Shown here: positions 1-64,000 of the stretch, piece after piece
Layout: the number at the start of each line of letters is the position of its first letter
Numbering within the stretch: the stretch's first letter is position 1
IMG/VR virus record: IMGVR_UViG_3300035698_017129
Direction: 5' to 3' (one strand)
DNA length: 64,000 nt
DNA from: an uncultured virus (IMG/VR IMGVR_UViG_3300035698_017129)
Lineage: Duplodnaviria; Heunggongvirae; Uroviricota; Caudoviricetes
Position numbers and translations under genes: made by a program
The notes under the pieces: model-generated
What the model was told of the DNA's origin: nothing
Seen by the model: the letters and a program-made list of their open reading frames with translations, nothing else
The model's database searches: none

Positions 1-1
1 C

Positions 2-85
2 TCGGCGCACACCGTGAAGAAGTGGCTACCGAAAGGAACTGTAAAATACCAAGTGAACCCCTCTTACGCACTTGATTCTGCGTAG
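2..85 (+). CDS. 3' end of a CDS entering from the left edge (partial)
   Basis: Frame 2 reads SAHTVKKWLPKGTVKYQVNPSYALDSA then TAG, just before the next gene. Confidence 0.4.
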   Translation, partial: SAHTVKKWLPKGTVKYQVNPSYALDSA

Positions 86-106
86 GAATTCAAATAGAAA
101 GACATC

Positions 107-427
107 ATGAAAGACGCCATCATTATATTCCTAGCGCTTTCGTTCAGCGTAGCGACCTACGGCCTCTGGTTTTGGGTGTATGGCACCCAAGCCCTACGTC
201 GTGGAGTGGAGGAACCTGAACGCAGCCAACCGCCCAGGGACTACTGCTTTGCAGACTGGGTAGCCTGCAAAGTTAAAGGCCATGAGTGGCCCTGCAACGC
301 AGAGCAAGGCGTCGCACCGACACAAACCCAATTAGATAAGGGCTCAGGAGAGGGCTTCGCCGAATACGCTGAAATGTATTGCAAACGCTGCGGCTATCGC
401 TCCCCGCTCAACGACCGACTTAAGTAA
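107..427 (+). CDS. hypothetical protein, N-terminal TM helix and Cys/His putative Zn-binding motif
   Basis: Hydrophobic N-terminus; CKVKGHEW...YCKRCG; tightly packed with the next gene. Confidence 0.65.
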   Translation: MKDAIIIFLALSFSVATYGLWFWVYGTQALRRGVEEPERSQPPRDYCFADWVACKVKGHEWPCNAEQGVAPTQTQLDKGSGEGFAEYAEMYCKRCGYRSPLNDRLK

Positions 428-429
428 AT

Positions 430-1203
430 ATGGAGACACTGACAAAAGAAGACCCGCGACTACCAGTGGTAGCGCAGGCAATCGACTCCGTCCTGCAGAC
501 GCAGATCGAGATCACCAACACCCACCGACTCCAAGACGACTTGGGGATGGACAGCCTGGATTACGTGGAGATCATCATGGCGATCGAGGAGGCCTACGAC
601 ATCGACATCGACGAGCCGATCAGCGAGCAATTCGCTTCGCTGGTTACGGCGCAGGACATCCTGAACGACCTCAACAAGCGCCTGGGACCTGCAGAACCCA
701 TCGACGGTATCCTGCACCTCACCGATGACCAGTTCATCGAACGCTACAAACCGGAGAGGAACCGGTACGGTGACCTGTTCGTGCAGCGCGAGTGGAAAGA
801 GGACTCAGGCCTTCTTGGGGCCGCCATCGACGCGCACCAATGCTGGACGGCGATGGAGGACGACAACGGACGATACTGCATCAGTTGGGGTAACGCTGTG
901 GTCAACCGCCTCTACAACATCTTCACCGAGAAGCCGATCGAGGACCCGGAGTGGTACGTCTTCGTTCAAGACCCTGACGAAAGCCTCCACCTGACCGTCA
1001 CCGTTGATTGGGACACAGGCAATGAGGTCGTATCCGAGAAGGACCTACCCCGGGAGATCGAGCTGCGTCTGATGGACGTGGACGGCTCCTTTGAGGTGGT
1101 CACTGAGGAGAACTGGCTCGAAGTGATCGACTACCTGTCGGACGCCTACGGCTGGGCCATCAACTCCTGCACCTACGAGATCAACCCCAACCCAGAACTG
1201 TGA
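430..1203 (+). CDS. acyl carrier protein domain fused to uncharacterised acidic phage domain(s)
   Basis: First ~85 aa contain LQDDLGMDSLDYVEIIMAIEEAYDIDI, the ACP phosphopantetheine (DSL) signature; ~170 extra C-terminal aa. Confidence 0.8.
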   Translation: METLTKEDPRLPVVAQAIDSVLQTQIEITNTHRLQDDLGMDSLDYVEIIMAIEEAYDIDIDEPISEQFASLVTAQDILNDLNKRLGPAEPIDGILHLTDDQFIERYKPERNRYGDLFVQREWKEDSGLLGAAIDAHQCWTAMEDDNGRYCISWGNAVVNRLYNIFTEKPIEDPEWYVFVQDPDESLHLTVTVDWDTGNEVVSEKDLPREIELRLMDVDGSFEVVTEENWLEVIDYLSDAYGWAINSCTYEINPNPEL

Positions 1204-1655
1204 GCACCCTATCACGAACGATTAACAACGCCTGCGCCCCAGCTAGGCTGAAGGTCATATGCGAACACCTGGGCTGGACGTATGTCCCCCGGGGAGGGTG
1301 TGATCTCGTGGGGAATTCCGAGTTCCCTTGCACTGTCCTCGACATCGACGTCACCAGCACGCCTGCCATCTGTCCGGTGACCGCCAGAGGGCTCGTCCAC
1401 TCGCGAGGGCCTTACACTGGATATCATGCGATCATCTGCTACGAGTTCACCCTCCGCATACCATACTGGTGGACGCCTGCGTTGGTCTGGTGGTTGAAGC
1501 GCCAGGTAAGAGGTCAACGTATCCACCGCGATATTCCTGTGCACCTCTACCACGTCGCCGGCCCCCGTATGGCGCTCGGCTGGTTGTGTGAGGCGCCCAA
1601 GGCAAAACCTGTCAAAATTAACCCTTACGACTTCGGTTGCGAACCGACACCATGA
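1200..1655 (+). CDS. hypothetical protein
   Basis: GTGA overlap with the upstream stop and ATGA overlap with the downstream gene. Confidence 0.55.
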   Translation: MSTLSRTINNACAPARLKVICEHLGWTYVPRGGCDLVGNSEFPCTVLDIDVTSTPAICPVTARGLVHSRGPYTGYHAIICYEFTLRIPYWWTPALVWWLKRQVRGQRIHRDIPVHLYHVAGPRMALGWLCEAPKAKPVKINPYDFGCEPTP

Positions 1656-2107
1656 AAAAGAAATCACCACCACAAGCCGGTAACACCAAGATGGTCGGCA
1701 TCACCACAGACCGTGACCCGGTATGGGAAGGCATGGACGGCCGCCGGTTCGTCATGCCTGACGGCGAAAACATGAAGCGAGTCCGTTGGCCGTTCCTCTG
1801 GCCTAAGCGCTGGGGGTGGCGTCGCCTGCCCGAGCCCCACCTGACTTACCACCAGGTAGCGACGGCGGCAGGGAAGAGTAAGATCGTTCTCGAGCACCTG
1901 AAGAAGGGGCCTCTTTTGTGTCGCGGGGGGTTTATTTACGACCGCGCCAACAAAATTGTGATGAGCACCGCCATAGCGGAGATCGTCCTCCACTGGATGG
2001 AAGGTTGCGGAATCGCTCTCATCCGACGGCCTGGTATTAAGGGGCGCACAGTGATCGAACTCGACGTCGAGGCCACGCAGAAGAACGGAATGGGAGGGGA
2101 CAAATAA
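1652..2107 (+). CDS. hypothetical protein
   Basis: ATG at 1652 overlaps the upstream stop; its stop overlaps the next ATG (TAATG). Confidence 0.55.
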   Translation: MKKKSPPQAGNTKMVGITTDRDPVWEGMDGRRFVMPDGENMKRVRWPFLWPKRWGWRRLPEPHLTYHQVATAAGKSKIVLEHLKKGPLLCRGGFIYDRANKIVMSTAIAEIVLHWMEGCGIALIRRPGIKGRTVIELDVEATQKNGMGGDK

Positions 2108-2415
2108 TGGCTTGTGTAAGGTCTCGTTACTGCAGTGAGTGCAATGCTACCCGCCAGCATTTGGACGGTATTTGTATGGCCTGCGCAGCCCGGAAGTCTG
2201 TCGTAGTGAACATCAGCACAAAGACGGAGCCGAGGTTCTACGTACACAAGATCAACGGCGTTAACTCCGCGTCGTTCGTGTCTGAGGAGAATAAGAGTGA
2301 TGCGTTGGCCTTCCTCTCTGGTAAAGCCGCGAAGTGGAAGTCCCTCCTGGAGGACATGACCGGCTGCGAGCTGGAGTTGTTCGACTGTGAGAGGGGGCGA
2401 GTACCCTATGGATGA
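2107..2415 (+). CDS. hypothetical protein with CxxC...CxxC Zn ribbon
   Basis: CSEC...CMAC near the N-terminus; coupled start. Confidence 0.55.
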   Translation: MACVRSRYCSECNATRQHLDGICMACAARKSVVVNISTKTEPRFYVHKINGVNSASFVSEENKSDALAFLSGKAAKWKSLLEDMTGCELELFDCERGRVPYG

Positions 2416-2480
2416 CTCTCCGGAGTTTGAAGTTGGGGAAATAACCTCGCCTCAACGCCAACAGAGGTTAGAATACAGGT

Positions 2481-5400
2481 ATGACTGCGGCTCCAACCAC
2501 AGGCCCCGAGGCGATCCTCGCGGCCCTCCAATCGATGGACATTGACAAGCTCGAGGAGGAGCAGAGGGCCGTGATCAAATCCGGCAAGAAGACTAAGCGT
2601 GGCAGGGCAGTCCGCCTGCTCAACGCTGTGCAAGGTCTGCGGACCAATGAACTCAAGCCTGAGCAGCTCATGCTGTCGTCAGTCCCGGTGATCCCGCCGA
2701 AGTTCAGACCGTTCTCTGTGACAGGCGACACGTTCCTTCCCGGGGACGCCAACGAGGTTTACCGCGATGTGCTCGAATACAGAAGGCTCTACGATGCCAC
2801 GGAGAAGGCGCTGGGGCGCGAGGGAGCGTCTGAGGCCTATCTCGACCTCGTGAAGGCTACAAAGGCCGCGTACGGCTACGGAGAGAGTCCTAACCCTAAG
2901 ACTAAGGCCAGGCACGTGAAGGGATTCTTCAAGATGGTGACCGGTACGAATCCCAAGACGAGTTTCTATCAGTCAAGGATGCTCGCCAAGCCGGTGGACA
3001 CCGTTGGTCGTGGCGTCATCTCCCCGACCCCGAGATGGGTATGGATGAAGTGGGGATCCCCGAGGACATGGCCTGGAAGAGCTTCGGCAACCACGTGCAA
3101 CGTCGCCTGGTGCGATCCGGAATGCCGGCCCCTGCAGCACTCAAGCACATCACAGACCGGTCACCCATGGCACGTAAGGCGCTACTCGAAGAGCTACCGA
3201 ACCGCCCCGTGGTCATCACTCGCTCTCCTGCCTGGCACAAGACCAACGTGATCGGACAGACCGCACGCCTTGTCCCCGGTGATGCGATCCGGGTGAACAC
3301 CTTCATTACTGACGGTATGAACGCTGACTTCGACGGCGATCTCGTTCATAACCAAGTAGTTACAGCGATTCCGCGCTCACTAATTCAGGACCTACCGTTA
3401 TATTTAGTTGACCGCTTTCAGATGCTGGACAACTCCGTCGCTATGCAGAACAAACTTCAGATTCCCTACATCGATCCTACCTCTCACGAGGTTGCTGTGA
3501 TCGACCTCGAGGACTTCCCCCACGGTGAACTCAGTTTCGAGAAGCAGGGTACGAACAGCTACATCAAGTTTTTCGAGGCGCTAACGGGCACTAAGGTGAT
3601 CGCGTATGACGAGTCAACGCGGTCCATGGTATGGGCAGACGTGGCTGGGTGGAGCGAGCATACAGCCCCTCCAATCGAGGTGGTCACCCTCTCCAATCGT
3701 CGGCAGACCTTTACGGATGACGATCCTCGGGCCGTCTACGGGATGGATCCAGCGACCGGGGAAATGGGTAGGTGGACACCTACTGATGCGTTAGCGAAGA
3801 AGATCGCTGTCCCGTGCGGACGCAACCTGCGTGAGTTGGTTTCCTCTTTGGAGCCCGTCACTGAGGTCGATACCTCGGCGGAGACCCGGCTAGATCTAGA
3901 CTTTTCTGCGGGATGGTTCATGGGAGCGATGTGTGGGGACGGCTGGTGGGACAAGAAAGACAACAGCTACTGCGACAAGCGCCAGGACATGTATGGCTCC
4001 CGCAACCTCCACCTCGCCGACCTACAGGAAGACAACTCCACGCGCCTGCGGCAGTTCATCGAGGCCCATCTCGACCCTGGTGGGACGCTCTACTACCACC
4101 GGCAGGAGCAGAATAAAATAGAGGGCGACGACCGATACGGCGACTCGGTGAAGCACAGCTACAACTTCGCGGGCAGTGAGCATGTCGCGACCTTCCTGCA
4201 GACCCACCTGGGCGGGGAGCGGGATGAGAACACCGCCGGCTCGGGTAATAAACGTGTCCCAGGATTCCTGTTTCGCGCTCCCGAGGAGTTCCGACGCGGC
4301 TTCCTGACCGGTATGGTAGACACAGATGGTAGCATCTCGGTCCAACCTGACAAAGAGGCGGGAGGCGGCAACATGTTTAGCGTGGCGTCGACCTCGCTCC
4401 GTCTGATCCGTGAGCTTCAGGCGCTGTGTATGACGCTGGATGTGCGCGCAACCGTTACCTGGTCTAAGGAGACCAGCGGCGGCAACGAGTGTTGGTTGCT
4501 GGTCATGTCTACGTGGGACTGCAAGCGGCTGAACCTATTCGATCGATTGGCGACATCCTACAAACGCAACAACTTCGCTCACGCGGAGGTAGTCAAGGAG
4601 CACACAGCTGTAGTGTTCAACAAAGCCGTCGTCCCTCGCGCTGTGTTCGACATCGTGCAAACTGACTTAGTCAATCCCAAGGTCACATCAGCGGATCGTG
4701 CCGCCACCGGGCCGGACTTGGAATGGCGCAAGCACCAGCAGAACGTGGCGGTTCAGTGGAGCAAGGCGAAGCATGAGGGTATCATCTCCCGGCCTTCGGC
4801 TCGGAAGGTGCTCGATCACCTTGGAGATTTGTATAACCGAGCACTCAAGTCCAGGGACGCTGCACTTGTCTTGCTGCGCTCTGGCCATGTGGAGCTGACG
4901 CCTACCAGCGCGCAGATCTTGCGCGACGGCATCTACGCGACCGCCGCACCGTTCTCCGCGGACAGGGATAAAACGTCCCCAGCCTACAAGTTGGCATCGA
5001 TCGTCAAGACCGCCGCCCACCTCGGTGGTGTCTTGGGCGCTCGACGCCTGAAGAACCTCCTGACACGGTTAGAATCCCTGCCCGCCTATCGTGGCGCCCT
5101 GGACTCCGAAATCCTGAAAGGGTGGCGCTGCGACATCCTAAACCAAGATCACATCACCTGGGCCACCGTCGAGGACATACAATACACCGGCATCCGTGAG
5201 ACCGGATATGATCTCACAGTCCCGGGCTACGAGACATTCATGGCTGCCGACGGCGTCATCTTGTCGAACACCATGTCAGTCCACGTGCCAGCCGGCGACG
5301 CTGCTGTGAAGGATGTCCGCGAGAAAATGATGGCGAGCAAGATGCTCTGGTCGATCAAGGATCGCACGCAGACGAATGCGAATCCCAAACATGAGCAATT

Positions 5401-5530
5401 AATAGGACTGAGCATGGGCCAGAACTCAGGAGGCAAGAAGCGGCAGTTCGCAACAAACGAGGACGCCATGGCCGCCATCGATAGCGGCGAGATCGACTTG
5501 AACGACGATGTAGAAATCACAACCCCCTAA
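2481..5530 (+). CDS. phage multisubunit RNA polymerase beta'-like subunit, catalytic middle fragment; intein-containing; apparent -1 frameshift near 3022-3025
   Basis: ORF 2481 gives VPVIPPKFRP, DANEVYR and LAKPVDTVGRGVI. ORF 3035 continues with VGIPEDMA, ITRSPAWHK, NADFDGD and, after the intein, TMSVHVP. These are colinear RpoC conserved regions. One extra C in the C-run restores GRGVISPDPEMGMD. Confidence 0.9.
3341..5269 (+). mobile_element. intein (643 aa) with LAGLIDADG homing endonuclease, inserted immediately after NADFDGD
   Basis: Removal yields NADFDGD|TMSVHVP (RpoC consensus NADFDGDQMAVHVP). C-terminal GYDLTVPGYETFMAADGVILSN followed by Thr+1. Two LAGLIDADG motifs: WFMGAMCGDG and FLTGMVDTDG. 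Confidence 0.9.
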
Positions 5531-5606
5531 AAAAATGAATCGACGAAACTTAATCGCAACAGGAGCAGGAGCAGCCCTGTCCACAGTGTTACCGAGCGAC
5601 GCAATC

Positions 5607-6989
5607 TTGAATCCTTTGCGAAGTGATACCCCACCTCTCCGTGTGAACCCAGATCCAGGTGATACCCCCCGCCGAAATGTGAACCCTGAAACTCGAGATA
5701 CCCCTTTATAAGGCGTGAACCATCACCGTAACGATACCCCCAGAAGGGATGTGAACCCAAAGGCACGCGATACCCCTAAATCAAGAGTGAACCCAGGTCT
5801 CAATGATACCCCCGATGACAGAGTGAACCCAGCTTATAGTGATACTCCAGCCTGTTGTGTGAACCCTGGTGAACAAGATACCCCACCTGGCAGTGTGAAC
5901 CCAGATCTTCGTGATACCCCTGTTAGACGTGTGAGCCCAGATCCTCGTGATACCCCGAGGAGGCAAGCGAACCCCAGCTTCCGTGATACCCCACTGTAGC
6001 GCGTGAACCCGCGTAATCGTGATACCCCTGAATGAAGCGTGAACCCGAAACACAGCGATACCCCACTGTGGTGCGTGAACCCCCGAGGGCAAGATACCCC
6101 CTGTAACAGTGTGAACCCGAAGTCGCGAGACGCCCCAACTAAGTGCGTGAGCCCGTGGTTCCGTGATACCCCAGACTGCAGAGTGAACCCGAGTGCCTGA
6201 GATACCCCCGCTCAAAGTGTGAGCCCAGAATTGGGTGATACCCCAAATCGCAGAGCGAACCCCCGAAGGCAAGATACCCCCCCGTTACAGCGTGAACCCT
6301 CCATCAAGTGATACCCGAGTCTTCAGCGTGAACCCAAGTTCCAGCGATACCCCCCGTTACAGCGTGAACCCGAAATCACGTGATACCCCAGTCTTCAGCG
6401 TGAACCCAAGTTCCAGCGATACCCCCCGTTACAGCGTGAACCCAAGTTGCCGCGATACCCCGACTTAATGCGTGAACCCATGCCCGCGTGATACCCCGAC
6501 GAAGGAAAGTGAGCCCTTGCCGACGTGATACCCCCCGCGCATACGTGAACCCTGGCCGCTAAGATCCCCCATTCCAACGCGTGAACCCTGAAGATTGTGA
6601 TACCCCGGCAAAAAGTGTGAACCCGTGATGCTGAGATACCCTTCCGTGGCGCGTGAACCCTTACCCTGGTGATACCCCTTTTCACAGTGTGAGCCCTTGC
6701 CGACGTGATACCCCGCAGTGGAATGCGAGTCCCTATGATGGCGATGCCCCAAAAACAATTACGAACCCCCAACATAGTGGCACCCCAATACACAAGCGTG
6801 AACCCGAAACACAGCGATACCCCACTGTGGTGCGTGAACCCCCGAAGCCAAGATACCCCCTGTAACAGTGTGAACCCAAGATCCCGTGATACCCCGAGAC
6901 GCGGAGTGAACCCGATCTAGCCGAGATACCCCAAACCAATGTGTGAACCCGAGGAAACAAGATATCCCACACGCCATGCGTGTAACCCC
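5607..6989 (+). repeat. TIGR-like tandem dual-spacer guide-RNA array, 38 units of 36 nt (GTGAACCC-N10-GATACCCC-N10)
   Basis: GTGAACCC-like repeats at 5607, 5643, 5679 ... 6906, 6943 (36-nt period, four 37-nt units), alternating with GATACCCC. The intervening segments vary. Internal stop codons argue against coding. The array abuts a Nop/IS110-like gene. Confidence 0.9.
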
Positions 6990-7000
6990 AATTAAATTGA

Positions 7001-8188
7001 ATGAGTGAAGAATTTTACCCACAAGACAACCTCGCTGACAAGCTTTACGGCTTTACCGAAGAGCAGCTGGAAGCCTCGCGCCTCCTTTCCAAGGACCTGC
7101 TCAAGGCATCCGGCACCATGGGCCTGAACCAGGCTCGCTTCCTGATCGCCACATTCTACCTGCACCAGAAGGAGCGCATCGCTAAGAAGGCGCAGATCAA
7201 GGAGCAGAAGAAGCGCGGCGAACCCTACGATCTCCTGGAGCACTTCCGAGCCGGTGAGGCCGACATGGAAATCCAGGCAGGCAAAGCCCTTTTGAAGTTC
7301 TGTAAGAATTCGCAGACAGGGTCCTGGGCGATAAGCAACCTGGGAGTCGGCGGCATCATTACTGCAGGCCTCCTGGCAGAGATGAACATGGCGGAGTCGG
7401 TGACCCCGTCGCACTTCATCTCATACGCCGGGTTGAACCCGCAACAGGAGTGGAAAAAGGGAGAGGTGCGCCCCTACAATGTGGCCCTCAAAACCCTGTG
7501 CGCCTTCAAGCTGGGCGAGTGCCTGGTCAAGGTGCAGAACAGCGACAACGAGAGCAACTTCTACGGACGCCTGTTCAAGCAATACAAGGAGAAGGAGCTG
7601 GAGAAGAATGACGACGGCGGCAACATCGACACGGCCCGACGCGACGCCTCCGTGCCTACAGTGACTAGCGACGGCAGACGCCAGGTTGGCAGGTATAGTA
7701 AAACCACGGACGCTTGGCAGTGGGTGAACGGTTGCCTGCCAGCCGGAGCATGCGCGGAGCTGGCGGACGTGAAGAGTCAGATGCCTGAGGAACTCCTCGA
7801 GGCGAAATCGGAGGCGCGAGCCAAGTGGGTAGAGACCGCCAAGAAGGCTCTGTTCGATCAACTCCGCAGAGCCCCGGAGACCGGTCAGCCAATGCTGCCA
7901 CCATCCCAGGTGCACGGCCGTGCTCGCCGTAAGGTTGTGAAACTCTTTCTCCAGCACTTCTGGGAAGAGCGTTTCGTCGAGCTTTACAACAAGCAGCCGC
8001 CTGAGCCCTATGTGTTCGCGCACCAGGACCACTTCCACAAGATCGACCGACCGAACCCTTCGCATCCCGACCCCAACAAGCCTGAGCTGCCGAATCCCAC
8101 GATCCCCTACAGCCGGACCGAGGAAGGCAAGAAGGCATTGGCGAAGAAGAAGAAGGCAGCAGCTAAAAAGCGGGAAGGCCGGAGCTGA
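7001..8188 (+). CDS. Tas-like (TasA-type) Nop/IS110-C-terminal-domain RNA-binding protein, no recognisable nuclease domain
   Basis: Coiled-coil ARFLIATFYLHQKERIA, then LGVGGIITAGLLAEM...HFISYAGLNP and FYGRLF...HGRARRKVVKLFLQHFW, resembling the IS110 Transposase_20/Nop fold. Lacks the N-terminal DEDD RuvC domain and the catalytic SG after GLxP. Starts about 11 nt after the array. Confidence 0.8.
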   Translation: MSEEFYPQDNLADKLYGFTEEQLEASRLLSKDLLKASGTMGLNQARFLIATFYLHQKERIAKKAQIKEQKKRGEPYDLLEHFRAGEADMEIQAGKALLKFCKNSQTGSWAISNLGVGGIITAGLLAEMNMAESVTPSHFISYAGLNPQQEWKKGEVRPYNVALKTLCAFKLGECLVKVQNSDNESNFYGRLFKQYKEKELEKNDDGGNIDTARRDASVPTVTSDGRRQVGRYSKTTDAWQWVNGCLPAGACAELADVKSQMPEELLEAKSEARAKWVETAKKALFDQLRRAPETGQPMLPPSQVHGRARRKVVKLFLQHFWEERFVELYNKQPPEPYVFAHQDHFHKIDRPNPSHPDPNKPELPNPTIPYSRTEEGKKALAKKKKAAAKKREGRS

Positions 8189-8346
8189 TGGCGGATGAGG
8201 ACCTCTACCGCATAGGCTTCGAGATCGTCCCCAAGGATGAAGACGTCCAGAAGCTGGACGGGACTATTGGATACGAGGAGGAGGACGGCGAGGTCATCAT
8301 ACACGACAGCCTCAGGAACCCGCCCGAGCAAGAGGAATCCACATAA
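8188..8346 (+). CDS. small acidic protein (52 aa) translationally coupled to the Tas-like gene
   Basis: TGATG overlap; MADEDLYRIGFEIVPKDEDVQKLDGTIGYEEEDGEVIIHDSLRNPPEQEEST; below the ORF-track cutoff. Confidence 0.6.
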   Translation: MADEDLYRIGFEIVPKDEDVQKLDGTIGYEEEDGEVIIHDSLRNPPEQEEST

Positions 8347-8360
8347 TCTACTTGAGTCAC

Positions 8361-8390
8361 ACCTCCCAGCATGGTTGCATGCTGGGAGGT
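8361..8390 (+). other. 13-bp perfect stem-loop after the tas-like operon (terminator or processing/stability hairpin)
   Basis: ACCTCCCAGCATG-GTTG-CATGCTGGGAGGT; no U-tract follows. Confidence 0.55.
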
Positions 8391-8402
8391 CACTCACCCA
8401 CT

Positions 8403-8684
8403 ATGAAATTTGCATCAAAGAAACTTATTGAAACCGCAGCGGAAGTCCTCAACGCCCACGTGGCGGCAGACGACGAACAGGGCAACGCTCTGTGCGGCGA
8501 ACACCGCAACGACATCCTGGGGCTCATCAACGAGATCCTGTTTGTAGCAGCGGAGGAAGGGCGCCTCGTGGTAGCCATCGAGAGCGACGGCAGGCTCCTG
8601 GGCTTCGTGCCTCGCATGAACGTCAGCATTCCGGAGATCCCAGTGGAGACTACAGAACCTGTAACCCCGGGACCTGATGAGTGA
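8403..8684 (+). CDS. hypothetical protein
   Basis: ATG at 8403 after the hairpin; overlaps the next gene. Confidence 0.55.
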   Translation: MKFASKKLIETAAEVLNAHVAADDEQGNALCGEHRNDILGLINEILFVAAEEGRLVVAIESDGRLLGFVPRMNVSIPEIPVETTEPVTPGPDE

Positions 8685-8871
8685 GGCGGATAAGCTGTTT
8701 GAGGCGGATAAGCTGTTTGAGGAAGCCCTGCGGATCAACGCCATGGCGCACTGCCGCCCCTGGGACCGCGCTGAGGAGCTTGTGAGGTATCACCACGAGG
8801 CGTTCACGCACGCAGCGGTGAATGGTATCCAATACTTCCTTAGCGAGAGGGGTAAAGCTGCCCGACCCTGA
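8677..8871 (+). CDS. hypothetical protein
   Basis: Overlapping start; 18-nt duplication encoding EADKLF twice. Confidence 0.45.
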   Translation: MSEADKLFEADKLFEEALRINAMAHCRPWDRAEELVRYHHEAFTHAAVNGIQYFLSERGKAARP

Positions 8872-9064
8872 CCCTCCGAAGGATGCGGTGAAGTCTTGTA
8901 AGGCGTTGCACGAAACAACGGTAGCCTTGATTGCTACGCTGACCTGGGTGACCTGCTACCACGGGTGGTTCTCCCTCGTCTCAACTGGAGCAGCCGCTGT
9001 CTCGACTGTGTTGGGTTACTCTGTGCTATGCTGGGGGTATGACCGAATCAACGGCAAAACGTAG
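8822..9064 (+). CDS. small putative membrane protein
   Basis: Two hydrophobic segments; start uncertain. Confidence 0.4.
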   Translation: MVSNTSLARGVKLPDPDPPKDAVKSCKALHETTVALIATLTWVTCYHGWFSLVSTGAAAVSTVLGYSVLCWGYDRINGKT

Positions 9065-9326
9065 AGCGAGGATCCGTGACGGCTTCTGCTGCGCCATGTG
9101 CACTTCCAATTTTGGAGGTCACTGGCGTTTGCACGGTCACCACATTCGACCGAAGGCATTGTATCCTGAGCGCGCTGCTGATCCTGACAACATCATCACG
9201 CTCTGCATGCTCTGCCATTTGTGGATTGTTCACGCTGGGTCCATCGGAGACGGTGGCCGCAAGCGTGGGAACTGGAGGAAATTTGTTTTGATGTTCGTGA
9301 ACATCGTTCGTTACACCCAAAAATGA
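9039..9326 (+). CDS. stand-alone HNH endonuclease
   Basis: RDGFCCAMC...LHGHHIRP...DPDNIITLCMLCH: CxxC, HH, N and CxxCH pattern of HNH nucleases. Confidence 0.85.
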   Translation: MTESTAKRRARIRDGFCCAMCTSNFGGHWRLHGHHIRPKALYPERAADPDNIITLCMLCHLWIVHAGSIGDGGRKRGNWRKFVLMFVNIVRYTQK

Positions 9327-9545
9327 CACTTAACCGCATGACCGCAACGCACACCACGAGAGAAACCAGACGGGAAAACGAGACGCCACAAAGAGGACGT
9401 TACCCCGCTTCGAGAGAGGTTGAGGGTGACACTGACTGATGAGGACTAGAATGTGGCGCAAACCACATCCCTTATTCCGGCCCCTAACACGGGTCGGAAT
9501 TTTTTACCTCCCCCGCCCCGCCTTTATCGGCTATCATTAGTTCGT

Positions 9546-11423
9546 ATGCATTCCACGACCAAATCTGCAGCAACCATGGGATCAGCCCTTGGTGTCGGCG
9601 CAGGAGGCGGAGCCATAGCTGGCGCCCTCGCTGCCCTTTTCGACGAAGATCCCAACTTACGGAAACTTTTGCAGAACTCCCTCGTGGGTGCTGCAGGAGG
9701 CGCCGCTATTGGTGGCGGTGTAAAGGCGTTGGGCGGAGACTCAGGAACAGGTGGCGCTGCCGGAGATACTGTCCCAACGCCGACCGCCCCAGGCAACAAG
9801 ATGAACCTCAGCCTGGCCGCGTTGTCAGGCGCTATACCCGGCATTGGTCCGGCGGCGCACGCCCTGGCATCGAATGGGTTGAATGCAGGAGGAGCGGCCC
9901 AGGCAGCTGGAAGCGGCCTAGCATCGATGACGGCCGGTATGCTCACAGCTGGCCGTGCTGCTATGGAGGCTAAGGCGACCGGTGTGACCATGCCGGGGAA
10001 GAAGATGGCGTTGGGCTACGGTGCCAGCGCTGTCGCAGCCCTACTCGCCGCTGCAGCCGGTAACCATTTACGGACACAGGAGAAGACAGCATCCCTGCGC
10101 CAGGCCCTCCTGGGCGGCCAGGTCACGAAGTCTGCAGCCAAGCTGGTGCGTAAGCCTCAGATGGTTGAAGAGGCGCACGACCATTGCCCTCATTGCGATC
10201 ACGAGTTCCAGGAGAAAGGCTACCCACGCCCGCAGTTCCCGGACGGGACTGACGACGCAACCCGGGAAGCTGCGCTACAGAGCGGTGACTACGACGAGCA
10301 CTGCAGTTCATGCGGAGGAATCGTTGACCAGGAGGAGATGTCCGACGAGGAGATCGACAAGCACTGTGACACGGGCTTGGTCTCGCAGGACAAGGAGTTC
10401 TCCGATCAGATGCGCGACCAATACAGGTCACGACGGACAAAGCAGCAGGAACGACGTGAAGCGAGGGAGAAGTCGGCAGCCGCCGGCCCCTCCAAGAAGA
10501 CCATCGAAGCTGCCCTGACAGAGGCGGGTATCCCGACGGATGTGATGATCTTCTACAAGGGTGACCGCGCTACCGCATATTTCGGTGACTGGCACGAGAC
10601 GGATATATGGAAGGCGACCAACAAGGTGGGCCGGAAGTTGTTCAAGAACTGGGAGGAGCCAGACGACAGTGAGATTGGCTGCCCGGAATGGGCGCAGTCA
10701 ACGCCGAGTGTCAGTTCCAACACCAAGGGCGAAGACGTGATCCACGAGTGCCGCCACAACATTTGCGAATGCGGTAAGGTCACCAACTACTGCTCCGACG
10801 CTACCGATGGGAAGCACGAACCGAAGAAGACCACGCATAATAAGTGCAAGCGCTGCGTTAATACTGCTCCGGGCGATAAGGCACCTTTGGCGAGTATCTA
10901 CGGCGGGATCACGAAGTCAGCCAACATCCGCCAGGCCCGGAACGCCACAGCCACCGATCCCACGCCGGCCCAGGCTCACGAGGGCAACTATGCCAAGGGT
11001 GAGTTCAACTTCCGCGGGCTACCAATTAAGATCGAGAACCCCAAGGGCACTGAACGCCGGGGCTACAACAAGCTGGGCGCTGTCACCTGGAAGCGGATCA
11101 TGCATGCGGACTACGGCTACATCAAAGGCACCAAGGCTGTCGACGGTGATGCCGTTGACTTCTTCGTGGGGCCGGATCACGACAGCGACCTGGTCGTAGC
11201 GATCGATCAATACCGCGGTAAGACATTCGACGAGACGAAGTTCGTAGGAGGTGTGACGACCCAGGAGCAGGGCGAGAAGCTCTACCTGCGTCACTACCCC
11301 AAGAGCTGGAAGCTAGGCCCTGTCAGCACTACGACAGTTCCGCAGCTAAAAAAATGGCTCAAGGATGGTAGGACGATGAAGCCGTTCAAGGGTCAGATAC
11401 TGAAGGCGGTTGGGGTGATCTGA
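9546..11423 (+). CDS. multidomain putative virion protein with C-terminal inorganic-pyrophosphatase-like (InPase) domain
   Basis: C-terminal PTPAQAHEGNYAKG...IENPKGTERRG...DYGYIKGTKAVDGDAVDFFVG...FDETK; Gly-rich hydrophobic N-terminus; Cys clusters; segments bounded by KSA/KTA. Confidence 0.75.
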   Translation: MHSTTKSAATMGSALGVGAGGGAIAGALAALFDEDPNLRKLLQNSLVGAAGGAAIGGGVKALGGDSGTGGAAGDTVPTPTAPGNKMNLSLAALSGAIPGIGPAAHALASNGLNAGGAAQAAGSGLASMTAGMLTAGRAAMEAKATGVTMPGKKMALGYGASAVAALLAAAAGNHLRTQEKTASLRQALLGGQVTKSAAKLVRKPQMVEEAHDHCPHCDHEFQEKGYPRPQFPDGTDDATREAALQSGDYDEHCSSCGGIVDQEEMSDEEIDKHCDTGLVSQDKEFSDQMRDQYRSRRTKQQERREAREKSAAAGPSKKTIEAALTEAGIPTDVMIFYKGDRATAYFGDWHETDIWKATNKVGRKLFKNWEEPDDSEIGCPEWAQSTPSVSSNTKGEDVIHECRHNICECGKVTNYCSDATDGKHEPKKTTHNKCKRCVNTAPGDKAPLASIYGGITKSANIRQARNATATDPTPAQAHEGNYAKGEFNFRGLPIKIENPKGTERRGYNKLGAVTWKRIMHADYGYIKGTKAVDGDAVDFFVGPDHDSDLVVAIDQYRGKTFDETKFVGGVTTQEQGEKLYLRHYPKSWKLGPVSTTTVPQLKKWLKDGRTMKPFKGQILKAVGVI

Positions 11424-11427
11424 CACT

Positions 11428-11463
11428 GCAATTCTTTAGGCGGGTGCGTCATAAAGAATTGCT
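11428..11463 (+). promoter_or_regulatory. repeated cassette promoter / 11-bp inverted repeat, copy 1
   Basis: GCAATTCTTTA-N13-TAAAGAATTGC-T-ATG. Confidence 0.75.
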
Positions 11464-12153
11464 ATGAAGACTACTGATACCATCAGAAAGGCTCGGAAGC
11501 AGGCGACCCCTAAGAAGGTTCCAATTTCGCGCAAAGCGAGCGCAGTTCTGGCTGCCGCTCATAAACCACAACTCAACCCCGGCGCAGGAATCCCTGCGGC
11601 CCACGCAGAACTGGAGCCAACGCTCTACGACCCGTTCCACGCGGACGACGAAGCGAGCCATACCAGTATGCTGGAAGGCATGCCGGCTTATGTTGATCGT
11701 TTAGACGACCAGCAGTTGCAGGACCTTCTGCATCACGTAGAAGGCGTTGCCCACCGCCGGAGCCCCGAAGGCAAAGGCGAGAAGATCATCCTCGAGGCGA
11801 TGAAGAGCACGAGCTCAACCCTCGCAGGTGACATGGAAGTCGCAGAACACGATGTTAGCATGCTGGCGTCGGCGTTCCTCACCTTCTTCGGTCGGCGCTG
11901 GCCGGCCGCAACGGTGAAGCGCCACACCCCGTCCCAGTGGGACGGTTTGTTCTGCTCGTCGCAGATCAAACTGAAAGACTCTGTCTTCGGGAAGGTCACC
12001 GTTTCCGTCGGGGCGACCATGGATGACAACCTCCGGTTCGCCACCATGACGGACAGGGAGAGCGGTGACACGCTCTTCACCGCATCAGACGTCGACGTCG
12101 ACGTCGTCATCCACGCGTTCGCTGCTTACGCGGCGAGCCAGTTGATGACGTAA
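11464..12153 (+). CDS. hypothetical protein (cassette gene)
   Basis: ATG directly follows the repeated motif; a GC hairpin follows the stop. Confidence 0.75.
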   Translation: MKTTDTIRKARKQATPKKVPISRKASAVLAAAHKPQLNPGAGIPAAHAELEPTLYDPFHADDEASHTSMLEGMPAYVDRLDDQQLQDLLHHVEGVAHRRSPEGKGEKIILEAMKSTSSTLAGDMEVAEHDVSMLASAFLTFFGRRWPAATVKRHTPSQWDGLFCSSQIKLKDSVFGKVTVSVGATMDDNLRFATMTDRESGDTLFTASDVDVDVVIHAFAAYAASQLMT

Positions 12154-12218
12154 AAAGATACGTGCGGTCTCGGTCCCACGCGGGGCCGGGGCCGTATCTC
12201 TCTCTCAATCAGAATACC

Positions 12219-12443
12219 ATGCCAAAGCGTGATCAAACAACGCGGCGACTAGCCGCAAAGCCAGCTGACTTCCCTCAGTTCGGCCGCTTCCATGCGGAGC
12301 AACGAGTGCGGGGCAATCGCCTTGCGCTGAAATACGGGCAGACCTCACCTCCATCACTGGACATACGGCTGGCGCGCCCTTCGCGCCGCCGCCGGCCGTA
12401 TGTCGCCTACGAATACCTACGGACGGAGGAGTTCGATGGATAA
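12219..12443 (+). CDS. hypothetical basic protein
   Basis: ATG at 12219; overlaps the next ORF. Confidence 0.4.
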   Translation: MPKRDQTTRRLAAKPADFPQFGRFHAEQRVRGNRLALKYGQTSPPSLDIRLARPSRRRRPYVAYEYLRTEEFDG

Positions 12444-12831
12444 GCCTATCTTCACCGTTGAAACCCCCTCCTTCCTGGGCATACCCACGGCGGAGGGGGC
12501 TACACTGCAGGAGAAGTATCAGGGAGAGAAATCGATGGCGGTCTCTCTTGTGCCCTGCTACATCCACGGGGAGTTACAGGACCTGGTCGGTTATGACATC
12601 GCCCGCTTTGCAGCAGGCGACATACTGGACCAGGAGACGCAGGCGTGCGTGGTGATCGACTCCGACGAACGCAGGCACCAGGCTGTCATCGCTGCCGTTA
12701 CCATCCCGCACGCTGACAAGCCGACCAGGGCGGCGTTCATCGTCCTCGCTGTGGATGTGGACGACGCACTCGACCACCTCCGTAAGGCGGTGGACAAGAC
12801 GCACGCAGGCTCACCTCGGGTCATGCTGTAA
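12436..12831 (+). CDS. hypothetical protein
   Basis: GGAGGAG upstream of ATG 12436; ends before a hairpin. Confidence 0.6.
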   Translation: MDKPIFTVETPSFLGIPTAEGATLQEKYQGEKSMAVSLVPCYIHGELQDLVGYDIARFAAGDILDQETQACVVIDSDERRHQAVIAAVTIPHADKPTRAAFIVLAVDVDDALDHLRKAVDKTHAGSPRVML

Positions 12832-12849
12832 ACAAACCAAAGGATTCAC

Positions 12850-12912
12850 ACCCGGGGTCGAGAGGCCCCGGGTGTTGCAATTCTTTACCTCGTTGTGCCA
12901 TAAAGAATTGCT
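12850..12912 (+). promoter_or_regulatory. terminator-like hairpin fused to cassette promoter, copy 2
   Basis: ACCCGGGG-TCGAGAGG-CCCCGGGT then GCAATTCTTTACCTCGTTGTGCCATAAAGAATTGCT-ATG. Confidence 0.75.
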
Positions 12913-13494
12913 ATGAGCACATCTGCTACAACAAAGACAAGCGCGACACCGCGTGAAACGGGCACGTCTCCTGACGAGGCCCTCAACGTAACTTCAACCC
13001 CCACCACGAAGCGCCCCTTCGGGCCCATTGCGCAGTTCGTCAAAGGCACCGATGACATAACGCTCGAGCGTATCCGCGAGGTCGTGGATACGGAGCGTGA
13101 AAACCGATCAGACGAGGGCCGCGGGGCTGCCCTATTCAGCGACATGTACGGTCCCCTCAGGGCCCGCTACGAGATTGAACTCGACGACGCATTCGCGGAC
13201 GTTGAGACGATCACCGGAGCGGTGAAGGAGGCATTCAGCTACCACCCCGGCGGCCGTGTGGTCGCGAGCAACACCCAGCACTACGGAGACAAGGTGGTCA
13301 GCTCCACCCGTATCCGTGTGCGCGGCGACTCAGAGTTACGCACTGCCCGGGTCGTCGTGACGGCTGTGGTAGGCGACACTGGGCGGGTAACGCTCGCGAT
13401 ACGCCGGCGCATTCTGCGCGATCCGGAGTGCTACGAGACCGGCTCGGTAGAGCTCGTCATAGCTGAGCTGGCTGACTTCCTCAGCCGCCGTTAA
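12913..13494 (+). CDS. hypothetical protein (cassette gene)
   Basis: Starts at the motif ATG. Confidence 0.75.
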   Translation: MSTSATTKTSATPRETGTSPDEALNVTSTPTTKRPFGPIAQFVKGTDDITLERIREVVDTERENRSDEGRGAALFSDMYGPLRARYEIELDDAFADVETITGAVKEAFSYHPGGRVVASNTQHYGDKVVSSTRIRVRGDSELRTARVVVTAVVGDTGRVTLAIRRRILRDPECYETGSVELVIAELADFLSRR

Positions 13495-13517
13495 AGATCC
13501 TGCCAGCCTAACAAGAG

Positions 13518-13688
13518 ATGAGGCTATACCATCTGCGAAGCCAAGACCTGCGCGACATGCGGGCAGTCGTCGACCTCGTAAAAGAGTGCGGCGGTAAGGC
13601 TCTCCACCAGGCACCGATAATCGGCGGCTTAGTGGTATCCTGCACACCAGAGGTGGCAAGCCTCTGCGGATTGGTCCCCTGGGACTAA
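13518..13688 (+). CDS. small hypothetical protein (56 aa)
   Basis: MRLYHLRSQDLRDMRAVVDLVKECGG...LVPWD fills the gap up to the next hairpin. Confidence 0.5.
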   Translation: MRLYHLRSQDLRDMRAVVDLVKECGGKALHQAPIIGGLVVSCTPEVASLCGLVPWD

Positions 13689-13699
13689 TGAGAGTTGTA

Positions 13700-13765
13700 C
13701 ACCCGGCTCCCACGTGGGAGCCGGGTGCTGCAATTCTTTACCTCACTGCGTCATAAAGAATTGCT
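13700..13765 (+). promoter_or_regulatory. hairpin plus cassette promoter, copy 3
   Basis: CACCCGGCTCCCACGTGGGAGCCGGGTG then GCAATTCTTTA-N13-TAAAGAATTGCT-ATG. Confidence 0.75.
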
Positions 13766-14002
13766 ATGAAGTCAACTACCATACCCCGCTCACCCGTCAC
13801 ATACACCACGCACCGCCGCCAAGGCATTTCTGTGGTGTCTAACACTCCATCTTCAAGCTGGACCAACCCCGTGTCCGACCGGACACCTGATGAGGAGTCA
13901 CTCTCCGCCCGCCTCGTGGAGGCGGGTACCAGCTGCACTAAGCTTCCGTCGAGCGACCCGTCCAGTCTCCCTTGGAAGCCTGGACGCATTGTGCGCAACT
14001 AG
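13766..14002 (+). CDS. hypothetical protein (cassette gene)
   Basis: Starts at the motif ATG and ends before the next hairpin. Confidence 0.55.
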   Translation: MKSTTIPRSPVTYTTHRRQGISVVSNTPSSSWTNPVSDRTPDEESLSARLVEAGTSCTKLPSSDPSSLPWKPGRIVRN

Positions 14003-14011
14003 ACTAGACCC

Positions 14012-14080
14012 GCAGCACCCGGGGCCATCGTGGTCCCGGGTGCTGCAATTCTTTACCTCGTTGTGCCATAAAGAATTGCT
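14012..14080 (+). promoter_or_regulatory. hairpin plus cassette promoter, copy 4
   Basis: GCAGCACCCGGGGCCATCGTGGTCCCGGGTGCTGC overlapping the motif's left arm. Confidence 0.75.
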
Positions 14081-14491
14081 ATGGATACATCAACCACATC
14101 ACCAAAAGGAGCTCTGACTCCAGAACAATCAGCACTCAACCTCTTCGAGGTTGTCACGGGAACTAAGGCGTTCAACGCGTTCTACCCTGCGTCGAACTCG
14201 GTTCGTCTAGCTGCGCGGGGCGAGTCCCTGGGCAGTATCGCCTTGGAGCAGAGGCTGCGCGTCCACCTCGCTGGCGCTGTCATGGGCGTGGGTAACATGG
14301 AGCGTAAGCTCATCCGCCGCATCTGCCAGATCCGCCGAGAGGTGGAATACTTGAAGGACCTTGACCCTGCTGTAAAGCAGGTCGTGAAGGAGGCAGTAGC
14401 GTGGCTCCGGGCAGTGGGCCGAGAGGTCGACTTTCAGGCGGACAACCCAGCCAACTGGGTGACCCAACGTGGAGGGGAGCCCCGCTGGTGA
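14081..14491 (+). CDS. hypothetical protein (cassette gene)
   Basis: Starts at the motif ATG; first 18 aa identical to the gene at 14858. Confidence 0.7.
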   Translation: MDTSTTSPKGALTPEQSALNLFEVVTGTKAFNAFYPASNSVRLAARGESLGSIALEQRLRVHLAGAVMGVGNMERKLIRRICQIRREVEYLKDLDPAVKQVVKEAVAWLRAVGREVDFQADNPANWVTQRGGEPRW

Positions 14492-14784
14492 TGCACGTGG
14501 AAACACTCCAGATCAGTAGTGTATCCATCGACGAGGCCATGGTAATCCTCCGCCTCATCACGATGGATACGTCGCCCCGCTCGAACCCCGCCATGCTCAC
14601 TGGAGAACCCGGCGAGCCCGCGCGGCATCGGCAGCTCGACGAGCTGAATAACATATTCGCCACCGTCACCGACACCGGTGAGAGCATCCGTATCACGGTG
14701 CGCAGCGAGTTCTCAATGAACAAGGCCATGCTCGTCGTAGCGCAGGCGCTCCAAGTGCTGCCGGGAATATTCTCCAAGGTTTAA
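14491..14784 (+). CDS. hypothetical protein
   Basis: TGATG coupling; MHVETLQISSV... Confidence 0.6.
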   Translation: MHVETLQISSVSIDEAMVILRLITMDTSPRSNPAMLTGEPGEPARHRQLDELNNIFATVTDTGESIRITVRSEFSMNKAMLVVAQALQVLPGIFSKV

Positions 14785-14791
14785 CCTGGAT

Positions 14792-14857
14792 GCAAGCAGC
14801 GGTCCGCCTGGGCCGCTGCTTGCAATTCTTTACCTCGTTGTGCCATAAAGAATTGCT
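14792..14857 (+). promoter_or_regulatory. hairpin plus cassette promoter, copy 5
   Basis: GCAAGCAGCGG...CCGCTGCTTGC overlapping the motif. Confidence 0.75.
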
Positions 14858-15175
14858 ATGGATACATCAACCACATCACCAAAAGGAGCTCTGACTCCAG
14901 AACAATCAGCAGAACTCAATGCTCCCCCAGTGGAGCACTGCCGCGCGAAGATCGCGGAATGCTCGCAGGAGCTCATCGACCTGTCCAGAGATGGACGGTC
15001 GAACACCGCCGAGGCCCGCCAGGCCCTCCATCAGATGTCCTACAACCTCGGCATCCTGTCTGTCCTGACAGGGCGGGGCCGCGATATCTATGACCTCTCA
15101 AAGCCTGAGGTGGGATACGGCATTCTGAACGGGTGGGCAACCCTCAAGAAGGATGCCGAGGAAGGTCGCATTTAA
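14858..15175 (+). CDS. hypothetical protein (cassette gene)
   Basis: Starts at the motif ATG. Confidence 0.7.
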   Translation: MDTSTTSPKGALTPEQSAELNAPPVEHCRAKIAECSQELIDLSRDGRSNTAEARQALHQMSYNLGILSVLTGRGRDIYDLSKPEVGYGILNGWATLKKDAEEGRI

Positions 15176-15182
15176 TCAACCC

Positions 15183-15249
15183 GCACCCTGGTCTCCTTCG
15201 GGAGGCCAGGTGTGCAATTCTTTACCTCCTTGCGTCATAAAGAATTGCT
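15183..15249 (+). promoter_or_regulatory. hairpin plus cassette promoter, copy 6
   Basis: CCTGGTCTCC-TTCG-GGAGGCCAGG (UUCG tetraloop) then the motif. Confidence 0.75.
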
Positions 15250-15657
15250 ATGAAACCTATAACCATTGCAAGCACACTCGCCCTCATCGTAATCTCCGTG
15301 ATGCTGCTCAGCAGCTGCGGAAGTAATGAGGCCATTGAAACCCCAACCCCTGAGCCAGCAGCCGAAGAGGCGAGCTGGTTCGACCGTCTGCTTGAGCGCG
15401 AACAGGCCCCTGTGGTCATCGTCGTCGCGCCGACCGAGGAGTGCGAGCCGTCATGGTTCTCACGTCTCACCAGTCGCGGCGAGGAGATCGAAGAAGCTGT
15501 CGTAATTGAAGAAGAGGCTGCGGAGTCTTGGATCAAGCGCATCTTCACGAAGGACGCACCAGAACCAGAACCTGAGCCCGTAGTCGTTGTTGACGACAGC
15601 GGTGACGGTTGGCTCGCCACGACCTGGTCCCGGGTAACCGGCCCAGGCGAAGAGTAA
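15250..15657 (+). CDS. putative lipoprotein, acidic with repeated SW(F/I)xR(L/I) motifs
   Basis: Signal peptide ending LLSSC (lipobox); EASWFDRL, EPSWFSRL, ESWIKRI. Confidence 0.7.
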   Translation: MKPITIASTLALIVISVMLLSSCGSNEAIETPTPEPAAEEASWFDRLLEREQAPVVIVVAPTEECEPSWFSRLTSRGEEIEEAVVIEEEAAESWIKRIFTKDAPEPEPEPVVVVDDSGDGWLATTWSRVTGPGEE

Positions 15658-15667
15658 TATTCACCCG

Positions 15668-15734
15668 CGCCACCGGCCTCCGCACGGGGGTCGGTGGCGT
15701 AATTTTTTACCTCCCTGCGTCATAAAGAATTGCT
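15668..15734 (+). promoter_or_regulatory. hairpin plus cassette promoter, copy 7 (left arm degenerate)
   Basis: CGCCACCGGCC...GGTCGGTGGCG then TAATTTTTTACCTCCCTGCGTCATAAAGAATTGCT-ATG. Confidence 0.7.
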
Positions 15735-15781
15735 ATGAGCTTAACTAAACGAGAGAATCACCGGGGTCCTAACGGGCTCCG

Positions 15782-17596
15782 GTGATTCCTCTTCTTTACC
15801 CGTCGTCACTTCTATGGCAAACTGTCCACGTGCCAAAGGATCCAGAGTCGTTAGGAAGTGGGATCGGAGCGTTACTAGCGGACTTTGTGCCGTTACTACC
15901 GTCCGGGGCTAGGCGTGCCGGCGCAGCTAAAGTCATGGCCGCGCGCACTGGGGACGATCCGTCGTTCCTCGTAGACCACCCGATCAAGACGCAACTGCTG
16001 GCTATGGGCCTGGGTAGCGTAGGAGGAGCTCTCACGCAGGGCCAGAGCCGTGGCACCCGGATAGCCGCGTCAGCCAGCCCGCTCGTTCTCGTGCAACTAC
16101 TGCGCCATCTGGAGCTCAAGAAGATTCAAAAGACCTACGACAGCGAGAAGCGGACGCGACTTCGCGACTTAGATGAGGAAGAGTTATTTGATAACGGGTT
16201 CATGGGATTAGGCGGTAGCCGTCGCCTGGGCGCTGTGAACGCTTACGAGACTATGAGAGATAGGAAGTATAAGGGATTCGGGTCACTCGCTGAGGCCGGC
16301 GACGCCATTCAACTGGCAGCGGGAGCCGTGAATCCCGCCCTCGGCCTGGGCGCCATACCGCTCGTCGCAGGCATCGACAACCACGCGGCTGACAAGATGC
16401 TTGCCAAGTCTGCTGGGACTCACGGGCGCGTGATGAAACTGCTGCGCTCGGTCGCCGCCAAGGCTCCGGATGATGCCGCGTGGGCTCCCTATCTCTCCAA
16501 AGGCATAGGCGGAGCAGCCAGTAAAGCTTTCCAAGGTGCTGAAGGTAAGTTGAACCTGAAGAAAGGTCTCGGCGTTGGCGCAGGCGTTGGAGGTTTAGGT
16601 CTAGGCCTGGACGTTGCAGTAGATGGTAAAGTCGATCACCCGCTCCTGGCCGCATTGGCTGGAGCCGCAGGCGGTGTCTCACCTGGCGCACGCGCAGCCA
16701 GTAAACACATGATGGGACGGGTGAACTCCAACCGCGACGTGGTGCGGCGGTTAATGAACGCAGGCGTTGAGCCTAACACGAATATCACCGACTCTATCCT
16801 GAGCATCGGTACTAAATTGGGCATGAAAGCGCCGGCGCACCATCCAAGCCCTGAGTGGGGCTGGAAGGACATCCTCAAGAACATCGGCAGACCTAAGGGA
16901 GAGATGCGAATCGGCCTCCTCAGTAACGCTAAGTCGAACGCAGGGCAGACCCGCAAGGCGCTCGGGGATGCTCAATCACAGCTCGGGATTCACACGATCG
17001 ACGCAGGCAACATCGTGAACCCGGACATCTATCGAGGGATAAACGAGGGCCCGATGCTGCTCCGCCGCAAACTCAACCAGCAAGGGTTCAAGAGGATATA
17101 CGGAACCGCTGATCACAACGCAACCCGCGACGCCAACCCTGGGTTGATGGATGGCTTATTCCAGCACGTCGCGAGCAAGACCAAAAAGAAGGGCTTCAAC
17201 AAGGCTATGGACGAGGGCCGTATGGTTCCAACCTGGGATGATTCCATCGAATGGATGGGAGACCGCAACGCGTTCAATGAGGCCGGTCGCATGGGCAAGG
17301 CCAAGGCTAGGCAGTGGATGTCGGACAACGTAGGCATACGCCATTCCCGGGACTGGGATCATGCGGTCCAGCGCGCGGTGATGAGCGCCAAGACGACCTA
17401 CAAAGGCATCAAGCCAAAGGACTTCGTATACAGCCGAGGGCAGTTGCCTCAGGCTAGAAACCCCGTCACCACAGTTACCCCCACGAAGCCGCGCATGGGA
17501 TCGTTGTTTGATGTGGACGCCCCCAAGGCTAAGTTCGACGTTGATATTCAGGAGTGGGCGCGGATGCTCAAGGATCGCAAGGCTGCAGCGGTATAA
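15782..17596 (+). CDS. putative virion (internal head/ejection) protein; true start probably the GTG near 15830
   Basis: Long ORF; Gly-rich hydrophobic segments; internal LAKSAG. Confidence 0.65.
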   Translation: MIPLLYPSSLLWQTVHVPKDPESLGSGIGALLADFVPLLPSGARRAGAAKVMAARTGDDPSFLVDHPIKTQLLAMGLGSVGGALTQGQSRGTRIAASASPLVLVQLLRHLELKKIQKTYDSEKRTRLRDLDEEELFDNGFMGLGGSRRLGAVNAYETMRDRKYKGFGSLAEAGDAIQLAAGAVNPALGLGAIPLVAGIDNHAADKMLAKSAGTHGRVMKLLRSVAAKAPDDAAWAPYLSKGIGGAASKAFQGAEGKLNLKKGLGVGAGVGGLGLGLDVAVDGKVDHPLLAALAGAAGGVSPGARAASKHMMGRVNSNRDVVRRLMNAGVEPNTNITDSILSIGTKLGMKAPAHHPSPEWGWKDILKNIGRPKGEMRIGLLSNAKSNAGQTRKALGDAQSQLGIHTIDAGNIVNPDIYRGINEGPMLLRRKLNQQGFKRIYGTADHNATRDANPGLMDGLFQHVASKTKKKGFNKAMDEGRMVPTWDDSIEWMGDRNAFNEAGRMGKAKARQWMSDNVGIRHSRDWDHAVQRAVMSAKTTYKGIKPKDFVYSRGQLPQARNPVTTVTPTKPRMGSLFDVDAPKAKFDVDIQEWARMLKDRKAAAV

Positions 17597-17607
17597 CGCC
17601 CGTCCCC

Positions 17608-17625
17608 GTGTCATAAAGAATTGCT
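17608..17625 (+). promoter_or_regulatory. cassette promoter, right half only (copy 8)
   Basis: GTGTCATAAAGAATTGCT-ATG. Confidence 0.65.
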
Positions 17626-18054
17626 ATGACACAGCGACTAAAAGAAAATACCAAAGACGTCGTGATTGACATGCTCAGCAGCTTTAATGGCTCGGGCAAG
17701 ATATCCAAAAACGCCATATTCTTCATCGTCCTTCAACGGACAAAGAAGGTGTGGCATTTCACAGATGAATCAAGGGGCCTTGTGAAGGAGCCCCTCGTAT
17801 GCGGGATACCAGAGATCCTCGAGGAGGAGATCCGAGAACAGGGCATCCCCATGAAACAGGCTAAGAAAGGCCTCACGGTGATGTTTGCCGCTCGGGAGTT
17901 CCCGGGTGCGGGTATCCACCTGGAACGAACCAAGCTAGAAGCTGGCGGGGCGTGGTATTCCACACCTCATGACGCTGAAGGTTGGCTCTGCCCAGCCTTG
18001 TTGAAGTTCTTCCCAGAGGCTCCAGATGACCTCTGGTGCGCTATCAACGTATAG
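17626..18054 (+). CDS. conserved hypothetical protein (DUF6717-like)
   Basis: WHFTDESRGLVKEP...FPGA...GGAWY...GWLCPALLKFFPEAP, recognised from memory. Confidence 0.65.
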   Translation: MTQRLKENTKDVVIDMLSSFNGSGKISKNAIFFIVLQRTKKVWHFTDESRGLVKEPLVCGIPEILEEEIREQGIPMKQAKKGLTVMFAAREFPGAGIHLERTKLEAGGAWYSTPHDAEGWLCPALLKFFPEAPDDLWCAINV

Positions 18055-18060
18055 AGTTAT

Positions 18061-18101
18061 GCTACGGCTGGTCCTTCGGGGTCGGTCGTAGCTTTCTTTT
18101 T
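18061..18101 (+). terminator. intrinsic terminator
   Basis: GCTACGGCTGGTCC-TTCG-GGGTCGGTCGTAGC followed by a T-tract. Confidence 0.7.
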
Positions 18102-18138
18102 ACTTGATTGCTGAAAACGACAAGGCGTGGCAAACTAC

Positions 18139-19789
18139 ATGCGCGACGTTACTGAGATGCCACAACCGAACAACATACTCAAGGAGGGCGGCTTAGGAGA
18201 CCTCATCGACCGCATGCGTGGCAAGCCTTCCGTCGCTGAACGGTTGCAGGACGCGACAGGGCGTGTAGCCGGGTCAGCGCTTGGAGGCGGCGTCACGGGA
18301 GCCCTGGCAACCTCTGGTATCCTGGCTGCGGCAACACTGTTGGACCCGGAAGAAACTCCCCGCACTGTCGCCTATCCTTGGTTCTGCAGCGAAAGACGGA
18401 ATCGCAGTCTTCAATCCGCGGCGCGCAATAAGGTTGGCGAAAGCCATGCCCCAGGGCGTGAAGCTGTTTCAGCGGGAGAACCTTGCGATGCAGAAAGCTG
18501 AGCAGATGGCAGCCACCAATAGCACTGCCAGCTGGCGGGAGTCGCTGAAGCAAATCCGCCCTAAAGAGCTGAAGCGGGACATGCGGCAGTTTAAGTTGGA
18601 CCACAACATGAGCCCGTCTGAGTTGGTGCAGGCTTTGGCAGGCAGCATCAGCGGGGTCGCGTCGGCTGGCGCGGGGGCCCTCGTGGGTGGTCTATCCACA
18701 GCAGGCAAGGAAGTTCGCGACATCCGCAAGACCGCTGACTTCTCGGAGCAACGTAATTCACCATCGATCCCTCTCTACCTGGCAGCCGCAGCCCTTAGCG
18801 GGGCAGGCCTGGCAGGCGCGCGACATTGGGCGCATAGCGAAGGTGAGAACAGCCCCACACTCGGCGCAGGCAAGTGGAAAGGGATGGTCGGAGATATCAC
18901 TGGCACGTCCCCCATGCTCTACGGCACCGAGGGCGTAGGTAACGCATTTTTTTACAAGCCACGCACGGAGGACGATGCTCTCCAGTTCTCGCAGATGACC
19001 CAGGGACTCAAGGATCACACCAACGGTCTCCTGCCTAACGTGAAGACTCCTGGCAGCACGGTTCGTCGACTGCTGGAGCAAGGTGCGATCGTCGCAGACT
19101 CTGACACGAGTGCGGGAACGATTGCTCACGAGGCAGGACACGCCAAGATTGAGAACACACCCGGGATACTGAGAGCACTTCAGCGCCACGTCTACCCGCA
19201 CAGTAAGTGGGTCGCTCCGTTGGCGGGGGCCGGGTCTATGGCTGCCGGCCTGGCTAGTGGGAGCGCCTTGAAAGGTGGTCTGATCGGTACAGGTATCGGT
19301 GCGCTGGCTGGTCTGGGCACGTTGGGGCCGGAGACTGGCGCGTCCTACCACGCATTGAAACACCTCAAGGGGGTAGGAGATGGCTCACTGAGCGCCGAAG
19401 GACGTAAGGACCTGCTATCAGCCTTGTCGACTTACCTGGCCGCCGCTGTGCTGCCTAGCACGCTCGCCGGTACAGCGGGCGGGTGGATCTCCGGTCGACG
19501 TAAAAAGAAGGAGGACGAGGAGCGCGAGAAAGGCGCAGCCAAGCACCCGGAGCTGCCCAACCTCCTCCAAGCCAAGGATCACTCGGACAACAAGGACTAC
19601 CGGCAGAAGAACCAGCTGCTGCGCATGATGATGGATGCCGATCCGGACGCCTGGATGATTGATTCCGATGATGGCAAGGGGATCGTGGGCCTGACTCACA
19701 CCCCAACGAACTTCCGCATTCATATGCCGAAGGATCGGGTGAACGCCTCGGTGCTGCAGCGTCCCGTCGTGCCTGAGCCGGTGGTATAG
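18139..19789 (+). CDS. putative virion protein with HExxH zincin-like metallopeptidase domain; apparent +1 frameshift near 18342
   Basis: ORFs 18127 and 18281 join as ...AATLL/TRKKLPAL if one G is removed; IAHEAGHA with downstream ETGAS; RKTAD and EKGAA motifs. Confidence 0.65.
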
Positions 19790-19859
19790 CAATAACACCC
19801 TTCGTGGTGTCATAATGAGTTGAACGAGACCTAACGGTCAAAACTTAACCAAAATTGCT

Positions 19860-20834
19860 ATGAGTCTAAAAGAAATATTGAAGGGCCAGGACTGGATACC
19901 TGAGCTTAAAAAGAATAAGATGGCTGTGACGGCTGTCAATATGATGCACTCGAGGCTGCCGGGGTATGTGAAGAAGGAGATACGAGCGGTAGCGACAGCA
20001 AGTGGCGTACCTCACTTTGATGTGATCGCCTCCAACTTTGCTTACGAGGTTGCAATGTGCGCCGGGGCTGCCTCCATCCCGTCTGTAAGCAATCTATTCA
20101 GGTCGTTTGCCGGTGTCGACGCTACCCCTGTGGGTTGCACGACGTTCGTAGATATGGAGGTGGAGGAGGATGATGAAGTACCGGTCTGTGATCGAGTTAC
20201 TTTCGGGCGTAACTTGGATTGGGCCGACGTGGGCGGAGCGCTGAAGCGGTACACGACCGTGAAGACCTACACAGCCAAGTGTAACTCGCTTGAGTATGAG
20301 TCAGTCTCGTTCCCTGGGTATTCCGGGGTCCTGACAGGCTACGCTCCGCTAAGGTTCGCCGTGGCGATCAACGCTGTGATGTCGGATGAGCCTCCTCAAA
20401 TGGGGGCCGCGCCTACATTCCTGCTCCGGGAGGTCCTGGATCAATGCTCGACGTTTGCTGAGGCCAAGGAGAAACTATCGAAGACCCCGTTGGTCTGCGG
20501 CGCGGCATTCACCCTGGTGAACGCTTCGGCGTGGTGCCACCCGGAGGAGGCGGTGGTGATCGAGCGGACCCCGACCAAGTATGCCATCCGTAAGGCTGAG
20601 CGAGTCGGCGTGGGTCGGTGGTTAGTGGTGGCAACCAATGATATGCTGAGCATCCCGTCCTCGGGGTCAGTTACTGGGTTGGCTGAAACATCGTGCGAAC
20701 GCTATGATGGTGTGGTGCGTGATGCGAAGCGGGGCGCACCGTCGGCTACGATACTGAAGAACGCCGAATTCGGCTGCACTGTGTATCGTGCGTCTGCGGA
20801 CCTGCAGAAGGATTCCGAGCTGCTCGTAAGCTGA
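19860..20834 (+). CDS. Ntn-hydrolase, acid ceramidase/NAAA or C45 acyltransferase-like
   Basis: Internal GCTTF nucleophile site, FGRNLDW, FPGYSGVLTG, VIER, VATND, and SCERY near the C-terminus. Confidence 0.8.
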   Translation: MSLKEILKGQDWIPELKKNKMAVTAVNMMHSRLPGYVKKEIRAVATASGVPHFDVIASNFAYEVAMCAGAASIPSVSNLFRSFAGVDATPVGCTTFVDMEVEEDDEVPVCDRVTFGRNLDWADVGGALKRYTTVKTYTAKCNSLEYESVSFPGYSGVLTGYAPLRFAVAINAVMSDEPPQMGAAPTFLLREVLDQCSTFAEAKEKLSKTPLVCGAAFTLVNASAWCHPEEAVVIERTPTKYAIRKAERVGVGRWLVVATNDMLSIPSSGSVTGLAETSCERYDGVVRDAKRGAPSATILKNAEFGCTVYRASADLQKDSELLVS

Positions 20835-20842
20835 GCACAGTT

Positions 20843-20878
20843 AAAAAAAACGGGCGGGCTTGCCTGCTCGTTTTTTTT
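20843..20878. terminator. bidirectional intrinsic terminator
   Basis: A8-CGGGCGGGC-TT-GCCTGCTCG-T8. Confidence 0.75.
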
Positions 20879-20898
20879 AACTTAGAGTGTCCTCGCCT

Positions 20899-22278
20899 AT
20901 GCCAGCTTTATCAATACCGACCTTTGGGGGTATCTCCAACCTGCTCAACAAGGCAAAAGGCACCTCCCCGTCGATCTCCAGCCGTATAGGCGAAGCCATC
21001 GGGACAGGGAAGGACAAGGTCCTCAGCAAGGCCATGGACGAGGGATCGGCTATACGAACACTCGTAGACCGAGCTCTCCCAAACTTCGACAGGTCTGTAG
21101 CAATCAATGCGCCAATGGGCGGGGGCGGCGCTAACGTCGACGCGTCCGTGCTGGGTATGATGGGTTTGTCATCCCTCAAAGGAACCCGAACTGCTTTTAA
21201 CAAAGGGATGAACAAGTCTCTAACCGATCGGGTAGGCGTTGGCAGTGGGGCAGCGGCAGGGTCCGCGCTTGGTGGCGTAACCGGGTGGAACTCTGAAGGC
21301 GATCCAGCCAGTCGATGGAAGCGTGCCCTCGGTGGCGCAGCTCTAGGATCCGGAGCAGGCGCAGGGGCCGGCCTGGGCGGTGCAGCTGTGGCGAAAGGGC
21401 TGAGCGCAGGCGGTAAGAACTTTAAGGGCAGGTTACGCGGGTGGGACGATTTGATGGGCCTGGGTGTTATCCCGAAGTCTCTCGAGGACACGCAAGGACT
21501 GGAGAGGGTGCTCAGCGCTGCAAAGACTGCTAAGCCCGGCGAACGTATGAAGGCTCTGGGAGACCTGCGGCGTGCCCTCGGCGGCGTAGTTGACAAGGGC
21601 GACGAAGCATACACCGCCTACCTGGGGGCGGGGAAGCACCTCCCTGGCGGCGTTTACGGGCCCCTCGGTAAAGCCCTCACGGACACCAAGATCAAAGGCT
21701 TGGATGCTGGGTGGATTATAAACCCGGAAGTTGCGCATCTCTCCACGAGCCGCCGCGCCATGGAGAAGATGAGAGTAGACGCCCCGCTGTTGGAGCGCTT
21801 TTACGGTAGCACGAAGGGTAGGAACATGCTTCACACGGGTAACCCTGAATCAGCAGCAGACTCAGGCGCACAGGCGTTGAAGGGCATCGTTGACAGGGCC
21901 ACGGCGGCTGCAGGCAGAAAAGCGCCTAAATTTAAAGAGAGGAAACGCACAGACTCACTGTTGAGGGACATCTTGAACAGGAAGGCACAGAAGCCGACTG
22001 CAAAACTCAGAGATCTCGGAGATGAAGACGCAATACTCAAAGTAGTGAAATCACTCGCCAATAAAGAGGTCAAAAGCACAGGGCTAACTCGCGAGGAGAT
22101 CCTGCGGGTTATCGACAGGACTGCGGACGCTGGAAACGTCAACGCCAAGCGTATCTGGGCTGATCCGGCCGGGAAGTCTGTCGACTTCTCATTCGATATG
22201 GCGGGCGACCTGGGAGCCCAGGCAGCAAAGCTGCCGCAGATGTCCACGATCCGCACCCGGCTCCGCCCCCCTGTTTGA
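20899..22278 (+). CDS. putative virion protein, Gly-rich hydrophobic segments
   Basis: Long ORF with GxxxG-rich stretches, like its neighbours. Confidence 0.65.
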   Translation: MPALSIPTFGGISNLLNKAKGTSPSISSRIGEAIGTGKDKVLSKAMDEGSAIRTLVDRALPNFDRSVAINAPMGGGGANVDASVLGMMGLSSLKGTRTAFNKGMNKSLTDRVGVGSGAAAGSALGGVTGWNSEGDPASRWKRALGGAALGSGAGAGAGLGGAAVAKGLSAGGKNFKGRLRGWDDLMGLGVIPKSLEDTQGLERVLSAAKTAKPGERMKALGDLRRALGGVVDKGDEAYTAYLGAGKHLPGGVYGPLGKALTDTKIKGLDAGWIINPEVAHLSTSRRAMEKMRVDAPLLERFYGSTKGRNMLHTGNPESAADSGAQALKGIVDRATAAAGRKAPKFKERKRTDSLLRDILNRKAQKPTAKLRDLGDEDAILKVVKSLANKEVKSTGLTREEILRVIDRTADAGNVNAKRIWADPAGKSVDFSFDMAGDLGAQAAKLPQMSTIRTRLRPPV

Positions 22279-22378
22279 GTCTGCTGTTTAGCGGTTGTTT
22301 GGTGCAATTACCACGGTATTGGTGTCATAAGGATTTGCTAAGGACTAATGTCCTATAACACCAAACCCATACTAAAAT

Positions 22379-22798
22379 ATGAAAGCCACATTGTTGAAGT
22401 TCGCGGGAGCCCTTTTTGGGACTCCCCTCGTAGTAACAGGCAAAGGCCTGCAAGCCACAGGCTCCGGCCTGCACATCGCTGGAGACCACTGCACCGCTGC
22501 AGGCGTCGTGGTTGAAGCTTCTGGTCACGGGACCAAGGAGCACTTCACCGGCCTCTCTGAGGTCGCAACCGCAGAGGCGAAGAACGCCGAGCTCGCCAAG
22601 GGCAAAAAGAAGATCTCCGACCGCCTGGTCGAGATCGACGTGCTGCGGCAAAAAGGCGACGCCGACATCGCGGCGCTCAATGCCGAGCAGGCCGAGTTGA
22701 CGGCACTTCGGGCTCAGCTCGAGGAGGTCGTCGTTCAGATGCCAGCCCAAGCCCAAGAGACTGAGGTCCCGGCGGAGGCCCACGCGGTCCCCGCCTAA
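22379..22798 (+). CDS. hypothetical coiled-coil protein
   Basis: Preceded by a degenerate cassette motif (22304-22339) and followed by a terminator. Confidence 0.65.
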   Translation: MKATLLKFAGALFGTPLVVTGKGLQATGSGLHIAGDHCTAAGVVVEASGHGTKEHFTGLSEVATAEAKNAELAKGKKKISDRLVEIDVLRQKGDADIAALNAEQAELTALRAQLEEVVVQMPAQAQETEVPAEAHAVPA

Positions 22799-22813
22799 CA
22801 GGAAAGGATTCAA

Positions 22814-22856
22814 AATCACTGCGGCGGCTTCGGTCGTCGCAGTGATTCCTTTTTTT
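22814..22856 (+). terminator. intrinsic terminator
   Basis: AATCACTGCGGCGGC-TTCG-GTCGTCGCAGTGATT followed by a T-tract. Confidence 0.75.
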
Positions 22857-22896
22857 ACTTGGAAGTAGGCGATAAAGCCGCCATCATACTGACCGC

Positions 22897-23265
22897 ATGG
22901 AAGACGAAGAAGTAAGCGCCGTCAGCGACCTGGTCATTGATGCGGCGTTATTAAAGGGAGCCCGGCGATGCGTGAACGCAAGCCAATCAGGCACATCAGT
23001 AATATGGCCCGACACGCCCACGGAGGCAGAGACCCTTCAACTGTATGATCTGCAGGTGGCCTCTCTGCCTCCGTGGGTGCTGCGACAGTATCGCAGGGAA
23101 CTACTCAAGAGAACGACCGCGCTGATAGAGTTCCTCGACGCTAACGTCGGGTTGAGCGAGGAGTATCCTCTGGTGATAGCCGGGGAGAACCAGGAGGCGC
23201 TCGACGCCTTGGCAGCGCAGCTGAATGCTGTGAAGGGTGTGATCGGCGTTCTCACAGAGATATGA
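22897..23265 (+). CDS. hypothetical protein
   Basis: Clean ORF between a terminator and the next promoter. Confidence 0.6.
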   Translation: MEDEEVSAVSDLVIDAALLKGARRCVNASQSGTSVIWPDTPTEAETLQLYDLQVASLPPWVLRQYRRELLKRTTALIEFLDANVGLSEEYPLVIAGENQEALDALAAQLNAVKGVIGVLTEI

Positions 23266-23308
23266 CTGTCCACTTGCTTGCAGCGTCAGTATCTGGCACA
23301 ATACTGTT

Positions 23309-23845
23309 ATGCCCGCGTCAACCACACCTTTGAAGAACCGTCTCGAGTCCCTGCGCAACGTGCGAAAGGAACTGGAATCCATTAAGAAGGAGGCCTTCAT
23401 GGCTTCTCCACCAATGCCTCAGGGCGGTGTACCACCAATGGACCCATCAATGGGCGGTGGAATGCCTCCAGGAATGGACCCCGCGATGATGGGCGGAGCA
23501 CCCCCAATGGACCCATCAATGGGCGGTGGAATGCCTCCAGGAATGGGCCCCGCGATGATGGGCGGAGCACCCCCAATGGACCCCGCTATGGCTGGTGGTA
23601 TGCCCCCAGTCGACCCAGCCACCGGAATGCCGATGGACCCAGCGATGGCCGGCGGAGCACCCCCAGAAGGAGGCGCCGGAGCACTTACGCCCGAGATGAT
23701 CGAGGAACTCCTGGGAGTCATCGAAGAGTTGGCTGCCCAAGGCGAACAACAGGAGCAGCTTAACGAGCAGCTCAAGGGAGCCATCGAGGAAATCGTTACC
23801 AAGGTCGAGGAGATGGAGCAAGCAATGGCAGCCCCCGTCATGTAA
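23309..23845 (+). CDS. Pro/Met/Gly-repeat protein with acidic coiled-coil C-terminus
   Basis: PPMDP(S/A)MGG repeats; KKEAF motif; sigma70-like promoter TTGCTT-N17-CACAAT 6 nt before the ATG. Confidence 0.75.
   Translation: MPASTTPLKNRLESLRNVRKELESIKKEAFMASPPMPQGGVPPMDPSMGGGMPPGMDPAMMGGAPPMDPSMGGGMPPGMGPAMMGGAPPMDPAMAGGMPPVDPATGMPMDPAMAGGAPPEGGAGALTPEMIEELLGVIEELAAQGEQQEQLNEQLKGAIEEIVTKVEEMEQAMAAPVM
23435..23582 (+). repeat. 69-nt coding tandem duplication
   Basis: CCAATGGACCCATCAATGGGCGGTGGAATGCCTCCAGGAATGG... occurs twice in tandem. Confidence 0.75.
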
Positions 23846-24069
23846 TGGTCCGCGTTCGACAGCAGAACGGACTGACCGTCGACGTCGACGGTCTGGAGGC
23901 CGTTGAGATAATCGGTGATGACGGCAGACTGGGGATGGTAATCGTCCAGGACCGTAAAGGCACGATCCACCTGTCGACCCCGGGTGAAGCGATTTTTAAC
24001 GGATACTGCAAGTCGCACGGGCTACAGCCGGCGAAAGTCCACAAGCACGAATCTTTACCCGTCCACTGA
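23845..24069 (+). CDS. hypothetical protein
   Basis: TAATG coupling. Confidence 0.6.
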   Translation: MVRVRQQNGLTVDVDGLEAVEIIGDDGRLGMVIVQDRKGTIHLSTPGEAIFNGYCKSHGLQPAKVHKHESLPVH

Positions 24070-24073
24070 GAAT

Positions 24074-24628
24074 ATGGCCGGCCTAGCTGATGAAGTAGCA
24101 GAACAGATTGAGAGCAGCGGCCTTAGCTGGTGGCAGCGCTCGGCGTTGATTGTCGCAGCCAACGTGATCGGCCTGGTCTTAGGTGCTATCGCTGTCGGCG
24201 GTGGGAGTATCATTTACACCAAAGCGATGTCGACTGATACTATCAAGGCTGACCTCGTGAACGAGGCTAAAGCGCTCCGGGCTGAGGGCAGCATCAGCCA
24301 GAAAACAGCGGCAGCAGAGAGGACCACGATTCTGGATGCTGTGGCGACACTGGGCGCCGAGCTCGATTTTCTTCGCGCGGCCATGGAATCGACATACGAA
24401 AGTCAGAAGGAGGAGGACTACTGGGAGCTACCAGGCAACGTAGCTCCTCCCCCAAGTGCCGACCCTATCCCCGGAGCCCCCGCTGCTCCTCATCCAGACG
24501 AGCTTCAGGAGCAGCCGGTGAGCCGTGCGGTCCAAGAGACATCAGCGGCTGCGGTAGATGAGAAGAAGCAAGAGCTGCAGCAGCGCATCGATAAAGAGGT
24601 CTACCGCGCTAAGAACCTGCGAGAGTAG
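24074..24628 (+). CDS. membrane-anchored coiled-coil protein next to lysis genes
   Basis: One long TM segment, ALIVAANVIGLVLGAIAVGGG. Confidence 0.6.
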   Translation: MAGLADEVAEQIESSGLSWWQRSALIVAANVIGLVLGAIAVGGGSIIYTKAMSTDTIKADLVNEAKALRAEGSISQKTAAAERTTILDAVATLGAELDFLRAAMESTYESQKEEDYWELPGNVAPPPSADPIPGAPAAPHPDELQEQPVSRAVQETSAAAVDEKKQELQQRIDKEVYRAKNLRE

Positions 24629-24667
24629 AAGCTTGACTTCTCACCGTATATCCGCCATTTTTGCGAC

Positions 24668-25372
24668 GTGAGAATATTATTGACATCATCGCTGATAGTA
24701 GTCGCAACACTGGCAGCGAGCTGCGCCTCGCGCCAGCCAGCATTACCACCAGGTAACCCGGTCGTAACCGCTGCCCCAGTGACTCCATCTGCCCAGGAGC
24801 CAGTAAGGGAAGTGCGTGAGCTGTCTAACGCAGCGTCGGAAAGGACTGCAGCAGCACTTACCCGGGTCGCAGACGCGCAAGCTGCTGTCTCCACCTACCA
24901 GGCCGGTGAATACGCTGAGTTGAAAGACTTGGTGACCACCTTGGCAGAAAGGGGATCGGCGGCGTCCGAGGAACTGGACGACGTTTACCAGAGAGTTTCC
25001 GGGGCCGAGGATAAGATCGACACACTCCTGGGCCGCCTCACTTCCGTGAGCGAGGACCTCGTGACAGAGAAAGGGCTGCGTGTGCAAGCTGATGCGAAGC
25101 TGGGTGAGGCATCTGAGAAGATCGCCGCCAAAGAAGCGGAGGCTGACCAGCTACGGCAACAGTTTGAGGATCAGAAAGTCACGGCCGCAGCATTCGAGGC
25201 TAACGCCAAGGAGAACTTTACTGTCGCGCAGAAGTCAGTTGTCCGCGCCGCTAAGATGGAGGGCCAACGTAATTTGGTCATCAAAGTTTTAGCAGGCGTA
25301 GCAGGGCTTCTACTGATCTCGCTCCTCATGAACTACATCCAATTTCGTAGCAAATCAATCCTCCCCATCTAA
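24668..25372 (+). CDS. putative unimolecular spanin (lipoprotein N-terminus, coiled coil, C-terminal TM)
   Basis: LIVVATLAASC lipobox-like; C-terminal VLAGVAGLLLISLLM; directly upstream of the endolysin. Confidence 0.55.
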   Translation: MRILLTSSLIVVATLAASCASRQPALPPGNPVVTAAPVTPSAQEPVREVRELSNAASERTAAALTRVADAQAAVSTYQAGEYAELKDLVTTLAERGSAASEELDDVYQRVSGAEDKIDTLLGRLTSVSEDLVTEKGLRVQADAKLGEASEKIAAKEAEADQLRQQFEDQKVTAAAFEANAKENFTVAQKSVVRAAKMEGQRNLVIKVLAGVAGLLLISLLMNYIQFRSKSILPI

Positions 25373-25392
25373 CTGATAACCAACAAGTAATA

Positions 25393-26523
25393 ATGAAATC
25401 TAACCTACCTAAGAACTGGCGTTTCGTAGTCATCGTGCTCGCTATCGGGCTCGTTGTCAGCTTTGCTGTCAACCTCATCTCTTCCACCATCGACCTCGGT
25501 CAACTGCGAGCAGAGGCGGCAGCAACCGGACTACCGGTCAGCGACGTCACGCCCTCAGCGTTCAGCGATGCTGTCGCTCGCACAAGCAGCTCCGTCTACG
25601 GATTGTTTGACCTGGTCAACTTCCTGTTGGTAGGGGCCGCAGCCGTGATCCTCGTCGCAGGTATCCGGAAGTTCATCTTCCCGACGACGCTCGGGGCTCA
25701 CTCAGGCTCTGTGTTCAACTCCGGGTGGGACGCTATGCCGGTAGTCGAGCGGACCAGATGGGTCCTCGTCCTCATCTTTATCGCCCTGTTCGGTGCCTTA
25801 GTGGGGCGTAGTAATGGCACCACACTGTCCGAAGAGAACGGTATTCCTATGGTGGAGGACAGAAGTCTTGCGCTACCCATCAGTCAGAAGGCACGTGACC
25901 TCATCATTTACTACGAGGTAGGCGGGAAGTCCTACTACCAGTCCCGCCTGCAGAAGCCGACTGTGCCAGCCTGGCGCACCACGGTCTCCGGTGTCACTGT
26001 GATGTTCGGCGTCGACGTTGGCCACATGACCGACGCGCAGATCGCGACAGCCATGGAAGGCGTTGTCCCCGGTGCTACAATTCGTGCACTGCAGAGCGTG
26101 AACGGACTCAAGGGGTCGAGCGCCTACTACAATGGTCTGCCGAAAGTGAAGCACCTTTCTTTTACCTGGGACCAGGCCACGAAAGTGTTCGAGAGGGACA
26201 CACTGCCCCGCTTCACCAAGTTGACCAGCAACGCCTTTAAAGTTGAGCCAGGACGCCTTCATCCGCATGAGAACGGTGCCCTGACTTCAATCGTGTTCAA
26301 CCGAGGATCGTCGATGTCCAGCCGCAGCTCACGTAATGAGATGCGCTACATCCGTGACGACATCGGTCGCGGCTACTCCGGCTATGTGCCGGGTCACATC
26401 CGCGCAATGAAAAGACTTTGGTCTTATTCTAGTCTAAAAGGCCTCCACCTTCGTAGAGATGCCGAAGCAAGGTTGTTTAAGGACGGCTCGACTCTGCGAC
26501 TAGCATCTGATAGCCCTAGCTAA
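25393..26523 (+). CDS. endolysin (lysozyme-fold muramidase) with three N-terminal TM segments
   Basis: IIYYEVGG...SGVTVMFGVDVG...ALTSIVFNRG...GLHLRRDAEARLF, lysozyme/GH24-like motifs. Confidence 0.8.
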   Translation: MKSNLPKNWRFVVIVLAIGLVVSFAVNLISSTIDLGQLRAEAAATGLPVSDVTPSAFSDAVARTSSSVYGLFDLVNFLLVGAAAVILVAGIRKFIFPTTLGAHSGSVFNSGWDAMPVVERTRWVLVLIFIALFGALVGRSNGTTLSEENGIPMVEDRSLALPISQKARDLIIYYEVGGKSYYQSRLQKPTVPAWRTTVSGVTVMFGVDVGHMTDAQIATAMEGVVPGATIRALQSVNGLKGSSAYYNGLPKVKHLSFTWDQATKVFERDTLPRFTKLTSNAFKVEPGRLHPHENGALTSIVFNRGSSMSSRSSRNEMRYIRDDIGRGYSGYVPGHIRAMKRLWSYSSLKGLHLRRDAEARLFKDGSTLRLASDSPS

Positions 26524-26619
26524 CCCATAAAAACTATGGGTCTGGACTTGCGCGAAAGCGAGCTAAGAGCCAAACTACCGTGTTCCCCCCGGAGTAGCTT
26601 TTAGACCGCCGAGCATACA

Positions 26620-27528
26620 ATGGAAACCGAGTCAGTGAACAGTAACGAGGCAGTCAGGATTAGTCACATGGAGGCCGCGTTAGGCGTCCAAGGTGGGCGT
26701 CTTGACTCCTTTGACAACCGACTCACGAAGGTCGAGGACACGACTGCCGAGACTAACCGCGGTGTCCAGACGTTACTCGGCCGGCAGGGTGGCTACGAGG
26801 CCACCAAGGGGATGATCCCCAGCACCGTGATCTTTGCCTGTCTTGCTCTGTTGGTATCTCTGGCTGGTATCGGAGTCACGGTGGTGACGCTATCGGGTAA
26901 TAGCATCCGGGCGGACATGATCGACGACATGGAGAAGGCCCACCTGCGATTCCAGGCTGTCGAGACGCGGATTAGCGACGAAGAGACCCGCGAGGAGGCA
27001 GAGTCGATAGTGCAGGCGAAATTCTTAGAGGACTGGAACGACGGCCGGGTCGAAGACGCCGGGCGGCACGCTGTCAGTCAGGCTGAGCTGGGAAGTATAA
27101 ATGATCGGATGGCTACCGCTCACGCCCAGCATAACGCCCGGCACGCAGCGAGGGACGCGGAATACTCCAAGAACAAGGACATGTGGGACAAGGAGCGGAT
27201 CGATAACGCATCCCGCATGGCCAACCACGAGGGGCGGCTAGATGAGATGGAAATCGAAGGCAACTACATGTGGGATTGGCGGTTTAACTTTGACGAACGC
27301 TTCGGCGTGCTGACCCAAGTGGTATCGCAGTTGAAGGGCGACAGTGAATCCTCGTTAGGTGGGCACCACGACAACATACGACGCATCGCCCTGGGCGAGG
27401 AGCGCGTGTCCTCGGTTGAGAAGATCACGGAACACCACGTGGCCAAGGATGAGCACCCCACCAAGCAAACCTCCCAAATCAGAGAGCTGGAGAACCGGAT
27501 GAATAATTGGGGGGCAGGGTCAAATTAG
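26620..27528 (+). CDS. single-TM coiled-coil protein
   Basis: TM segment VIFACLALLVSLAGIGVTVV flanked by helical regions. Confidence 0.65.
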   Translation: METESVNSNEAVRISHMEAALGVQGGRLDSFDNRLTKVEDTTAETNRGVQTLLGRQGGYEATKGMIPSTVIFACLALLVSLAGIGVTVVTLSGNSIRADMIDDMEKAHLRFQAVETRISDEETREEAESIVQAKFLEDWNDGRVEDAGRHAVSQAELGSINDRMATAHAQHNARHAARDAEYSKNKDMWDKERIDNASRMANHEGRLDEMEIEGNYMWDWRFNFDERFGVLTQVVSQLKGDSESSLGGHHDNIRRIALGEERVSSVEKITEHHVAKDEHPTKQTSQIRELENRMNNWGAGSN

Positions 27529-27585
27529 AGGCGGAGCGCCCGTGAAGGGTTGCCAAGTGAGTTCGCAGCAATTAGAGTTTAATCG

Positions 27586-27882
27586 ATGGAAGCAAACACA
27601 GACCTACAAATCGTCCCGTTGGGCCAGCTCGAGCAAGGGCAGTTCATGACTGTGATACTCACTGGTGCTACAGCCGGCGGCGCAAGCTGCGTGCTGGAGA
27701 TAAAGCACGCCAACGACACGGTATGGGCTGCTGACCCGAATTTCAACGGCACCATTACTAATGGCATCCTCATGGAGCGTGTGAAGTGCCTCTCGGCCCA
27801 CTCTCGCATCAGTTTTGTATCTAACCCCTCTGGCACGCCATACTGGATCAGCCTGGTGTGGGACGCTGTCCCTCAGTTCTAG
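27586..27882 (+). CDS. hypothetical beta-rich protein
   Basis: Leaderless promoter TTGCCA-N17-TAGAGT 7 nt before the ATG. Confidence 0.65.
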   Translation: MEANTDLQIVPLGQLEQGQFMTVILTGATAGGASCVLEIKHANDTVWAADPNFNGTITNGILMERVKCLSAHSRISFVSNPSGTPYWISLVWDAVPQF

Positions 27883-28223
27883 GGCGCAGGAGGAGAGGCG
27901 AGCTTCCAATCCTCCTCGATATTGCAGAAGTCTTTCAAGGACTGCCACACTCTCTCCGCCTCAATGAGGCCACCATCTGTAAGATACAGACGCTTCGTGC
28001 GGGTGTCCCGACTGGGAAAGAGTTCTTCGGCGAACCCCCGCGTTATCATGTCGGTCTTCGTCAAATTGAGCGCAGCCGGCTTAATACCGGTCACGGCGGT
28101 CAAGTCTTTGTAAATCCAGCCCTCCCCGCGCTTGTTAGCCAGCAGGAGTAAAAGCAGCTGAGGACTCTTGATCAGGCCCGACCTGTAGACCCGCTGGATG
28201 ATATCAATGTGTTCTTGTTTCAT
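27879..28223 (-). CDS. MarR-like winged-helix transcription regulator
   Basis: YKDLTAVTGIKPAAL...RGF...SRDTRTKRLYLTDGG matches the MarR DxR wing. Confidence 0.75.
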   Translation of the reverse strand: MKQEHIDIIQRVYRSGLIKSPQLLLLLLANKRGEGWIYKDLTAVTGIKPAALNLTKTDMITRGFAEELFPSRDTRTKRLYLTDGGLIEAERVWQSLKDFCNIEEDWKLASPPAP

Positions 28224-28300
28224 TGTATCCGGTTACTACGCATCGCATTCCATCGAGGTCAAGGCTTGTCGCGGCGGGATTGGTGATCTATTATGCCTCA

Positions 28301-30157
28301 ATGCGCGCTGTTGATTTCGCTGTTTCCCAGTCCCTTCCCGAAGATATGCGACGGGAGACCTACGACCTCGGCAAGAAAGGTATGGCCGAGCTGATGGCCG
28401 AAGTCGCATCGAAGCACCCGGATGACTTCCCGGAGATCGTAAAGAAGCTTGGGGACCTGGGGCGCCGCGCTGCCTGGCTCCAGGGCTATACTACGTCTGC
28501 CTCGGACACCCGCCAGGTCATCGACACCAAGAAGTATTACGCCCAGATGGATGCCGAGCTCGACAAGCTCCGCAAAGACAACTCCATGACGCCGGACGAG
28601 TTCGATGAACGCCGCGCAGAGGTGATGACTCGCTACTCCGACTTGATCGGTAAGGCCACGATGTCAGCCGCGATGAAGAATCGTAACGCTTTCGCCTTAG
28701 CCGTGGACTCCGGGGCTCGAGGTAACAGCAGCCACGTGCAGGCCATCCTGTCGACGCCAGGCGTGTTCCAGGACTCAAAGGGTAGAACGATCCCACTGTT
28801 CGTCCGCAACAGCTTTGGGGACGGTGTGAGGCCAGCAGAGACCCTCGCAGGAACGTATGGTGCGCGCACCGCTGTTGTCTCCACGAAGAAAGCGACAGCC
28901 AAAGGAGGAGACCTCCTCAAGCAGATGACCCAGTCGACGCTGAACTACAACGTCACCGAGAAAGACTGCGGGGTTGAGAACGGACTCTCAACGGACCCAG
29001 GCGACGCGCACGTGACTGGGCGCGTCCTCGCTAAAGGGGTCGGCGACATCCCAGCCGGCACAGTGATCGATCGAGCCCTCATCGGACAACTTCGTAAACG
29101 AGGCAAGCCTGTGACAGTGCGCAGCGCCATGACCTGTAGAGCGAAGAATGGGTTGTGCTCTAAGTGCGTCGGCGTGCAAGCTGACGGAAAGTTTCCCAAC
29201 ATCGGTGAAAGCATTGGCGTGACAGCTGCCCAGGCAATCGGAGAGCCGATCGTGCAGGGGGCACTCAACGTGAAGCACAACGCTGGTATGGCGAAAGGTA
29301 AAAAATCGTTCGCTGGGCTCGCTTACATCCAGCAGTTCCTCTCTGTCCCTGAAGAGTTCAAGGATAGAGCAGCTGTATCGGAGGTGTCCGGGACAGTCAA
29401 CAAGGTTGAGGAGGCGCCACAGGGCGGCACTTACATCACTGTCGACAACGAGCGCCACTTCGCGCTACCAGGCTTCGAGCCGTTGGTAAAGCCTGGGCAG
29501 AAGGTTGAAGCGGGAGAAGCACTCTCAGACGGACTCGTCAGCCCTGCGGACATCGTGAGGCTACGAGGGCTCGGAGAGGGCCGGAAGTATTACGCTGAGC
29601 GCCTGTCCCAGATGCTCAGAGACTCAGGACAGAATCCGGACGCACGCAACGTGGAGATCCTGGCTCGCTCAGCGCTGGACAACTACATGATCGACGACCC
29701 GGAGGAGGACTCGCCGTGGATGCCGGACGACCTCGTGAGGGAGAGTGACTTACTCAAGAATTACAAGCCCCCAGCGAATACCGCGGATACACCGGTGGTC
29801 AAGGCTACCGGGAGATACCTTCAGGCTCCGGCGCTGCATTACACAGTCGGGACCAAGTTGACACCCAGGATGGTGAAGTCGCTGCAAGATGCCGGCGTAG
29901 AGAACGTGCCGGTGTCAGAGGACACGCCATGGTTCCGCCCGGAGATGAAGAGGCTCCGCGTAGCAACTCACGACTCAGACGACTGGTTGGCCTCGCTGGG
30001 CACGTCCTACCTGGGCGCGCAGATGCGAACATCTCTTGAACGAGGTGATGAGACTGACGTCGCAGAGAACCATCACTTCGGTCCTCGGTTGGCTTTCGGA
30101 GCTGACGCAGGCAAGGGTGCATTCGGTGAAAACATCGAACAGACCGGTAAATTCTGA
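28301..30157 (+). CDS. phage RNA polymerase beta'-like subunit, C-terminal fragment
   Basis: DSGARGN; bridge-helix-like TYGARTAVVSTKKATAKGG; TEKDCG; RSAMTC...LCSKCVG; trigger-loop IGVTAAQAIGEPIVQGALNVKH. Confidence 0.9.
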   Translation: MRAVDFAVSQSLPEDMRRETYDLGKKGMAELMAEVASKHPDDFPEIVKKLGDLGRRAAWLQGYTTSASDTRQVIDTKKYYAQMDAELDKLRKDNSMTPDEFDERRAEVMTRYSDLIGKATMSAAMKNRNAFALAVDSGARGNSSHVQAILSTPGVFQDSKGRTIPLFVRNSFGDGVRPAETLAGTYGARTAVVSTKKATAKGGDLLKQMTQSTLNYNVTEKDCGVENGLSTDPGDAHVTGRVLAKGVGDIPAGTVIDRALIGQLRKRGKPVTVRSAMTCRAKNGLCSKCVGVQADGKFPNIGESIGVTAAQAIGEPIVQGALNVKHNAGMAKGKKSFAGLAYIQQFLSVPEEFKDRAAVSEVSGTVNKVEEAPQGGTYITVDNERHFALPGFEPLVKPGQKVEAGEALSDGLVSPADIVRLRGLGEGRKYYAERLSQMLRDSGQNPDARNVEILARSALDNYMIDDPEEDSPWMPDDLVRESDLLKNYKPPANTADTPVVKATGRYLQAPALHYTVGTKLTPRMVKSLQDAGVENVPVSEDTPWFRPEMKRLRVATHDSDDWLASLGTSYLGAQMRTSLERGDETDVAENHHFGPRLAFGADAGKGAFGENIEQTGKF

Positions 30158-30223
30158 GGCTGCGGAGCCATCCTGTGAACTTGTCGATTGCCTTGCAGCC
30201 CATTTCTACTTATGATTACCACT

Positions 30224-32134
30224 ATGATGACCCCTTTCGCCGCACTTGAGGAGCAGACTAAGTCAGCTTCCTACCCAACAGTCACACCGTTTGCCGCCAT
30301 GGAGAAGGAAGCTGGCGGTATCGCGGACTTCGTAAACTCTGGAGTGGACCGTGTTGGTAACGCTGCCAAAGGAGCTCTCGCGCCTGTCACAAGGGCCGGA
30401 AGTAATTTAGCTGCCGGCGCTGGTAATGCGATCGCAGGTGCAGCCAAAGGAGCGTGGAATGCTGCCTCGGCATTGCCCAAAGCGATCCACGCCTCGGCTA
30501 GTGGTGCTATGGCCGGCCGGGGTAACGGTCTGGGTGGCATGGTTGAGGGCGGTATCCAAGGCGCCTACAACTCAGGCAAGACAACATTTGGCGATAGCAC
30601 CGCTGCGTCCTCCCAGGTAGGGAAAGGTCTAGGGCAGCTCGAAGCAGGAGCAGGGCAATCCTTGGGGATGTTACCACGCATGGCTTTCGGGGCTGGCGCA
30701 GGATTCGCTCAGAACCCCCGCGCCCGCGGAGCAGCAGCGTCCCCAACACCCTCTCCCTCTACGACGCAAGGGCCTCTACAAGTCGCAGGACCTCCGTCTT
30801 CCCTAGCGAACGCCCCGGCAACTCCCAAGCCAGCAGTACCGGCTGCAGCGACACCCGCACCGTCCGCGGCTAAGGCCCCTGCAACGACTCCGCCTCCTCC
30901 CGCAACCAGCTCCACCCTGGGTGGCAGCGGCGCAGGCGCAGCCCCAACTATCGCATACGCACCAGCCAAGGGTCCAGCCCCGTTATCACGCGGAGCCGCA
31001 CCAGCCCCGTTATCACGCGGAGCCGCACCAGACCTCAACGGTGACTTCCAGAAGTATCACGGCACAGCCTTTGATCCGAATAGCGAGATGGACCGCGGCA
31101 AGATGGCGGAGCTGGAAGAGATCTATAATCGCGACGGCGCCCTGACGCCCTCCTCAGTCTACAATTACAAGTCAGCCGCAGTGACTCCGTTCGCTTCTCT
31201 GGAGAAGAGTGCGATGACGGTCCAGACGCAGCCACCTGCTAACGGCCCTGTGGCGATTGGATCAGGAGCAGCCACTGCTGCCCCTGGGGCAGGCGTTCAG
31301 GCGCAGACTCAACCAAACCCACAGGCACAGATTCCAATCGGTACAGGCACACGCACTGTACCCCCGGGGCAAGACGTCAACGTGCAGACTCAACCTGACT
31401 TCAACAGCGAGTTCCGGAAGTATCACGGTACCTCCTTTGACCCGAACAGTTCGATGGACGCCGGCAAGATGGCTGAGATGCAGAAGATCTTCGCTGCCAA
31501 CGGACAACTCACACCTTCGTTGGTTTACAAGTCGGCTGCATCACCTGAGTTCGTTGCCTTGGAGAAGGAGGCGCTGGCCAGAGGGGTCGGCAAAGCTCTG
31601 ACCTGGGGCGCAGGCCACCTAAAAGGGTTATCAAGCAAAGCCAAGGGCAACGCGGGAAGCGCAGCGTTCGCTGATTTAACTGGTGGCGGTGGTCGGGCTG
31701 CGCTGAAAGCGATGCCAGGCGCCGACCGAGCTGCAGTCAAGGCACTCTCCGGTGAGGCAGCTAATGCCGCAGGGAACACCACGGGGTCCATGGCCAAAAG
31801 CCTTAGTAACGCTGGCAAGTCTCTTGAGTCCGGCGGTGCCGCAGCTCACGCTGTAAACGCAGGCGGTGGAGCACTCGCCCTAGGCGGTGCAGGGCTGGCT
31901 GGTCACAGTGCGGGACGCAACAGCGGTGTGAGCGACGGTTATGACATCGGCGCTAACGCTGGCATCCAGACGGCGATGGCCAACCGCCCACAAGCCCCAG
32001 GTATCCTGGGACGCCTGGCCGACGTGTTCACAGGCCAGGAGCAAGGCCCGGACGTAGCAGCACTTGGGAACATTCTCGACAATAACAAGGCTGACATCTT
32101 GCAGTCCATCATGGGTAACAGAGCGTTCGCGTAA
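30224..32134 (+). CDS. putative internal virion protein with repeated TPFAxLEKxA motifs and a duplicated small domain
   Basis: TPFAALEEQTKSA, TPFAAMEKEA, TPFASLEKSA, EFVALEKEA; FxKYHGTxFDPNSxMDxGKMAE twice. Confidence 0.75.
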   Translation: MMTPFAALEEQTKSASYPTVTPFAAMEKEAGGIADFVNSGVDRVGNAAKGALAPVTRAGSNLAAGAGNAIAGAAKGAWNAASALPKAIHASASGAMAGRGNGLGGMVEGGIQGAYNSGKTTFGDSTAASSQVGKGLGQLEAGAGQSLGMLPRMAFGAGAGFAQNPRARGAAASPTPSPSTTQGPLQVAGPPSSLANAPATPKPAVPAAATPAPSAAKAPATTPPPPATSSTLGGSGAGAAPTIAYAPAKGPAPLSRGAAPAPLSRGAAPDLNGDFQKYHGTAFDPNSEMDRGKMAELEEIYNRDGALTPSSVYNYKSAAVTPFASLEKSAMTVQTQPPANGPVAIGSGAATAAPGAGVQAQTQPNPQAQIPIGTGTRTVPPGQDVNVQTQPDFNSEFRKYHGTSFDPNSSMDAGKMAEMQKIFAANGQLTPSLVYKSAASPEFVALEKEALARGVGKALTWGAGHLKGLSSKAKGNAGSAAFADLTGGGGRAALKAMPGADRAAVKALSGEAANAAGNTTGSMAKSLSNAGKSLESGGAAAHAVNAGGGALALGGAGLAGHSAGRNSGVSDGYDIGANAGIQTAMANRPQAPGILGRLADVFTGQEQGPDVAALGNILDNNKADILQSIMGNRAFA

Positions 32135-32161
32135 TCGCGTAAGTGAGCGCTACGAATTTTT

Positions 32162-33232
32162 ATGACTCACTTCGCGCAACTTGAGAAGTCTGCAATGCCC
32201 CTGAAACTTCTCAAGGGGACGCACAAGTTGGTGCGCGACGGCCTCTGGAAGACTGTAGCGAAAAAGACTACCGCAGGATCGGGCGGGGTCGGAGGAGCAG
32301 CGAATCGCACGGCGCGGCTGTTCCATAATCCTGCGACTGACAAGTCGACCCTCCTGTCCAAAGGTCTGACCACCTACGGCGTAGGCGGTATGGGCGCTGG
32401 TATGATGGGATACAACCTTCCCGGGTCTAGTCTTGCGTTCAATGCGACCATGCCTGGGATCGGCGCGCTGTTTGCGGCCCCCAATCTTATCAACAGCGCC
32501 AGGATGAGCTCGGAAGGCAACCAACAGAAGTTGATGGAAGACCTGAAGGGTGGCGCCAGGTCTGCGGCCGGCGACTTGATGAGCCTGGCTAACACTGACT
32601 CCCGCTACGGTACGGACGCCAACCTTTACCAGCAGTTCATGAACCAGTATTCCCCAGGGCAGGCTGCTTTATCCAACCAATATAGCAGCGGGGCCGCGAA
32701 GCCCATGTCCAAGTGGCAACAAGCCGGTGCACTGTTCGAGGACTCACAAGGATTGATCAACGATCAGATTGACCAGCGCATCCTAGGGTTGCTGAATAAA
32801 GCAGGCATGCAGAAGGCCGCCTTGCTTCCCGCTCTGGCGCGTGGTGCTGGGAATGCGTGGAAAGGGGCTAAGACCGCCTTCCCGTGGTTGTTCCCCGCGA
32901 TGGGCGTTGGAGCGGTCGCTGCTTCTTTAATGTCGGACAAGCCTTACGACGCCCAGCAAGTCCAGGACCGAGGCTACGCCGGGGCTCAGGCTGCCCTACA
33001 GAAAAAGATGCAGGGACTCAACGGATTCCAGCGTATGGCGCTGCGTATGGACCCTACGCTGATTGGGTCTCAGGCTGAGAAGCTCCTGCCCGGCACGATC
33101 GGAAAGTGGGAGACCAGCACCGGTAACAAGTTTCAACCAGGAATGATCTCGCGCGCAGTGGACAACTGGACCAAGGGTGGCGATCATGATTACTACGAAT
33201 ACGACGCCGCAGGGCAACGTCATTACGCTTAA
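32162..33232 (+). CDS. putative internal virion protein
   Basis: MTHFAQLEKSA N-terminus; MQKAA; Gly-rich hydrophobic parts. Confidence 0.7.
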   Translation: MTHFAQLEKSAMPLKLLKGTHKLVRDGLWKTVAKKTTAGSGGVGGAANRTARLFHNPATDKSTLLSKGLTTYGVGGMGAGMMGYNLPGSSLAFNATMPGIGALFAAPNLINSARMSSEGNQQKLMEDLKGGARSAAGDLMSLANTDSRYGTDANLYQQFMNQYSPGQAALSNQYSSGAAKPMSKWQQAGALFEDSQGLINDQIDQRILGLLNKAGMQKAALLPALARGAGNAWKGAKTAFPWLFPAMGVGAVAASLMSDKPYDAQQVQDRGYAGAQAALQKKMQGLNGFQRMALRMDPTLIGSQAEKLLPGTIGKWETSTGNKFQPGMISRAVDNWTKGGDHDYYEYDAAGQRHYA

Positions 33233-33236
33233 AACT

Positions 33237-33935
33237 ATGAATACGACATCATTTTCAATGCTGGGAAACAGCGAACTGGAGAAACAGGCTTTCAAAGGTG
33301 AGGCGGGCAAGAGGATCCTTGAACTGTTTAGTAAGGCTAAAGGGCAGGCCGGGACTTTTGCGCAGGGCGTGAAAAACACCCCTCTGCCCACTCATGGTAT
33401 TGCAGCAGGCGCGGGCCTCGCGGGAGGCGTCGTTACTAACGCGCTCTACAAGGCTTTACGGGGGCAGCAGGAGCCTGAGTCGGGGGGGATACTGGGAGCA
33501 ATCCACCCCACCGCTGCAAGATACGCCGACTGGAAGGCGAAGCTGAGAGGGGCTGGCGGTTGGGCCGCCGACAAGGCGCAAGACGCAGGTGACTACGTGT
33601 CCGATGCGCTGAAGTCTGCTGCCACTACCGAAGAAGAACTTGGCAATGAGCCTGGGCCTAGTGAGAAAGATCAGAAAGATTCCGACGCACTCAGTCGACG
33701 CCACACGTTACTCGTATTGAAGCGCGCGCTACAAGGCGGTGCCGGTGGTGCCCTATTAGGCGGCAGTGGCGCAGCCGGAGAAGCGGGCGGACTCAGCGGA
33801 GGCCAAGGCGCTCTCCTGGGACTCCTCGGTGGCGGCCTCGCAGGCGCTGGAGTCGGAGGCGTAGAAGGTGGCGTTAAGCGTTCACTCGGCCTCGATCCAC
33901 TACTTCAAACGGTGGCAACTGCGCGCCGCCCTTGA
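33237..33935 (+). CDS. putative internal virion protein (glycine-zipper-like)
   Basis: ELEKQAF, ALKSAA; GxxxG C-terminus. Confidence 0.65.
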   Translation: MNTTSFSMLGNSELEKQAFKGEAGKRILELFSKAKGQAGTFAQGVKNTPLPTHGIAAGAGLAGGVVTNALYKALRGQQEPESGGILGAIHPTAARYADWKAKLRGAGGWAADKAQDAGDYVSDALKSAATTEEELGNEPGPSEKDQKDSDALSRRHTLLVLKRALQGGAGGALLGGSGAAGEAGGLSGGQGALLGLLGGGLAGAGVGGVEGGVKRSLGLDPLLQTVATARRP

Positions 33936-33982
33936 TTACACTTCCAACAGAGAACATTTCGAGCTAAACTCTCATCAGACTT

Positions 33983-36367
33983 ATGAGCATTGACGTAATC
34001 GACCCAACCTATAACTGGAAATCAGCGGCCACCCAAGAGGGCGTGGATTACGGTGCTGTGCAGAAATCCTTCATGGATCAAAGCTACGGCGTCGTAGCCA
34101 ACAAGGCCAAGATCCTCTTCCAGGACCCTTTCCGACTCGGCTTCGAGATCGTCCACCGTAACGAGAAGGCCACCAAGATGGTCGGTATCTTCGCTTTCCG
34201 GGTGAACAACAACCTGCTCTACGCTCCGACGTTCTTCGTCAACGGAGAGATCAAGGCGGCTGACATGCTCTACAGGGCTGACGTGAAGCGCTTTGTCCCT
34301 CTCGATGAAGACTGGTGCGCCCATTTGGTGCGCGGGGCTCAGGAGAGCTCCGGTGACGTTGTAGACAAGACTCGACAGCGCCAACCTGACGCTTACATGG
34401 ACCGCCTGGCTTATCCCCAGCGTGTGAAGTATGCGTCGGAAGAAACCTTCTCTGATCGCGAAGCCTGCGTTGAGAAGCGCTACGACGATGTCTTCGTCAA
34501 CTATCGGTTCGTCGGTAATGTCGATGATCTCAAGACGGCTGAGAAAGGTGAACTACGCAAGACAGCTAACGCTGACTTTGTCGGGCTTTCGGAGGCCCGC
34601 GACGAGTTCGTCAAGGTGGCCGCAGACGGCTCACTCTTCCGCGACCTCATGTTGCACTCGGCTGACAACACACCGATGCGCAAGCTCATCCCGGACCTCA
34701 TCAATGAGTTCGGTCCTGAGGCGCTGGAGAAGGTTGCTGCCCTCGTAGGTGACAACGAAGTGGCTTCCCGCTACCTCGTCACAGCTTACACCAAGGACGA
34801 ACTGGAGACCGTCGACGCATGGATGGCCAAGGAGGCCTCTGAAAACGATCCGAAGCCGGCTCTCATTCTCAACCTGGACCCCAACATGGCTAAATCGGCC
34901 TCGGCACGGGACAGCATCTTCGACAAAGGCTACGAGCTCGTGGACAAGCGGCCTGCAGAATGTTGCAACACTGTGATCGAGGAGATCGGTGACGGTTCCA
35001 TTAAGGCGCTAGCTTCCCCGGGTAAGGTGAGTGTTCTCCTGGACGGTGGCGATCTGGAGGAGGCTATCCTGCTCCGACGAGACCACGACCTGCTTACCGA
35101 GACGCATAGCCCGATGGGTTGTGACGACACTGCATCGCCAGAGTTCCTCTACTTCCCCGACTGCAAAGAGCTTCTGAAGATTCCTTACGGCGCTGACGTC
35201 TTCGGTGACGAGCTTATCGACCAGGACTCTACTGCTTCCCTGGTTGAGGCGACGTCGCTCAAGAAGGGCAAGTGCTACGTGGCTGTGTCCGCTGAGATTC
35301 AGGCCATCTCTGATGTATTCAAGATGGTCGACAGCAAGAAGGACGGCGAAAGCACTCGCATCAACCTCTGCGACAAGTGGGGCGACGATATCGAGATCTT
35401 CTACGCCAAGGGCCGGAAAGAGGCGCAGGGCCGTTACATCAGTGACGAGACCAAGTTTCTTGAAGTGAAGTGCGACACCAGCGGCGACGAGGACAGCGAC
35501 TACAGCTCCCGTGTCCTGGATATGCAGTGCGACAAGGTGATCATGAACGGCGGAGGGATCGACCAATGGTTGCGTTCTGCCGGTGGTATCACCTCGTCCC
35601 GCGACGTGACCGTCAAGGCCAACGATGACATGACGTTCGACGTTGAGCACTCCGAGAACGGAACGCTTCTGAAGTCGGCGAGAGACCTGGGTATGCTTGA
35701 GGCACACCTCATGCTCGCCTCCGACTTCTCATTGACCGTCGACAAGGCGGGAGAACTCCTCGACAAGGCCGTCGACGGTGACGTGTCCTACCGGGTCTTC
35801 GACTCGATGTCCAAGCAGGCTTACCTCACCCAGGTAGAGGGCATGGAGGACTGGATCGAATCCTTTGACCCGGAGCTCAACGTGAAACTTGATTCGCCTC
35901 AACAGCAGATTTTGTCCACGTTCACTCCTCAGCGTCCTAACCAGCAGTCACGCTACGGCGACGTCCACCAGCGTGTCCCCGCGGAGAACAGCAAGTCGGG
36001 CAGTGAAATGCTTCCGATGAATGCTGTGATGCAGAGCACGCCGGAGGAACTGGCGCAGATGTCCGAGCAGTATGACATGCCGCACATCTTCGACCACGGC
36101 GTAGTAGGCCAGATGGCCACGAGCAGCCACAACATTGTGGAGCAGATCAAGAAATACATCCCAGACCTCGAAACAGGGGTCGACCGATACTTCCGGATCC
36201 TCTTCCTGTTGCGCTACCGCCCATCTGACTTCGAGGGGATCTACGGTAAGGATGACCTCATTGAGTTCGAGGATGCCCTGACTGAATTGGCATCGCGGGC
36301 CGGTGAACAGCTCCTCCTGGTGCTCAAGCAGTTTGAGCCAGATCAATACGAGGCCACCGAGAACTAA
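33983..36367 (+). CDS. large acidic putative head-associated protein
   Basis: 794 aa ORF with many KxA motifs (WKSAA, VKYAS, RKTAN, VKVAA, AKEAS, AKSAS, LKSAR, SKQAY). Confidence 0.7.
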   Translation: MSIDVIDPTYNWKSAATQEGVDYGAVQKSFMDQSYGVVANKAKILFQDPFRLGFEIVHRNEKATKMVGIFAFRVNNNLLYAPTFFVNGEIKAADMLYRADVKRFVPLDEDWCAHLVRGAQESSGDVVDKTRQRQPDAYMDRLAYPQRVKYASEETFSDREACVEKRYDDVFVNYRFVGNVDDLKTAEKGELRKTANADFVGLSEARDEFVKVAADGSLFRDLMLHSADNTPMRKLIPDLINEFGPEALEKVAALVGDNEVASRYLVTAYTKDELETVDAWMAKEASENDPKPALILNLDPNMAKSASARDSIFDKGYELVDKRPAECCNTVIEEIGDGSIKALASPGKVSVLLDGGDLEEAILLRRDHDLLTETHSPMGCDDTASPEFLYFPDCKELLKIPYGADVFGDELIDQDSTASLVEATSLKKGKCYVAVSAEIQAISDVFKMVDSKKDGESTRINLCDKWGDDIEIFYAKGRKEAQGRYISDETKFLEVKCDTSGDEDSDYSSRVLDMQCDKVIMNGGGIDQWLRSAGGITSSRDVTVKANDDMTFDVEHSENGTLLKSARDLGMLEAHLMLASDFSLTVDKAGELLDKAVDGDVSYRVFDSMSKQAYLTQVEGMEDWIESFDPELNVKLDSPQQQILSTFTPQRPNQQSRYGDVHQRVPAENSKSGSEMLPMNAVMQSTPEELAQMSEQYDMPHIFDHGVVGQMATSSHNIVEQIKKYIPDLETGVDRYFRILFLLRYRPSDFEGIYGKDDLIEFEDALTELASRAGEQLLLVLKQFEPDQYEATEN

Positions 36368-36396
36368 GTTGACGCGCCGCTACGGCGGGAGCACTG

Positions 36397-37344
36397 GTGG
36401 ATATGGACGCACGCACTATTGATATCCTGTCGGCGCTGAACCCTGAGTCTTCACTCCCGTCGGCGACGTTAGGGCAACTGGCCCAGGATAGACGATGGTC
36501 GCCGTTACACGACGCCGCCAGGGATCGATTCCTATCGAAATACATCCGGACGAACTTCGGCTACTACATCGCTCTCCAGTTTGCGAACCGCCAGCTTCCG
36601 TTCCCTATCACGCTGATGGGGCGCGACCAGTGGGTCTACAAGGCCTACCTGATGAAGCTCGACCCCTGGGCGAACTACGATCGCCACGTTGCAGAGGCTT
36701 ACCACCTCGCTCAATACGTCAAAGACTCACCTAACCTGGCCCAGCACCTCAAGGCGCTGCTCCTCTCGTTCCGCCCCCACGCTACGGCAGCGATGCACCT
36801 GGAGGAGATCCACATGCGGACGGGAGTATCAGTTAAGACGCTGGAGGCATTTGAGATTCTCTTTTTTAACGTCATCGACAGGCAAGAGGACGCGCTCTAC
36901 CTGGCTCGCGAGGTCTACCCGGACACCAGGATGGTGGAGTTCGATGAGAACTACTTCCGCAACTCAACGCACGCTGACCTCATCAAGCGTGTGGCCTACA
37001 ACCACCGGGACATGGAGCTCACAGCCTACCTGGCCGGCCTGGGTGACCACACTTACATCCGTAAGGTGGCTGCGAGTGACGACCGAGAGGTCGACCTGAC
37101 GCGGTATCTCATGGGTAACGGGCTGATCCTGGCTCACTCCAGCCTGCTGAACCAGCGCACCGTCGGCATGAGCCGTGTATCGAATCTTTTGGCAGCCTCT
37201 CGGCAGAGCGGCCAGATGGACGAGGAACCAACGGTTGGTGGTATTGTGCCGATGTACACCGCGGCCTTCACGAAAGCCCTCGAAGCCAACCAGTCAGTCG
37301 TCCTTCAGCAGATGCGCGTCGACGCCGGCGTTGTTGACATATAA
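36397..37344 (+). CDS. hypothetical protein
   Basis: 315 aa ORF in the structural cluster. Confidence 0.7.
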   Translation: MDMDARTIDILSALNPESSLPSATLGQLAQDRRWSPLHDAARDRFLSKYIRTNFGYYIALQFANRQLPFPITLMGRDQWVYKAYLMKLDPWANYDRHVAEAYHLAQYVKDSPNLAQHLKALLLSFRPHATAAMHLEEIHMRTGVSVKTLEAFEILFFNVIDRQEDALYLAREVYPDTRMVEFDENYFRNSTHADLIKRVAYNHRDMELTAYLAGLGDHTYIRKVAASDDREVDLTRYLMGNGLILAHSSLLNQRTVGMSRVSNLLAASRQSGQMDEEPTVGGIVPMYTAAFTKALEANQSVVLQQMRVDAGVVDI

Positions 37345-37401
37345 AGGGCAGGCGGCCCTTCTAAGGTGGACAGAGTTTATTTACTGAGTATCCTTTTACC
37401 T

Positions 37402-38940
37402 ATGACGCATGATTCCGCTGTACGAACCGTAGTGAGCCTCGTCCCCGACATTGAAAAGCGTGGGGCGGTAGAAGTGCTGACCGAGTATGCGAACCAAGAA
37501 GACCTCCCACCGGCTCAGCTTGAGAAGTTGGCTCAGGTCTACAATACGCTGCGCACTGTGTCGCACATCGATACGGCCGACGAAGCCGATCGCGGTAACA
37601 CTGTCCCGTTGATCGATGTCCCCACGCTGACCGTTGGTTACGCCACCGGGCTAGATACGGAGAAGGCGGCCATGACACCGGTGTCGACGACGTCTCACGA
37701 CCCGCGCCTCGTCGACCTGAATCAAGCTCTCAAGCTGGAATTGTCAGCTGGACTGAACAAGGCAGCGTCGGAAGTCACTGTCGCATTGGAGGATGCCGCT
37801 ACTGCAGAACGCACACAGCTCTCCCGGGGCGAGACTGAATCAGCATTTCTTGACCTGGAGGTCGATCTGCAAGACGAGATCTCCAAGCTCGCCAGCGAAC
37901 TTTACACGGCGGCCCCGTTGGGTGAGGACCCGGAAGACCGGTCTTACACTTCGTCTCGTGACATTTCTGTGTTCGAGAAGGAGGCACTGCAGCATCAACC
38001 CGCAAGCGCCGTCAAGGCTGCCGGGGATTACCTTGAGAAGTTTGCAGCGCCACACCACACCAGTTTGGTCCGCTATGGCTACGATGAAGCGTTTGTGAAA
38101 TACGCTTACGAGGTGCCGCACGCCCTCGGTGAGAAGTTCGCAGCCCTGGCTACAACTCTCGGGACCTATGAGATCGTTAAACTTGCCGCTGGAGGCGACC
38201 CGACCACTATCGCGCAGCTCGGTAATAGTCCGGATGTGGCTCTGGATAATGAGTTCCTTGAGCCAGTTGAAGCGCCGAAACCTGAGGGCGAAGGTGAGGG
38301 CGAAGGTGAGGGTTCGGTTCTCGACGGCATAAGAACCGAGAATGCTGACAAAGATCTTACTGAAGGCTCGGAGCAGGACCCCGAGAAGGGCAATAAAGAT
38401 CGGCCTGACAGCGGCAGCAAAGATAACAAGGGCGGAGACAAAGATAATAAAGGTAGCGGAAGCAAGGGCGGCCCAGGAGACCGCGTTCTCGACGCTGTCG
38501 CAGCACCGTTCGCAGCTTTGGGAGGTAGCATCCAAGGCGCTGCTCAAAGAGCGGACGAAACACTTACCAGTATTACCGGTAAGGAGCGCGAGAACAAGGC
38601 ACAGAAGGACGTCGACATGAGCGTCGACGAAATTAAGCGCTCGATGAATGTGCGCCGCCTGATCGGGACAGACGAAGTCCTCCGCGAGGCCGACCCCAAG
38701 GAAGTCCTTGAGATCTACAACTCGATCGCAGCTCGCAACCCGGAGATCGCCGGCGACATGGGAGCCTTGAAACTTATTCTTCGTGAAGCCGTCAGCTACG
38801 AGGGCCTCACACTTGATTCGCAGAAACTCTTGTCCGAAGTGCGCCGCAACAGCCTACAAGGGCAGAAAGAGAGCGACGACCTCGACAAGAAACGCTACGC
38901 CGTCGGCGGGGCCAACCCTATTTCAATCGCCAAGGCTTAA
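37402..38940 (+). CDS. putative head-associated protein
   Basis: EKLA, EKAA, NKAA, VKYA, VKLA motifs; low-complexity EG and KD-rich linker. Confidence 0.7.
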   Translation: MTHDSAVRTVVSLVPDIEKRGAVEVLTEYANQEDLPPAQLEKLAQVYNTLRTVSHIDTADEADRGNTVPLIDVPTLTVGYATGLDTEKAAMTPVSTTSHDPRLVDLNQALKLELSAGLNKAASEVTVALEDAATAERTQLSRGETESAFLDLEVDLQDEISKLASELYTAAPLGEDPEDRSYTSSRDISVFEKEALQHQPASAVKAAGDYLEKFAAPHHTSLVRYGYDEAFVKYAYEVPHALGEKFAALATTLGTYEIVKLAAGGDPTTIAQLGNSPDVALDNEFLEPVEAPKPEGEGEGEGEGSVLDGIRTENADKDLTEGSEQDPEKGNKDRPDSGSKDNKGGDKDNKGSGSKGGPGDRVLDAVAAPFAALGGSIQGAAQRADETLTSITGKERENKAQKDVDMSVDEIKRSMNVRRLIGTDEVLREADPKEVLEIYNSIAARNPEIAGDMGALKLILREAVSYEGLTLDSQKLLSEVRRNSLQGQKESDDLDKKRYAVGGANPISIAKA

Positions 38941-38946
38941 ACAGTC

Positions 38947-39672
38947 ATGTCCACAGAAACTCCAGCGCCGACAGGTGGCGCACCGCAAACCGACGTCCTC
39001 AAGTCCATCATGCCCTACCTGCTCTCGGGCGGCGCAGGTGCTTTGGCTGGAGGCGCCTTAACCGGCCGACAGAAAAAAGACAAGGGCGAGGACCGAAAAG
39101 GTTACCTTACCCGGGTGCTCCGCAATGCGGTCGTGGCCGGTGGACTCGCTAGTGGTGGGCATGCTTTACTCAACAAAGGCGTTGATGCTGCGTCTGGTGG
39201 CTTGATCAGCGACTCAGCTGTCTCAGGTATCTCTCAAGAGGGGCCTCTCGAAACCGGAGTGAAGAACATTGCCTTCAGCCCTCTGACTGCCGTAGGTGCG
39301 GGTGCTGCAGCTCTTACAGCCACGGACAAAGGACGCCTGGGGCGCGGCAGCACTGCTGACGCCGTCACTGACCTCATTAATAAAAAAGCACCTGGGATTA
39401 CAGATGCTCACAGCGCGCGCCGTATGTCTCCTGGTGGCGGTACCGCGATCGACAATCTCGGTGACTCAATGCAGTCGCTACGACGAGAAGCCGGTATCCC
39501 AGCAGGTAAAGGCTGGCGCGGTGCGGTATCCAAGCTCACACGCCGAGGACCGCTAGCGACTTTCGGTCAAACTACCCCGCGACGTGTCGGTCGAGGGGCC
39601 CTTGGCCTCGCAGCCGCAGGAGTCCCAGCATTTCTGGGCGCGTTACTGACAAACAAATCTGAAGCAGCATAA
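38947..39672 (+). CDS. Gly-rich putative virion protein
   Basis: Hydrophobic Gly-rich segments; coupled to the protease gene. Confidence 0.65.
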   Translation: MSTETPAPTGGAPQTDVLKSIMPYLLSGGAGALAGGALTGRQKKDKGEDRKGYLTRVLRNAVVAGGLASGGHALLNKGVDAASGGLISDSAVSGISQEGPLETGVKNIAFSPLTAVGAGAAALTATDKGRLGRGSTADAVTDLINKKAPGITDAHSARRMSPGGGTAIDNLGDSMQSLRREAGIPAGKGWRGAVSKLTRRGPLATFGQTTPRRVGRGALGLAAAGVPAFLGALLTNKSEAA

Positions 39673-41120
39673 TGGAAAAATCATTCGCAACCGACGACAA
39701 TGACAAGCTTGCTGAAGCAGCCGGCGGTCGCATCTTCACGTTCTTCGAGAAGTCCAGCGGTCAGACGCACATTACGAAGTCCGCTTCTGATGTTATCAGC
39801 CGGCAGGACATGCAGGACCACATGCCGCCGGACGACCACTTCGGCGTCCACCTGATCACGATCGGGGCCGAGGAGACCTTTGGGGCAAACCGCAATGGAG
39901 ACTCCACCAGCCAGAAGGCGCTCGACGCACACCACGGTTCATTCGAGAAGTATGGGCACGTGTTCCGCGAGCACAAGAACAAGAATCATCTGACCGAGGG
40001 GATCGGCCAGGTCAAACTCGCCAGGGTAAACCCTAAGATGCACCGGGGTGAGCTTATCGCCTGGGTCGACAAGGACAAGGCGCCCGACATGTATAAGAAG
40101 GCCAAGGCCGGCAAGGAGCTGTCCTGGTCGATGTCCATGCGTCTACCGCACGACGAGTGCTCGTGCTGCCGCCAGAAGAGCGCCAGGACCACCGAATACT
40201 GTGATCACCTCAAGAACCACATGCTGGACTACGTGGACGGCTTCGAGAAGTATGCCTACGCCCGGAACGAGGACAACGTGAAGTATTTCGACATCAGCGA
40301 GGTAAAGCGCCGCGCTGACCGCATCGCCACCTACCTGGGTTACACTTTCAACGAGGGCGACATGGCCAAGGCTGCGTCCGCCGAGGGCACGATCATCACT
40401 GGAGCGCAGTGGGCCGAGCATCAGTTCGGTGTGTCACGCATCGTCCCGTTCACACCATGGGAGGACGGCACCCTTGAGAAGCTGGCTGAAGCTGGCGAGT
40501 TCGTCCGGCACGCAGACGAGGACACCCGGAACGCATTGTCTCAGATGGGGCCGCAAAACCTGTCGCAGGAGCAGATCGAAGTTCTGGCCCAGCCTGACTT
40601 CCGCTCAGTCGGCGGCGAGCTGGCCAAAAGTGCCATGCTCCTCAACTTCCCGACCTTCGCCTCGTTGGTCACCGGTGACTCGATCGAGTCACTCAGCAAG
40701 AACGCCGCGTGTTGCGACGCCGCAGACGCTAAATTACCATCGCTCCTCAACGACCTAAGTCTGCAGGGCGGCTCCGATTGCGGAGAAGATGTGGCGGATT
40801 CGGTTGCTCCAGACGAGGTCGGGTGTTCTTTTTCTCCGGGCAAGGACAGCATCGACACTTTGATGTCGGAGACTGGTGACAGCCTGGGTATGGACCAGCA
40901 CCAGACCAAGAACCGCAGCATGAGCGTCATCATCATGAAGTCCGCAAGTCTTCGCAGCCCGTCGCCTACAAGGGATCTCGACCCATTCTACGAAGGTTTG
41001 GTGAGCGCTTACGGGCACTACCTCGTGAAGGCCGCGCACCAGATTAAAGACCTCCCCGGAGTGTCCCCACACAACTTTTACAGAAGTATTGCGGCGAGCC
41101 TAATGATAAGCTCCGCATAA
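39672..41120 (+). CDS. putative prohead (maturation) serine protease
   Basis: NRNGD, VFREH (candidate His) and WSMSM (candidate Ser) followed by DECSCC...CDHL; lies upstream of the scaffold and capsid genes. Confidence 0.65.
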   Translation: MEKSFATDDNDKLAEAAGGRIFTFFEKSSGQTHITKSASDVISRQDMQDHMPPDDHFGVHLITIGAEETFGANRNGDSTSQKALDAHHGSFEKYGHVFREHKNKNHLTEGIGQVKLARVNPKMHRGELIAWVDKDKAPDMYKKAKAGKELSWSMSMRLPHDECSCCRQKSARTTEYCDHLKNHMLDYVDGFEKYAYARNEDNVKYFDISEVKRRADRIATYLGYTFNEGDMAKAASAEGTIITGAQWAEHQFGVSRIVPFTPWEDGTLEKLAEAGEFVRHADEDTRNALSQMGPQNLSQEQIEVLAQPDFRSVGGELAKSAMLLNFPTFASLVTGDSIESLSKNAACCDAADAKLPSLLNDLSLQGGSDCGEDVADSVAPDEVGCSFSPGKDSIDTLMSETGDSLGMDQHQTKNRSMSVIIMKSASLRSPSPTRDLDPFYEGLVSAYGHYLVKAAHQIKDLPGVSPHNFYRSIAASLMISSA

Positions 41121-41215
41121 ATAGTTGCCATTACCCCCGGTATCCTGCATACTTTCCTAGTAAATATTCACAGGCAAAAACGCCTGAACAAATTACAAAA
41201 AACCTGAAAACTACC

Positions 41216-42328
41216 ATGGCCAATAACCAAGTTAAAGTGGTTGCAGCTATTCGCTCTTACGCGGAAAAGATCGCAACTGAGAAAGCAGCCGCCAACGAAG
41301 GTGCTCCAGACCGGATGACGGTCGCGGACGGCCAGGGCGGAATCACAGCATCCGGAGCCAGCGTCCCTCACGACGTTGGCGAAGATGAACTCAAAACTGA
41401 CCAACCAACCGACGGAACCCCTCGTAAGGGCGCTGAAGTGCCGGTAGGCAGTCCGGACCGTATGGGTCCTACTGACGGTCAAGGCGGAATTACCGTAACA
41501 CCGGGGACCATCCCTAAGGATCCAGGTGAAGCTGAGCTCAAGGCCGACCAACCCGCAGACGGCGCAGTTCGTAAGGCTGCCACACTCTCCAAGCGCGCCG
41601 GAAACATTCGGGACGCACTTTGCAAGGCAAACCCTGCCATCGCTGAGAGACTCGGCAAGCAGGCCACATCGGACGTTGCTCCTACTGATGTGATCCCCAT
41701 GGACACGCCAGCAGCAACTGTCCCGGACATCGAACTCAGCCAGTCTACCTTGGCTAAGATCGCTTCCACGGTTCTGGCAACGGACGCCGGACAACGCTTC
41801 GTGCACGACACCCTTGAGAAGGCTGCCGGCGAAACAGCTGCCCGCGCCCAGATCCAGGAGGCACTCGTTGCTTCCCAGGTCATGGACCAGAGCGAGCAGA
41901 TTAAGTCTGCTGCTTACGATGACCTCAACGAAAAGGTTATGACCATCCACGCCTCCCTTGAGGAGCACGGCATCACTGATGCTGACGCTGACGCCATCAT
42001 CAAGCAGGCCGGCGTTCTCCAGGAGAAGCTCAATTCCTACGATAATCCATTGCTCAAGCGGGCTTACGCCGGTGGCATGGATGACGCAGCTTTACTCGCC
42101 GGAGCCGATGAGGCTGCTGGTGAAGAAGGTATGCCACCTGTCGAAGAGGCAATGCCAATGGGCGGCGAAGATCTCGGAGAAGAGGAGATTATGGCCCTGC
42201 TCGAGGAGATGCTCGCATCCGGGCAGATCTCTGAGGAAGACATCATGCAAGCCGTATCGGCAACCGAAGGCGGCGGGGAAGAAATTCCTGGTGCTGAGGT
42301 CCCAGAAGAGGAGCCAGTGTTGGCCTAA
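41216..42328 (+). CDS. putative capsid scaffolding protein
   Basis: Acidic and helical, many KxA sites, internal duplication PDRMxxxDGQGGIT...ELKxDQPxDG; lies between protease and capsid. Confidence 0.55.
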   Translation: MANNQVKVVAAIRSYAEKIATEKAAANEGAPDRMTVADGQGGITASGASVPHDVGEDELKTDQPTDGTPRKGAEVPVGSPDRMGPTDGQGGITVTPGTIPKDPGEAELKADQPADGAVRKAATLSKRAGNIRDALCKANPAIAERLGKQATSDVAPTDVIPMDTPAATVPDIELSQSTLAKIASTVLATDAGQRFVHDTLEKAAGETAARAQIQEALVASQVMDQSEQIKSAAYDDLNEKVMTIHASLEEHGITDADADAIIKQAGVLQEKLNSYDNPLLKRAYAGGMDDAALLAGADEAAGEEGMPPVEEAMPMGGEDLGEEEIMALLEEMLASGQISEEDIMQAVSATEGGGEEIPGAEVPEEEPVLA

Positions 42329-42360
42329 ACCCCCTCGCAGGAATACAACTCACACACTTG

Positions 42361-42777
42361 ATGAACGAAGCTGCTTTTAATGAACTGGTTGGGGTGATCG
42401 ATGAAGCCATCGATCTAGCTGATCACGCAGTAAAAGCCGCTGAAGAGGCGAGCAAGCAAACCCCTGAACCAGTGACCCTGGTGAAGGTGGCTGCTGCTCA
42501 GTGTCGCAGCGCTGCTATCGACCTCATCAAGACGGGCTCTTTCTCGGATCACACCGTGGAAAGCCTGACACACACTCTCGAGAACGCCGGCCCTGCCGAA
42601 ATTCTCGTGTTAATGGAGAAGCTGGCCTCCAAAGCCGTGTTTTCAATCGACGCCGAATCGGTGCTTGATGGAGACCTGGTGGAAAAGTCAGCCGCATCCC
42701 GGATGGATGCCGTGCCCCAAGATGAATCCAACACCGACCTTTGGGTAAGGTGTTGTGACGAAGTTGGGCTTGGTTGA
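42361..42777 (+). CDS. putative head assembly protein
   Basis: VKAA, VKVAA, EKLAS, EKSAA motifs. Confidence 0.6.
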   Translation: MNEAAFNELVGVIDEAIDLADHAVKAAEEASKQTPEPVTLVKVAAAQCRSAAIDLIKTGSFSDHTVESLTHTLENAGPAEILVLMEKLASKAVFSIDAESVLDGDLVEKSAASRMDAVPQDESNTDLWVRCCDEVGLG

Positions 42778-42820
42778 TGTGCCGGACTTAACCAACAAAA
42801 AACAAAACGAAAGAAACGAC

Positions 42821-43375
42821 ATGGATTACGGTGTTACTAAGCGCATCATGCGCGCAAAGCTCCCAGTGGATGTTCCTCGCGGCTTCAGCCCTACGGAACC
42901 CACCAAGTTGTCGTCCCTCGCCCCGCCAATCGACGGAGAGGCTATCTATTCGGGAATGTTGCTTGTTAAAGCGACGGGACTTGTCAATGGTGTTAGCACC
43001 ACTGGCGCGTTCCGCAAAGCTGAGGTCGCCGACGCGGCAGTTCAGCATCAGTCGTTTTACATTGCACTTCACGACCAAGACAGCCACGACGCACAGGCGG
43101 CAGGCGGCATTGTCGGGCTTGACTGCTCCGATGATTACGAGATTAAAACGGGCTATTACGATTCAGGTATTACCTGGGTTGTAGGCGATCCTGTCACTGC
43201 AGACGCAGATGGTGTTATCACCGAAGCGGCTACCGGTGATTACATCGTCGGTTACGTCACCAAGATCGGAGCCGCTGGTGCCGGTATTGCATACGTCGGC
43301 AAGACCCCGTCTGCTACTGACCCGCTTACATTGCAGTTTAAGACTGCAGCTAACGGCGTTAAAGTTGTTGCATAA
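42821..43375 (+). CDS. putative capsid decoration/cement protein
   Basis: Beta-rich; WVVGDPVTADADG...IVGYV pattern; immediately upstream of the capsid gene. Confidence 0.55.
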   Translation: MDYGVTKRIMRAKLPVDVPRGFSPTEPTKLSSLAPPIDGEAIYSGMLLVKATGLVNGVSTTGAFRKAEVADAAVQHQSFYIALHDQDSHDAQAAGGIVGLDCSDDYEIKTGYYDSGITWVVGDPVTADADGVITEAATGDYIVGYVTKIGAAGAGIAYVGKTPSATDPLTLQFKTAANGVKVVA

Positions 43376-43418
43376 GCCGTAACGGTATAAACCCACAAAA
43401 CTAAAAGGAAATACTATT

Positions 43419-44393
43419 ATGTCTGACCAAGAACAAGCAAAAGACCTTCTCGTAAAGAGAAATTTAATCGACGATGTCCTCAACTCTGATGACGGTATCG
43501 TGAAAAAGGCATCCGCCGCCACATCCAAAGCTACGCGGACTCAAATCCGGGAAGAAGGATTTCAGCGTGCGATTCTGTCGTTCGATAAGATCACCAACGA
43601 TGACCTGGATTACTTCGGTGATTCGGAGCTCCCCGGTGTGTGGTTTGAACTCGAGCCTGATTCGCCACCTGCACGTATGATCCCATACAATGACACTCCA
43701 AACACCTTTGCGTATCGCGCAGAGAAGTATGTTGTGCTCATCACTGTGATCACTACGGACGAGGCGACGAAAAACGTCAACCACCTCAGGACGTATAAGA
43801 CGGATATCCGTCAGATCGTCAACGACAACATGCTACGCGACATCCACACCGCAGAAGATACCAGCTTCATCGCTGAGATCGACCGCATCGTGGGCGCCTC
43901 TGACACCTACGCCAATACTGAAAACGCCGCTCCCGGCGCGATTCAGCACACGGACATGGGTGCCTCAACCTTCAACCGTCAAGGTATGAAGCGTGCGATG
44001 AGCTATCTCATTGAGCGACAACTTCCACCCGGCGTGTTCCTTGTGAACCAGCGGACTGCGAATGAGTTCCTCGGATGGCAGCGTGATGAAATGGGTGGCG
44101 ATCTCTCGCAAGACTTGGCCCGTAAGGGACTCAAGGCTCTCGAGACCTTCGAGATGTTCGGTGTTCCGTTCATCAGCACTATCAAGAATGATCTTATCGC
44201 CAACGGCTACATGTATCAGTTCGCTCCTAAGGAGTTTCTTGGTAACGCTCTGATGCTCGAAGACATCACCGTCACGATCAAGAAGGAGTACGACATCATT
44301 CGGATGCGCGCTCAGGAGCAAGTCGGTCTCACGATCGGTAACACCCTGGGTCTCCAAAAACTCAAATACACAATGACTTTGCCGACTGCCTAA
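43419..44393 (+). CDS. major capsid protein (HK97-like fold, predicted)
   Basis: 324 aa; IREEGFQRAIL, DIHTAEDTSFI, MFGVPFISTIK, EFLG patterns; gene order; strong terminator downstream. Confidence 0.7.
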   Translation: MSDQEQAKDLLVKRNLIDDVLNSDDGIVKKASAATSKATRTQIREEGFQRAILSFDKITNDDLDYFGDSELPGVWFELEPDSPPARMIPYNDTPNTFAYRAEKYVVLITVITTDEATKNVNHLRTYKTDIRQIVNDNMLRDIHTAEDTSFIAEIDRIVGASDTYANTENAAPGAIQHTDMGASTFNRQGMKRAMSYLIERQLPPGVFLVNQRTANEFLGWQRDEMGGDLSQDLARKGLKALETFEMFGVPFISTIKNDLIANGYMYQFAPKEFLGNALMLEDITVTIKKEYDIIRMRAQEQVGLTIGNTLGLQKLKYTMTLPTA

Positions 44394-44420
44394 GGGTAGT
44401 TGACTTCATTGTCACTTTAG

Positions 44421-44456
44421 AGAGGGCGTCTGTTGGAAACAACAGGCGCCCTTTTT
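44421..44456 (+). terminator. intrinsic terminator after the capsid gene
   Basis: AGGGCGTCTGTT-GGAAAC-AACAGGCGCCCT followed by Ts. Confidence 0.75.
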
Positions 44457-44492
44457 ATTGCCATAAGGCCCGCGTCAGATTACTCTTCACAT

Positions 44493-45533
44493 ATGACCGA
44501 CTCGTTGTCCCAGGAGTTTGCGACCTCCTTCCTCACCACCTGCTTTGAAGCAGGCCTCAGTAAAGAGGCTGCAGCCGAGCTCCTACAGAAGGAAACAGTA
44601 GACCTCGAACTCGCCGCTAGGCCGGCGTTCGCGGCTGGCTACACCAAGGTAGCCGGTGAGTTCCCGGGTGGTCTCCGTCCAGTTATTCTCGACTACGAGT
44701 TTGAGAAGCTTGCCGCAGTTGATCCTAAGGGACTTCGCCTCATGTGGGACAGCATGAGAGGTCTATTCACTGGCGGCGGGCAAGCGCTGGGCTCTGGGGG
44801 TCGTGCTGCCGCTACTGCAGGCGGTAAAGTCCGACACAGTAGAGCCGTCACCAGTAATCCATTTGGTAACCTCCTGGGAGGCATGGCGGTCGCAGGCGGA
44901 ACTGGCTACGGTATCAATCAGTGGTTGAACCGGGACAATAATTTATCCGGGCAGGGCGGAGGTCCATTCTTCTCGCCGAGTGGTTACAACCCGAAAGCCT
45001 ACGGCAAGCAATACGACCGCGAGCTCTACAAGACACACGGACCTGGCATCTTCGCTCACAACAAAGAATATTTCGGAAGCAAGAGCCGGCGCGACGAGCT
45101 GGAGAAGGGGCTCGAGTCGGGCCAGGCTGGGGCCGGAGCTTACCACGAGCTACAAGACCTCAACAGAGAGCACGCCACGCTAGGCAAGCAGCGGAAGCAC
45201 TTCATGAGCGGCCTGGACGAGGCGCAGGCAGACAGTGCCGGCCTCATGGACCGTATCGCTAAGCGGCAGGGGCAACTGGAGTCGCAGCGGACATCAATCT
45301 GGGGAGCCCCTAAACGGATGTGGCTCTCCGCTACTGGACGTAAGCCGCAGGAGTATTTCGACAATCAGATCGGCGGCCTGCAAAACAGATCAGCCCAGGC
45401 GAGGATGCGGCATGATCTCGCCAAGGACCAACGGGGCATGATGTGGCGCGGCGACACCCAACACAAGGTTGATAAGCAACCGACACACCAAGCAATGCAG
45501 GAGGAATTCTTCCCCCGGTTCAACACCAATTAA
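44493..45533 (+). CDS. putative internal virion protein
   Basis: SKEAA, TKVAG, FEKLAA; leaderless promoter TTGCCA-N17-TACTCT. Confidence 0.65.
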   Translation: MTDSLSQEFATSFLTTCFEAGLSKEAAAELLQKETVDLELAARPAFAAGYTKVAGEFPGGLRPVILDYEFEKLAAVDPKGLRLMWDSMRGLFTGGGQALGSGGRAAATAGGKVRHSRAVTSNPFGNLLGGMAVAGGTGYGINQWLNRDNNLSGQGGGPFFSPSGYNPKAYGKQYDRELYKTHGPGIFAHNKEYFGSKSRRDELEKGLESGQAGAGAYHELQDLNREHATLGKQRKHFMSGLDEAQADSAGLMDRIAKRQGQLESQRTSIWGAPKRMWLSATGRKPQEYFDNQIGGLQNRSAQARMRHDLAKDQRGMMWRGDTQHKVDKQPTHQAMQEEFFPRFNTN

Positions 45534-45956
45534 ATGGCTGACTACATCACAACGGACGACGTCCGGGAGGAAATGCTGGACATGGTAGCGGAGAACCACC
45601 TGGTGCTTGCTGACCTCGCTTTCACGAACGACGACATTAAGTGGGCGATGAAGTCTTGCGCCCGGAAGTTCAACTCAATCAAGCCGATGGTCGTCGCGAC
45701 CACCTGGGATGAACTGCCTATCAACTCCTCTGTGTTCATGGACGGGATCGCGTGGGCCTTGCTGCGTCGCTGGCACCGCAACGTATCGATGAACGACTAC
45801 GACTTCGTAGCGGACGGCGTGAGCGCCAATGTGCAGGGGTCACTCCTCAAGAACCTTGAGAGGCTCCGCGACAAGCTCGAGCAGGAATTTGTTGAATACG
45901 CCACTGACCTGAAGGTGATGATCAACCTGGAGGGTGCTTACGGAAACATAGGATGA
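45534..45956 (+). CDS. putative head-tail adaptor
   Basis: MADYITTDDVR N-terminus is typical of gp6/gp15-type adaptors; position fits. Confidence 0.55.
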   Translation: MADYITTDDVREEMLDMVAENHLVLADLAFTNDDIKWAMKSCARKFNSIKPMVVATTWDELPINSSVFMDGIAWALLRRWHRNVSMNDYDFVADGVSANVQGSLLKNLERLRDKLEQEFVEYATDLKVMINLEGAYGNIG

Positions 45957-46603
45957 CGCCATTTGCCCAACTCAACTCCCTGGAGAAGTCGGCGTATCAA
46001 CCCCAGCCTGGCTACCAGTACCAACGCAACGAGGCGTCTGGCCTGAACAGCCCTTACGCTGTCACGCCTCAAGAAGGGACGACTGCAGCCATGCAGGCTA
46101 CGCCCAGGCGCGGAGAGTTTAAGAACCCCTGGGCAGACGTCGGTATGAGCATGATCCCCGGTGTAGGATCCGTATACCTGGGTAACAAAGCTTACAATGA
46201 CTTCCGCCGTGGTAACTGGGGGTCGGGCATCGGTAATACATTATTCGCCGGTCTGTCCCTCATCCCAGGCGCTGGCGCGATCGGCGGCGGTATTAAGGGT
46301 ATCGGTAAAGGGGGTATGGCCGTAGCAAACGGGATGCGAGCTGGTATGGCCACCACCGGTGGGTTGGGGTTAAAAGGAACCCTGGGTATCGGCGCTGCAG
46401 GAGCAGCCGCCCCCATGTTGGATCCTAAGAAGCCAGCTCCAAACGCCTACAACTCGCCTACAACCAACCAACCAGGGAACCTCCAGCAGTTCATGGTGAA
46501 CTCCATGGTGAGTAACGGGGCAGGTCCTCCACCAACCAGCTGGTTCAGCAATATGAGGAACAAGACGTTCCCTTCTCCTGCTGAGCAGCCGAATTTTCGA
46601 TGA
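45953..46603 (+). CDS. putative internal virion protein, Gly-rich
   Basis: MTPFAQLNSLEKSA; MIPGVG...LSLIPGAG toxin-TG-like hydrophobic hairpin. Confidence 0.6.
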   Translation: MTPFAQLNSLEKSAYQPQPGYQYQRNEASGLNSPYAVTPQEGTTAAMQATPRRGEFKNPWADVGMSMIPGVGSVYLGNKAYNDFRRGNWGSGIGNTLFAGLSLIPGAGAIGGGIKGIGKGGMAVANGMRAGMATTGGLGLKGTLGIGAAGAAAPMLDPKKPAPNAYNSPTTNQPGNLQQFMVNSMVSNGAGPPPTSWFSNMRNKTFPSPAEQPNFR

Positions 46604-47481
46604 GCGTCTTCAGAAACGTAAGAGTTTATCCCAGTCATGGCACCAGAACGGCAGTCATCACCTGGACACTCGCCGCTGGGACAGACCAGGGGGACGTCTT
46701 CGTAGCCTTCTCCGAGACTGGAACGGCTGGTAGCTGGAACGCAGTTAATGCCGCCGATCCTGCACCATCCGAAGTCGGGATGTATCAGGACTCCAACCTG
46801 GTCATGGATGCTGGCACGATCGACGGCTTCTACCGTTTGCTGCTCGCAACCGACGGAGCCGAGGAGTTCTACTCTGAACCGTTTCAGATCCTGGGTGACG
46901 TAACACCGCGTGAATACGGTATCATCCGGGGCATGATCCATCAGGAATACACGCAGATGCGAGTGTGCAATGGGTTCCCTATCTGGCACTGCATCCCTCG
47001 CGGTCACGGTGCGCCGGCCCTCACGATCGACCCGGACACAGGGAAGCAAGAGGGCGAGGAGTGTGATGAGGCCGACGACGCTGTGAAATCCTACGGCCTC
47101 CCCTTTCAAGGTGGGTTCTACCCGCCGATCCTCACTTGGATGCGTGTTCTGAATTCCGCCGAGGGGCTGCAGGATGATCCGGAAGACTTTTCACCGAGCG
47201 AGATTACGAAGACGTCGGTCAGGTTCTTGACGTTTCCTCGGCCCCGTCGAGGTCATATGATCGTCGACCCCACGACTGACCGCCGTTACCTGGTAGGGGA
47301 CGAGGTGAAGCCTCTCCGCCTGCGGGGCGTTGTGCCGATCGCTTTCAACGCCACGCTTGAGTTCCTGCAGCAGGCCGACGAGCGTTACCAGTTCCCCACT
47401 CCAGCGATCGACACGAAGTCCTACCGTCGGATACCCTACTGGGACCCAAGCACCATTAATCCCTTTCCTGCTGAAGCCTGA
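46600..47481 (+). CDS. putative neck/head-closure protein
   Basis: Position between adaptor and tail genes; coupled start and stop. Confidence 0.5.
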   Translation: MSVFRNVRVYPSHGTRTAVITWTLAAGTDQGDVFVAFSETGTAGSWNAVNAADPAPSEVGMYQDSNLVMDAGTIDGFYRLLLATDGAEEFYSEPFQILGDVTPREYGIIRGMIHQEYTQMRVCNGFPIWHCIPRGHGAPALTIDPDTGKQEGEECDEADDAVKSYGLPFQGGFYPPILTWMRVLNSAEGLQDDPEDFSPSEITKTSVRFLTFPRPRRGHMIVDPTTDRRYLVGDEVKPLRLRGVVPIAFNATLEFLQQADERYQFPTPAIDTKSYRRIPYWDPSTINPFPAEA

Positions 47482-48143
47482 TGGAACGCGACGAGCTCAT
47501 AGAGAAATTCACGAAGCACGAGGTCGAAACGGCCGAGGAGATTCTCTCGTGCCTCAAAGGACCGACGACGACGGACTCGTTCCGCCGCTTACTGCTGCTC
47601 TTCTTGCGCGGACAATACGCGTCACCTGCCAATTACATGGGGTTCGACCACCTCAGCTGCTACGTCTGGACCCCTGACAGCAAGACCAGGTCGCTCGAGG
47701 TCGAGTTCACGCACAACGATGACGACCGTAAACCTGACAAATACCCCGGCATTTACGTCGGGTTTGCGCAGACAGACTTCAATAAAATTGCGCAAGGTAA
47801 TTTCGGAGGACACACCCAGGACCTCGCCGGGACTCATATTTCCAAGGAGGCGATGATCACTTTCGAGATCAGTCACGTCTCAAAAAAGGCCTCGGATGCC
47901 CATGATTTAGCGGAGTTGACGTCCCGCTCTCTCACTGCGATGGCCGATCCTTTGGCCAGAAATGCGGGGGCTACGGGGTTTGAGATGATGGGGATGCGCC
48001 GACCCAAGGAAAAGAAACCTTCACCAGAAAACTATTACACAGTTGCCACACCGGTTCAGATCAAATATACTCTAGCTGTCACTAGAAGCCTCGAGTCTCA
48101 CCGTATCAGGATGATTACCCTGGAATTGGGGTCAACGACCTAA
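47481..48143 (+). CDS. putative tail terminator/completion protein
   Basis: YPGIYVG motif; immediately upstream of the sheath gene. Confidence 0.5.
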   Translation: MERDELIEKFTKHEVETAEEILSCLKGPTTTDSFRRLLLLFLRGQYASPANYMGFDHLSCYVWTPDSKTRSLEVEFTHNDDDRKPDKYPGIYVGFAQTDFNKIAQGNFGGHTQDLAGTHISKEAMITFEISHVSKKASDAHDLAELTSRSLTAMADPLARNAGATGFEMMGMRRPKEKKPSPENYYTVATPVQIKYTLAVTRSLESHRIRMITLELGSTT

Positions 48144-48158
48144 AAATAACACCATACT

Positions 48159-50978
48159 ATGATTGTTCCTTACGTTCGTCCGCAGGACACCATTACGCAG
48201 ATCCTTCAGCAGACTCCGGTTCGCGAAGCATCTCGGAGAAACCCGATTGTAATCGGACCGCAGTATGCCCTCTACCTCAATGATGGTCGAGATCTATCCG
48301 CTGCCAAGGCCTCCTTCGATATCGCCGGAGAGACCCGCGTCTACATCGACGCAGCAGGTAACGCAATCAACCTGACGGATCTTTCGCCGGACACTGCAGG
48401 CGCAGTGCTCTACGGGGAAGACCTCGAAGCGTTGGTCGCCACCTTTGGCGCGACGCTATGGGCGGTGGACACATCTTACGTCAACTGGAGGTCCATCCGG
48501 GTCGCCACTGACACAGTCGCTGGAACCGGAACCATTAACACGACACTCGACAGCCGCCAGGTGACTGTGGGTGACGTTATCTCCTCTGACTGGGACGACG
48601 GTAACGGCGGCACAGGAACTACGCGGCGCCGTGTTACGAGCCTCCTGAGCCAAGTGACAGCCGCCTCACTCCCTGGTGGTGCTGATGCTTCCGCGTTGGG
48701 GCCTTACAACCCGGCCACTAAAGCTTCTGACTCTGCGGTGATTGTCGCCGCCAATACTGACAGCGTGTGGTCTGCCCCTGCTGCAGCCGTCACTGCTGAC
48801 ATCGATATCTTTCAAGCGCACGGCCACACGCCGATCCTTAGCGGAGTGCGTCACCTCGGTGACGTTATCACGCTGACATGCACGACGGCTGGAGCCGCAG
48901 GCTCCGCCAAGTTCACAATCACCTCGCTGGCCAACGGCGTCACAGCTGTAGGTCAAAATTCTGTAAATGCGGGGTCTGGCGAGTTCGAGATCGATCTGAC
49001 GGCAGTTGGTTACGCCGGCTCTACAGTTGAGTTGACTAACTCCGCGGCTGCCATACTGGACCAGACTGCTCAACTCCAGGTTTTCCCTGCTTACACCGCT
49101 AACGTGGTGACCAAGGTTTCTGTGGCGGGCACTTATACTGCGGCCATCGATCGACGCTACGCAGTGGAGATCCTTGCATCCACCACCGGCGGCACGGAAG
49201 CCGACATCTCGGTGTATGACTTGGCAGGTGATGACCCTCCTGTTACTTACACGGACGCCATCGCCGCCGGGGCATCTGCAGCGGGAACCAGCGGTATCAC
49301 CGTTGACCTCGAAGCGGGCACCTACGCCAAGGGAGAGATCTTCTTCGTAGACGCAGTCGCGGCTGTCACCAGCGGCACTGTGTTCGATGGAGTCACCCTG
49401 GACGGCCCTGCCGTTCCGGCTGCCACCATGGAGGCTTACCCGGCTACGACGCTTGATTCGGTAGAGGTCTACCAACGCTTTACCGGTCCACTGGATTCTA
49501 CGAATCTATCCGGGAGTATCGGAGACGCAGTCACTGCGGGAGCAGCTGACTGGTCTTACGCCGCAGCCCTCGGGTTGAACATGGCTGACAGCGGACGAGC
49601 CAGCGTCGCGCTGAGCCCATTTGATGACACTTACGGTGACATCTTCCTCTCCTACAAAGCTGTGGTGTTGCCTAGCGCGACTGAGGGAATGATCGAACTC
49701 GACTCGGAACTCGGCATTACCGACAAGGTCGGCGAGTCCGCCATGGAGAACTGGCTTGGTCGCGGAGCTTTGGAAGCCTTCAAAGGCAACCAGAACAAAG
49801 TGGTCTACGCCCTCCGCACCGGTGGCGACACTGTCGAAGACTTCACAACTGCTCTGCGTAAGATTCAGACGACCGATCAAGTCTACGCCCTGATCCCGAT
49901 GACTGACGTTCAGTCCGTCATGGAATTGGTCGCAAGCCACTCCGACACGATGTCGAACAAGTTTAACAAGAACTTCCGCCGTTGCTACGTCGGGACTGAC
50001 TCCCCGGGCGAGCACGTCTCGTGGGGTGAGCTTCCAGGTGGTGGCTACCGCCGCGGAGACTTCGCATCCTCGGTGTTCACTCTCGATGCAGAGTATCGGG
50101 CTGCCTCACAGTTCAGCGCAGCCGACGTCGGTGCCACCCTCAGGGTGCAAGGCCTGGGTTACGACGCTATCATCCTGGAGGTCATGTCCGACTTCGAGGT
50201 CCTCACTGACGGAGACTCTGGCCTCAGCGCCACAAACTCCGGGTTGGTGATCACTCGTCCGGATACACCAGAGAACAACGCTCTCTTCGTGATTGCCCGC
50301 AGTAAAGTGCTGGCTACTCGACGCGCTGCGAACGTCTGGTGCGACAATCCTACTATCGTTGAGAACGGTCTCACCACCGTTGTTCCGATGAAGTTCGTCG
50401 CTGCTGAGGTCGCCGGCCTGCGTTGCGCATTGCTGCCTCAGCAAGGCCTGACCATGACTGAGGTCCTCTCGGTCGACGCTGCGCCTTCGATGTATACCAC
50501 TTACGAGCCAGCGACTCTGGACGACGTAGCCGCCAACGGCACCATGGTCATCACTCAGGAGTCTGAGGGAGGCGACATCTTCGTCCGACACCAGTTGACC
50601 ACGGCTACAACCGAAGGGGCCCTCGCTTACGAGGACAACGTCGGAGTTATCGTGGACGAGTTCGCCTTCGCAGAGAAGGATGAGTTCCGAGCCTACATCG
50701 GTCGCCGCAATGCGACCCCGGATACGACCGACGAGATCGTTGACAAGTTGAAAGCTATCGCTGCTGACTTCGCTGCTGTCGACCTGACCGATCAGGACAT
50801 TGGCCCAGCAATCCTCTCGTTCTACGACGAGAACGGTGTTGAGGGAGAAGTCACAGTGCGCCAGGACGGCGATCTTGCTGATACCTTGCTCACCTACGTG
50901 AAACTCCGCGTGCCACTCCCACTCAACGGAATCAACCACTACATCGATGTGGAGGTCTCCGAAATTCTTGGCAGCTAA
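48159..50978 (+). CDS. contractile tail sheath protein
   Basis: 939 aa; VYALIP, AAEVAGLR, QGLT, IFVRHQLTT and C-terminal VPLPLNGI are typical of sheath proteins. Confidence 0.8.
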   Translation: MIVPYVRPQDTITQILQQTPVREASRRNPIVIGPQYALYLNDGRDLSAAKASFDIAGETRVYIDAAGNAINLTDLSPDTAGAVLYGEDLEALVATFGATLWAVDTSYVNWRSIRVATDTVAGTGTINTTLDSRQVTVGDVISSDWDDGNGGTGTTRRRVTSLLSQVTAASLPGGADASALGPYNPATKASDSAVIVAANTDSVWSAPAAAVTADIDIFQAHGHTPILSGVRHLGDVITLTCTTAGAAGSAKFTITSLANGVTAVGQNSVNAGSGEFEIDLTAVGYAGSTVELTNSAAAILDQTAQLQVFPAYTANVVTKVSVAGTYTAAIDRRYAVEILASTTGGTEADISVYDLAGDDPPVTYTDAIAAGASAAGTSGITVDLEAGTYAKGEIFFVDAVAAVTSGTVFDGVTLDGPAVPAATMEAYPATTLDSVEVYQRFTGPLDSTNLSGSIGDAVTAGAADWSYAAALGLNMADSGRASVALSPFDDTYGDIFLSYKAVVLPSATEGMIELDSELGITDKVGESAMENWLGRGALEAFKGNQNKVVYALRTGGDTVEDFTTALRKIQTTDQVYALIPMTDVQSVMELVASHSDTMSNKFNKNFRRCYVGTDSPGEHVSWGELPGGGYRRGDFASSVFTLDAEYRAASQFSAADVGATLRVQGLGYDAIILEVMSDFEVLTDGDSGLSATNSGLVITRPDTPENNALFVIARSKVLATRRAANVWCDNPTIVENGLTTVVPMKFVAAEVAGLRCALLPQQGLTMTEVLSVDAAPSMYTTYEPATLDDVAANGTMVITQESEGGDIFVRHQLTTATTEGALAYEDNVGVIVDEFAFAEKDEFRAYIGRRNATPDTTDEIVDKLKAIAADFAAVDLTDQDIGPAILSFYDENGVEGEVTVRQDGDLADTLLTYVKLRVPLPLNGINHYIDVEVSEILGS

Positions 50979-51028
50979 GACAATCAAGCTTACACTGAAC
51001 AAGAAATCACAATCAACCAATCTAAGCC

Positions 51029-51475
51029 ATGAGCGACGTATTTAGCTACGACAACAACATTAAAACCTCGGGGCAGGTTGCCTCTGCCGATTACGCACGG
51101 GTTTCCGTAAAAGCGGGCGGCGGGCGTAATGCTCTCGTCCAAAGCGTAGACGTCAACTATGCCCAGCAGATCGAGGAAGTCACGCAGGTGGGATCCACAC
51201 AGATCTACTGGCTACCTGGCCGACCTCAGGGTCGTTGCAGCGTGCAGTCCCTCGTGGGTGCAGGCGGCTTCTTCTCCGACTGGAAAGCCCCTTGCGGCAA
51301 GATCGATACTGCATCGATCAAGGTCTCAGGCGATAAGTGTGACTTCGAGGGATCGGGTTCACTCTCCTTTGAGGGTGCTGTAGTGGAATCTCTTACAGCG
51401 AACATCACGACTGGTCGTCAGACGATTACTCAAGGCGCGCAGGTGCGAGTGGCGAATATGAAGGCGTCAGGCTAA
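51029..51475 (+). CDS. tail tube protein
   Basis: 148 aa directly after the sheath; VQSVDVNYAQQIEEVTQVGS...PGRPQG. Confidence 0.7.
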   Translation: MSDVFSYDNNIKTSGQVASADYARVSVKAGGGRNALVQSVDVNYAQQIEEVTQVGSTQIYWLPGRPQGRCSVQSLVGAGGFFSDWKAPCGKIDTASIKVSGDKCDFEGSGSLSFEGAVVESLTANITTGRQTITQGAQVRVANMKASG

Positions 51476-51499
51476 AAGAGACCTACAACTTATTTATGA

Positions 51500-51541
51500 A
51501 AATCGCGCAGACTGGGGTAACCGGCTGCGCGATTTCTTTTG
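51500..51541 (+). terminator. intrinsic terminator
   Basis: AAATCGCGCAG...CTGCGCGATTT followed by Ts. Confidence 0.7.
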
Positions 51542-51582
51542 TAGTGCCTTGCTGTGGGGCGAAGTGATGGTTAAGATGGGCT

Positions 51583-54123
51583 ATGCCGGAAACCACAAAG
51601 AAACCTGGGGACGACTTTCCTGAAGTAAAAAAATCACGCGCGTCGCAGGCAACCGCCACTGAGAGCTCGTCAATGCTGACGGCAGGCAGTCACTACACTG
51701 CCCAGGTGATCGCCCGCCAAGGCGACGGCACCTACAAGCTCTCTGTCGACGACCCAAAGGTAGAGCTCACAGGCGTGCAACTCGCCTTCCCTGTCCTAGG
51801 TGGGCTCCTCGGCCTGCAGGTCCGATGCAACCTCCCGGAGCTGACGAAGGTCAAGGTAGCCTTTGGAACTCCGTCTTTTATCTTCGCAGTTATCCCGGAG
51901 AACAACACTGATTGGCTCAACGGCCGCACTCGATCCCTACTCTGGGGGCCGGATATGGACGGTGAGGTCGGTGTAATGGAGAACGCTTTCTCCAGCCACG
52001 CCGAAGATTTACTGGAGGGCGAGGTCGAGTTCGCCAACCTCTATGGCGTGGCCATAGAGTTCCTTACGACGATTCTGCGGATGCACGCCGGAGAGCGGGC
52101 TGTCGTGGAGTGCCACCTCATCAACGATATGGTGCGCGTGATCTCTGGGCAGTATCGCCACATCAGCGGCCTGGGTGAGGACCTTATCTTCGACCACGGT
52201 CGACCCACGATGGAGCGCAACTGGTCTTCATACCGCCACGAGGTGCTGGGCGCATTGAACGAGAAGCAAGGTTACGCCACGATGAACGGCGACGAAGTGG
52301 ACCGTGAAGAACTGGATACGAAGCGCGTAACTGGTATGGGTCGCGATCGGTTCCGTGAGTTCCTGGGATACGCCGGCGACTTCATCCACAGCTTCGTCAC
52401 CGATCCCCCGGAGGTATTGGTGTCTATGGCCTCCGGTACAGCAGACTCCGGGGCTGGTAAGAGCTGGATGCACCGCAACAGCGACGGGTCTGTTATCATC
52501 CAGTCCACCGCGGAGATCCGCATGGAGCGGGTGTGCCGCATTCCTGTCCCTGTGCGCTACGCCTCTCACGAGGATCCAGCGGTCACCCAGGCCCGCGAAT
52601 ACGACAATCTCAGCGCTGCCTTCCTCAAGCTGCCGCAAGCTATTTCCCCGACAGACCCGAAGGACGCCTATCAGATGGCCTACCACATCCGCACCTACTC
52701 CAGGTGGTTGGGTCGCTACCATGCGTTCGCCAGGATGCTGCAGCTCGACGGTGAATACGAGCTTCCCTCCGAGGATGCCTCGCCAACGCCCGATTGGAAC
52801 AACCTGGAGGCGGACCGCCAGGACGCGAACAAGGTCGACTACTACGATGCCTACGCCTGCATCGCCATCATGCGCGACGGCTCGATCGTGAACCACGACG
52901 GCTACGGGTCCTCGATTGTGATGAGCAACGGGAACATACAGGTCAGCGCCGCTCGCCACCTTTACTTTGAGTCTGCTGGGGACATGCAGTTCCTCAGCGG
53001 TGGCAGTATCCTGATGAAAGCCCGTCGCAACATTGAGCTCTCCGCGACTGTGGGGGGTTTAATCCTGCACAGCTACGCCTGGCTCAAAGTCCTGTGCGAG
53101 AAGGGGACCGCGTGGATTCGCTCCAATGCGGCGGCTGACAGAGACGCTGACGACCCGGAACCCAAAGAACCCGGGGCTCCTGTGCCTGAGGTCGTAGGAC
53201 GCGTAGCATCCACATCAGACGGCTACGGCGTGCTGATTGAGGCTGCAGACGGTGCAGCGGCCTACCGCTCACGTAAGGGCGTTACGATCGCCGTGGACGG
53301 CACTCCGGACGACGACGACGACCTTTCCTACGACGCCAAGGTTATCACGAACGGGGACCTGGGGCTGCGAGGCCTACGGTCGGCGTCACTTAACTCCAGT
53401 AAAAACGTCAACATCTCCTCTAGTAAATTGTTCCTGTCGAGCCAGGCCGTTGTATCGGACGCCTCATCTTTCATCGTGGGTCCGGCTGCCAAACCTTTCC
53501 TCTCCATGAGCAACAAGAAGTTGTGGTGCGTCGGTCTCGAAACCATGTCGTTATCCGCCAACTCTTTGAAGGGTCCTAAGCTCGGGCCCGACTCGCCCGA
53601 AGATTCTAACGAGTCCGTCAAGCCGCACTTCAATCACATCGCTGAGTTGTCCACCCCCGTAGTGGCCGCTGAACCATCAGAAGACGTAGCCCTTCTGGCA
53701 GATGCTAAGAAGTTGGTGGCCACACCGGCCGTGCTACCGTGGGGCACAGCAGGGCAAGGACCAGAGTGGGCGTTCCCAGCCAAGGGGGAATACGTGTGGG
53801 ACGACCGGGAGAAGGCCGCCGGCGCGATCCCTGAGACCCTGACGCAGCAGTATCTGCGGTTGGACGCGGAGACATCACCGTCGGACAGGTGGGACGGCGA
53901 AGGCTACGAGGACTGGGACCTGCGGCAAGAGATCTCCGGCCCCCGCACGAACGCATTGAGTGGCTTCGGCAACTACGAGTCGCAATACCAGGCGGCGGAC
54001 GACGGTAAGGACTTGCACACACCGAGTCCCGATGCTGCAGTAGACACGCCGCCTGTCGTGACTTCCTGGACGCCGAAAGACGAATTTTCCATCAAGGTAC
54101 TGAAGCGGGCCGAGGAAGCGTAA
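51583..54123 (+). CDS. putative baseplate hub/spike (gp5/VgrG-like) protein
   Basis: Beta-helix-like run SIVMSNGNIQVSAARHLYFESAGDMQFLSGGSILMKARRNIELSA; position fits. Confidence 0.55.
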   Translation: MPETTKKPGDDFPEVKKSRASQATATESSSMLTAGSHYTAQVIARQGDGTYKLSVDDPKVELTGVQLAFPVLGGLLGLQVRCNLPELTKVKVAFGTPSFIFAVIPENNTDWLNGRTRSLLWGPDMDGEVGVMENAFSSHAEDLLEGEVEFANLYGVAIEFLTTILRMHAGERAVVECHLINDMVRVISGQYRHISGLGEDLIFDHGRPTMERNWSSYRHEVLGALNEKQGYATMNGDEVDREELDTKRVTGMGRDRFREFLGYAGDFIHSFVTDPPEVLVSMASGTADSGAGKSWMHRNSDGSVIIQSTAEIRMERVCRIPVPVRYASHEDPAVTQAREYDNLSAAFLKLPQAISPTDPKDAYQMAYHIRTYSRWLGRYHAFARMLQLDGEYELPSEDASPTPDWNNLEADRQDANKVDYYDAYACIAIMRDGSIVNHDGYGSSIVMSNGNIQVSAARHLYFESAGDMQFLSGGSILMKARRNIELSATVGGLILHSYAWLKVLCEKGTAWIRSNAAADRDADDPEPKEPGAPVPEVVGRVASTSDGYGVLIEAADGAAAYRSRKGVTIAVDGTPDDDDDLSYDAKVITNGDLGLRGLRSASLNSSKNVNISSSKLFLSSQAVVSDASSFIVGPAAKPFLSMSNKKLWCVGLETMSLSANSLKGPKLGPDSPEDSNESVKPHFNHIAELSTPVVAAEPSEDVALLADAKKLVATPAVLPWGTAGQGPEWAFPAKGEYVWDDREKAAGAIPETLTQQYLRLDAETSPSDRWDGEGYEDWDLRQEISGPRTNALSGFGNYESQYQAADDGKDLHTPSPDAAVDTPPVVTSWTPKDEFSIKVLKRAEEA

Positions 54124-54148
54124 CTCACAGAAATCCACCCAACTACCA

Positions 54149-54985
54149 ATGACAAACGAAGAACCAGATCCCGACAGCATATTTGCCGGCGTCCCTGAGG
54201 AGCCTGAAGAGGGCGCCCACACGATGGAGGAAAGCGTAATACCCACCGGAGACGATCCTACCAAGGGTGTCACTGATGACGGCAACCTCAAGATGCAGGT
54301 GCCGCTAGGGGATATTGATCCCTTCGACCACGGCGCCGCGCAGGATGCTGTGCGCGAGCAGCAACGCGAGAACGGCACTGCGCCGCCCGACATGCCGGTA
54401 GCGGAGCCGCTACCGGTTCGTAACCCGGCTATGTCGATGGACGCCAGTGAACCTCTGCAGGAGGAGATGGAGCGGCGCTTCAGTCAGGAGTATGGCGACA
54501 TCACCGTGAAAGTCGACGTCACCGAGCGTGACGCGTTTGTTCGCTCTGCCACACTTGATGAAGAATTCGTCCTCGTTATTGAAATCGACGGCGTAGACAT
54601 GACGGTCACCGTCGCAATACCTCCGGACGAGTTTACAAACAGCGCCGCAGCCGCAGTGAATCACTGGGCCAACGAGGATTTCATCGACAAGGACAGTGAC
54701 CTGCAGTGGTTGCTTGCTTTCCAACAGGTGCACGTGTGGTATCAGGTGCGCGCCATCAATGGCGAGCCCACACCATGGTCTGACTACTGGGCAGACGGTA
54801 TGCCGCCGATTAAGCAGCTGCGCGCCGATATGCGTGACACTGACAACTTCGATGTGTTCTTCCAGATGAACGCCGTGCGGTGGCGTATGATGCTGGACGC
54901 GGTCCGCACTGCTGAGCTGAAATACAAGATCTGCCAGGAGAACTGGCAGGACCGGTCTTTTTTCGGTGGCGCAGATACCGACTGA
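54149..54985 (+). CDS. putative tail assembly chaperone (gpG-like)
   Basis: Upstream of the tape measure gene; in-frame T TTT TTC slippery heptamer near its end. Confidence 0.6.
   Translation: MTNEEPDPDSIFAGVPEEPEEGAHTMEESVIPTGDDPTKGVTDDGNLKMQVPLGDIDPFDHGAAQDAVREQQRENGTAPPDMPVAEPLPVRNPAMSMDASEPLQEEMERRFSQEYGDITVKVDVTERDAFVRSATLDEEFVLVIEIDGVDMTVTVAIPPDEFTNSAAAAVNHWANEDFIDKDSDLQWLLAFQQVHVWYQVRAINGEPTPWSDYWADGMPPIKQLRADMRDTDNFDVFFQMNAVRWRMMLDAVRTAELKYKICQENWQDRSFFGGADTD
54958..54964 (+). other. programmed -1 ribosomal frameshift site (T TTT TTC)
   Basis: The -1 frame reads RWRRYRL without a stop into the MVVAYL ORF at 54985. Confidence 0.65.
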
Positions 54986-55380
54986 TGGTAGTCGCTTATC
55001 TGCGGGGTCTCCTTCGCAACCATAAATTCGGCTCACGCTCTATGGCCACCGAGGAAATCATCCTCGAAGCTTTGAGTGCCGAACTCTTGGCGAAAAACAT
55101 TGAGTCAGGGACGGCGAGTGATTTGGCCATTTTACCGCTGCTGACACCGGAGAGTATTACCAAGACTACGACGCAGGTGGCAGACAGGCTGGGGCGTGCA
55201 GCAGAGCTGCGCCTCCTCGACATCTATAAAGTGGCTGATCAAATTTCTGGTAATCTGAAGCGGGATAACTCGAAAAACGAGCTATCCTTGTATCAAGTCT
55301 ACCAAATTGCAGAGAAAACAGGTATCTTTGAAGCGTTCGACGAACACTACAACGAGGACGACTTCAAGCCGCTTCTATGA
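54985..55380 (+). CDS. putative gpT-like frameshift extension of the tail chaperone
   Basis: In the -1 frame relative to the upstream gene; overlaps the tape measure start. Confidence 0.55.
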   Translation: MVVAYLRGLLRNHKFGSRSMATEEIILEALSAELLAKNIESGTASDLAILPLLTPESITKTTTQVADRLGRAAELRLLDIYKVADQISGNLKRDNSKNELSLYQVYQIAEKTGIFEAFDEHYNEDDFKPLL

Positions 55381-58379
55381 ACCCATACGATTCATATTTC
55401 CTGGACTACACCGGTTACGGCCCGACAGGGATGGGAAACGCACCGTCCGCGCGGGAAATGCGGATGCAAGCGATGAACCGGTTTCGCACGGATCGGCTCA
55501 GCACAGCCATGCAATACATCGACCCCTACATCTCGGCTGCGGGGCAAACTGCAATGCATACGCTGACGGGAGCGCAGAACAGTCCTGCCCAGGCGAGGCG
55601 CGCGCTTTATAGCTCAGCCGGCGGGCAAGGAGCTCTCGACGCAGCGATGTTGGCGAGGCGAGGAGGATTCCTGGGCCAGGGCGACCCGGTCAACTACGCA
55701 GCCAACATTGCCGGAGGTATAGCAGGTGGCGGCTTTCAGACCAGGGTGCACGGGCAGACCATGGGAGGGAGCAGCATCTACGGCCAAGGTGGCGTGCAGG
55801 GGCAAGGCGCTCTATCGGAGCGCGTGGCTATGAATTTCGCCAAGGGGATGCTATCAGACTTGTATGGGACAGGCACGCCCGACCCCAGTAAGATGTTCGG
55901 GTTCGATATGGAGGAGGCGTCCGGGGTGTTCAATACCTTGGCTCGTCGCGGCGCGATTGGGCGCGTGGCGAGTGTGAAGATGAACGCCAGCGTCTCCGAG
56001 CGACTATCTGCAGCGAGGGACGGGGCGATCGATCCGGATTTGAAAGCAGGCCTGGCCGGCGTCCAGGTGACCGACCTTGAGGGGTTGAACAGGGTTATCG
56101 ATTCAACCGATGATAAGAAACTCAAGCGTGAGCTCATCAAGATAAGAAACTCAACCTCAGCGATCCAGATCAGCGACCAGGAGCGGCAGCGTGTGTCGAA
56201 GGTGGTGCGCGAGGTCACAGAGGGCATGGCAGCGCTAGCCGATGTCTACGGCGAACTGAGTGCCCCGGAGCTGCAGCAGAAGCTCGAGCAAGTCTCGGGT
56301 AAGCGAATTACCAACTCACAGCAAGCGCGGGAGGCCAAGCAGATGGTCAACTCTCTCCGCGGTGCAGCAGAGATGAGCGGAATGGACCCCCGCGCGTTCA
56401 TGCTCTGGTCAGGCGACATGCAGAGCATGCTGCAAGGTGATGTTTCCAGGTCCATGGGATTTGACCAGCGCACGAGGACACAAGCGACTCGTATCACGGC
56501 GGTGATGCATAACCAGATAATGGGGGACTCTGCGATCTCCGCGAAGATTGCGCAGGACAACGTGATGCGCGCCCGGGAGAACATGCCAGGCGTCAGGATA
56601 TCAGACGCCGCGACTCTCGACGAGATCTACGCCGACAAGCGACAGGGCCGGACACAGTTTACCGACCAATACAAGTCGGTAGCCATGACCCAGGGAGGGT
56701 TGGACCAATTCTCTGGCGCAGCTCGAGGCCGAGCAGAGGGGCTGTTGGCTGAGTTTAAAGCTGCCAACAACGACTCCAGCTTGTCACCAGGAGAACGTGC
56801 CCGCAAGAAAGCCTTGATCGCCTCTCAGTTGAAAGGTGAGTGGGCGCAACTCTACGGCGGCGACTTTAACATGGCTGCAACCTCACGAGGAGGTAAGGAC
56901 GCCCTGCTGGCCGCCTACGACAGCCCCGCCAATGCGGCAGAGATGGAGAGTATGGCGATGACCGGCCGCCGCAACGACGTCAACGTAACCCCAGTGGCAC
57001 GCAGACTTGGGTCGATGGGCGCTGGCGGTTTGGCTGAGGCGAAGCAGTTGCGCGATAAGATGGGGCTCAGGGGTATGGGCGACTTCATGCGTGACAGCAG
57101 CGGAGCGGATGATACTCCGTCCGTCCGCCGTCAAAAGCAGAAGAACATTTTGGCGCAGGCTGGTATCTCCGGGGCCGAGGCGGACGATTTCATGGATCGG
57201 TTTGTCGGTAAAGACGGGCAGCTGAAGGATTCTAAGGGATTCGGCGAGTTAGCAGCGGGAATCGGACGGGCAGGTTGGACACCTGGGATGTCCGTCTACG
57301 ACCAGGAAGCTATCGGAAATGCCAAGATGGGCATGATTGGCGCAGGGACGAACCGCAAGCGACTCAGGGCCGGCGACCAGAGAATCTCCATCGGGAGCAT
57401 TGCTACGGCGCTCCTTACTGGCGGTATCTCAGGGGTCGCGGACTCCGACACAATGGCGCTGACGCTTGACGCACTGAAGAGTCGAGGAGCTCTCCCCGAC
57501 TACGAAGGTGTGAATGCCAATGGTAAAATAGTGATGAAGAAGGCAGGCACCGGTTATGCCTCTGGGATAGACTTCTCCAAGGGTATAACGAAGGGCGGCC
57601 TCGGGAAGCTCAGCAAGTTGCACGGTAAGAACCTGGATCTCCATAAGAAGCTAGGCTTCGAGACCATGGATGAGCTGATCGCAGCGACGGAGAAGGATCC
57701 TAGTCTACGCGCCCGGGCGATCGGTATACTCCAGTCTGACCCAGATTATGTCGGGCTGAACCTTGACGGCGAGGCGGACTCGATGACTGCAATGACTGAT
57801 GAAGCCCGCGCAGGTTGGGTGAAAACAGGCGAGCTCGACGACAGCGCTAAGTTAGCAGCCGGGATGGACATCATTAACCAGGATGTTCTTGGTATGAACT
57901 CGCGGGCGTCGCGAATCAACTTAAAGAAGAACGGGAAGTTCGACGCGTCCATCTTTGAGGCGGATAAATTCAACGGTATCACAGGTAAAGCCAATGTTAG
58001 TGGTTTAGCATGGGGCGGTAAACACCGCCTCGAGATGGGCGGCGGCCTCGGGCGACTCATGAGCCTCGCCGGCGCGATCAACAAGGGTGGCGCCATGACC
58101 ATGGTTGGCCTCTCCCAGGTGAATGAGGACGGCGCGCTGTCCGATGAGTTGCAGTCGCAGTATGATGCGCTGGCTGCTGGCGTGGCGGCCAACGGAGGGA
58201 AAGACCTCGCAACAAATTATAGCGACAGAGAGGGTAAGAAGACGGGGTCAGCCGAGAAACAGATGGCGGAGATCAAGGCCTCCATCGATAAACTTGCGGC
58301 GCATAACGGTAACGCCACGATCGTGACGGAGATGACGGTCGAGACAATGAAAGTGATCGAGAAAACCGACGAGAACTGA
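55377..58379 (+). CDS. putative tape measure protein
   Basis: 1000 aa, Ala/Gly/Met-rich and helical; follows the chaperone pair. Confidence 0.65.
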   Translation: MNPYDSYFLDYTGYGPTGMGNAPSAREMRMQAMNRFRTDRLSTAMQYIDPYISAAGQTAMHTLTGAQNSPAQARRALYSSAGGQGALDAAMLARRGGFLGQGDPVNYAANIAGGIAGGGFQTRVHGQTMGGSSIYGQGGVQGQGALSERVAMNFAKGMLSDLYGTGTPDPSKMFGFDMEEASGVFNTLARRGAIGRVASVKMNASVSERLSAARDGAIDPDLKAGLAGVQVTDLEGLNRVIDSTDDKKLKRELIKIRNSTSAIQISDQERQRVSKVVREVTEGMAALADVYGELSAPELQQKLEQVSGKRITNSQQAREAKQMVNSLRGAAEMSGMDPRAFMLWSGDMQSMLQGDVSRSMGFDQRTRTQATRITAVMHNQIMGDSAISAKIAQDNVMRARENMPGVRISDAATLDEIYADKRQGRTQFTDQYKSVAMTQGGLDQFSGAARGRAEGLLAEFKAANNDSSLSPGERARKKALIASQLKGEWAQLYGGDFNMAATSRGGKDALLAAYDSPANAAEMESMAMTGRRNDVNVTPVARRLGSMGAGGLAEAKQLRDKMGLRGMGDFMRDSSGADDTPSVRRQKQKNILAQAGISGAEADDFMDRFVGKDGQLKDSKGFGELAAGIGRAGWTPGMSVYDQEAIGNAKMGMIGAGTNRKRLRAGDQRISIGSIATALLTGGISGVADSDTMALTLDALKSRGALPDYEGVNANGKIVMKKAGTGYASGIDFSKGITKGGLGKLSKLHGKNLDLHKKLGFETMDELIAATEKDPSLRARAIGILQSDPDYVGLNLDGEADSMTAMTDEARAGWVKTGELDDSAKLAAGMDIINQDVLGMNSRASRINLKKNGKFDASIFEADKFNGITGKANVSGLAWGGKHRLEMGGGLGRLMSLAGAINKGGAMTMVGLSQVNEDGALSDELQSQYDALAAGVAANGGKDLATNYSDREGKKTGSAEKQMAEIKASIDKLAAHNGNATIVTEMTVETMKVIEKTDEN

Positions 58380-58381
58380 TT

Positions 58382-58849
58382 ATGGGAACTGCCATCGAAA
58401 CTTGTAAGGGTCACATCCACATCTTCACTGAGAGTGGCGTGGCCACGGGTAGCTCCGGGTTCTACGCGATTGACCCGTCGATCCCGGATGCCTCCAACTC
58501 CAAGGCGTTGATCCTGGGTGTTCCGCTTGCCTTCCAGGAGATCGTGCAGCCGACGACTACGCTGGACGATAAGCGTGTGCTCTATTTGTTCGGCACCGCC
58601 TGGAACCAGATGTCTGTCTCGGGGATACTCCTACTGGGCGACAGCGGTACGGGAGGCGCGCAGTTAGGCGAGCTTCTGAAATGGTATAACACCAACAGAG
58701 TCAGCGAGCTAAGGGGGCCGATAAGTGTGTCCCTGGGGACGACCGCACTCGACGCCTACGTCACTGGGCTGCAGCTCGGCCAGGCCAACCCGAAAAATAA
58801 CACTCAGATGTTCACCATAATGATGGTGACCGCAGACGTCACACCATGA
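58382..58849 (+). CDS. putative tail tube initiator/baseplate protein
   Basis: LYLFG...MSVSGILL tube-like motif; after the tape measure gene. Confidence 0.45.
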   Translation: MGTAIETCKGHIHIFTESGVATGSSGFYAIDPSIPDASNSKALILGVPLAFQEIVQPTTTLDDKRVLYLFGTAWNQMSVSGILLLGDSGTGGAQLGELLKWYNTNRVSELRGPISVSLGTTALDAYVTGLQLGQANPKNNTQMFTIMMVTADVTP

Positions 58850-59754
58850 GCGATCCAATCACCATCCACGTAAGGACCAACCTTTATTTGTGGCTCCTCA
58901 CGGGCAGGTCGAACGACTTCTTCAATGAGCCCCTCAACACGGGCATCGTGTATTCGATCGCTGACACCCCGGTTGATGTGCAGGAGCTCCGCGCATTGTT
59001 GCGCGTCAACGATACTACGACTGACTTCTACGTTCTGGCAGCACTGGCTGCGGCGAGAATGTCCACCTCGTTCATCCGCACGCTCCCACACGAGAATGAC
59101 TCTGTGTTCGTGAACGGGTTCCTGACTCTTCCGCCAGTCTCCTCAAGCCGCACCATGCTGCCTGCGAGCGGATACACGTGGCCGGCCATTGACGGTGGTA
59201 GGGCGGGCCAGGACGGGTTCACACAGCTGGTGTTCACCAGCCTCGGGTCGGGGAGGGCGTCGATCACGACCAACGCGGGCGGCGAGGACACTACGGATTA
59301 TTCACTCACAGCGGAGGACGGAGGCGCGACCTACCGGTTGAGCTTCGACAAGGCCGGCGAATACGGCGTCGACGCTCACTTCCAGGTCGCTGCCTGGACC
59401 GCCGGGGACACAGTGGTCTTAAAGTTCTCACCGACGCGGTATCCGTTCAGGGCCGTCACCGATAGCATTGACCGAAGCGGCCTGGCAAACAGTATGATGA
59501 ACTCAGAGGGCACGCTGCAGGCCTACGCTGAGACTTCTAACGTGGCCACGAAGGTAGGTCTGGCTGCGCTCGCTATAATCCGGCGCATGCTACGGAACAT
59601 CAACGACGATCAGTCCGGGTTCACAATCACCACGTTGTTTGATTCGACAGGAGTCGAACCCTTACGAAAGATTTATGACATTGACCCAGTGTTCACTGGA
59701 GGCTTAGGTGACGTAGAAATAGACGACAAGGAGCCTGTAGGATTCGATGCCTGA
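58846..59754 (+). CDS. putative baseplate/tail protein
   Basis: Coupled ORF in the tail cluster. Confidence 0.55.
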   Translation: MSDPITIHVRTNLYLWLLTGRSNDFFNEPLNTGIVYSIADTPVDVQELRALLRVNDTTTDFYVLAALAAARMSTSFIRTLPHENDSVFVNGFLTLPPVSSSRTMLPASGYTWPAIDGGRAGQDGFTQLVFTSLGSGRASITTNAGGEDTTDYSLTAEDGGATYRLSFDKAGEYGVDAHFQVAAWTAGDTVVLKFSPTRYPFRAVTDSIDRSGLANSMMNSEGTLQAYAETSNVATKVGLAALAIIRRMLRNINDDQSGFTITTLFDSTGVEPLRKIYDIDPVFTGGLGDVEIDDKEPVGFDA

Positions 59755-61213
59755 AGATAAACCAGAAGTAGCGGTCGTATCCGCCGAGATCAACGGAGGG
59801 GAATACTCTCCGGAAACTTTGAGGTTCTCGATGGACATCAACAGCTTCCCGTCTGTATCCGCCACCATTGCGCAGACCGACGGCCCGGAGACTGTGAAGT
59901 CGCCTGGCTCTAGCCAAGTATTGAGCAGGATAGCGAGACTGCAGACCGAACGCCTGGCGGGACGAACTGTGCCAGACTTCTCCGTGACAGCCGACGACGG
60001 GCGCGGGGGTTCGGTATCCTACGAGGGGTTCATCTCTGCTCCCGTGCTGGATCTATCCACGGTCAGCACAGTGGACAAGTTTAACTCAGTCGGAGAGGCG
60101 GCCCTACTGGACGCGCTCGACCTGGGCATCTACCGCAGCAATTATACGACGGCGAGGGAAGAGGCAGGGGACGCCAACTTGGAACCGATCACTGCAGCGA
60201 CCGACGGCGACGTGCCGACCACCATATCTGAGATCACAGACGTGCTCGTGAGCAACTACGACTTCGTCCTGTCGGAGGAATACATGCCGACAGCCCAGGA
60301 GCTGATTCGGATGCAGCACGAGATCAACACGGGCGGGCCTTTGGAGCTCTGGACAGCAATCCTGTTCAATAGTGATGTGAGATACGAAAGCTGGGACGCG
60401 GCGATCAAGGAGGCCCCCGAGATAGGGAGGGGCCTGGCGGAACGAATCAAGGACATGCTGGAATCACCTACGCCGGGGTTCTGGAACAAGCTGCGCGCCT
60501 TGTCGTCTGCCTTCCAGATGTATTACGTGCCTGAGTTTGACGGTGTCGGCTACCTGGAGAGGGCCGACAAGAAGGTTGCTGACCCAGAGGTCACGATCGA
60601 GGCGAGCGTATCTTCGCTCTCTGTGACCGACGGCAGCCCCAGGATCCTTCAACCCGGCGGCGTTGTCATGATGATGCGCGGATCCCCGGCAACACGCACG
60701 GAGGCTCAGCCTAACCCTGCGGTCCCGCGCATTGTGGCCTTCGCGCCCAACCCCCTCCTGTCTGGGTTCATACACCGGGAGCCAGCGCCGTTCTGGTTGC
60801 TGCGCGAGGAGGGTATCCCCATCTTTGGGTCCGAGGTGGAGACGGTGAATGCTCCCGCCGCCGACGGCAAGGTCAACCTGGGTTTACCGAGCAGGGAGGA
60901 ACGCCGCGGCAAAGCCGTCGAGTTCAAAGCGAGAGTAGACACGGTATCGGAGGGTATCATGACTGAGATGTGCGAGGTGATGTTCAAAGACATACAGCTG
61001 GCACACTCCACGGCGACGCTGAATCTGCCGCTAGATTTTTCATTGAGCGAGAATGTAGGGAAGCGCGCCACCATAAGACTTAGCAACGGCGAAGGCGGCT
61101 ACCGCGAGTTTACCGCATTCGTCCGGGGTATTACGCACAGCGTGGATCTCAGGCAGGGGCGCAGCCTCAGCTGCCATACTCAGCTGAAGCTCAGCTACGC
61201 CAAATACACTTAA
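59747..61213 (+). CDS. putative baseplate hub (gp27/gpD-like) protein
   Basis: C-terminal FVRGITHSVD...TQLKLSY pattern; position fits. Confidence 0.5.
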   Translation: MPEDKPEVAVVSAEINGGEYSPETLRFSMDINSFPSVSATIAQTDGPETVKSPGSSQVLSRIARLQTERLAGRTVPDFSVTADDGRGGSVSYEGFISAPVLDLSTVSTVDKFNSVGEAALLDALDLGIYRSNYTTAREEAGDANLEPITAATDGDVPTTISEITDVLVSNYDFVLSEEYMPTAQELIRMQHEINTGGPLELWTAILFNSDVRYESWDAAIKEAPEIGRGLAERIKDMLESPTPGFWNKLRALSSAFQMYYVPEFDGVGYLERADKKVADPEVTIEASVSSLSVTDGSPRILQPGGVVMMMRGSPATRTEAQPNPAVPRIVAFAPNPLLSGFIHREPAPFWLLREEGIPIFGSEVETVNAPAADGKVNLGLPSREERRGKAVEFKARVDTVSEGIMTEMCEVMFKDIQLAHSTATLNLPLDFSLSENVGKRATIRLSNGEGGYREFTAFVRGITHSVDLRQGRSLSCHTQLKLSYAKYT

Positions 61214-61214
61214 C

Positions 61215-64000
61215 ATGAGCGACGACAACTCGAGCACCGAAGAAGAACAACGCCTCTACCGTGAGCGTGCTCTGGCGCGGGGTCAGGACGCTGACTGCGA
61301 CCCTGTTGAATTGGTGCTGCAACCTGACGTAGACCCGGTAGCTCCAGTAGCTCCAGCTGAGAAATGCGACCCACCAGAGGAGGCGCAGGAAGCGGAGTTC
61401 TTACCCGCACGTCCGCTGCCGACCGCTGATACACCACCGGATCTTCTCCCCGAGCCCTTGTCGGTCCTGAACCGCGCTGTGTCTGTCCCGTGCCCGGGCA
61501 GCTCCATTGCCTTGGGTGGCAGCTCTAACCCCAGTAATGTCGGCGCCGGCGAAGACGAGCAATTAGTTTACCTCGATGAGGTAGAGGAGATCACGCAGGA
61601 CGAGGTGTTCCGCCTCGCTGTTCATATTCCAGCGTTACAGGCGCATGTGACCTCTGACCTCCTCGCCGCAATAGACGGGGCTGACTTCACCGCATTCGAC
61701 GCAGAGATCGTCAATATTACGCAGACCTCACCGGCGATCGCCGTCTTAATCCGCGTCGACCTAGTGGCGGCGTCGGTGCGTGCTGACGCTGTAGCCAATA
61801 CCATCGCCCTCGCAGGGCTGTCGTGCGGATGGCTCAACGCTGAGCTCTGGGTGACTTGCCAGGTAGCCACGCCCGGTTACGCCATCGCTTACTCAGACCC
61901 AGCAGCGGCCGTGCAAGCGGGCCCTGCTGCGGCAGGGACGTTCTCATCCGAGATCGACCAAGCTGACGCGGACGACCAGGCGGCCAGGTCTCTGGCACTT
62001 GAATTAACCTGCCTCGTGCTAAACAATACGCTAGAAGATATCTCTTGCTCAGACGTCGCCGGGATGATCGATGAGACTATGGAGTTGCCAAAGTGGCCTG
62101 TGAACTGGACCAAAGCTGCAGACCCGGTAGAGGCTGCCAGAGGTAACCAGGTCGTCACGCTCGAGGCCCAAGGTGCCGGCACCTGGACAGTGGCGGACTG
62201 GGATGATTTCGAGAGTAACACAGAGGCGGTCGACTTGAATGACCTGAACGGTCAGCAGTTCATGCAGGAGTCACAGGTCGGCTCTGGTGAGCGCCGCACG
62301 CTCAGAACTCGGTCACGCGTCGACGTCGGCGACGTCAGGACAGCCGCAGCTACCGTGCTGGAGGCCAATGCGATCGCTTACAACCTTGCTGTGGCAGAGC
62401 TGGACTGCTTCGTCCCCAACCGACCTAGAGTGATTTCCTGTATTTCCGCGGACTATGGGGAAGCAGACGTCATCACACGATCCGGCGGGTTAGGGCTTTC
62501 GGCTGCTGACGTGGGCCGTGAGGTCATGTATGCGGAACTGCTGGGAGCTGACTCAGCTGCTCCCGGCGAGCGTGACAACGCTTATTTAACCGCAAACTAC
62601 GGCGGCCCTGACTACGAGCGCACTAACCAGGGCGTCGTCAACTACGGCCTGAACCCGGAGGCCGCAGATACTACGATCGCTTTCGAGGTCTACGTCTGGC
62701 CTGGCTACTTCTCAGATGTGGACGTCGCACTCGTGGAGGCCACGGCAGGTAATCATGCCCAGGGCTTAATGCAATGCCTCTGGATTTCCCTGAAGCATCG
62801 CAGCGCCTGTGCGTCGACCGAGGCGGATCGAGACCAAACTGCAACGAGCACGCAAGAGGACCTGTCCTCCAAGTTCTCTGACGGTGATGTCTCTGACGAG
62901 GGCGCAATCCTGGACACGGATCGGTCAATCGATACGAACGAGCTGCCCCGTGGATTCCTGACGCAAAGCGATTATCCAAACAAGACCGCCGACCCCACGA
63001 TGGTTGGAGCCTACCAGTGGCCTGGTTTACCGGCGATTACACAGTCCGGGTTGTCCTGTCTATTTGTCTCCTGCAAGACGGCTTGCTGCGAGCCGAAGCC
63101 CGACGACCGCACTCACAAGGTCAACGGCATGGCAAATTACGCCACCTGGGGCGCTGCCGTGACAGTCCCGGCCGACGTCGGGTCTCAGGTTGCATTCATC
63201 GGTGCCTGGTCTGCGGCGCTTGCCAGTAAAACTTTTGTGGCCTGTAACGCTTTAGAACCTGTCGGCGCCTTCACGCCGCAATCAGTCTACGATGATTGCG
63301 GTATCACATCGCCGCCCGCGTCATCTGGGACGAATGCTATCGCAGACATCGGCCCCAACTCAGGCGCTTACGGGACTCCGGCTCGGTTCAAATACGGCGG
63401 GATACTACCGTGGGGGCAGCAGTGGAAAGCTCCTGTGGGGAACGTAGTGCCGGACGATGGAGTCCTCCCCGGGGAAGTTAAAGGGTGCAACATTATTGCG
63501 ACTGGGTCGATAGCCTCAGACGAATGGGGGTTCTACCATTGCGCAGAGGGTTACGCTGAAGGCTACGAACTCGATGGGCTCGGGGCGCAGGCGCGGCAGC
63601 TGGCGATAGGACGTTTGGACTGCACGCATATTGCGTGGCCCAGGCATTTGGTCAACTGCCCGCAGCCTAACCAGAGAGGCTTTGCTGCGGCCACGACGAT
63701 TGACATCATTACCGAGGGAACCTCCACGCGTGAGGCCAACGAGCAGGTCGAGAGTCTCATGCTGCCGCAGCTGAAGTGCAGGGACATGCACAACTTCATG
63801 CTTACGTTCAACGGGGGCGGTGGTGGCGGCAGCGACGGCGAGCTAAACCTCTTGGGGCCTGTGGTGGCGAACATCGGCGGCGTTGACGCATGCCTGCCTG
63901 CTGGCCTGTCGGAGGCTATCCTCTACGAGGACGACTGCGAGACAGTCGTTGACGCTTTTGCGATGGATGCGGACGTAAGCTCCCACGTTTTCATCGAGGT
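61215..64000 (+). CDS. large acidic Cys-containing virion protein, runs off the window (absent from the ORF track)
   Basis: ATG at 61215. The frame was open in the start, middle and end stretches I translated, and the track lists no closed ORF in this frame. Repeats such as AGTFSSEIDQADADDQAARSLALELTC and EANAIAYNLAVAELDC are DUF5977-like. Confidence 0.75.
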   Translation, partial: MSDDNSSTEEEQRLYRERALARGQDADCDPVELVLQPDVDPVAPVAPAEKCDPPEEAQEAEFLPARPLPTADTPPDLLPEPLSVLNRAVSVPCPGSSIALGGSSNPSNVGAGEDEQLVYLDEVEEITQDEVFRLAVHIPALQAHVTSDLLAAIDGADFTAFDAEIVNITQTSPAIAVLIRVDLVAASVRADAVANTIALAGLSCGWLNAELWVTCQVATPGYAIAYSDPAAAVQAGPAAAGTFSSEIDQADADDQAARSLALELTCLVLNNTLEDISCSDVAGMIDETMELPKWPVNWTKAADPVEAARGNQVVTLEAQGAGTWTVADWDDFESNTEAVDLNDLNGQQFMQESQVGSGERRTLRTRSRVDVGDVRTAAATVLEANAIAYNLAVAELDCFVPNRPRVISCISADYGEADVITRSGGLGLSAADVGREVMYAELLGADSAAPGERDNAYLTANYGGPDYERTNQGVVNYGLNPEAADTTIAFEVYVWPGYFSDVDVALVEATAGNHAQGLMQCLWISLKHRSACASTEADRDQTATSTQEDLSSKFSDGDVSDEGAILDTDRSIDTNELPRGFLTQSDYPNKTADPTMVGAYQWPGLPAITQSGLSCLFVSCKTACCEPKPDDRTHKVNGMANYATWGAAVTVPADVGSQVAFIGAWSAALASKTFVACNALEPVGAFTPQSVYDDCGITSPPASSGTNAIADIGPNSGAYGTPARFKYGGILPWGQQWKAPVGNVVPDDGVLPGEVKGCNIIATGSIASDEWGFYHCAEGYAEGYELDGLGAQARQLAIGRLDCTHIAWPRHLVNCPQPNQRGFAAATTIDIITEGTSTREANEQVESLMLPQLKCRDMHNFMLTFNGGGGGGSDGELNLLGPVVANIGGVDACLPAGLSEAILYEDDCETVVDAFAMDADVSSHVFIE

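What the first reader, a model, noticed from the sequence alone, without database searches (positions are those of the whole stretch)
5607..8188. Phage-encoded RNA-guided system: 36-nt dual-spacer array plus a Nop/IS110-like protein (TIGR-Tas-like, nuclease-less)
Seen: 38 tandem units with a 36-nt period, each GTGAACCC-N10-GATACCCC-N10. The second-to-last spacer base is usually G, so the truly variable part is about 8-9 nt. Two different short repeats alternate with two short spacers, unlike CRISPR, and no cas genes are in the window. The array ends about 11 nt before a 395-aa gene with IS110-C-terminal/Nop-like motifs (GVGGIITAGLLAE, ISYAGLNP, HGRARRKVVKLFL) that has no DEDD RuvC domain, no HNH and no catalytic SG. 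Known: TIGR-Tas systems use 36-nt tigRNAs with two ~9-nt spacers bound by Nop-domain Tas proteins related to IS110 and box C/D snoRNP proteins; TasA lacks a nuclease. Inference: the array is processed into ~36-nt guides that program this protein to bind DNA (or RNA), for example for repression or inter-phage competition. This copy has an apparent ~100-aa insertion inside the domain and a Pro/Lys-rich tail, so it may be a distinct variant.
Basis: partly seen in the sequence, partly recalled or inferred. Interest (0 to 1): 0.96.

Follow-up and report, generated by a model that had tools for sequence, protein, structure and literature searches.

The report
Phage TIGR guide array with TasA
A salt-lake phage carries a long array of 38 two-part guide RNAs followed by a nuclease-free guide-binding protein; this is a genuine but ordinary example of the TIGR-Tas systems first described in 2025.

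Summary
Window 5607-6988 (+) is a 38-unit array. Edge repeat GTGAACCC and loop repeat GATACCCC alternate with short spacers; 33 units are 36 nt and 5 are 37 nt. A fixed-spacing pattern matches 35 times against 0.03 expected. Twelve nt downstream starts a 395-aa gene (7001-8188).

The protein's AlphaFold model (pLDDT 89) matches solved TasH and TasR best (VIA Z 16.6 and 15.8; IS110-type recombinase 10.8). A family profile hits TaTasR at E 1.3e-22. There is no nuclease domain. Y337 and H344 align with the SpTasH tigRNA-processing dyad Y289/H296. Relatives carry 36-nt arrays in 115 of 160 loci, against 0 of 160 shuffles.

A base pair between successive edge repeats is kept in 38 of 38 units, with 4 compensatory G-C changes (permutation P 1.6e-4). 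This marks the + strand RNA unit.

The kind is published: Faure 2025, and Xu 2026 showing TasA acts as an RNA-guided repressor. The "insertion" is a subfamily trait that is already catalogued. This scan has met TIGR-TasA loci before on other DNA.

No target, RNA evidence or host was found. Verdict: new member of a known kind, notable only for array length and a rare CCC box C.

The parts
5531..5606 (+). Leader: a 76-nt gap between the stop of the upstream RNA-polymerase beta'-like gene (3035-5530) and the first edge repeat
   Evidence: No sigma-70-like promoter was found on the + strand here. The ORF 5535-5711, which runs into the array, is taken as spurious.
5607..6988 (+). Dual-repeat TIGR array of 38 units, each: edge repeat (R-H-)GTGAACCC, spacer A, loop repeat (R-H-)GATACCCC, spacer B
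   Evidence: 35 pattern matches against 0.03 expected. The layout matches the SpTIGR array of Salicola phage CGphi29: 10-nt repeats plus 8-nt spacers.
6725..6797 (+). Degenerate units 32-33 (edges GCGAGTCC and ACGAACCC; loops GATGCCCC and GGCACCCC)
   Evidence: The inter-edge pair is still kept as G-C in both units.
6980..6988 (+). Terminal, degenerate edge repeat (GTGTAACCC), 12 nt before the tasA start codon. No Shine-Dalgarno-like motif lies between them.
   Evidence: The closest relative L082 has the same arrangement.
7001..8188 (+). tasA: 395-aa nuclease-less Nop-domain protein (TIGR-associated protein A)
7124..7306 (+). Coiled-coil helical hairpin (residues 42-102), the predicted dimer interface
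   Evidence: Model helices H42-72 and H77-102. Homodimer prediction: ipSAE 0.63 against best control 0.00, with interface residues 27-96.
7613..7891 (+). Subfamily-specific extension (about residues 205-297): a beta-hairpin at 219-229 plus helices 237-288, lying where published work places 'insertion 2'
   Evidence: 222 residues of the model span 40-355 superpose on TasH. The 'insertion 2' label is taken from Xu 2026 section 6; its placement here is by inference.
8009..8032 (+). Codons of Y337 to H344 (PEPY-VFAHQD-H), the putative metal-independent tigRNA-processing dyad
   Evidence: SpTasH reads RPLY289-VQEKLG-H296. H344 is invariant in the 9-sequence subfamily alignment.
8066..8185 (+). Pro-rich linker and Lys-rich C-terminal helix (residues 356-395)
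   Evidence: It varies among relatives and is absent from the closest one, P0001.
8188..8346 (+). 52-aa acidic ORF whose ATG overlaps the tasA stop codon (ATGA). Function unknown; membership of the system is unproven.
   Evidence: It has no Pfam or PHROG hit. L082 has an unrelated ORF with an acidic N-terminus at the same place.
8353..8396 (+). Strong hairpin closing the unit, a possible terminator or processing site
   Evidence: Minimum free energy -32.5 kcal/mol, z -4.37, and 0 of 200 shuffles fold as well. The consensus scan did not call it a terminator because it lacks a T-run.

Best explanation
This is a dual-repeat TIGR-TasA system in a phage-like contig. The proposed mechanism has four steps.

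1. The + strand from about 5531 to about 8396 is transcribed as one unit: leader, 38-unit array, tasA, a small ORF and a hairpin.
2. TasA dimerises through its coiled coil. It binds the box D (HG) and box C (CCC) motifs of the edge and loop repeats.
3. Using Y337 and H344, TasA cuts inside each edge repeat. This releases 36-37-nt tigRNAs of the form: 3' half of an edge, spacer A, loop, spacer B, 5' half of the next edge.
4. [quoted passage not shown] Because it has no nuclease, it blocks transcription or replication rather than cutting.

Shown here: the array, the fold, the homology, the conserved dyad, the co-occurrence with arrays in relatives, and the RNA-level covariation. Inferred from characterised relatives: transcription, processing, DNA binding and repression. 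Unknown: the targets.
For: Array: 35 pattern matches against 0.03 expected. 38 units were parsed.

Protein homology: PHROG 4285 at E 2e-26. 1691 cluster representatives at E<=1e-3. A profile of 23 sequences hits TaTasR 9mty at E 1.3e-22, SpTasH at 2.7e-10 and IS621 at 8.2e-4.

Protein structure: AF2 model with pLDDT 89.1 and pTM 0.84. Foldseek best hit TasH 9w04_B at E 1.7e-6; TasR 9mty_B at 7.3e-4. VIA-align: TasH Z 16.6 (rmsd 3.2, 222 aligned), TasR Z 15.8 (rmsd 2.3, 193 aligned), and the next unrelated rows at Z<=9.5.

No nuclease: Pfam gives only a sub-threshold Transposase_20 hit (19.4 bits against a cutoff of 21.3). Only about 40 residues precede the coiled coil.

Processing dyad: window PEPY337-VFAHQD-H344 against SpTasH RPLY289-VQEKLG-H296.

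Dimer: ipSAE 0.63 against best control 0.00. That mark was reached by 20 of 30 solved homo-pairs and 1 of 23 single chains. Runs agree in at least 88% of contacts, and partner pLDDT is at least 80.

Co-occurrence: a chain of 4 or more 36-nt-spaced hexamers occurs in 67 of 80 viral and 48 of 80 metagenome relatives, and in 0 of 160 shuffles. The closest relative (L082, 59% identity) has about 10 units with the same CCC box C directly upstream of its tas gene.

RNA covariation: edge(n) position 5 pairs with edge(n+1) position 2 in 38 of 38 units (32 A-U, 4 G-C, 2 G-U, 0 mismatches). Permutation P = 1.6e-4. Other registers give 33-36 pairs with 0-1 G-C. The G-U pairs are valid only on the + strand. 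The 4-nt gap of the edge (UGAA) has complementary ends and the loop gap (AUAC) does not, which is the published criterion for edge versus loop (Xu 2026 Methods passages).

Function in relatives: TasA RNPs carry 36-nt RNAs (Faure 2025, section 5 read). MbTasA binds target DNA and represses a reporter and cysG (Xu 2026, section 12 read).
Against: There is no direct evidence of expression. The two public runs that hold the stretch are DNA contigs.

No target was found. No tandem site with 1 mismatch or fewer exists in the proper arrangements in the other 62.6 kb of the window. There is none in 1.16 Mb of related loci. Two IMG/VR scans for guide 13 gave 27 and 20 hits, a number in the range I estimated for chance from an assumed database size (an estimate, not a tool result), and 18 of the 27 belong to one family of small contigs.

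Y337 is not invariant in the family; W or F replace it in several homologues, and TaTasR has W. Self-processing is therefore less certain than binding.

No promoter-like site was found upstream on the + strand, though a phage with its own RNA polymerase need not use sigma-70 promoters.

Units 32-33 are degenerate.
Confidence: 0.9

Rival explanations
1. It is a decaying or orphaned TIGR locus. The sequence is recognisably TIGR-TasA but no longer functions, and the array is drifting.
For: Units 32-33 and both terminal edges are degenerate. Five units are 37 nt. No target was found.
Against: The ORF is intact and keeps all 20 columns that are invariant in the 23-sequence alignment A1. The Y/H positions are kept. 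38 of 38 inter-edge pairs are kept with 4 compensatory changes, including in the degenerate units, which drift would erode. 35 of 38 units match within 2 mismatches. Degenerate terminal edge repeats are normal for TIGR arrays (Faure 2025, section 4 read).
Confidence: 0.05
2. The array guides regulation of the phage's own genes (a self-directed timing switch) rather than of host or rival DNA.
For: TasA proteins act as reversible repressors (Xu 2026, section 12 read). The authors list regulation of the viral lifecycle as one possible role (Xu 2026, section 13 read). Only 64 kb of the genome is visible.
Against: No tandem match with 1 mismatch or fewer exists for any of the 38 guides in either proper arrangement in the rest of the window. 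The few hits with 1-3 mismatches were as common in control arrangements.
Confidence: 0.1
3. The repeat region is protein-coding (a 12-residue tandem-repeat protein), or it is a CRISPR-like array.
For: The 36-nt period is a multiple of 3. ORFs of up to 163 aa lie on the - strand. An ORF with an RR-containing N-terminus (5535-5711) runs into the array. Translated - strand ORFs of L082's array match the window's array.
Against: There are 6-34 stops in every frame, and five single-base length changes break the frame. Conservation lies in two 8-10-nt blocks while the 8 bases between them are free. That is the reverse of what a coding repeat shows, and the blocks are too short and too dual for CRISPR repeats. 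No cas-like gene was found among the ORFs scanned.
Confidence: 0.01
4. The protein is a truncated IS110-family transposase remnant, and the array is unrelated satellite DNA.
For: Pfam's only hit is Transposase_20, the IS110 C-terminal domain. PHROG 4285 is labelled 'transposase'. IS621 and ISCro4 are structural neighbours.
Against: Solved Tas proteins score well above IS110 recombinases (Z 16.6 and 15.8 against 10.8; profile E 1.3e-22 against 8.2e-4). The protein is full length against 300-400-aa relatives that also lack the DEDD domain. Those relatives carry arrays.
Confidence: 0.01

Closest known systems
Dual-repeat TIGR-TasA systems: FpTasA of Flavonifractor plautii (Faure et al. 2025, Science, PMC12045711) and the TasA repressor MbTasA (Xu et al. 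2026, bioRxiv 10.64898/2026.09.09.750476)
   Same: A nuclease-less Nop-domain protein with a coiled coil sits next to an array of two alternating short repeats with a 36-nt period. Box C and box D flank each spacer. The C-terminal Y/H loop typical of dual-repeat Tas proteins is present.
   Different: About 38 units, against 'most often 5 to 15' (Faure 2025, section 4 read). Box C is CCC rather than CCA. The array abuts the start codon, 12 nt upstream with no SD. There is a longer segment at the 'insertion 2' position and a Lys-rich tail. No direct sequence comparison with FpTasA or MbTasA was possible because their sequences were not fetched.
SpTIGR-TasH of Salicola phage CGphi29 (NC_020844; PDB 9W03, 9W04, 21KL; NAR 2026, PMC13421893)
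   Same: It is the best structural match (VIA Z 16.6). The array layout is the same: 10-nt repeats plus 8-nt variable spacers. The edge repeats are alike (Sp GCGAGCCA, window GTGAACCC), as are the loops (GACAACCA and GATACCCC). The Y-x6-H dyad has identical spacing. Both come from saline habitats by their records.
   Different: SpTasH has an N-terminal HNH nuclease and cuts DNA; the window protein has none. The Sp array lies downstream of the gene and ends in a terminator, whereas here it lies upstream. BLASTP identity is only 26% over 86 residues.
TaTasR (PDB 9MTY; Faure et al. 2025)
   Same: It is the best sequence-profile match (E 1.3e-22). VIA Z is 15.8 with rmsd 2.3 over 193 residues at 24% identity. 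The extra base pair within the edge repeat described for TasR is seen here by covariation.
   Different: TasR has an N-terminal RuvC nuclease, 9-nt repeats (UG..CCA) and 9-nt spacers.
IS110-family RNA-guided recombinases (IS621, ISCro4) and box C/D snoRNP Nop5/Nop56/58
   Same: They share the Nop-type RNA-binding domain: IS621 Foldseek E 1.2e-2 and ISCro4 Z 10.8. The relation of Tas proteins to box C/D proteins is taken from Faure 2025 (sections 8 and 10 read).
   Different: The window protein has no DEDD catalytic domain, no bridge RNA and no fibrillarin-binding domain. Nop5/56/58 did not appear among the 50 VIA rows shown, which does not exclude a relation.

Membership tests
TIGR-Tas, dual-repeat class, TasA type | Tas-type Nop domain fold, homologous to characterised Tas proteins | tested here: met
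   Model pLDDT 89.1. Foldseek: TasH E 1.7e-6 and TasR 7.3e-4. VIA: Z 16.6 and 15.8. Profile against PDB: TaTasR 1.3e-22 and SpTasH 2.7e-10.
TIGR-Tas, dual-repeat class, TasA type | Adjacent array of two distinct alternating 8-12-nt repeats separated by spacers of about 9 nt, with a 36-nt unit | tested here: met
   38 units, of which 33 are 36 nt and 5 are 37 nt. 35 pattern matches against 0.03 expected. The array ends 12 nt upstream of the gene on the same strand.
TIGR-Tas, dual-repeat class, TasA type | Box D and box C motifs shared by edge and loop repeats, and an edge repeat whose 4-nt gap has complementary ends | tested here: met
   Both repeats read R-H-G....CCC. The edge gap UGAA is complementary at its ends; the loop gap AUAC is not. 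The inter-edge pair is kept in 38 of 38 units with 4 G-C and 2 G-U, P 1.6e-4. The criterion comes from Xu 2026 Methods passages.
TIGR-Tas, dual-repeat class, TasA type | No nuclease domain (this separates TasA from TasH and TasR) | tested here: met
   Pfam finds no HNH, RuvC or DEDD domain. Residues 1-40 are short and of low confidence. The structural alignment to TasH starts at chain residue 66, that is, after its HNH domain.
TIGR-Tas, dual-repeat class, TasA type | C-terminal Tyr/His loop that processes pre-tigRNA (conserved in dual-repeat Tas proteins) | tested here: met
   Y337 and H344 have the same Y-x6-H spacing and flanks as SpTasH Y289/H296. H344 is invariant in 9 of 9 subfamily sequences. 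The Tyr position is Y, W or F across the family. Catalysis was not tested.
TIGR-Tas, dual-repeat class, TasA type | Dimer through the coiled-coil domain | tested here: met
   This is a prediction only: ipSAE 0.63 against best control 0.00, with the interface on residues 27-96. Solved Tas dimers exist, so the pass may reflect likeness to them.
TIGR-Tas, dual-repeat class, TasA type | Array transcribed and processed into 36-nt tigRNAs bound by the protein | not testable with these tools
   No RNA run holds the stretch. Small-RNA sequencing of the expressed locus is needed.
TIGR-Tas, dual-repeat class, TasA type | Tandem-spacer recognition of double-stranded DNA | not testable with these tools
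   No natural target was found. A binding assay is needed.
IS110-family transposase | N-terminal DEDD (RuvC-like) catalytic domain and a transposon context with a bridge RNA | tested here: not met
   Pfam reports no DEDD_Tnp_IS110 hit and only a sub-threshold Transposase_20 hit. The N-terminus is too short.
CRISPR-Cas | A single direct repeat of about 23-47 nt with spacers of similar size, plus cas genes | tested here: not met
   There are two different 8-10-nt repeats with 8-nt spacers. No cas-like hit appeared among 55 ORFs (PHROGs) or 36 ORFs (Pfam).
Box C/D snoRNP core protein (Nop5/Nop56/Nop58) | Fibrillarin-binding N-terminal domain, K-turn guide RNA and an L7Ae partner | tested here: inconclusive
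   No Nop5/56/58 chain is among the 50 rows VIA listed, or among the Foldseek rows with E<=1. No Pfam Nop hit was found. Absence from those lists does not exclude distant relatedness.

The most novel reading that the evidence does not exclude
Two readings go beyond what the papers I read state.

(a) Array and tasA form one transcript. TasA's own cleavage at the last, degenerate edge repeat, 12 nt before an AUG with no Shine-Dalgarno motif, sets the 5' end of the tasA message. Guide maturation and effector synthesis would then be coupled in a feedback loop. The closest relative, L082, has the same junction.

(b) The array grew without any adaptation machinery, by segmental duplication of 72-nt (two-unit) blocks and exchange of half-units, followed by change concentrated in single spacers. 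Three observations fit this. Units 13-14 and 34-35 share 3 of 4 spacers. Units 19-23 form a 72-nt tandem block. Units 26 and 31 share the edge variant and spacer A but have unrelated spacers B.
Probability: 0.2. Interest if true: 0.5.

Novelty: new member of a known kind. Interest (0 to 1): 0.25.

Why it matters
The locus adds a well-preserved, unusually long natural TIGR-TasA array to a family whose biology is still open. Its targets, host and role are all unknown.

Three features could be useful:
- It is longer than any array in the 160 relatives examined. Their longest chain of exactly repeated hexamers is 33 units; the same method gives 28 for this array, while full parsing gives 38.
- Its internal duplications and shared half-guides bear on the unanswered question of how TIGR arrays expand.
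- Its within-array compensatory pairs give a sequence-only way to fix the strand, the edge/loop phase and the tigRNA boundaries.

It also places TasA in a phage-like contig that encodes pieces of its own multisubunit RNA polymerase. The match 'TIGR-Tas' plus 'jumbo phage' returned 0 papers in the library searched. None of this changes what is known about how the system works.

Tried and rejected
Self-targets. All 38 guides were tested at 8+8, 9+9 and 10+10 nt, in both proper tandem arrangements and in control arrangements, against the window with the array masked. There were no hits with 1 mismatch or fewer in the proper arrangements, and the counts resembled those of the controls.

Targets in relatives. 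No exact 16-mer matched in 1.16 Mb of 161 fetched loci.

Targets in IMG/VR. Guide 13 (duplicated as unit 34) was scanned in both arrangements. The scans gave 27 and 20 exact hits. 18 of the 27 are one family of small AT-rich contigs, and the rest are unrelated to one another by their flanks. I judged this to be chance level from my own rough estimate of about 20 per 16-mer for an assumed 50 Gb, which is not a tool result. I ran no further guides, because 16 specified bases cannot be told from chance in collections of this size.

Host or whole genome. No genome is held for the window. A 50-nt stretch of tasA is not in IMG/VR. GenBank phages gave no match to the protein or to 20 kb of the window. 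No tRNA gene was found.

Expression. No RNA holder was listed. Two salt-lake metagenome DNA runs (two studies, possibly one campaign or the source sample) hold the stretch with identical sequence, and their contigs show no joints or array variants.

Split TasH idea. The HNH ORF at 9039-9326 shows no similarity to the SpTasH HNH domain. I saw no comparable ORF by eye in L082's flanks (not scanned against family libraries).

Synteny. Only tasA and the array are shared between L082 (+/- 6 kb) and the window.

Other checks. Rfam has no family matching 5300-8500. TRF at its thresholds reports only fragments of the array and none of the SpTIGR array, so it is a poor detector for this kind of array. 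A first guess at the TasH gene in CGphi29 was wrong and was corrected.

Published catalogue. Motifs of the window protein and of its closest relative are absent from the held copy of Faure Table S1. That copy is cut (9,182 ProteinInfo rows held), so absence proves nothing. One protein of the same subfamily is present.

Complex prediction. The result is reported under evidence because it passed. It is a prediction that may rest on likeness to solved Tas dimers.
Full report
WHAT IS THERE

Reading window 5300-8500 and parsing it shows an array on the + strand from 5607 to 6988. It has 39 edge-type repeats (consensus GTGAACCC) alternating with 38 loop-type repeats (GATACCCC), which makes 38 units. 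The first edge (TTGAATCC) and the last (GTGTAACC, with one inserted T) are degenerate.

Thirty-three units are exactly 36 nt. Five are 37 nt because one spacer has 11 rather than 10 bases. Units 32-33 are degenerate.

The pattern GTGAACCC-N10-GATACCCC with up to 2 mismatches matches 35 times. All matches are on the + strand inside the array, against 0.03 expected from 100 dinucleotide-preserving shuffles.

The base two positions before each repeat is G in 30 of 37 (edge) and 30 of 38 (loop) cases. The base just before each repeat is never G. The repeats are therefore effectively R-H-GTGAACCC and R-H-GATACCCC, with 8 freely variable bases between them.

Every one of the six frames has 6-34 stops across the array, so it is not coding. 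The array ends 12 nt before the ATG of a 395-aa ORF (7001-8188). The tasA stop codon overlaps the start of a 52-aa acidic ORF (8188-8346). A strong hairpin follows at 8353-8396 (z -4.37).

THE PROTEIN

Sequence evidence:
- Pfam gives only a sub-threshold hit to the IS110 C-terminal family, Transposase_20 (19.4 bits against a cutoff of 21.3).
- PHROG 4285, labelled 'transposase', matches at E 2e-26.
- The family is large. 1691 representatives of 50%-identity clusters match at E<=1e-3, and 305 match at E<=1e-30.
- The nearest relative is only 59% identical.
- A profile of 23 family members hits solved TaTasR (9MTY) at E 1.3e-22, SpTasH at 2.7e-10 and the IS621 recombinase at 8.2e-4.

Structure evidence:
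- The AlphaFold2 model built on that alignment is confident (pLDDT 89.1, pTM 0.84).
- In Foldseek the ten best PDB rows are all TasH or TasR chains (best E 1.7e-6), followed by IS621.
- VIA-align against 48,161 representative chains gives TasH Z 16.6 (rmsd 3.2, 222 residues), TasR Z 15.8 (rmsd 2.3, 193 residues, 24% identity) and ISCro4 Z 10.8. Below these are only generic helical hairpins at Z<=9.5.

Nuclease and dimer:
- Only about 40 low-confidence residues precede the coiled-coil hairpin (helices 42-72 and 77-102). There is no room for an HNH or RuvC domain, and none is detected.
- A homodimer prediction passes: ipSAE 0.63 against best control 0.00. That mark was reached by 20 of 30 solved homo-pairs and 1 of 23 single chains. 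Runs agree in at least 88% of contacts and pLDDT is at least 80. The interface lies on residues 27-96.
- Solved Tas dimers exist, so this shows likeness rather than proof.

THE PROCESSING DYAD

The NAR 2026 paper on SpTasH (PMC13421893, passages read) names Y289 and H296, in the flexible C-terminal region, as the catalytic residues for metal-independent pre-tigRNA cleavage. Xu et al. [quoted passage not shown]

I fetched Salicola phage CGphi29 and located tasH (14395-15324). Its sequence reads ...HFLADYW274...RPLY289-VQEKLG-H296. The window protein reads ...LQHFW321...PEPY337-VFAHQD-H344. The Y-x6-H spacing is the same and it follows the same helix.

H344 is invariant in the nine-sequence subfamily alignment. 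The Tyr position is Y, W or F across the wider family.

THE RNA

The SpTIGR array (L081, about 15360-15750) consists of 10-nt repeats AAGCGAGCCA and AAGACAACCA with 8-nt spacers. This is the same layout as the window. The Sp edge GCGAGCCA corresponds to the window's GTGAACCC, and the Sp loop GACAACCA to GATACCCC.

Faure et al. 2025 (section 8 read) describe box D and box C motifs shared by edge and loop repeats. They also describe an extra base pair inside the edge repeat, formed between the two different edge halves of a processed tigRNA. Xu et al.'s TIGRFinder assigns the edge phase by complementarity of the end bases of the 4-nt gap between box D and box C (Methods passages). In the window the edge gap is UGAA (complementary ends) and the loop gap is AUAC (not complementary).

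I tested the pair across units. Position 5 of edge n pairs with position 2 of edge n+1 as follows:
- A-U in 32 units
- G-C in 4 units (10, 18, 31, 32)
- G-U in 2 units
- a mismatch in none

All four edges with C at position 2 follow an edge with G at position 5 (permutation P = 1.6e-4). Other registers give 33-36 pairs and 0-1 G-C. G-U pairs make sense only on the + strand. This supports, from sequence alone, three points: the + strand RNA is under selection, GTGAACCC is the edge, and the functional unit runs from one edge to the next.

RELATIVES

Co-occurrence:
- Of 80 IMG/VR loci encoding relatives (29-37% identity), 67 contain a chain of at least four hexamers spaced 36 nt apart.
- Of 80 metagenome loci, 48 do. 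Many of these loci are short contigs.
- None of 160 shuffled loci reaches four. Six 9-kb non-array pieces of the window reach at most three.

Array form:
- Consensus units are mostly GAGCGAGCCA-N8-GAGAGAACCA-N8.
- An automated call on the 79 arrays with 6 or more units found box C to be CCA in both repeats in 20, CCG in both in 4, and CCC in 2 (L144, L151). It could not.
- The closest relative, L082, has about 10 units with CCC box C directly upstream of tasA, ending 14 nt before an ATG that also lacks an SD motif.
- More distant relatives with upstream arrays do have GGAGG-like motifs.

Context and length:
- Only tasA and the array are shared between L082's +/- 6 kb and the window, so the module sits in different backbones.
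- The longest exact-hexamer chain among the 160 relatives is 33 units. The same method gives 28 for this array, while full parsing gives 38.
- Faure et al. say arrays most often have 5 to 15 units (section 4 read).

THE 'DISTINCT VARIANT' IDEA

The segment at about residues 205-297 contains a beta-hairpin (219-229) and helices (237-288). It is present in 15 of the 22 homologues aligned and absent in 7. A protein with the same WVNGC...MLPPSQ segment is listed in Faure et al.'s Table S1. The Lys-rich tail is present in some close relatives and absent from the closest. These are subfamily traits, not a new architecture.

CONTEXT

The window looks like part of a large, very divergent phage genome:
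- 57 of 74 crude ORFs lie on one strand.
- There are pieces of a multisubunit RNA polymerase beta' (2481-3251 and 3035-5530, the latter carrying a LAGLIDADG/intein insert, and 28223-30157).
- There is an HNH endonuclease and a 656-aa protein with PHROG hits to virion proteins and an InPase domain.
- Most ORFs match nothing.
- There are no tRNA genes, no match in GenBank phages and no whole genome held.
- Two salt-lake metagenome DNA runs hold the stretch with identical sequence.

TARGETS

None were found.
- The 38 guides have no tandem site with 1 mismatch or fewer in the rest of the window in either proper arrangement, and the weaker hits match control arrangements in number.
- There is no exact 16-mer match in 1.16 Mb of related loci.
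- Two IMG/VR scans for guide 13 gave 27 and 20 hits, which I judge to be chance level (my estimate). Eighteen of these belong to one unrelated family of small contigs.
- With 16 specified bases, only a defined host or a complete phage genome can give a meaningful answer.

ARRAY HISTORY

Spacers are more alike than column-shuffled controls. For spacer A, 14 pairs have 2 or fewer mismatches of 8 against 5.5 expected, and 0 of 1000 shuffles reach that. For spacer B, the figures are 14 against 5.6, with 3 of 1000 shuffles reaching it.

Specific cases:
- Units 13-14 and 34-35 share 3 of 4 spacers.
- Units 19-23 form a 72-nt tandem block (TRF: 2.9 copies, 86% matches). Within it one spacer (A20 against A22) differs at 4 of 10 positions while its neighbours are identical.
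- Units 26 and 31 share the edge variant and spacer A but have unrelated spacers B.

This fits growth by segmental duplication and exchange of half-units. It is descriptive, and I found no statement for or against it in the sections read. Both papers say that the way arrays acquire spacers is unknown (Faure section 10; Xu section 13).

COMPARISON WITH WHAT IS KNOWN

The locus meets every sequence-level defining feature of dual-repeat TIGR-TasA that I could test. It fails those of IS110 transposases and CRISPR-Cas.

Its mechanism is inferred from relatives:
- 36-nt tigRNAs bound by TasA (Faure section 5).
- Tandem-spacer DNA recognition (Faure sections 6 and 8).
- Self-processing by the Y/H dyad in TasH (NAR 2026 passages).
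- Reversible RNA-guided transcriptional repression by TasA (Xu section 12).

Papers seen:
- Faure 2025: sections 4, 5, 6, 8, 10, 24 and the figure legends, plus searches in Table S1, which is cut in the held copy.
- Xu 2026: sections 5, 6, 10, 12, 13 and Methods passages. Its supplements are closed and TIGRSafari is not public.
- NAR 2026 (PMC13421893): passages only.
- Guan 2026 (10.64898/2026.08.11.744272): abstract and outline only.
- The yeast preprint (10.64898/2026.07.30.739390): passages only.
- Others: search listing only.

This scan has met TIGR-TasA loci several times on other DNA and judged them ordinary.

VERDICT

This is a new member of a known kind. Interest is low to moderate. 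It rests on the array's length, the rare CCC box C, the clean within-array covariation, the start-codon-abutting junction and the signs of duplication-driven growth.

Noticed in passing
window 2481-5530 (+): An RNA polymerase beta'-like gene is split over two overlapping ORFs in different frames (2481-3251 and 3035-5530). The two hit consecutive parts of PHROG 25354 and Pfam Rpb1 domains 1 and 2. The second ORF carries a LAGLIDADG domain and an intein-splicing domain, which suggests an intein inside the polymerase subunit. The frame change could be real or an assembly error.
   Followed up: partly
window 28223-30157 (+): A further RNA polymerase beta' piece (Pfam Rpb1 domain 5, E 9.6e-14; PHROG 25354, E 4e-45). 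It indicates a phage-encoded multisubunit RNA polymerase, as in jumbo phages.
   Followed up: no
window 5535-5711 (+): A 58-aa ORF starts 5 nt after the upstream gene's stop. Its N-terminus (MNRRNLIATGAGAAL...) looks like a twin-arginine signal, and it runs into the first three array units. It is probably spurious, but it covers the array leader.
   Followed up: partly
window 5781-6272 and 6395-6793 (-): ORFs of 163 and 132 aa lie on the strand opposite the array. Gene callers would likely annotate them as hypothetical proteins. The equivalent - strand ORFs of L082's array match them by tblastn at 29-49% identity. This is a repeat artefact that can seed false protein families.
   Followed up: partly
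window 8188-8346 (+) and L082 7030-7305: A small ORF with an acidic N-terminus starts at or next to the tasA stop codon in both the window and the closest relative (ATGA in the window, TAGATG in L082). The two ORFs show no detectable similarity to each other and have no family hits.
   Followed up: partly
window 9039-9326 and 9453-11423 (+): A free-standing 95-aa HNH endonuclease, unrelated to the TasH HNH domain. It is followed by a 656-aa protein with a C-terminal InPase domain (E 3.6e-38) and PHROG hits to virion, minor-head, DarB-like and endolysin families.
   Followed up: partly
window 430-1203 (+): A 257-aa ORF with a phosphopantetheine-attachment (acyl carrier protein) domain (Pfam E 1.1e-7; PHROG 5934, E 1e-13).
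   Followed up: no
window 23422-23609: A 69-nt tandem repeat (2.7 copies, 90% matches) lies where ORFs on both strands overlap (23419-24018 on the - strand). It was not examined.
   Followed up: no
L081 (Salicola phage CGphi29) 14305-15324 and 15360-15750: The tasH reading frame is open from 14305, upstream of the annotated start at 14395. The record annotates a 'hypothetical protein' (15290-15490) across the start of the TIGR array. TRF finds none of that array at a minimum score of 40.
   Followed up: partly
L162-L188 (IMG/VR): Eighteen small contigs (about 4-14 kb) of one family share an exact 16-mer equal to one tandem arrangement of guide 13. I judged this a chance match amplified by an abundant virus family.
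   Followed up: partly
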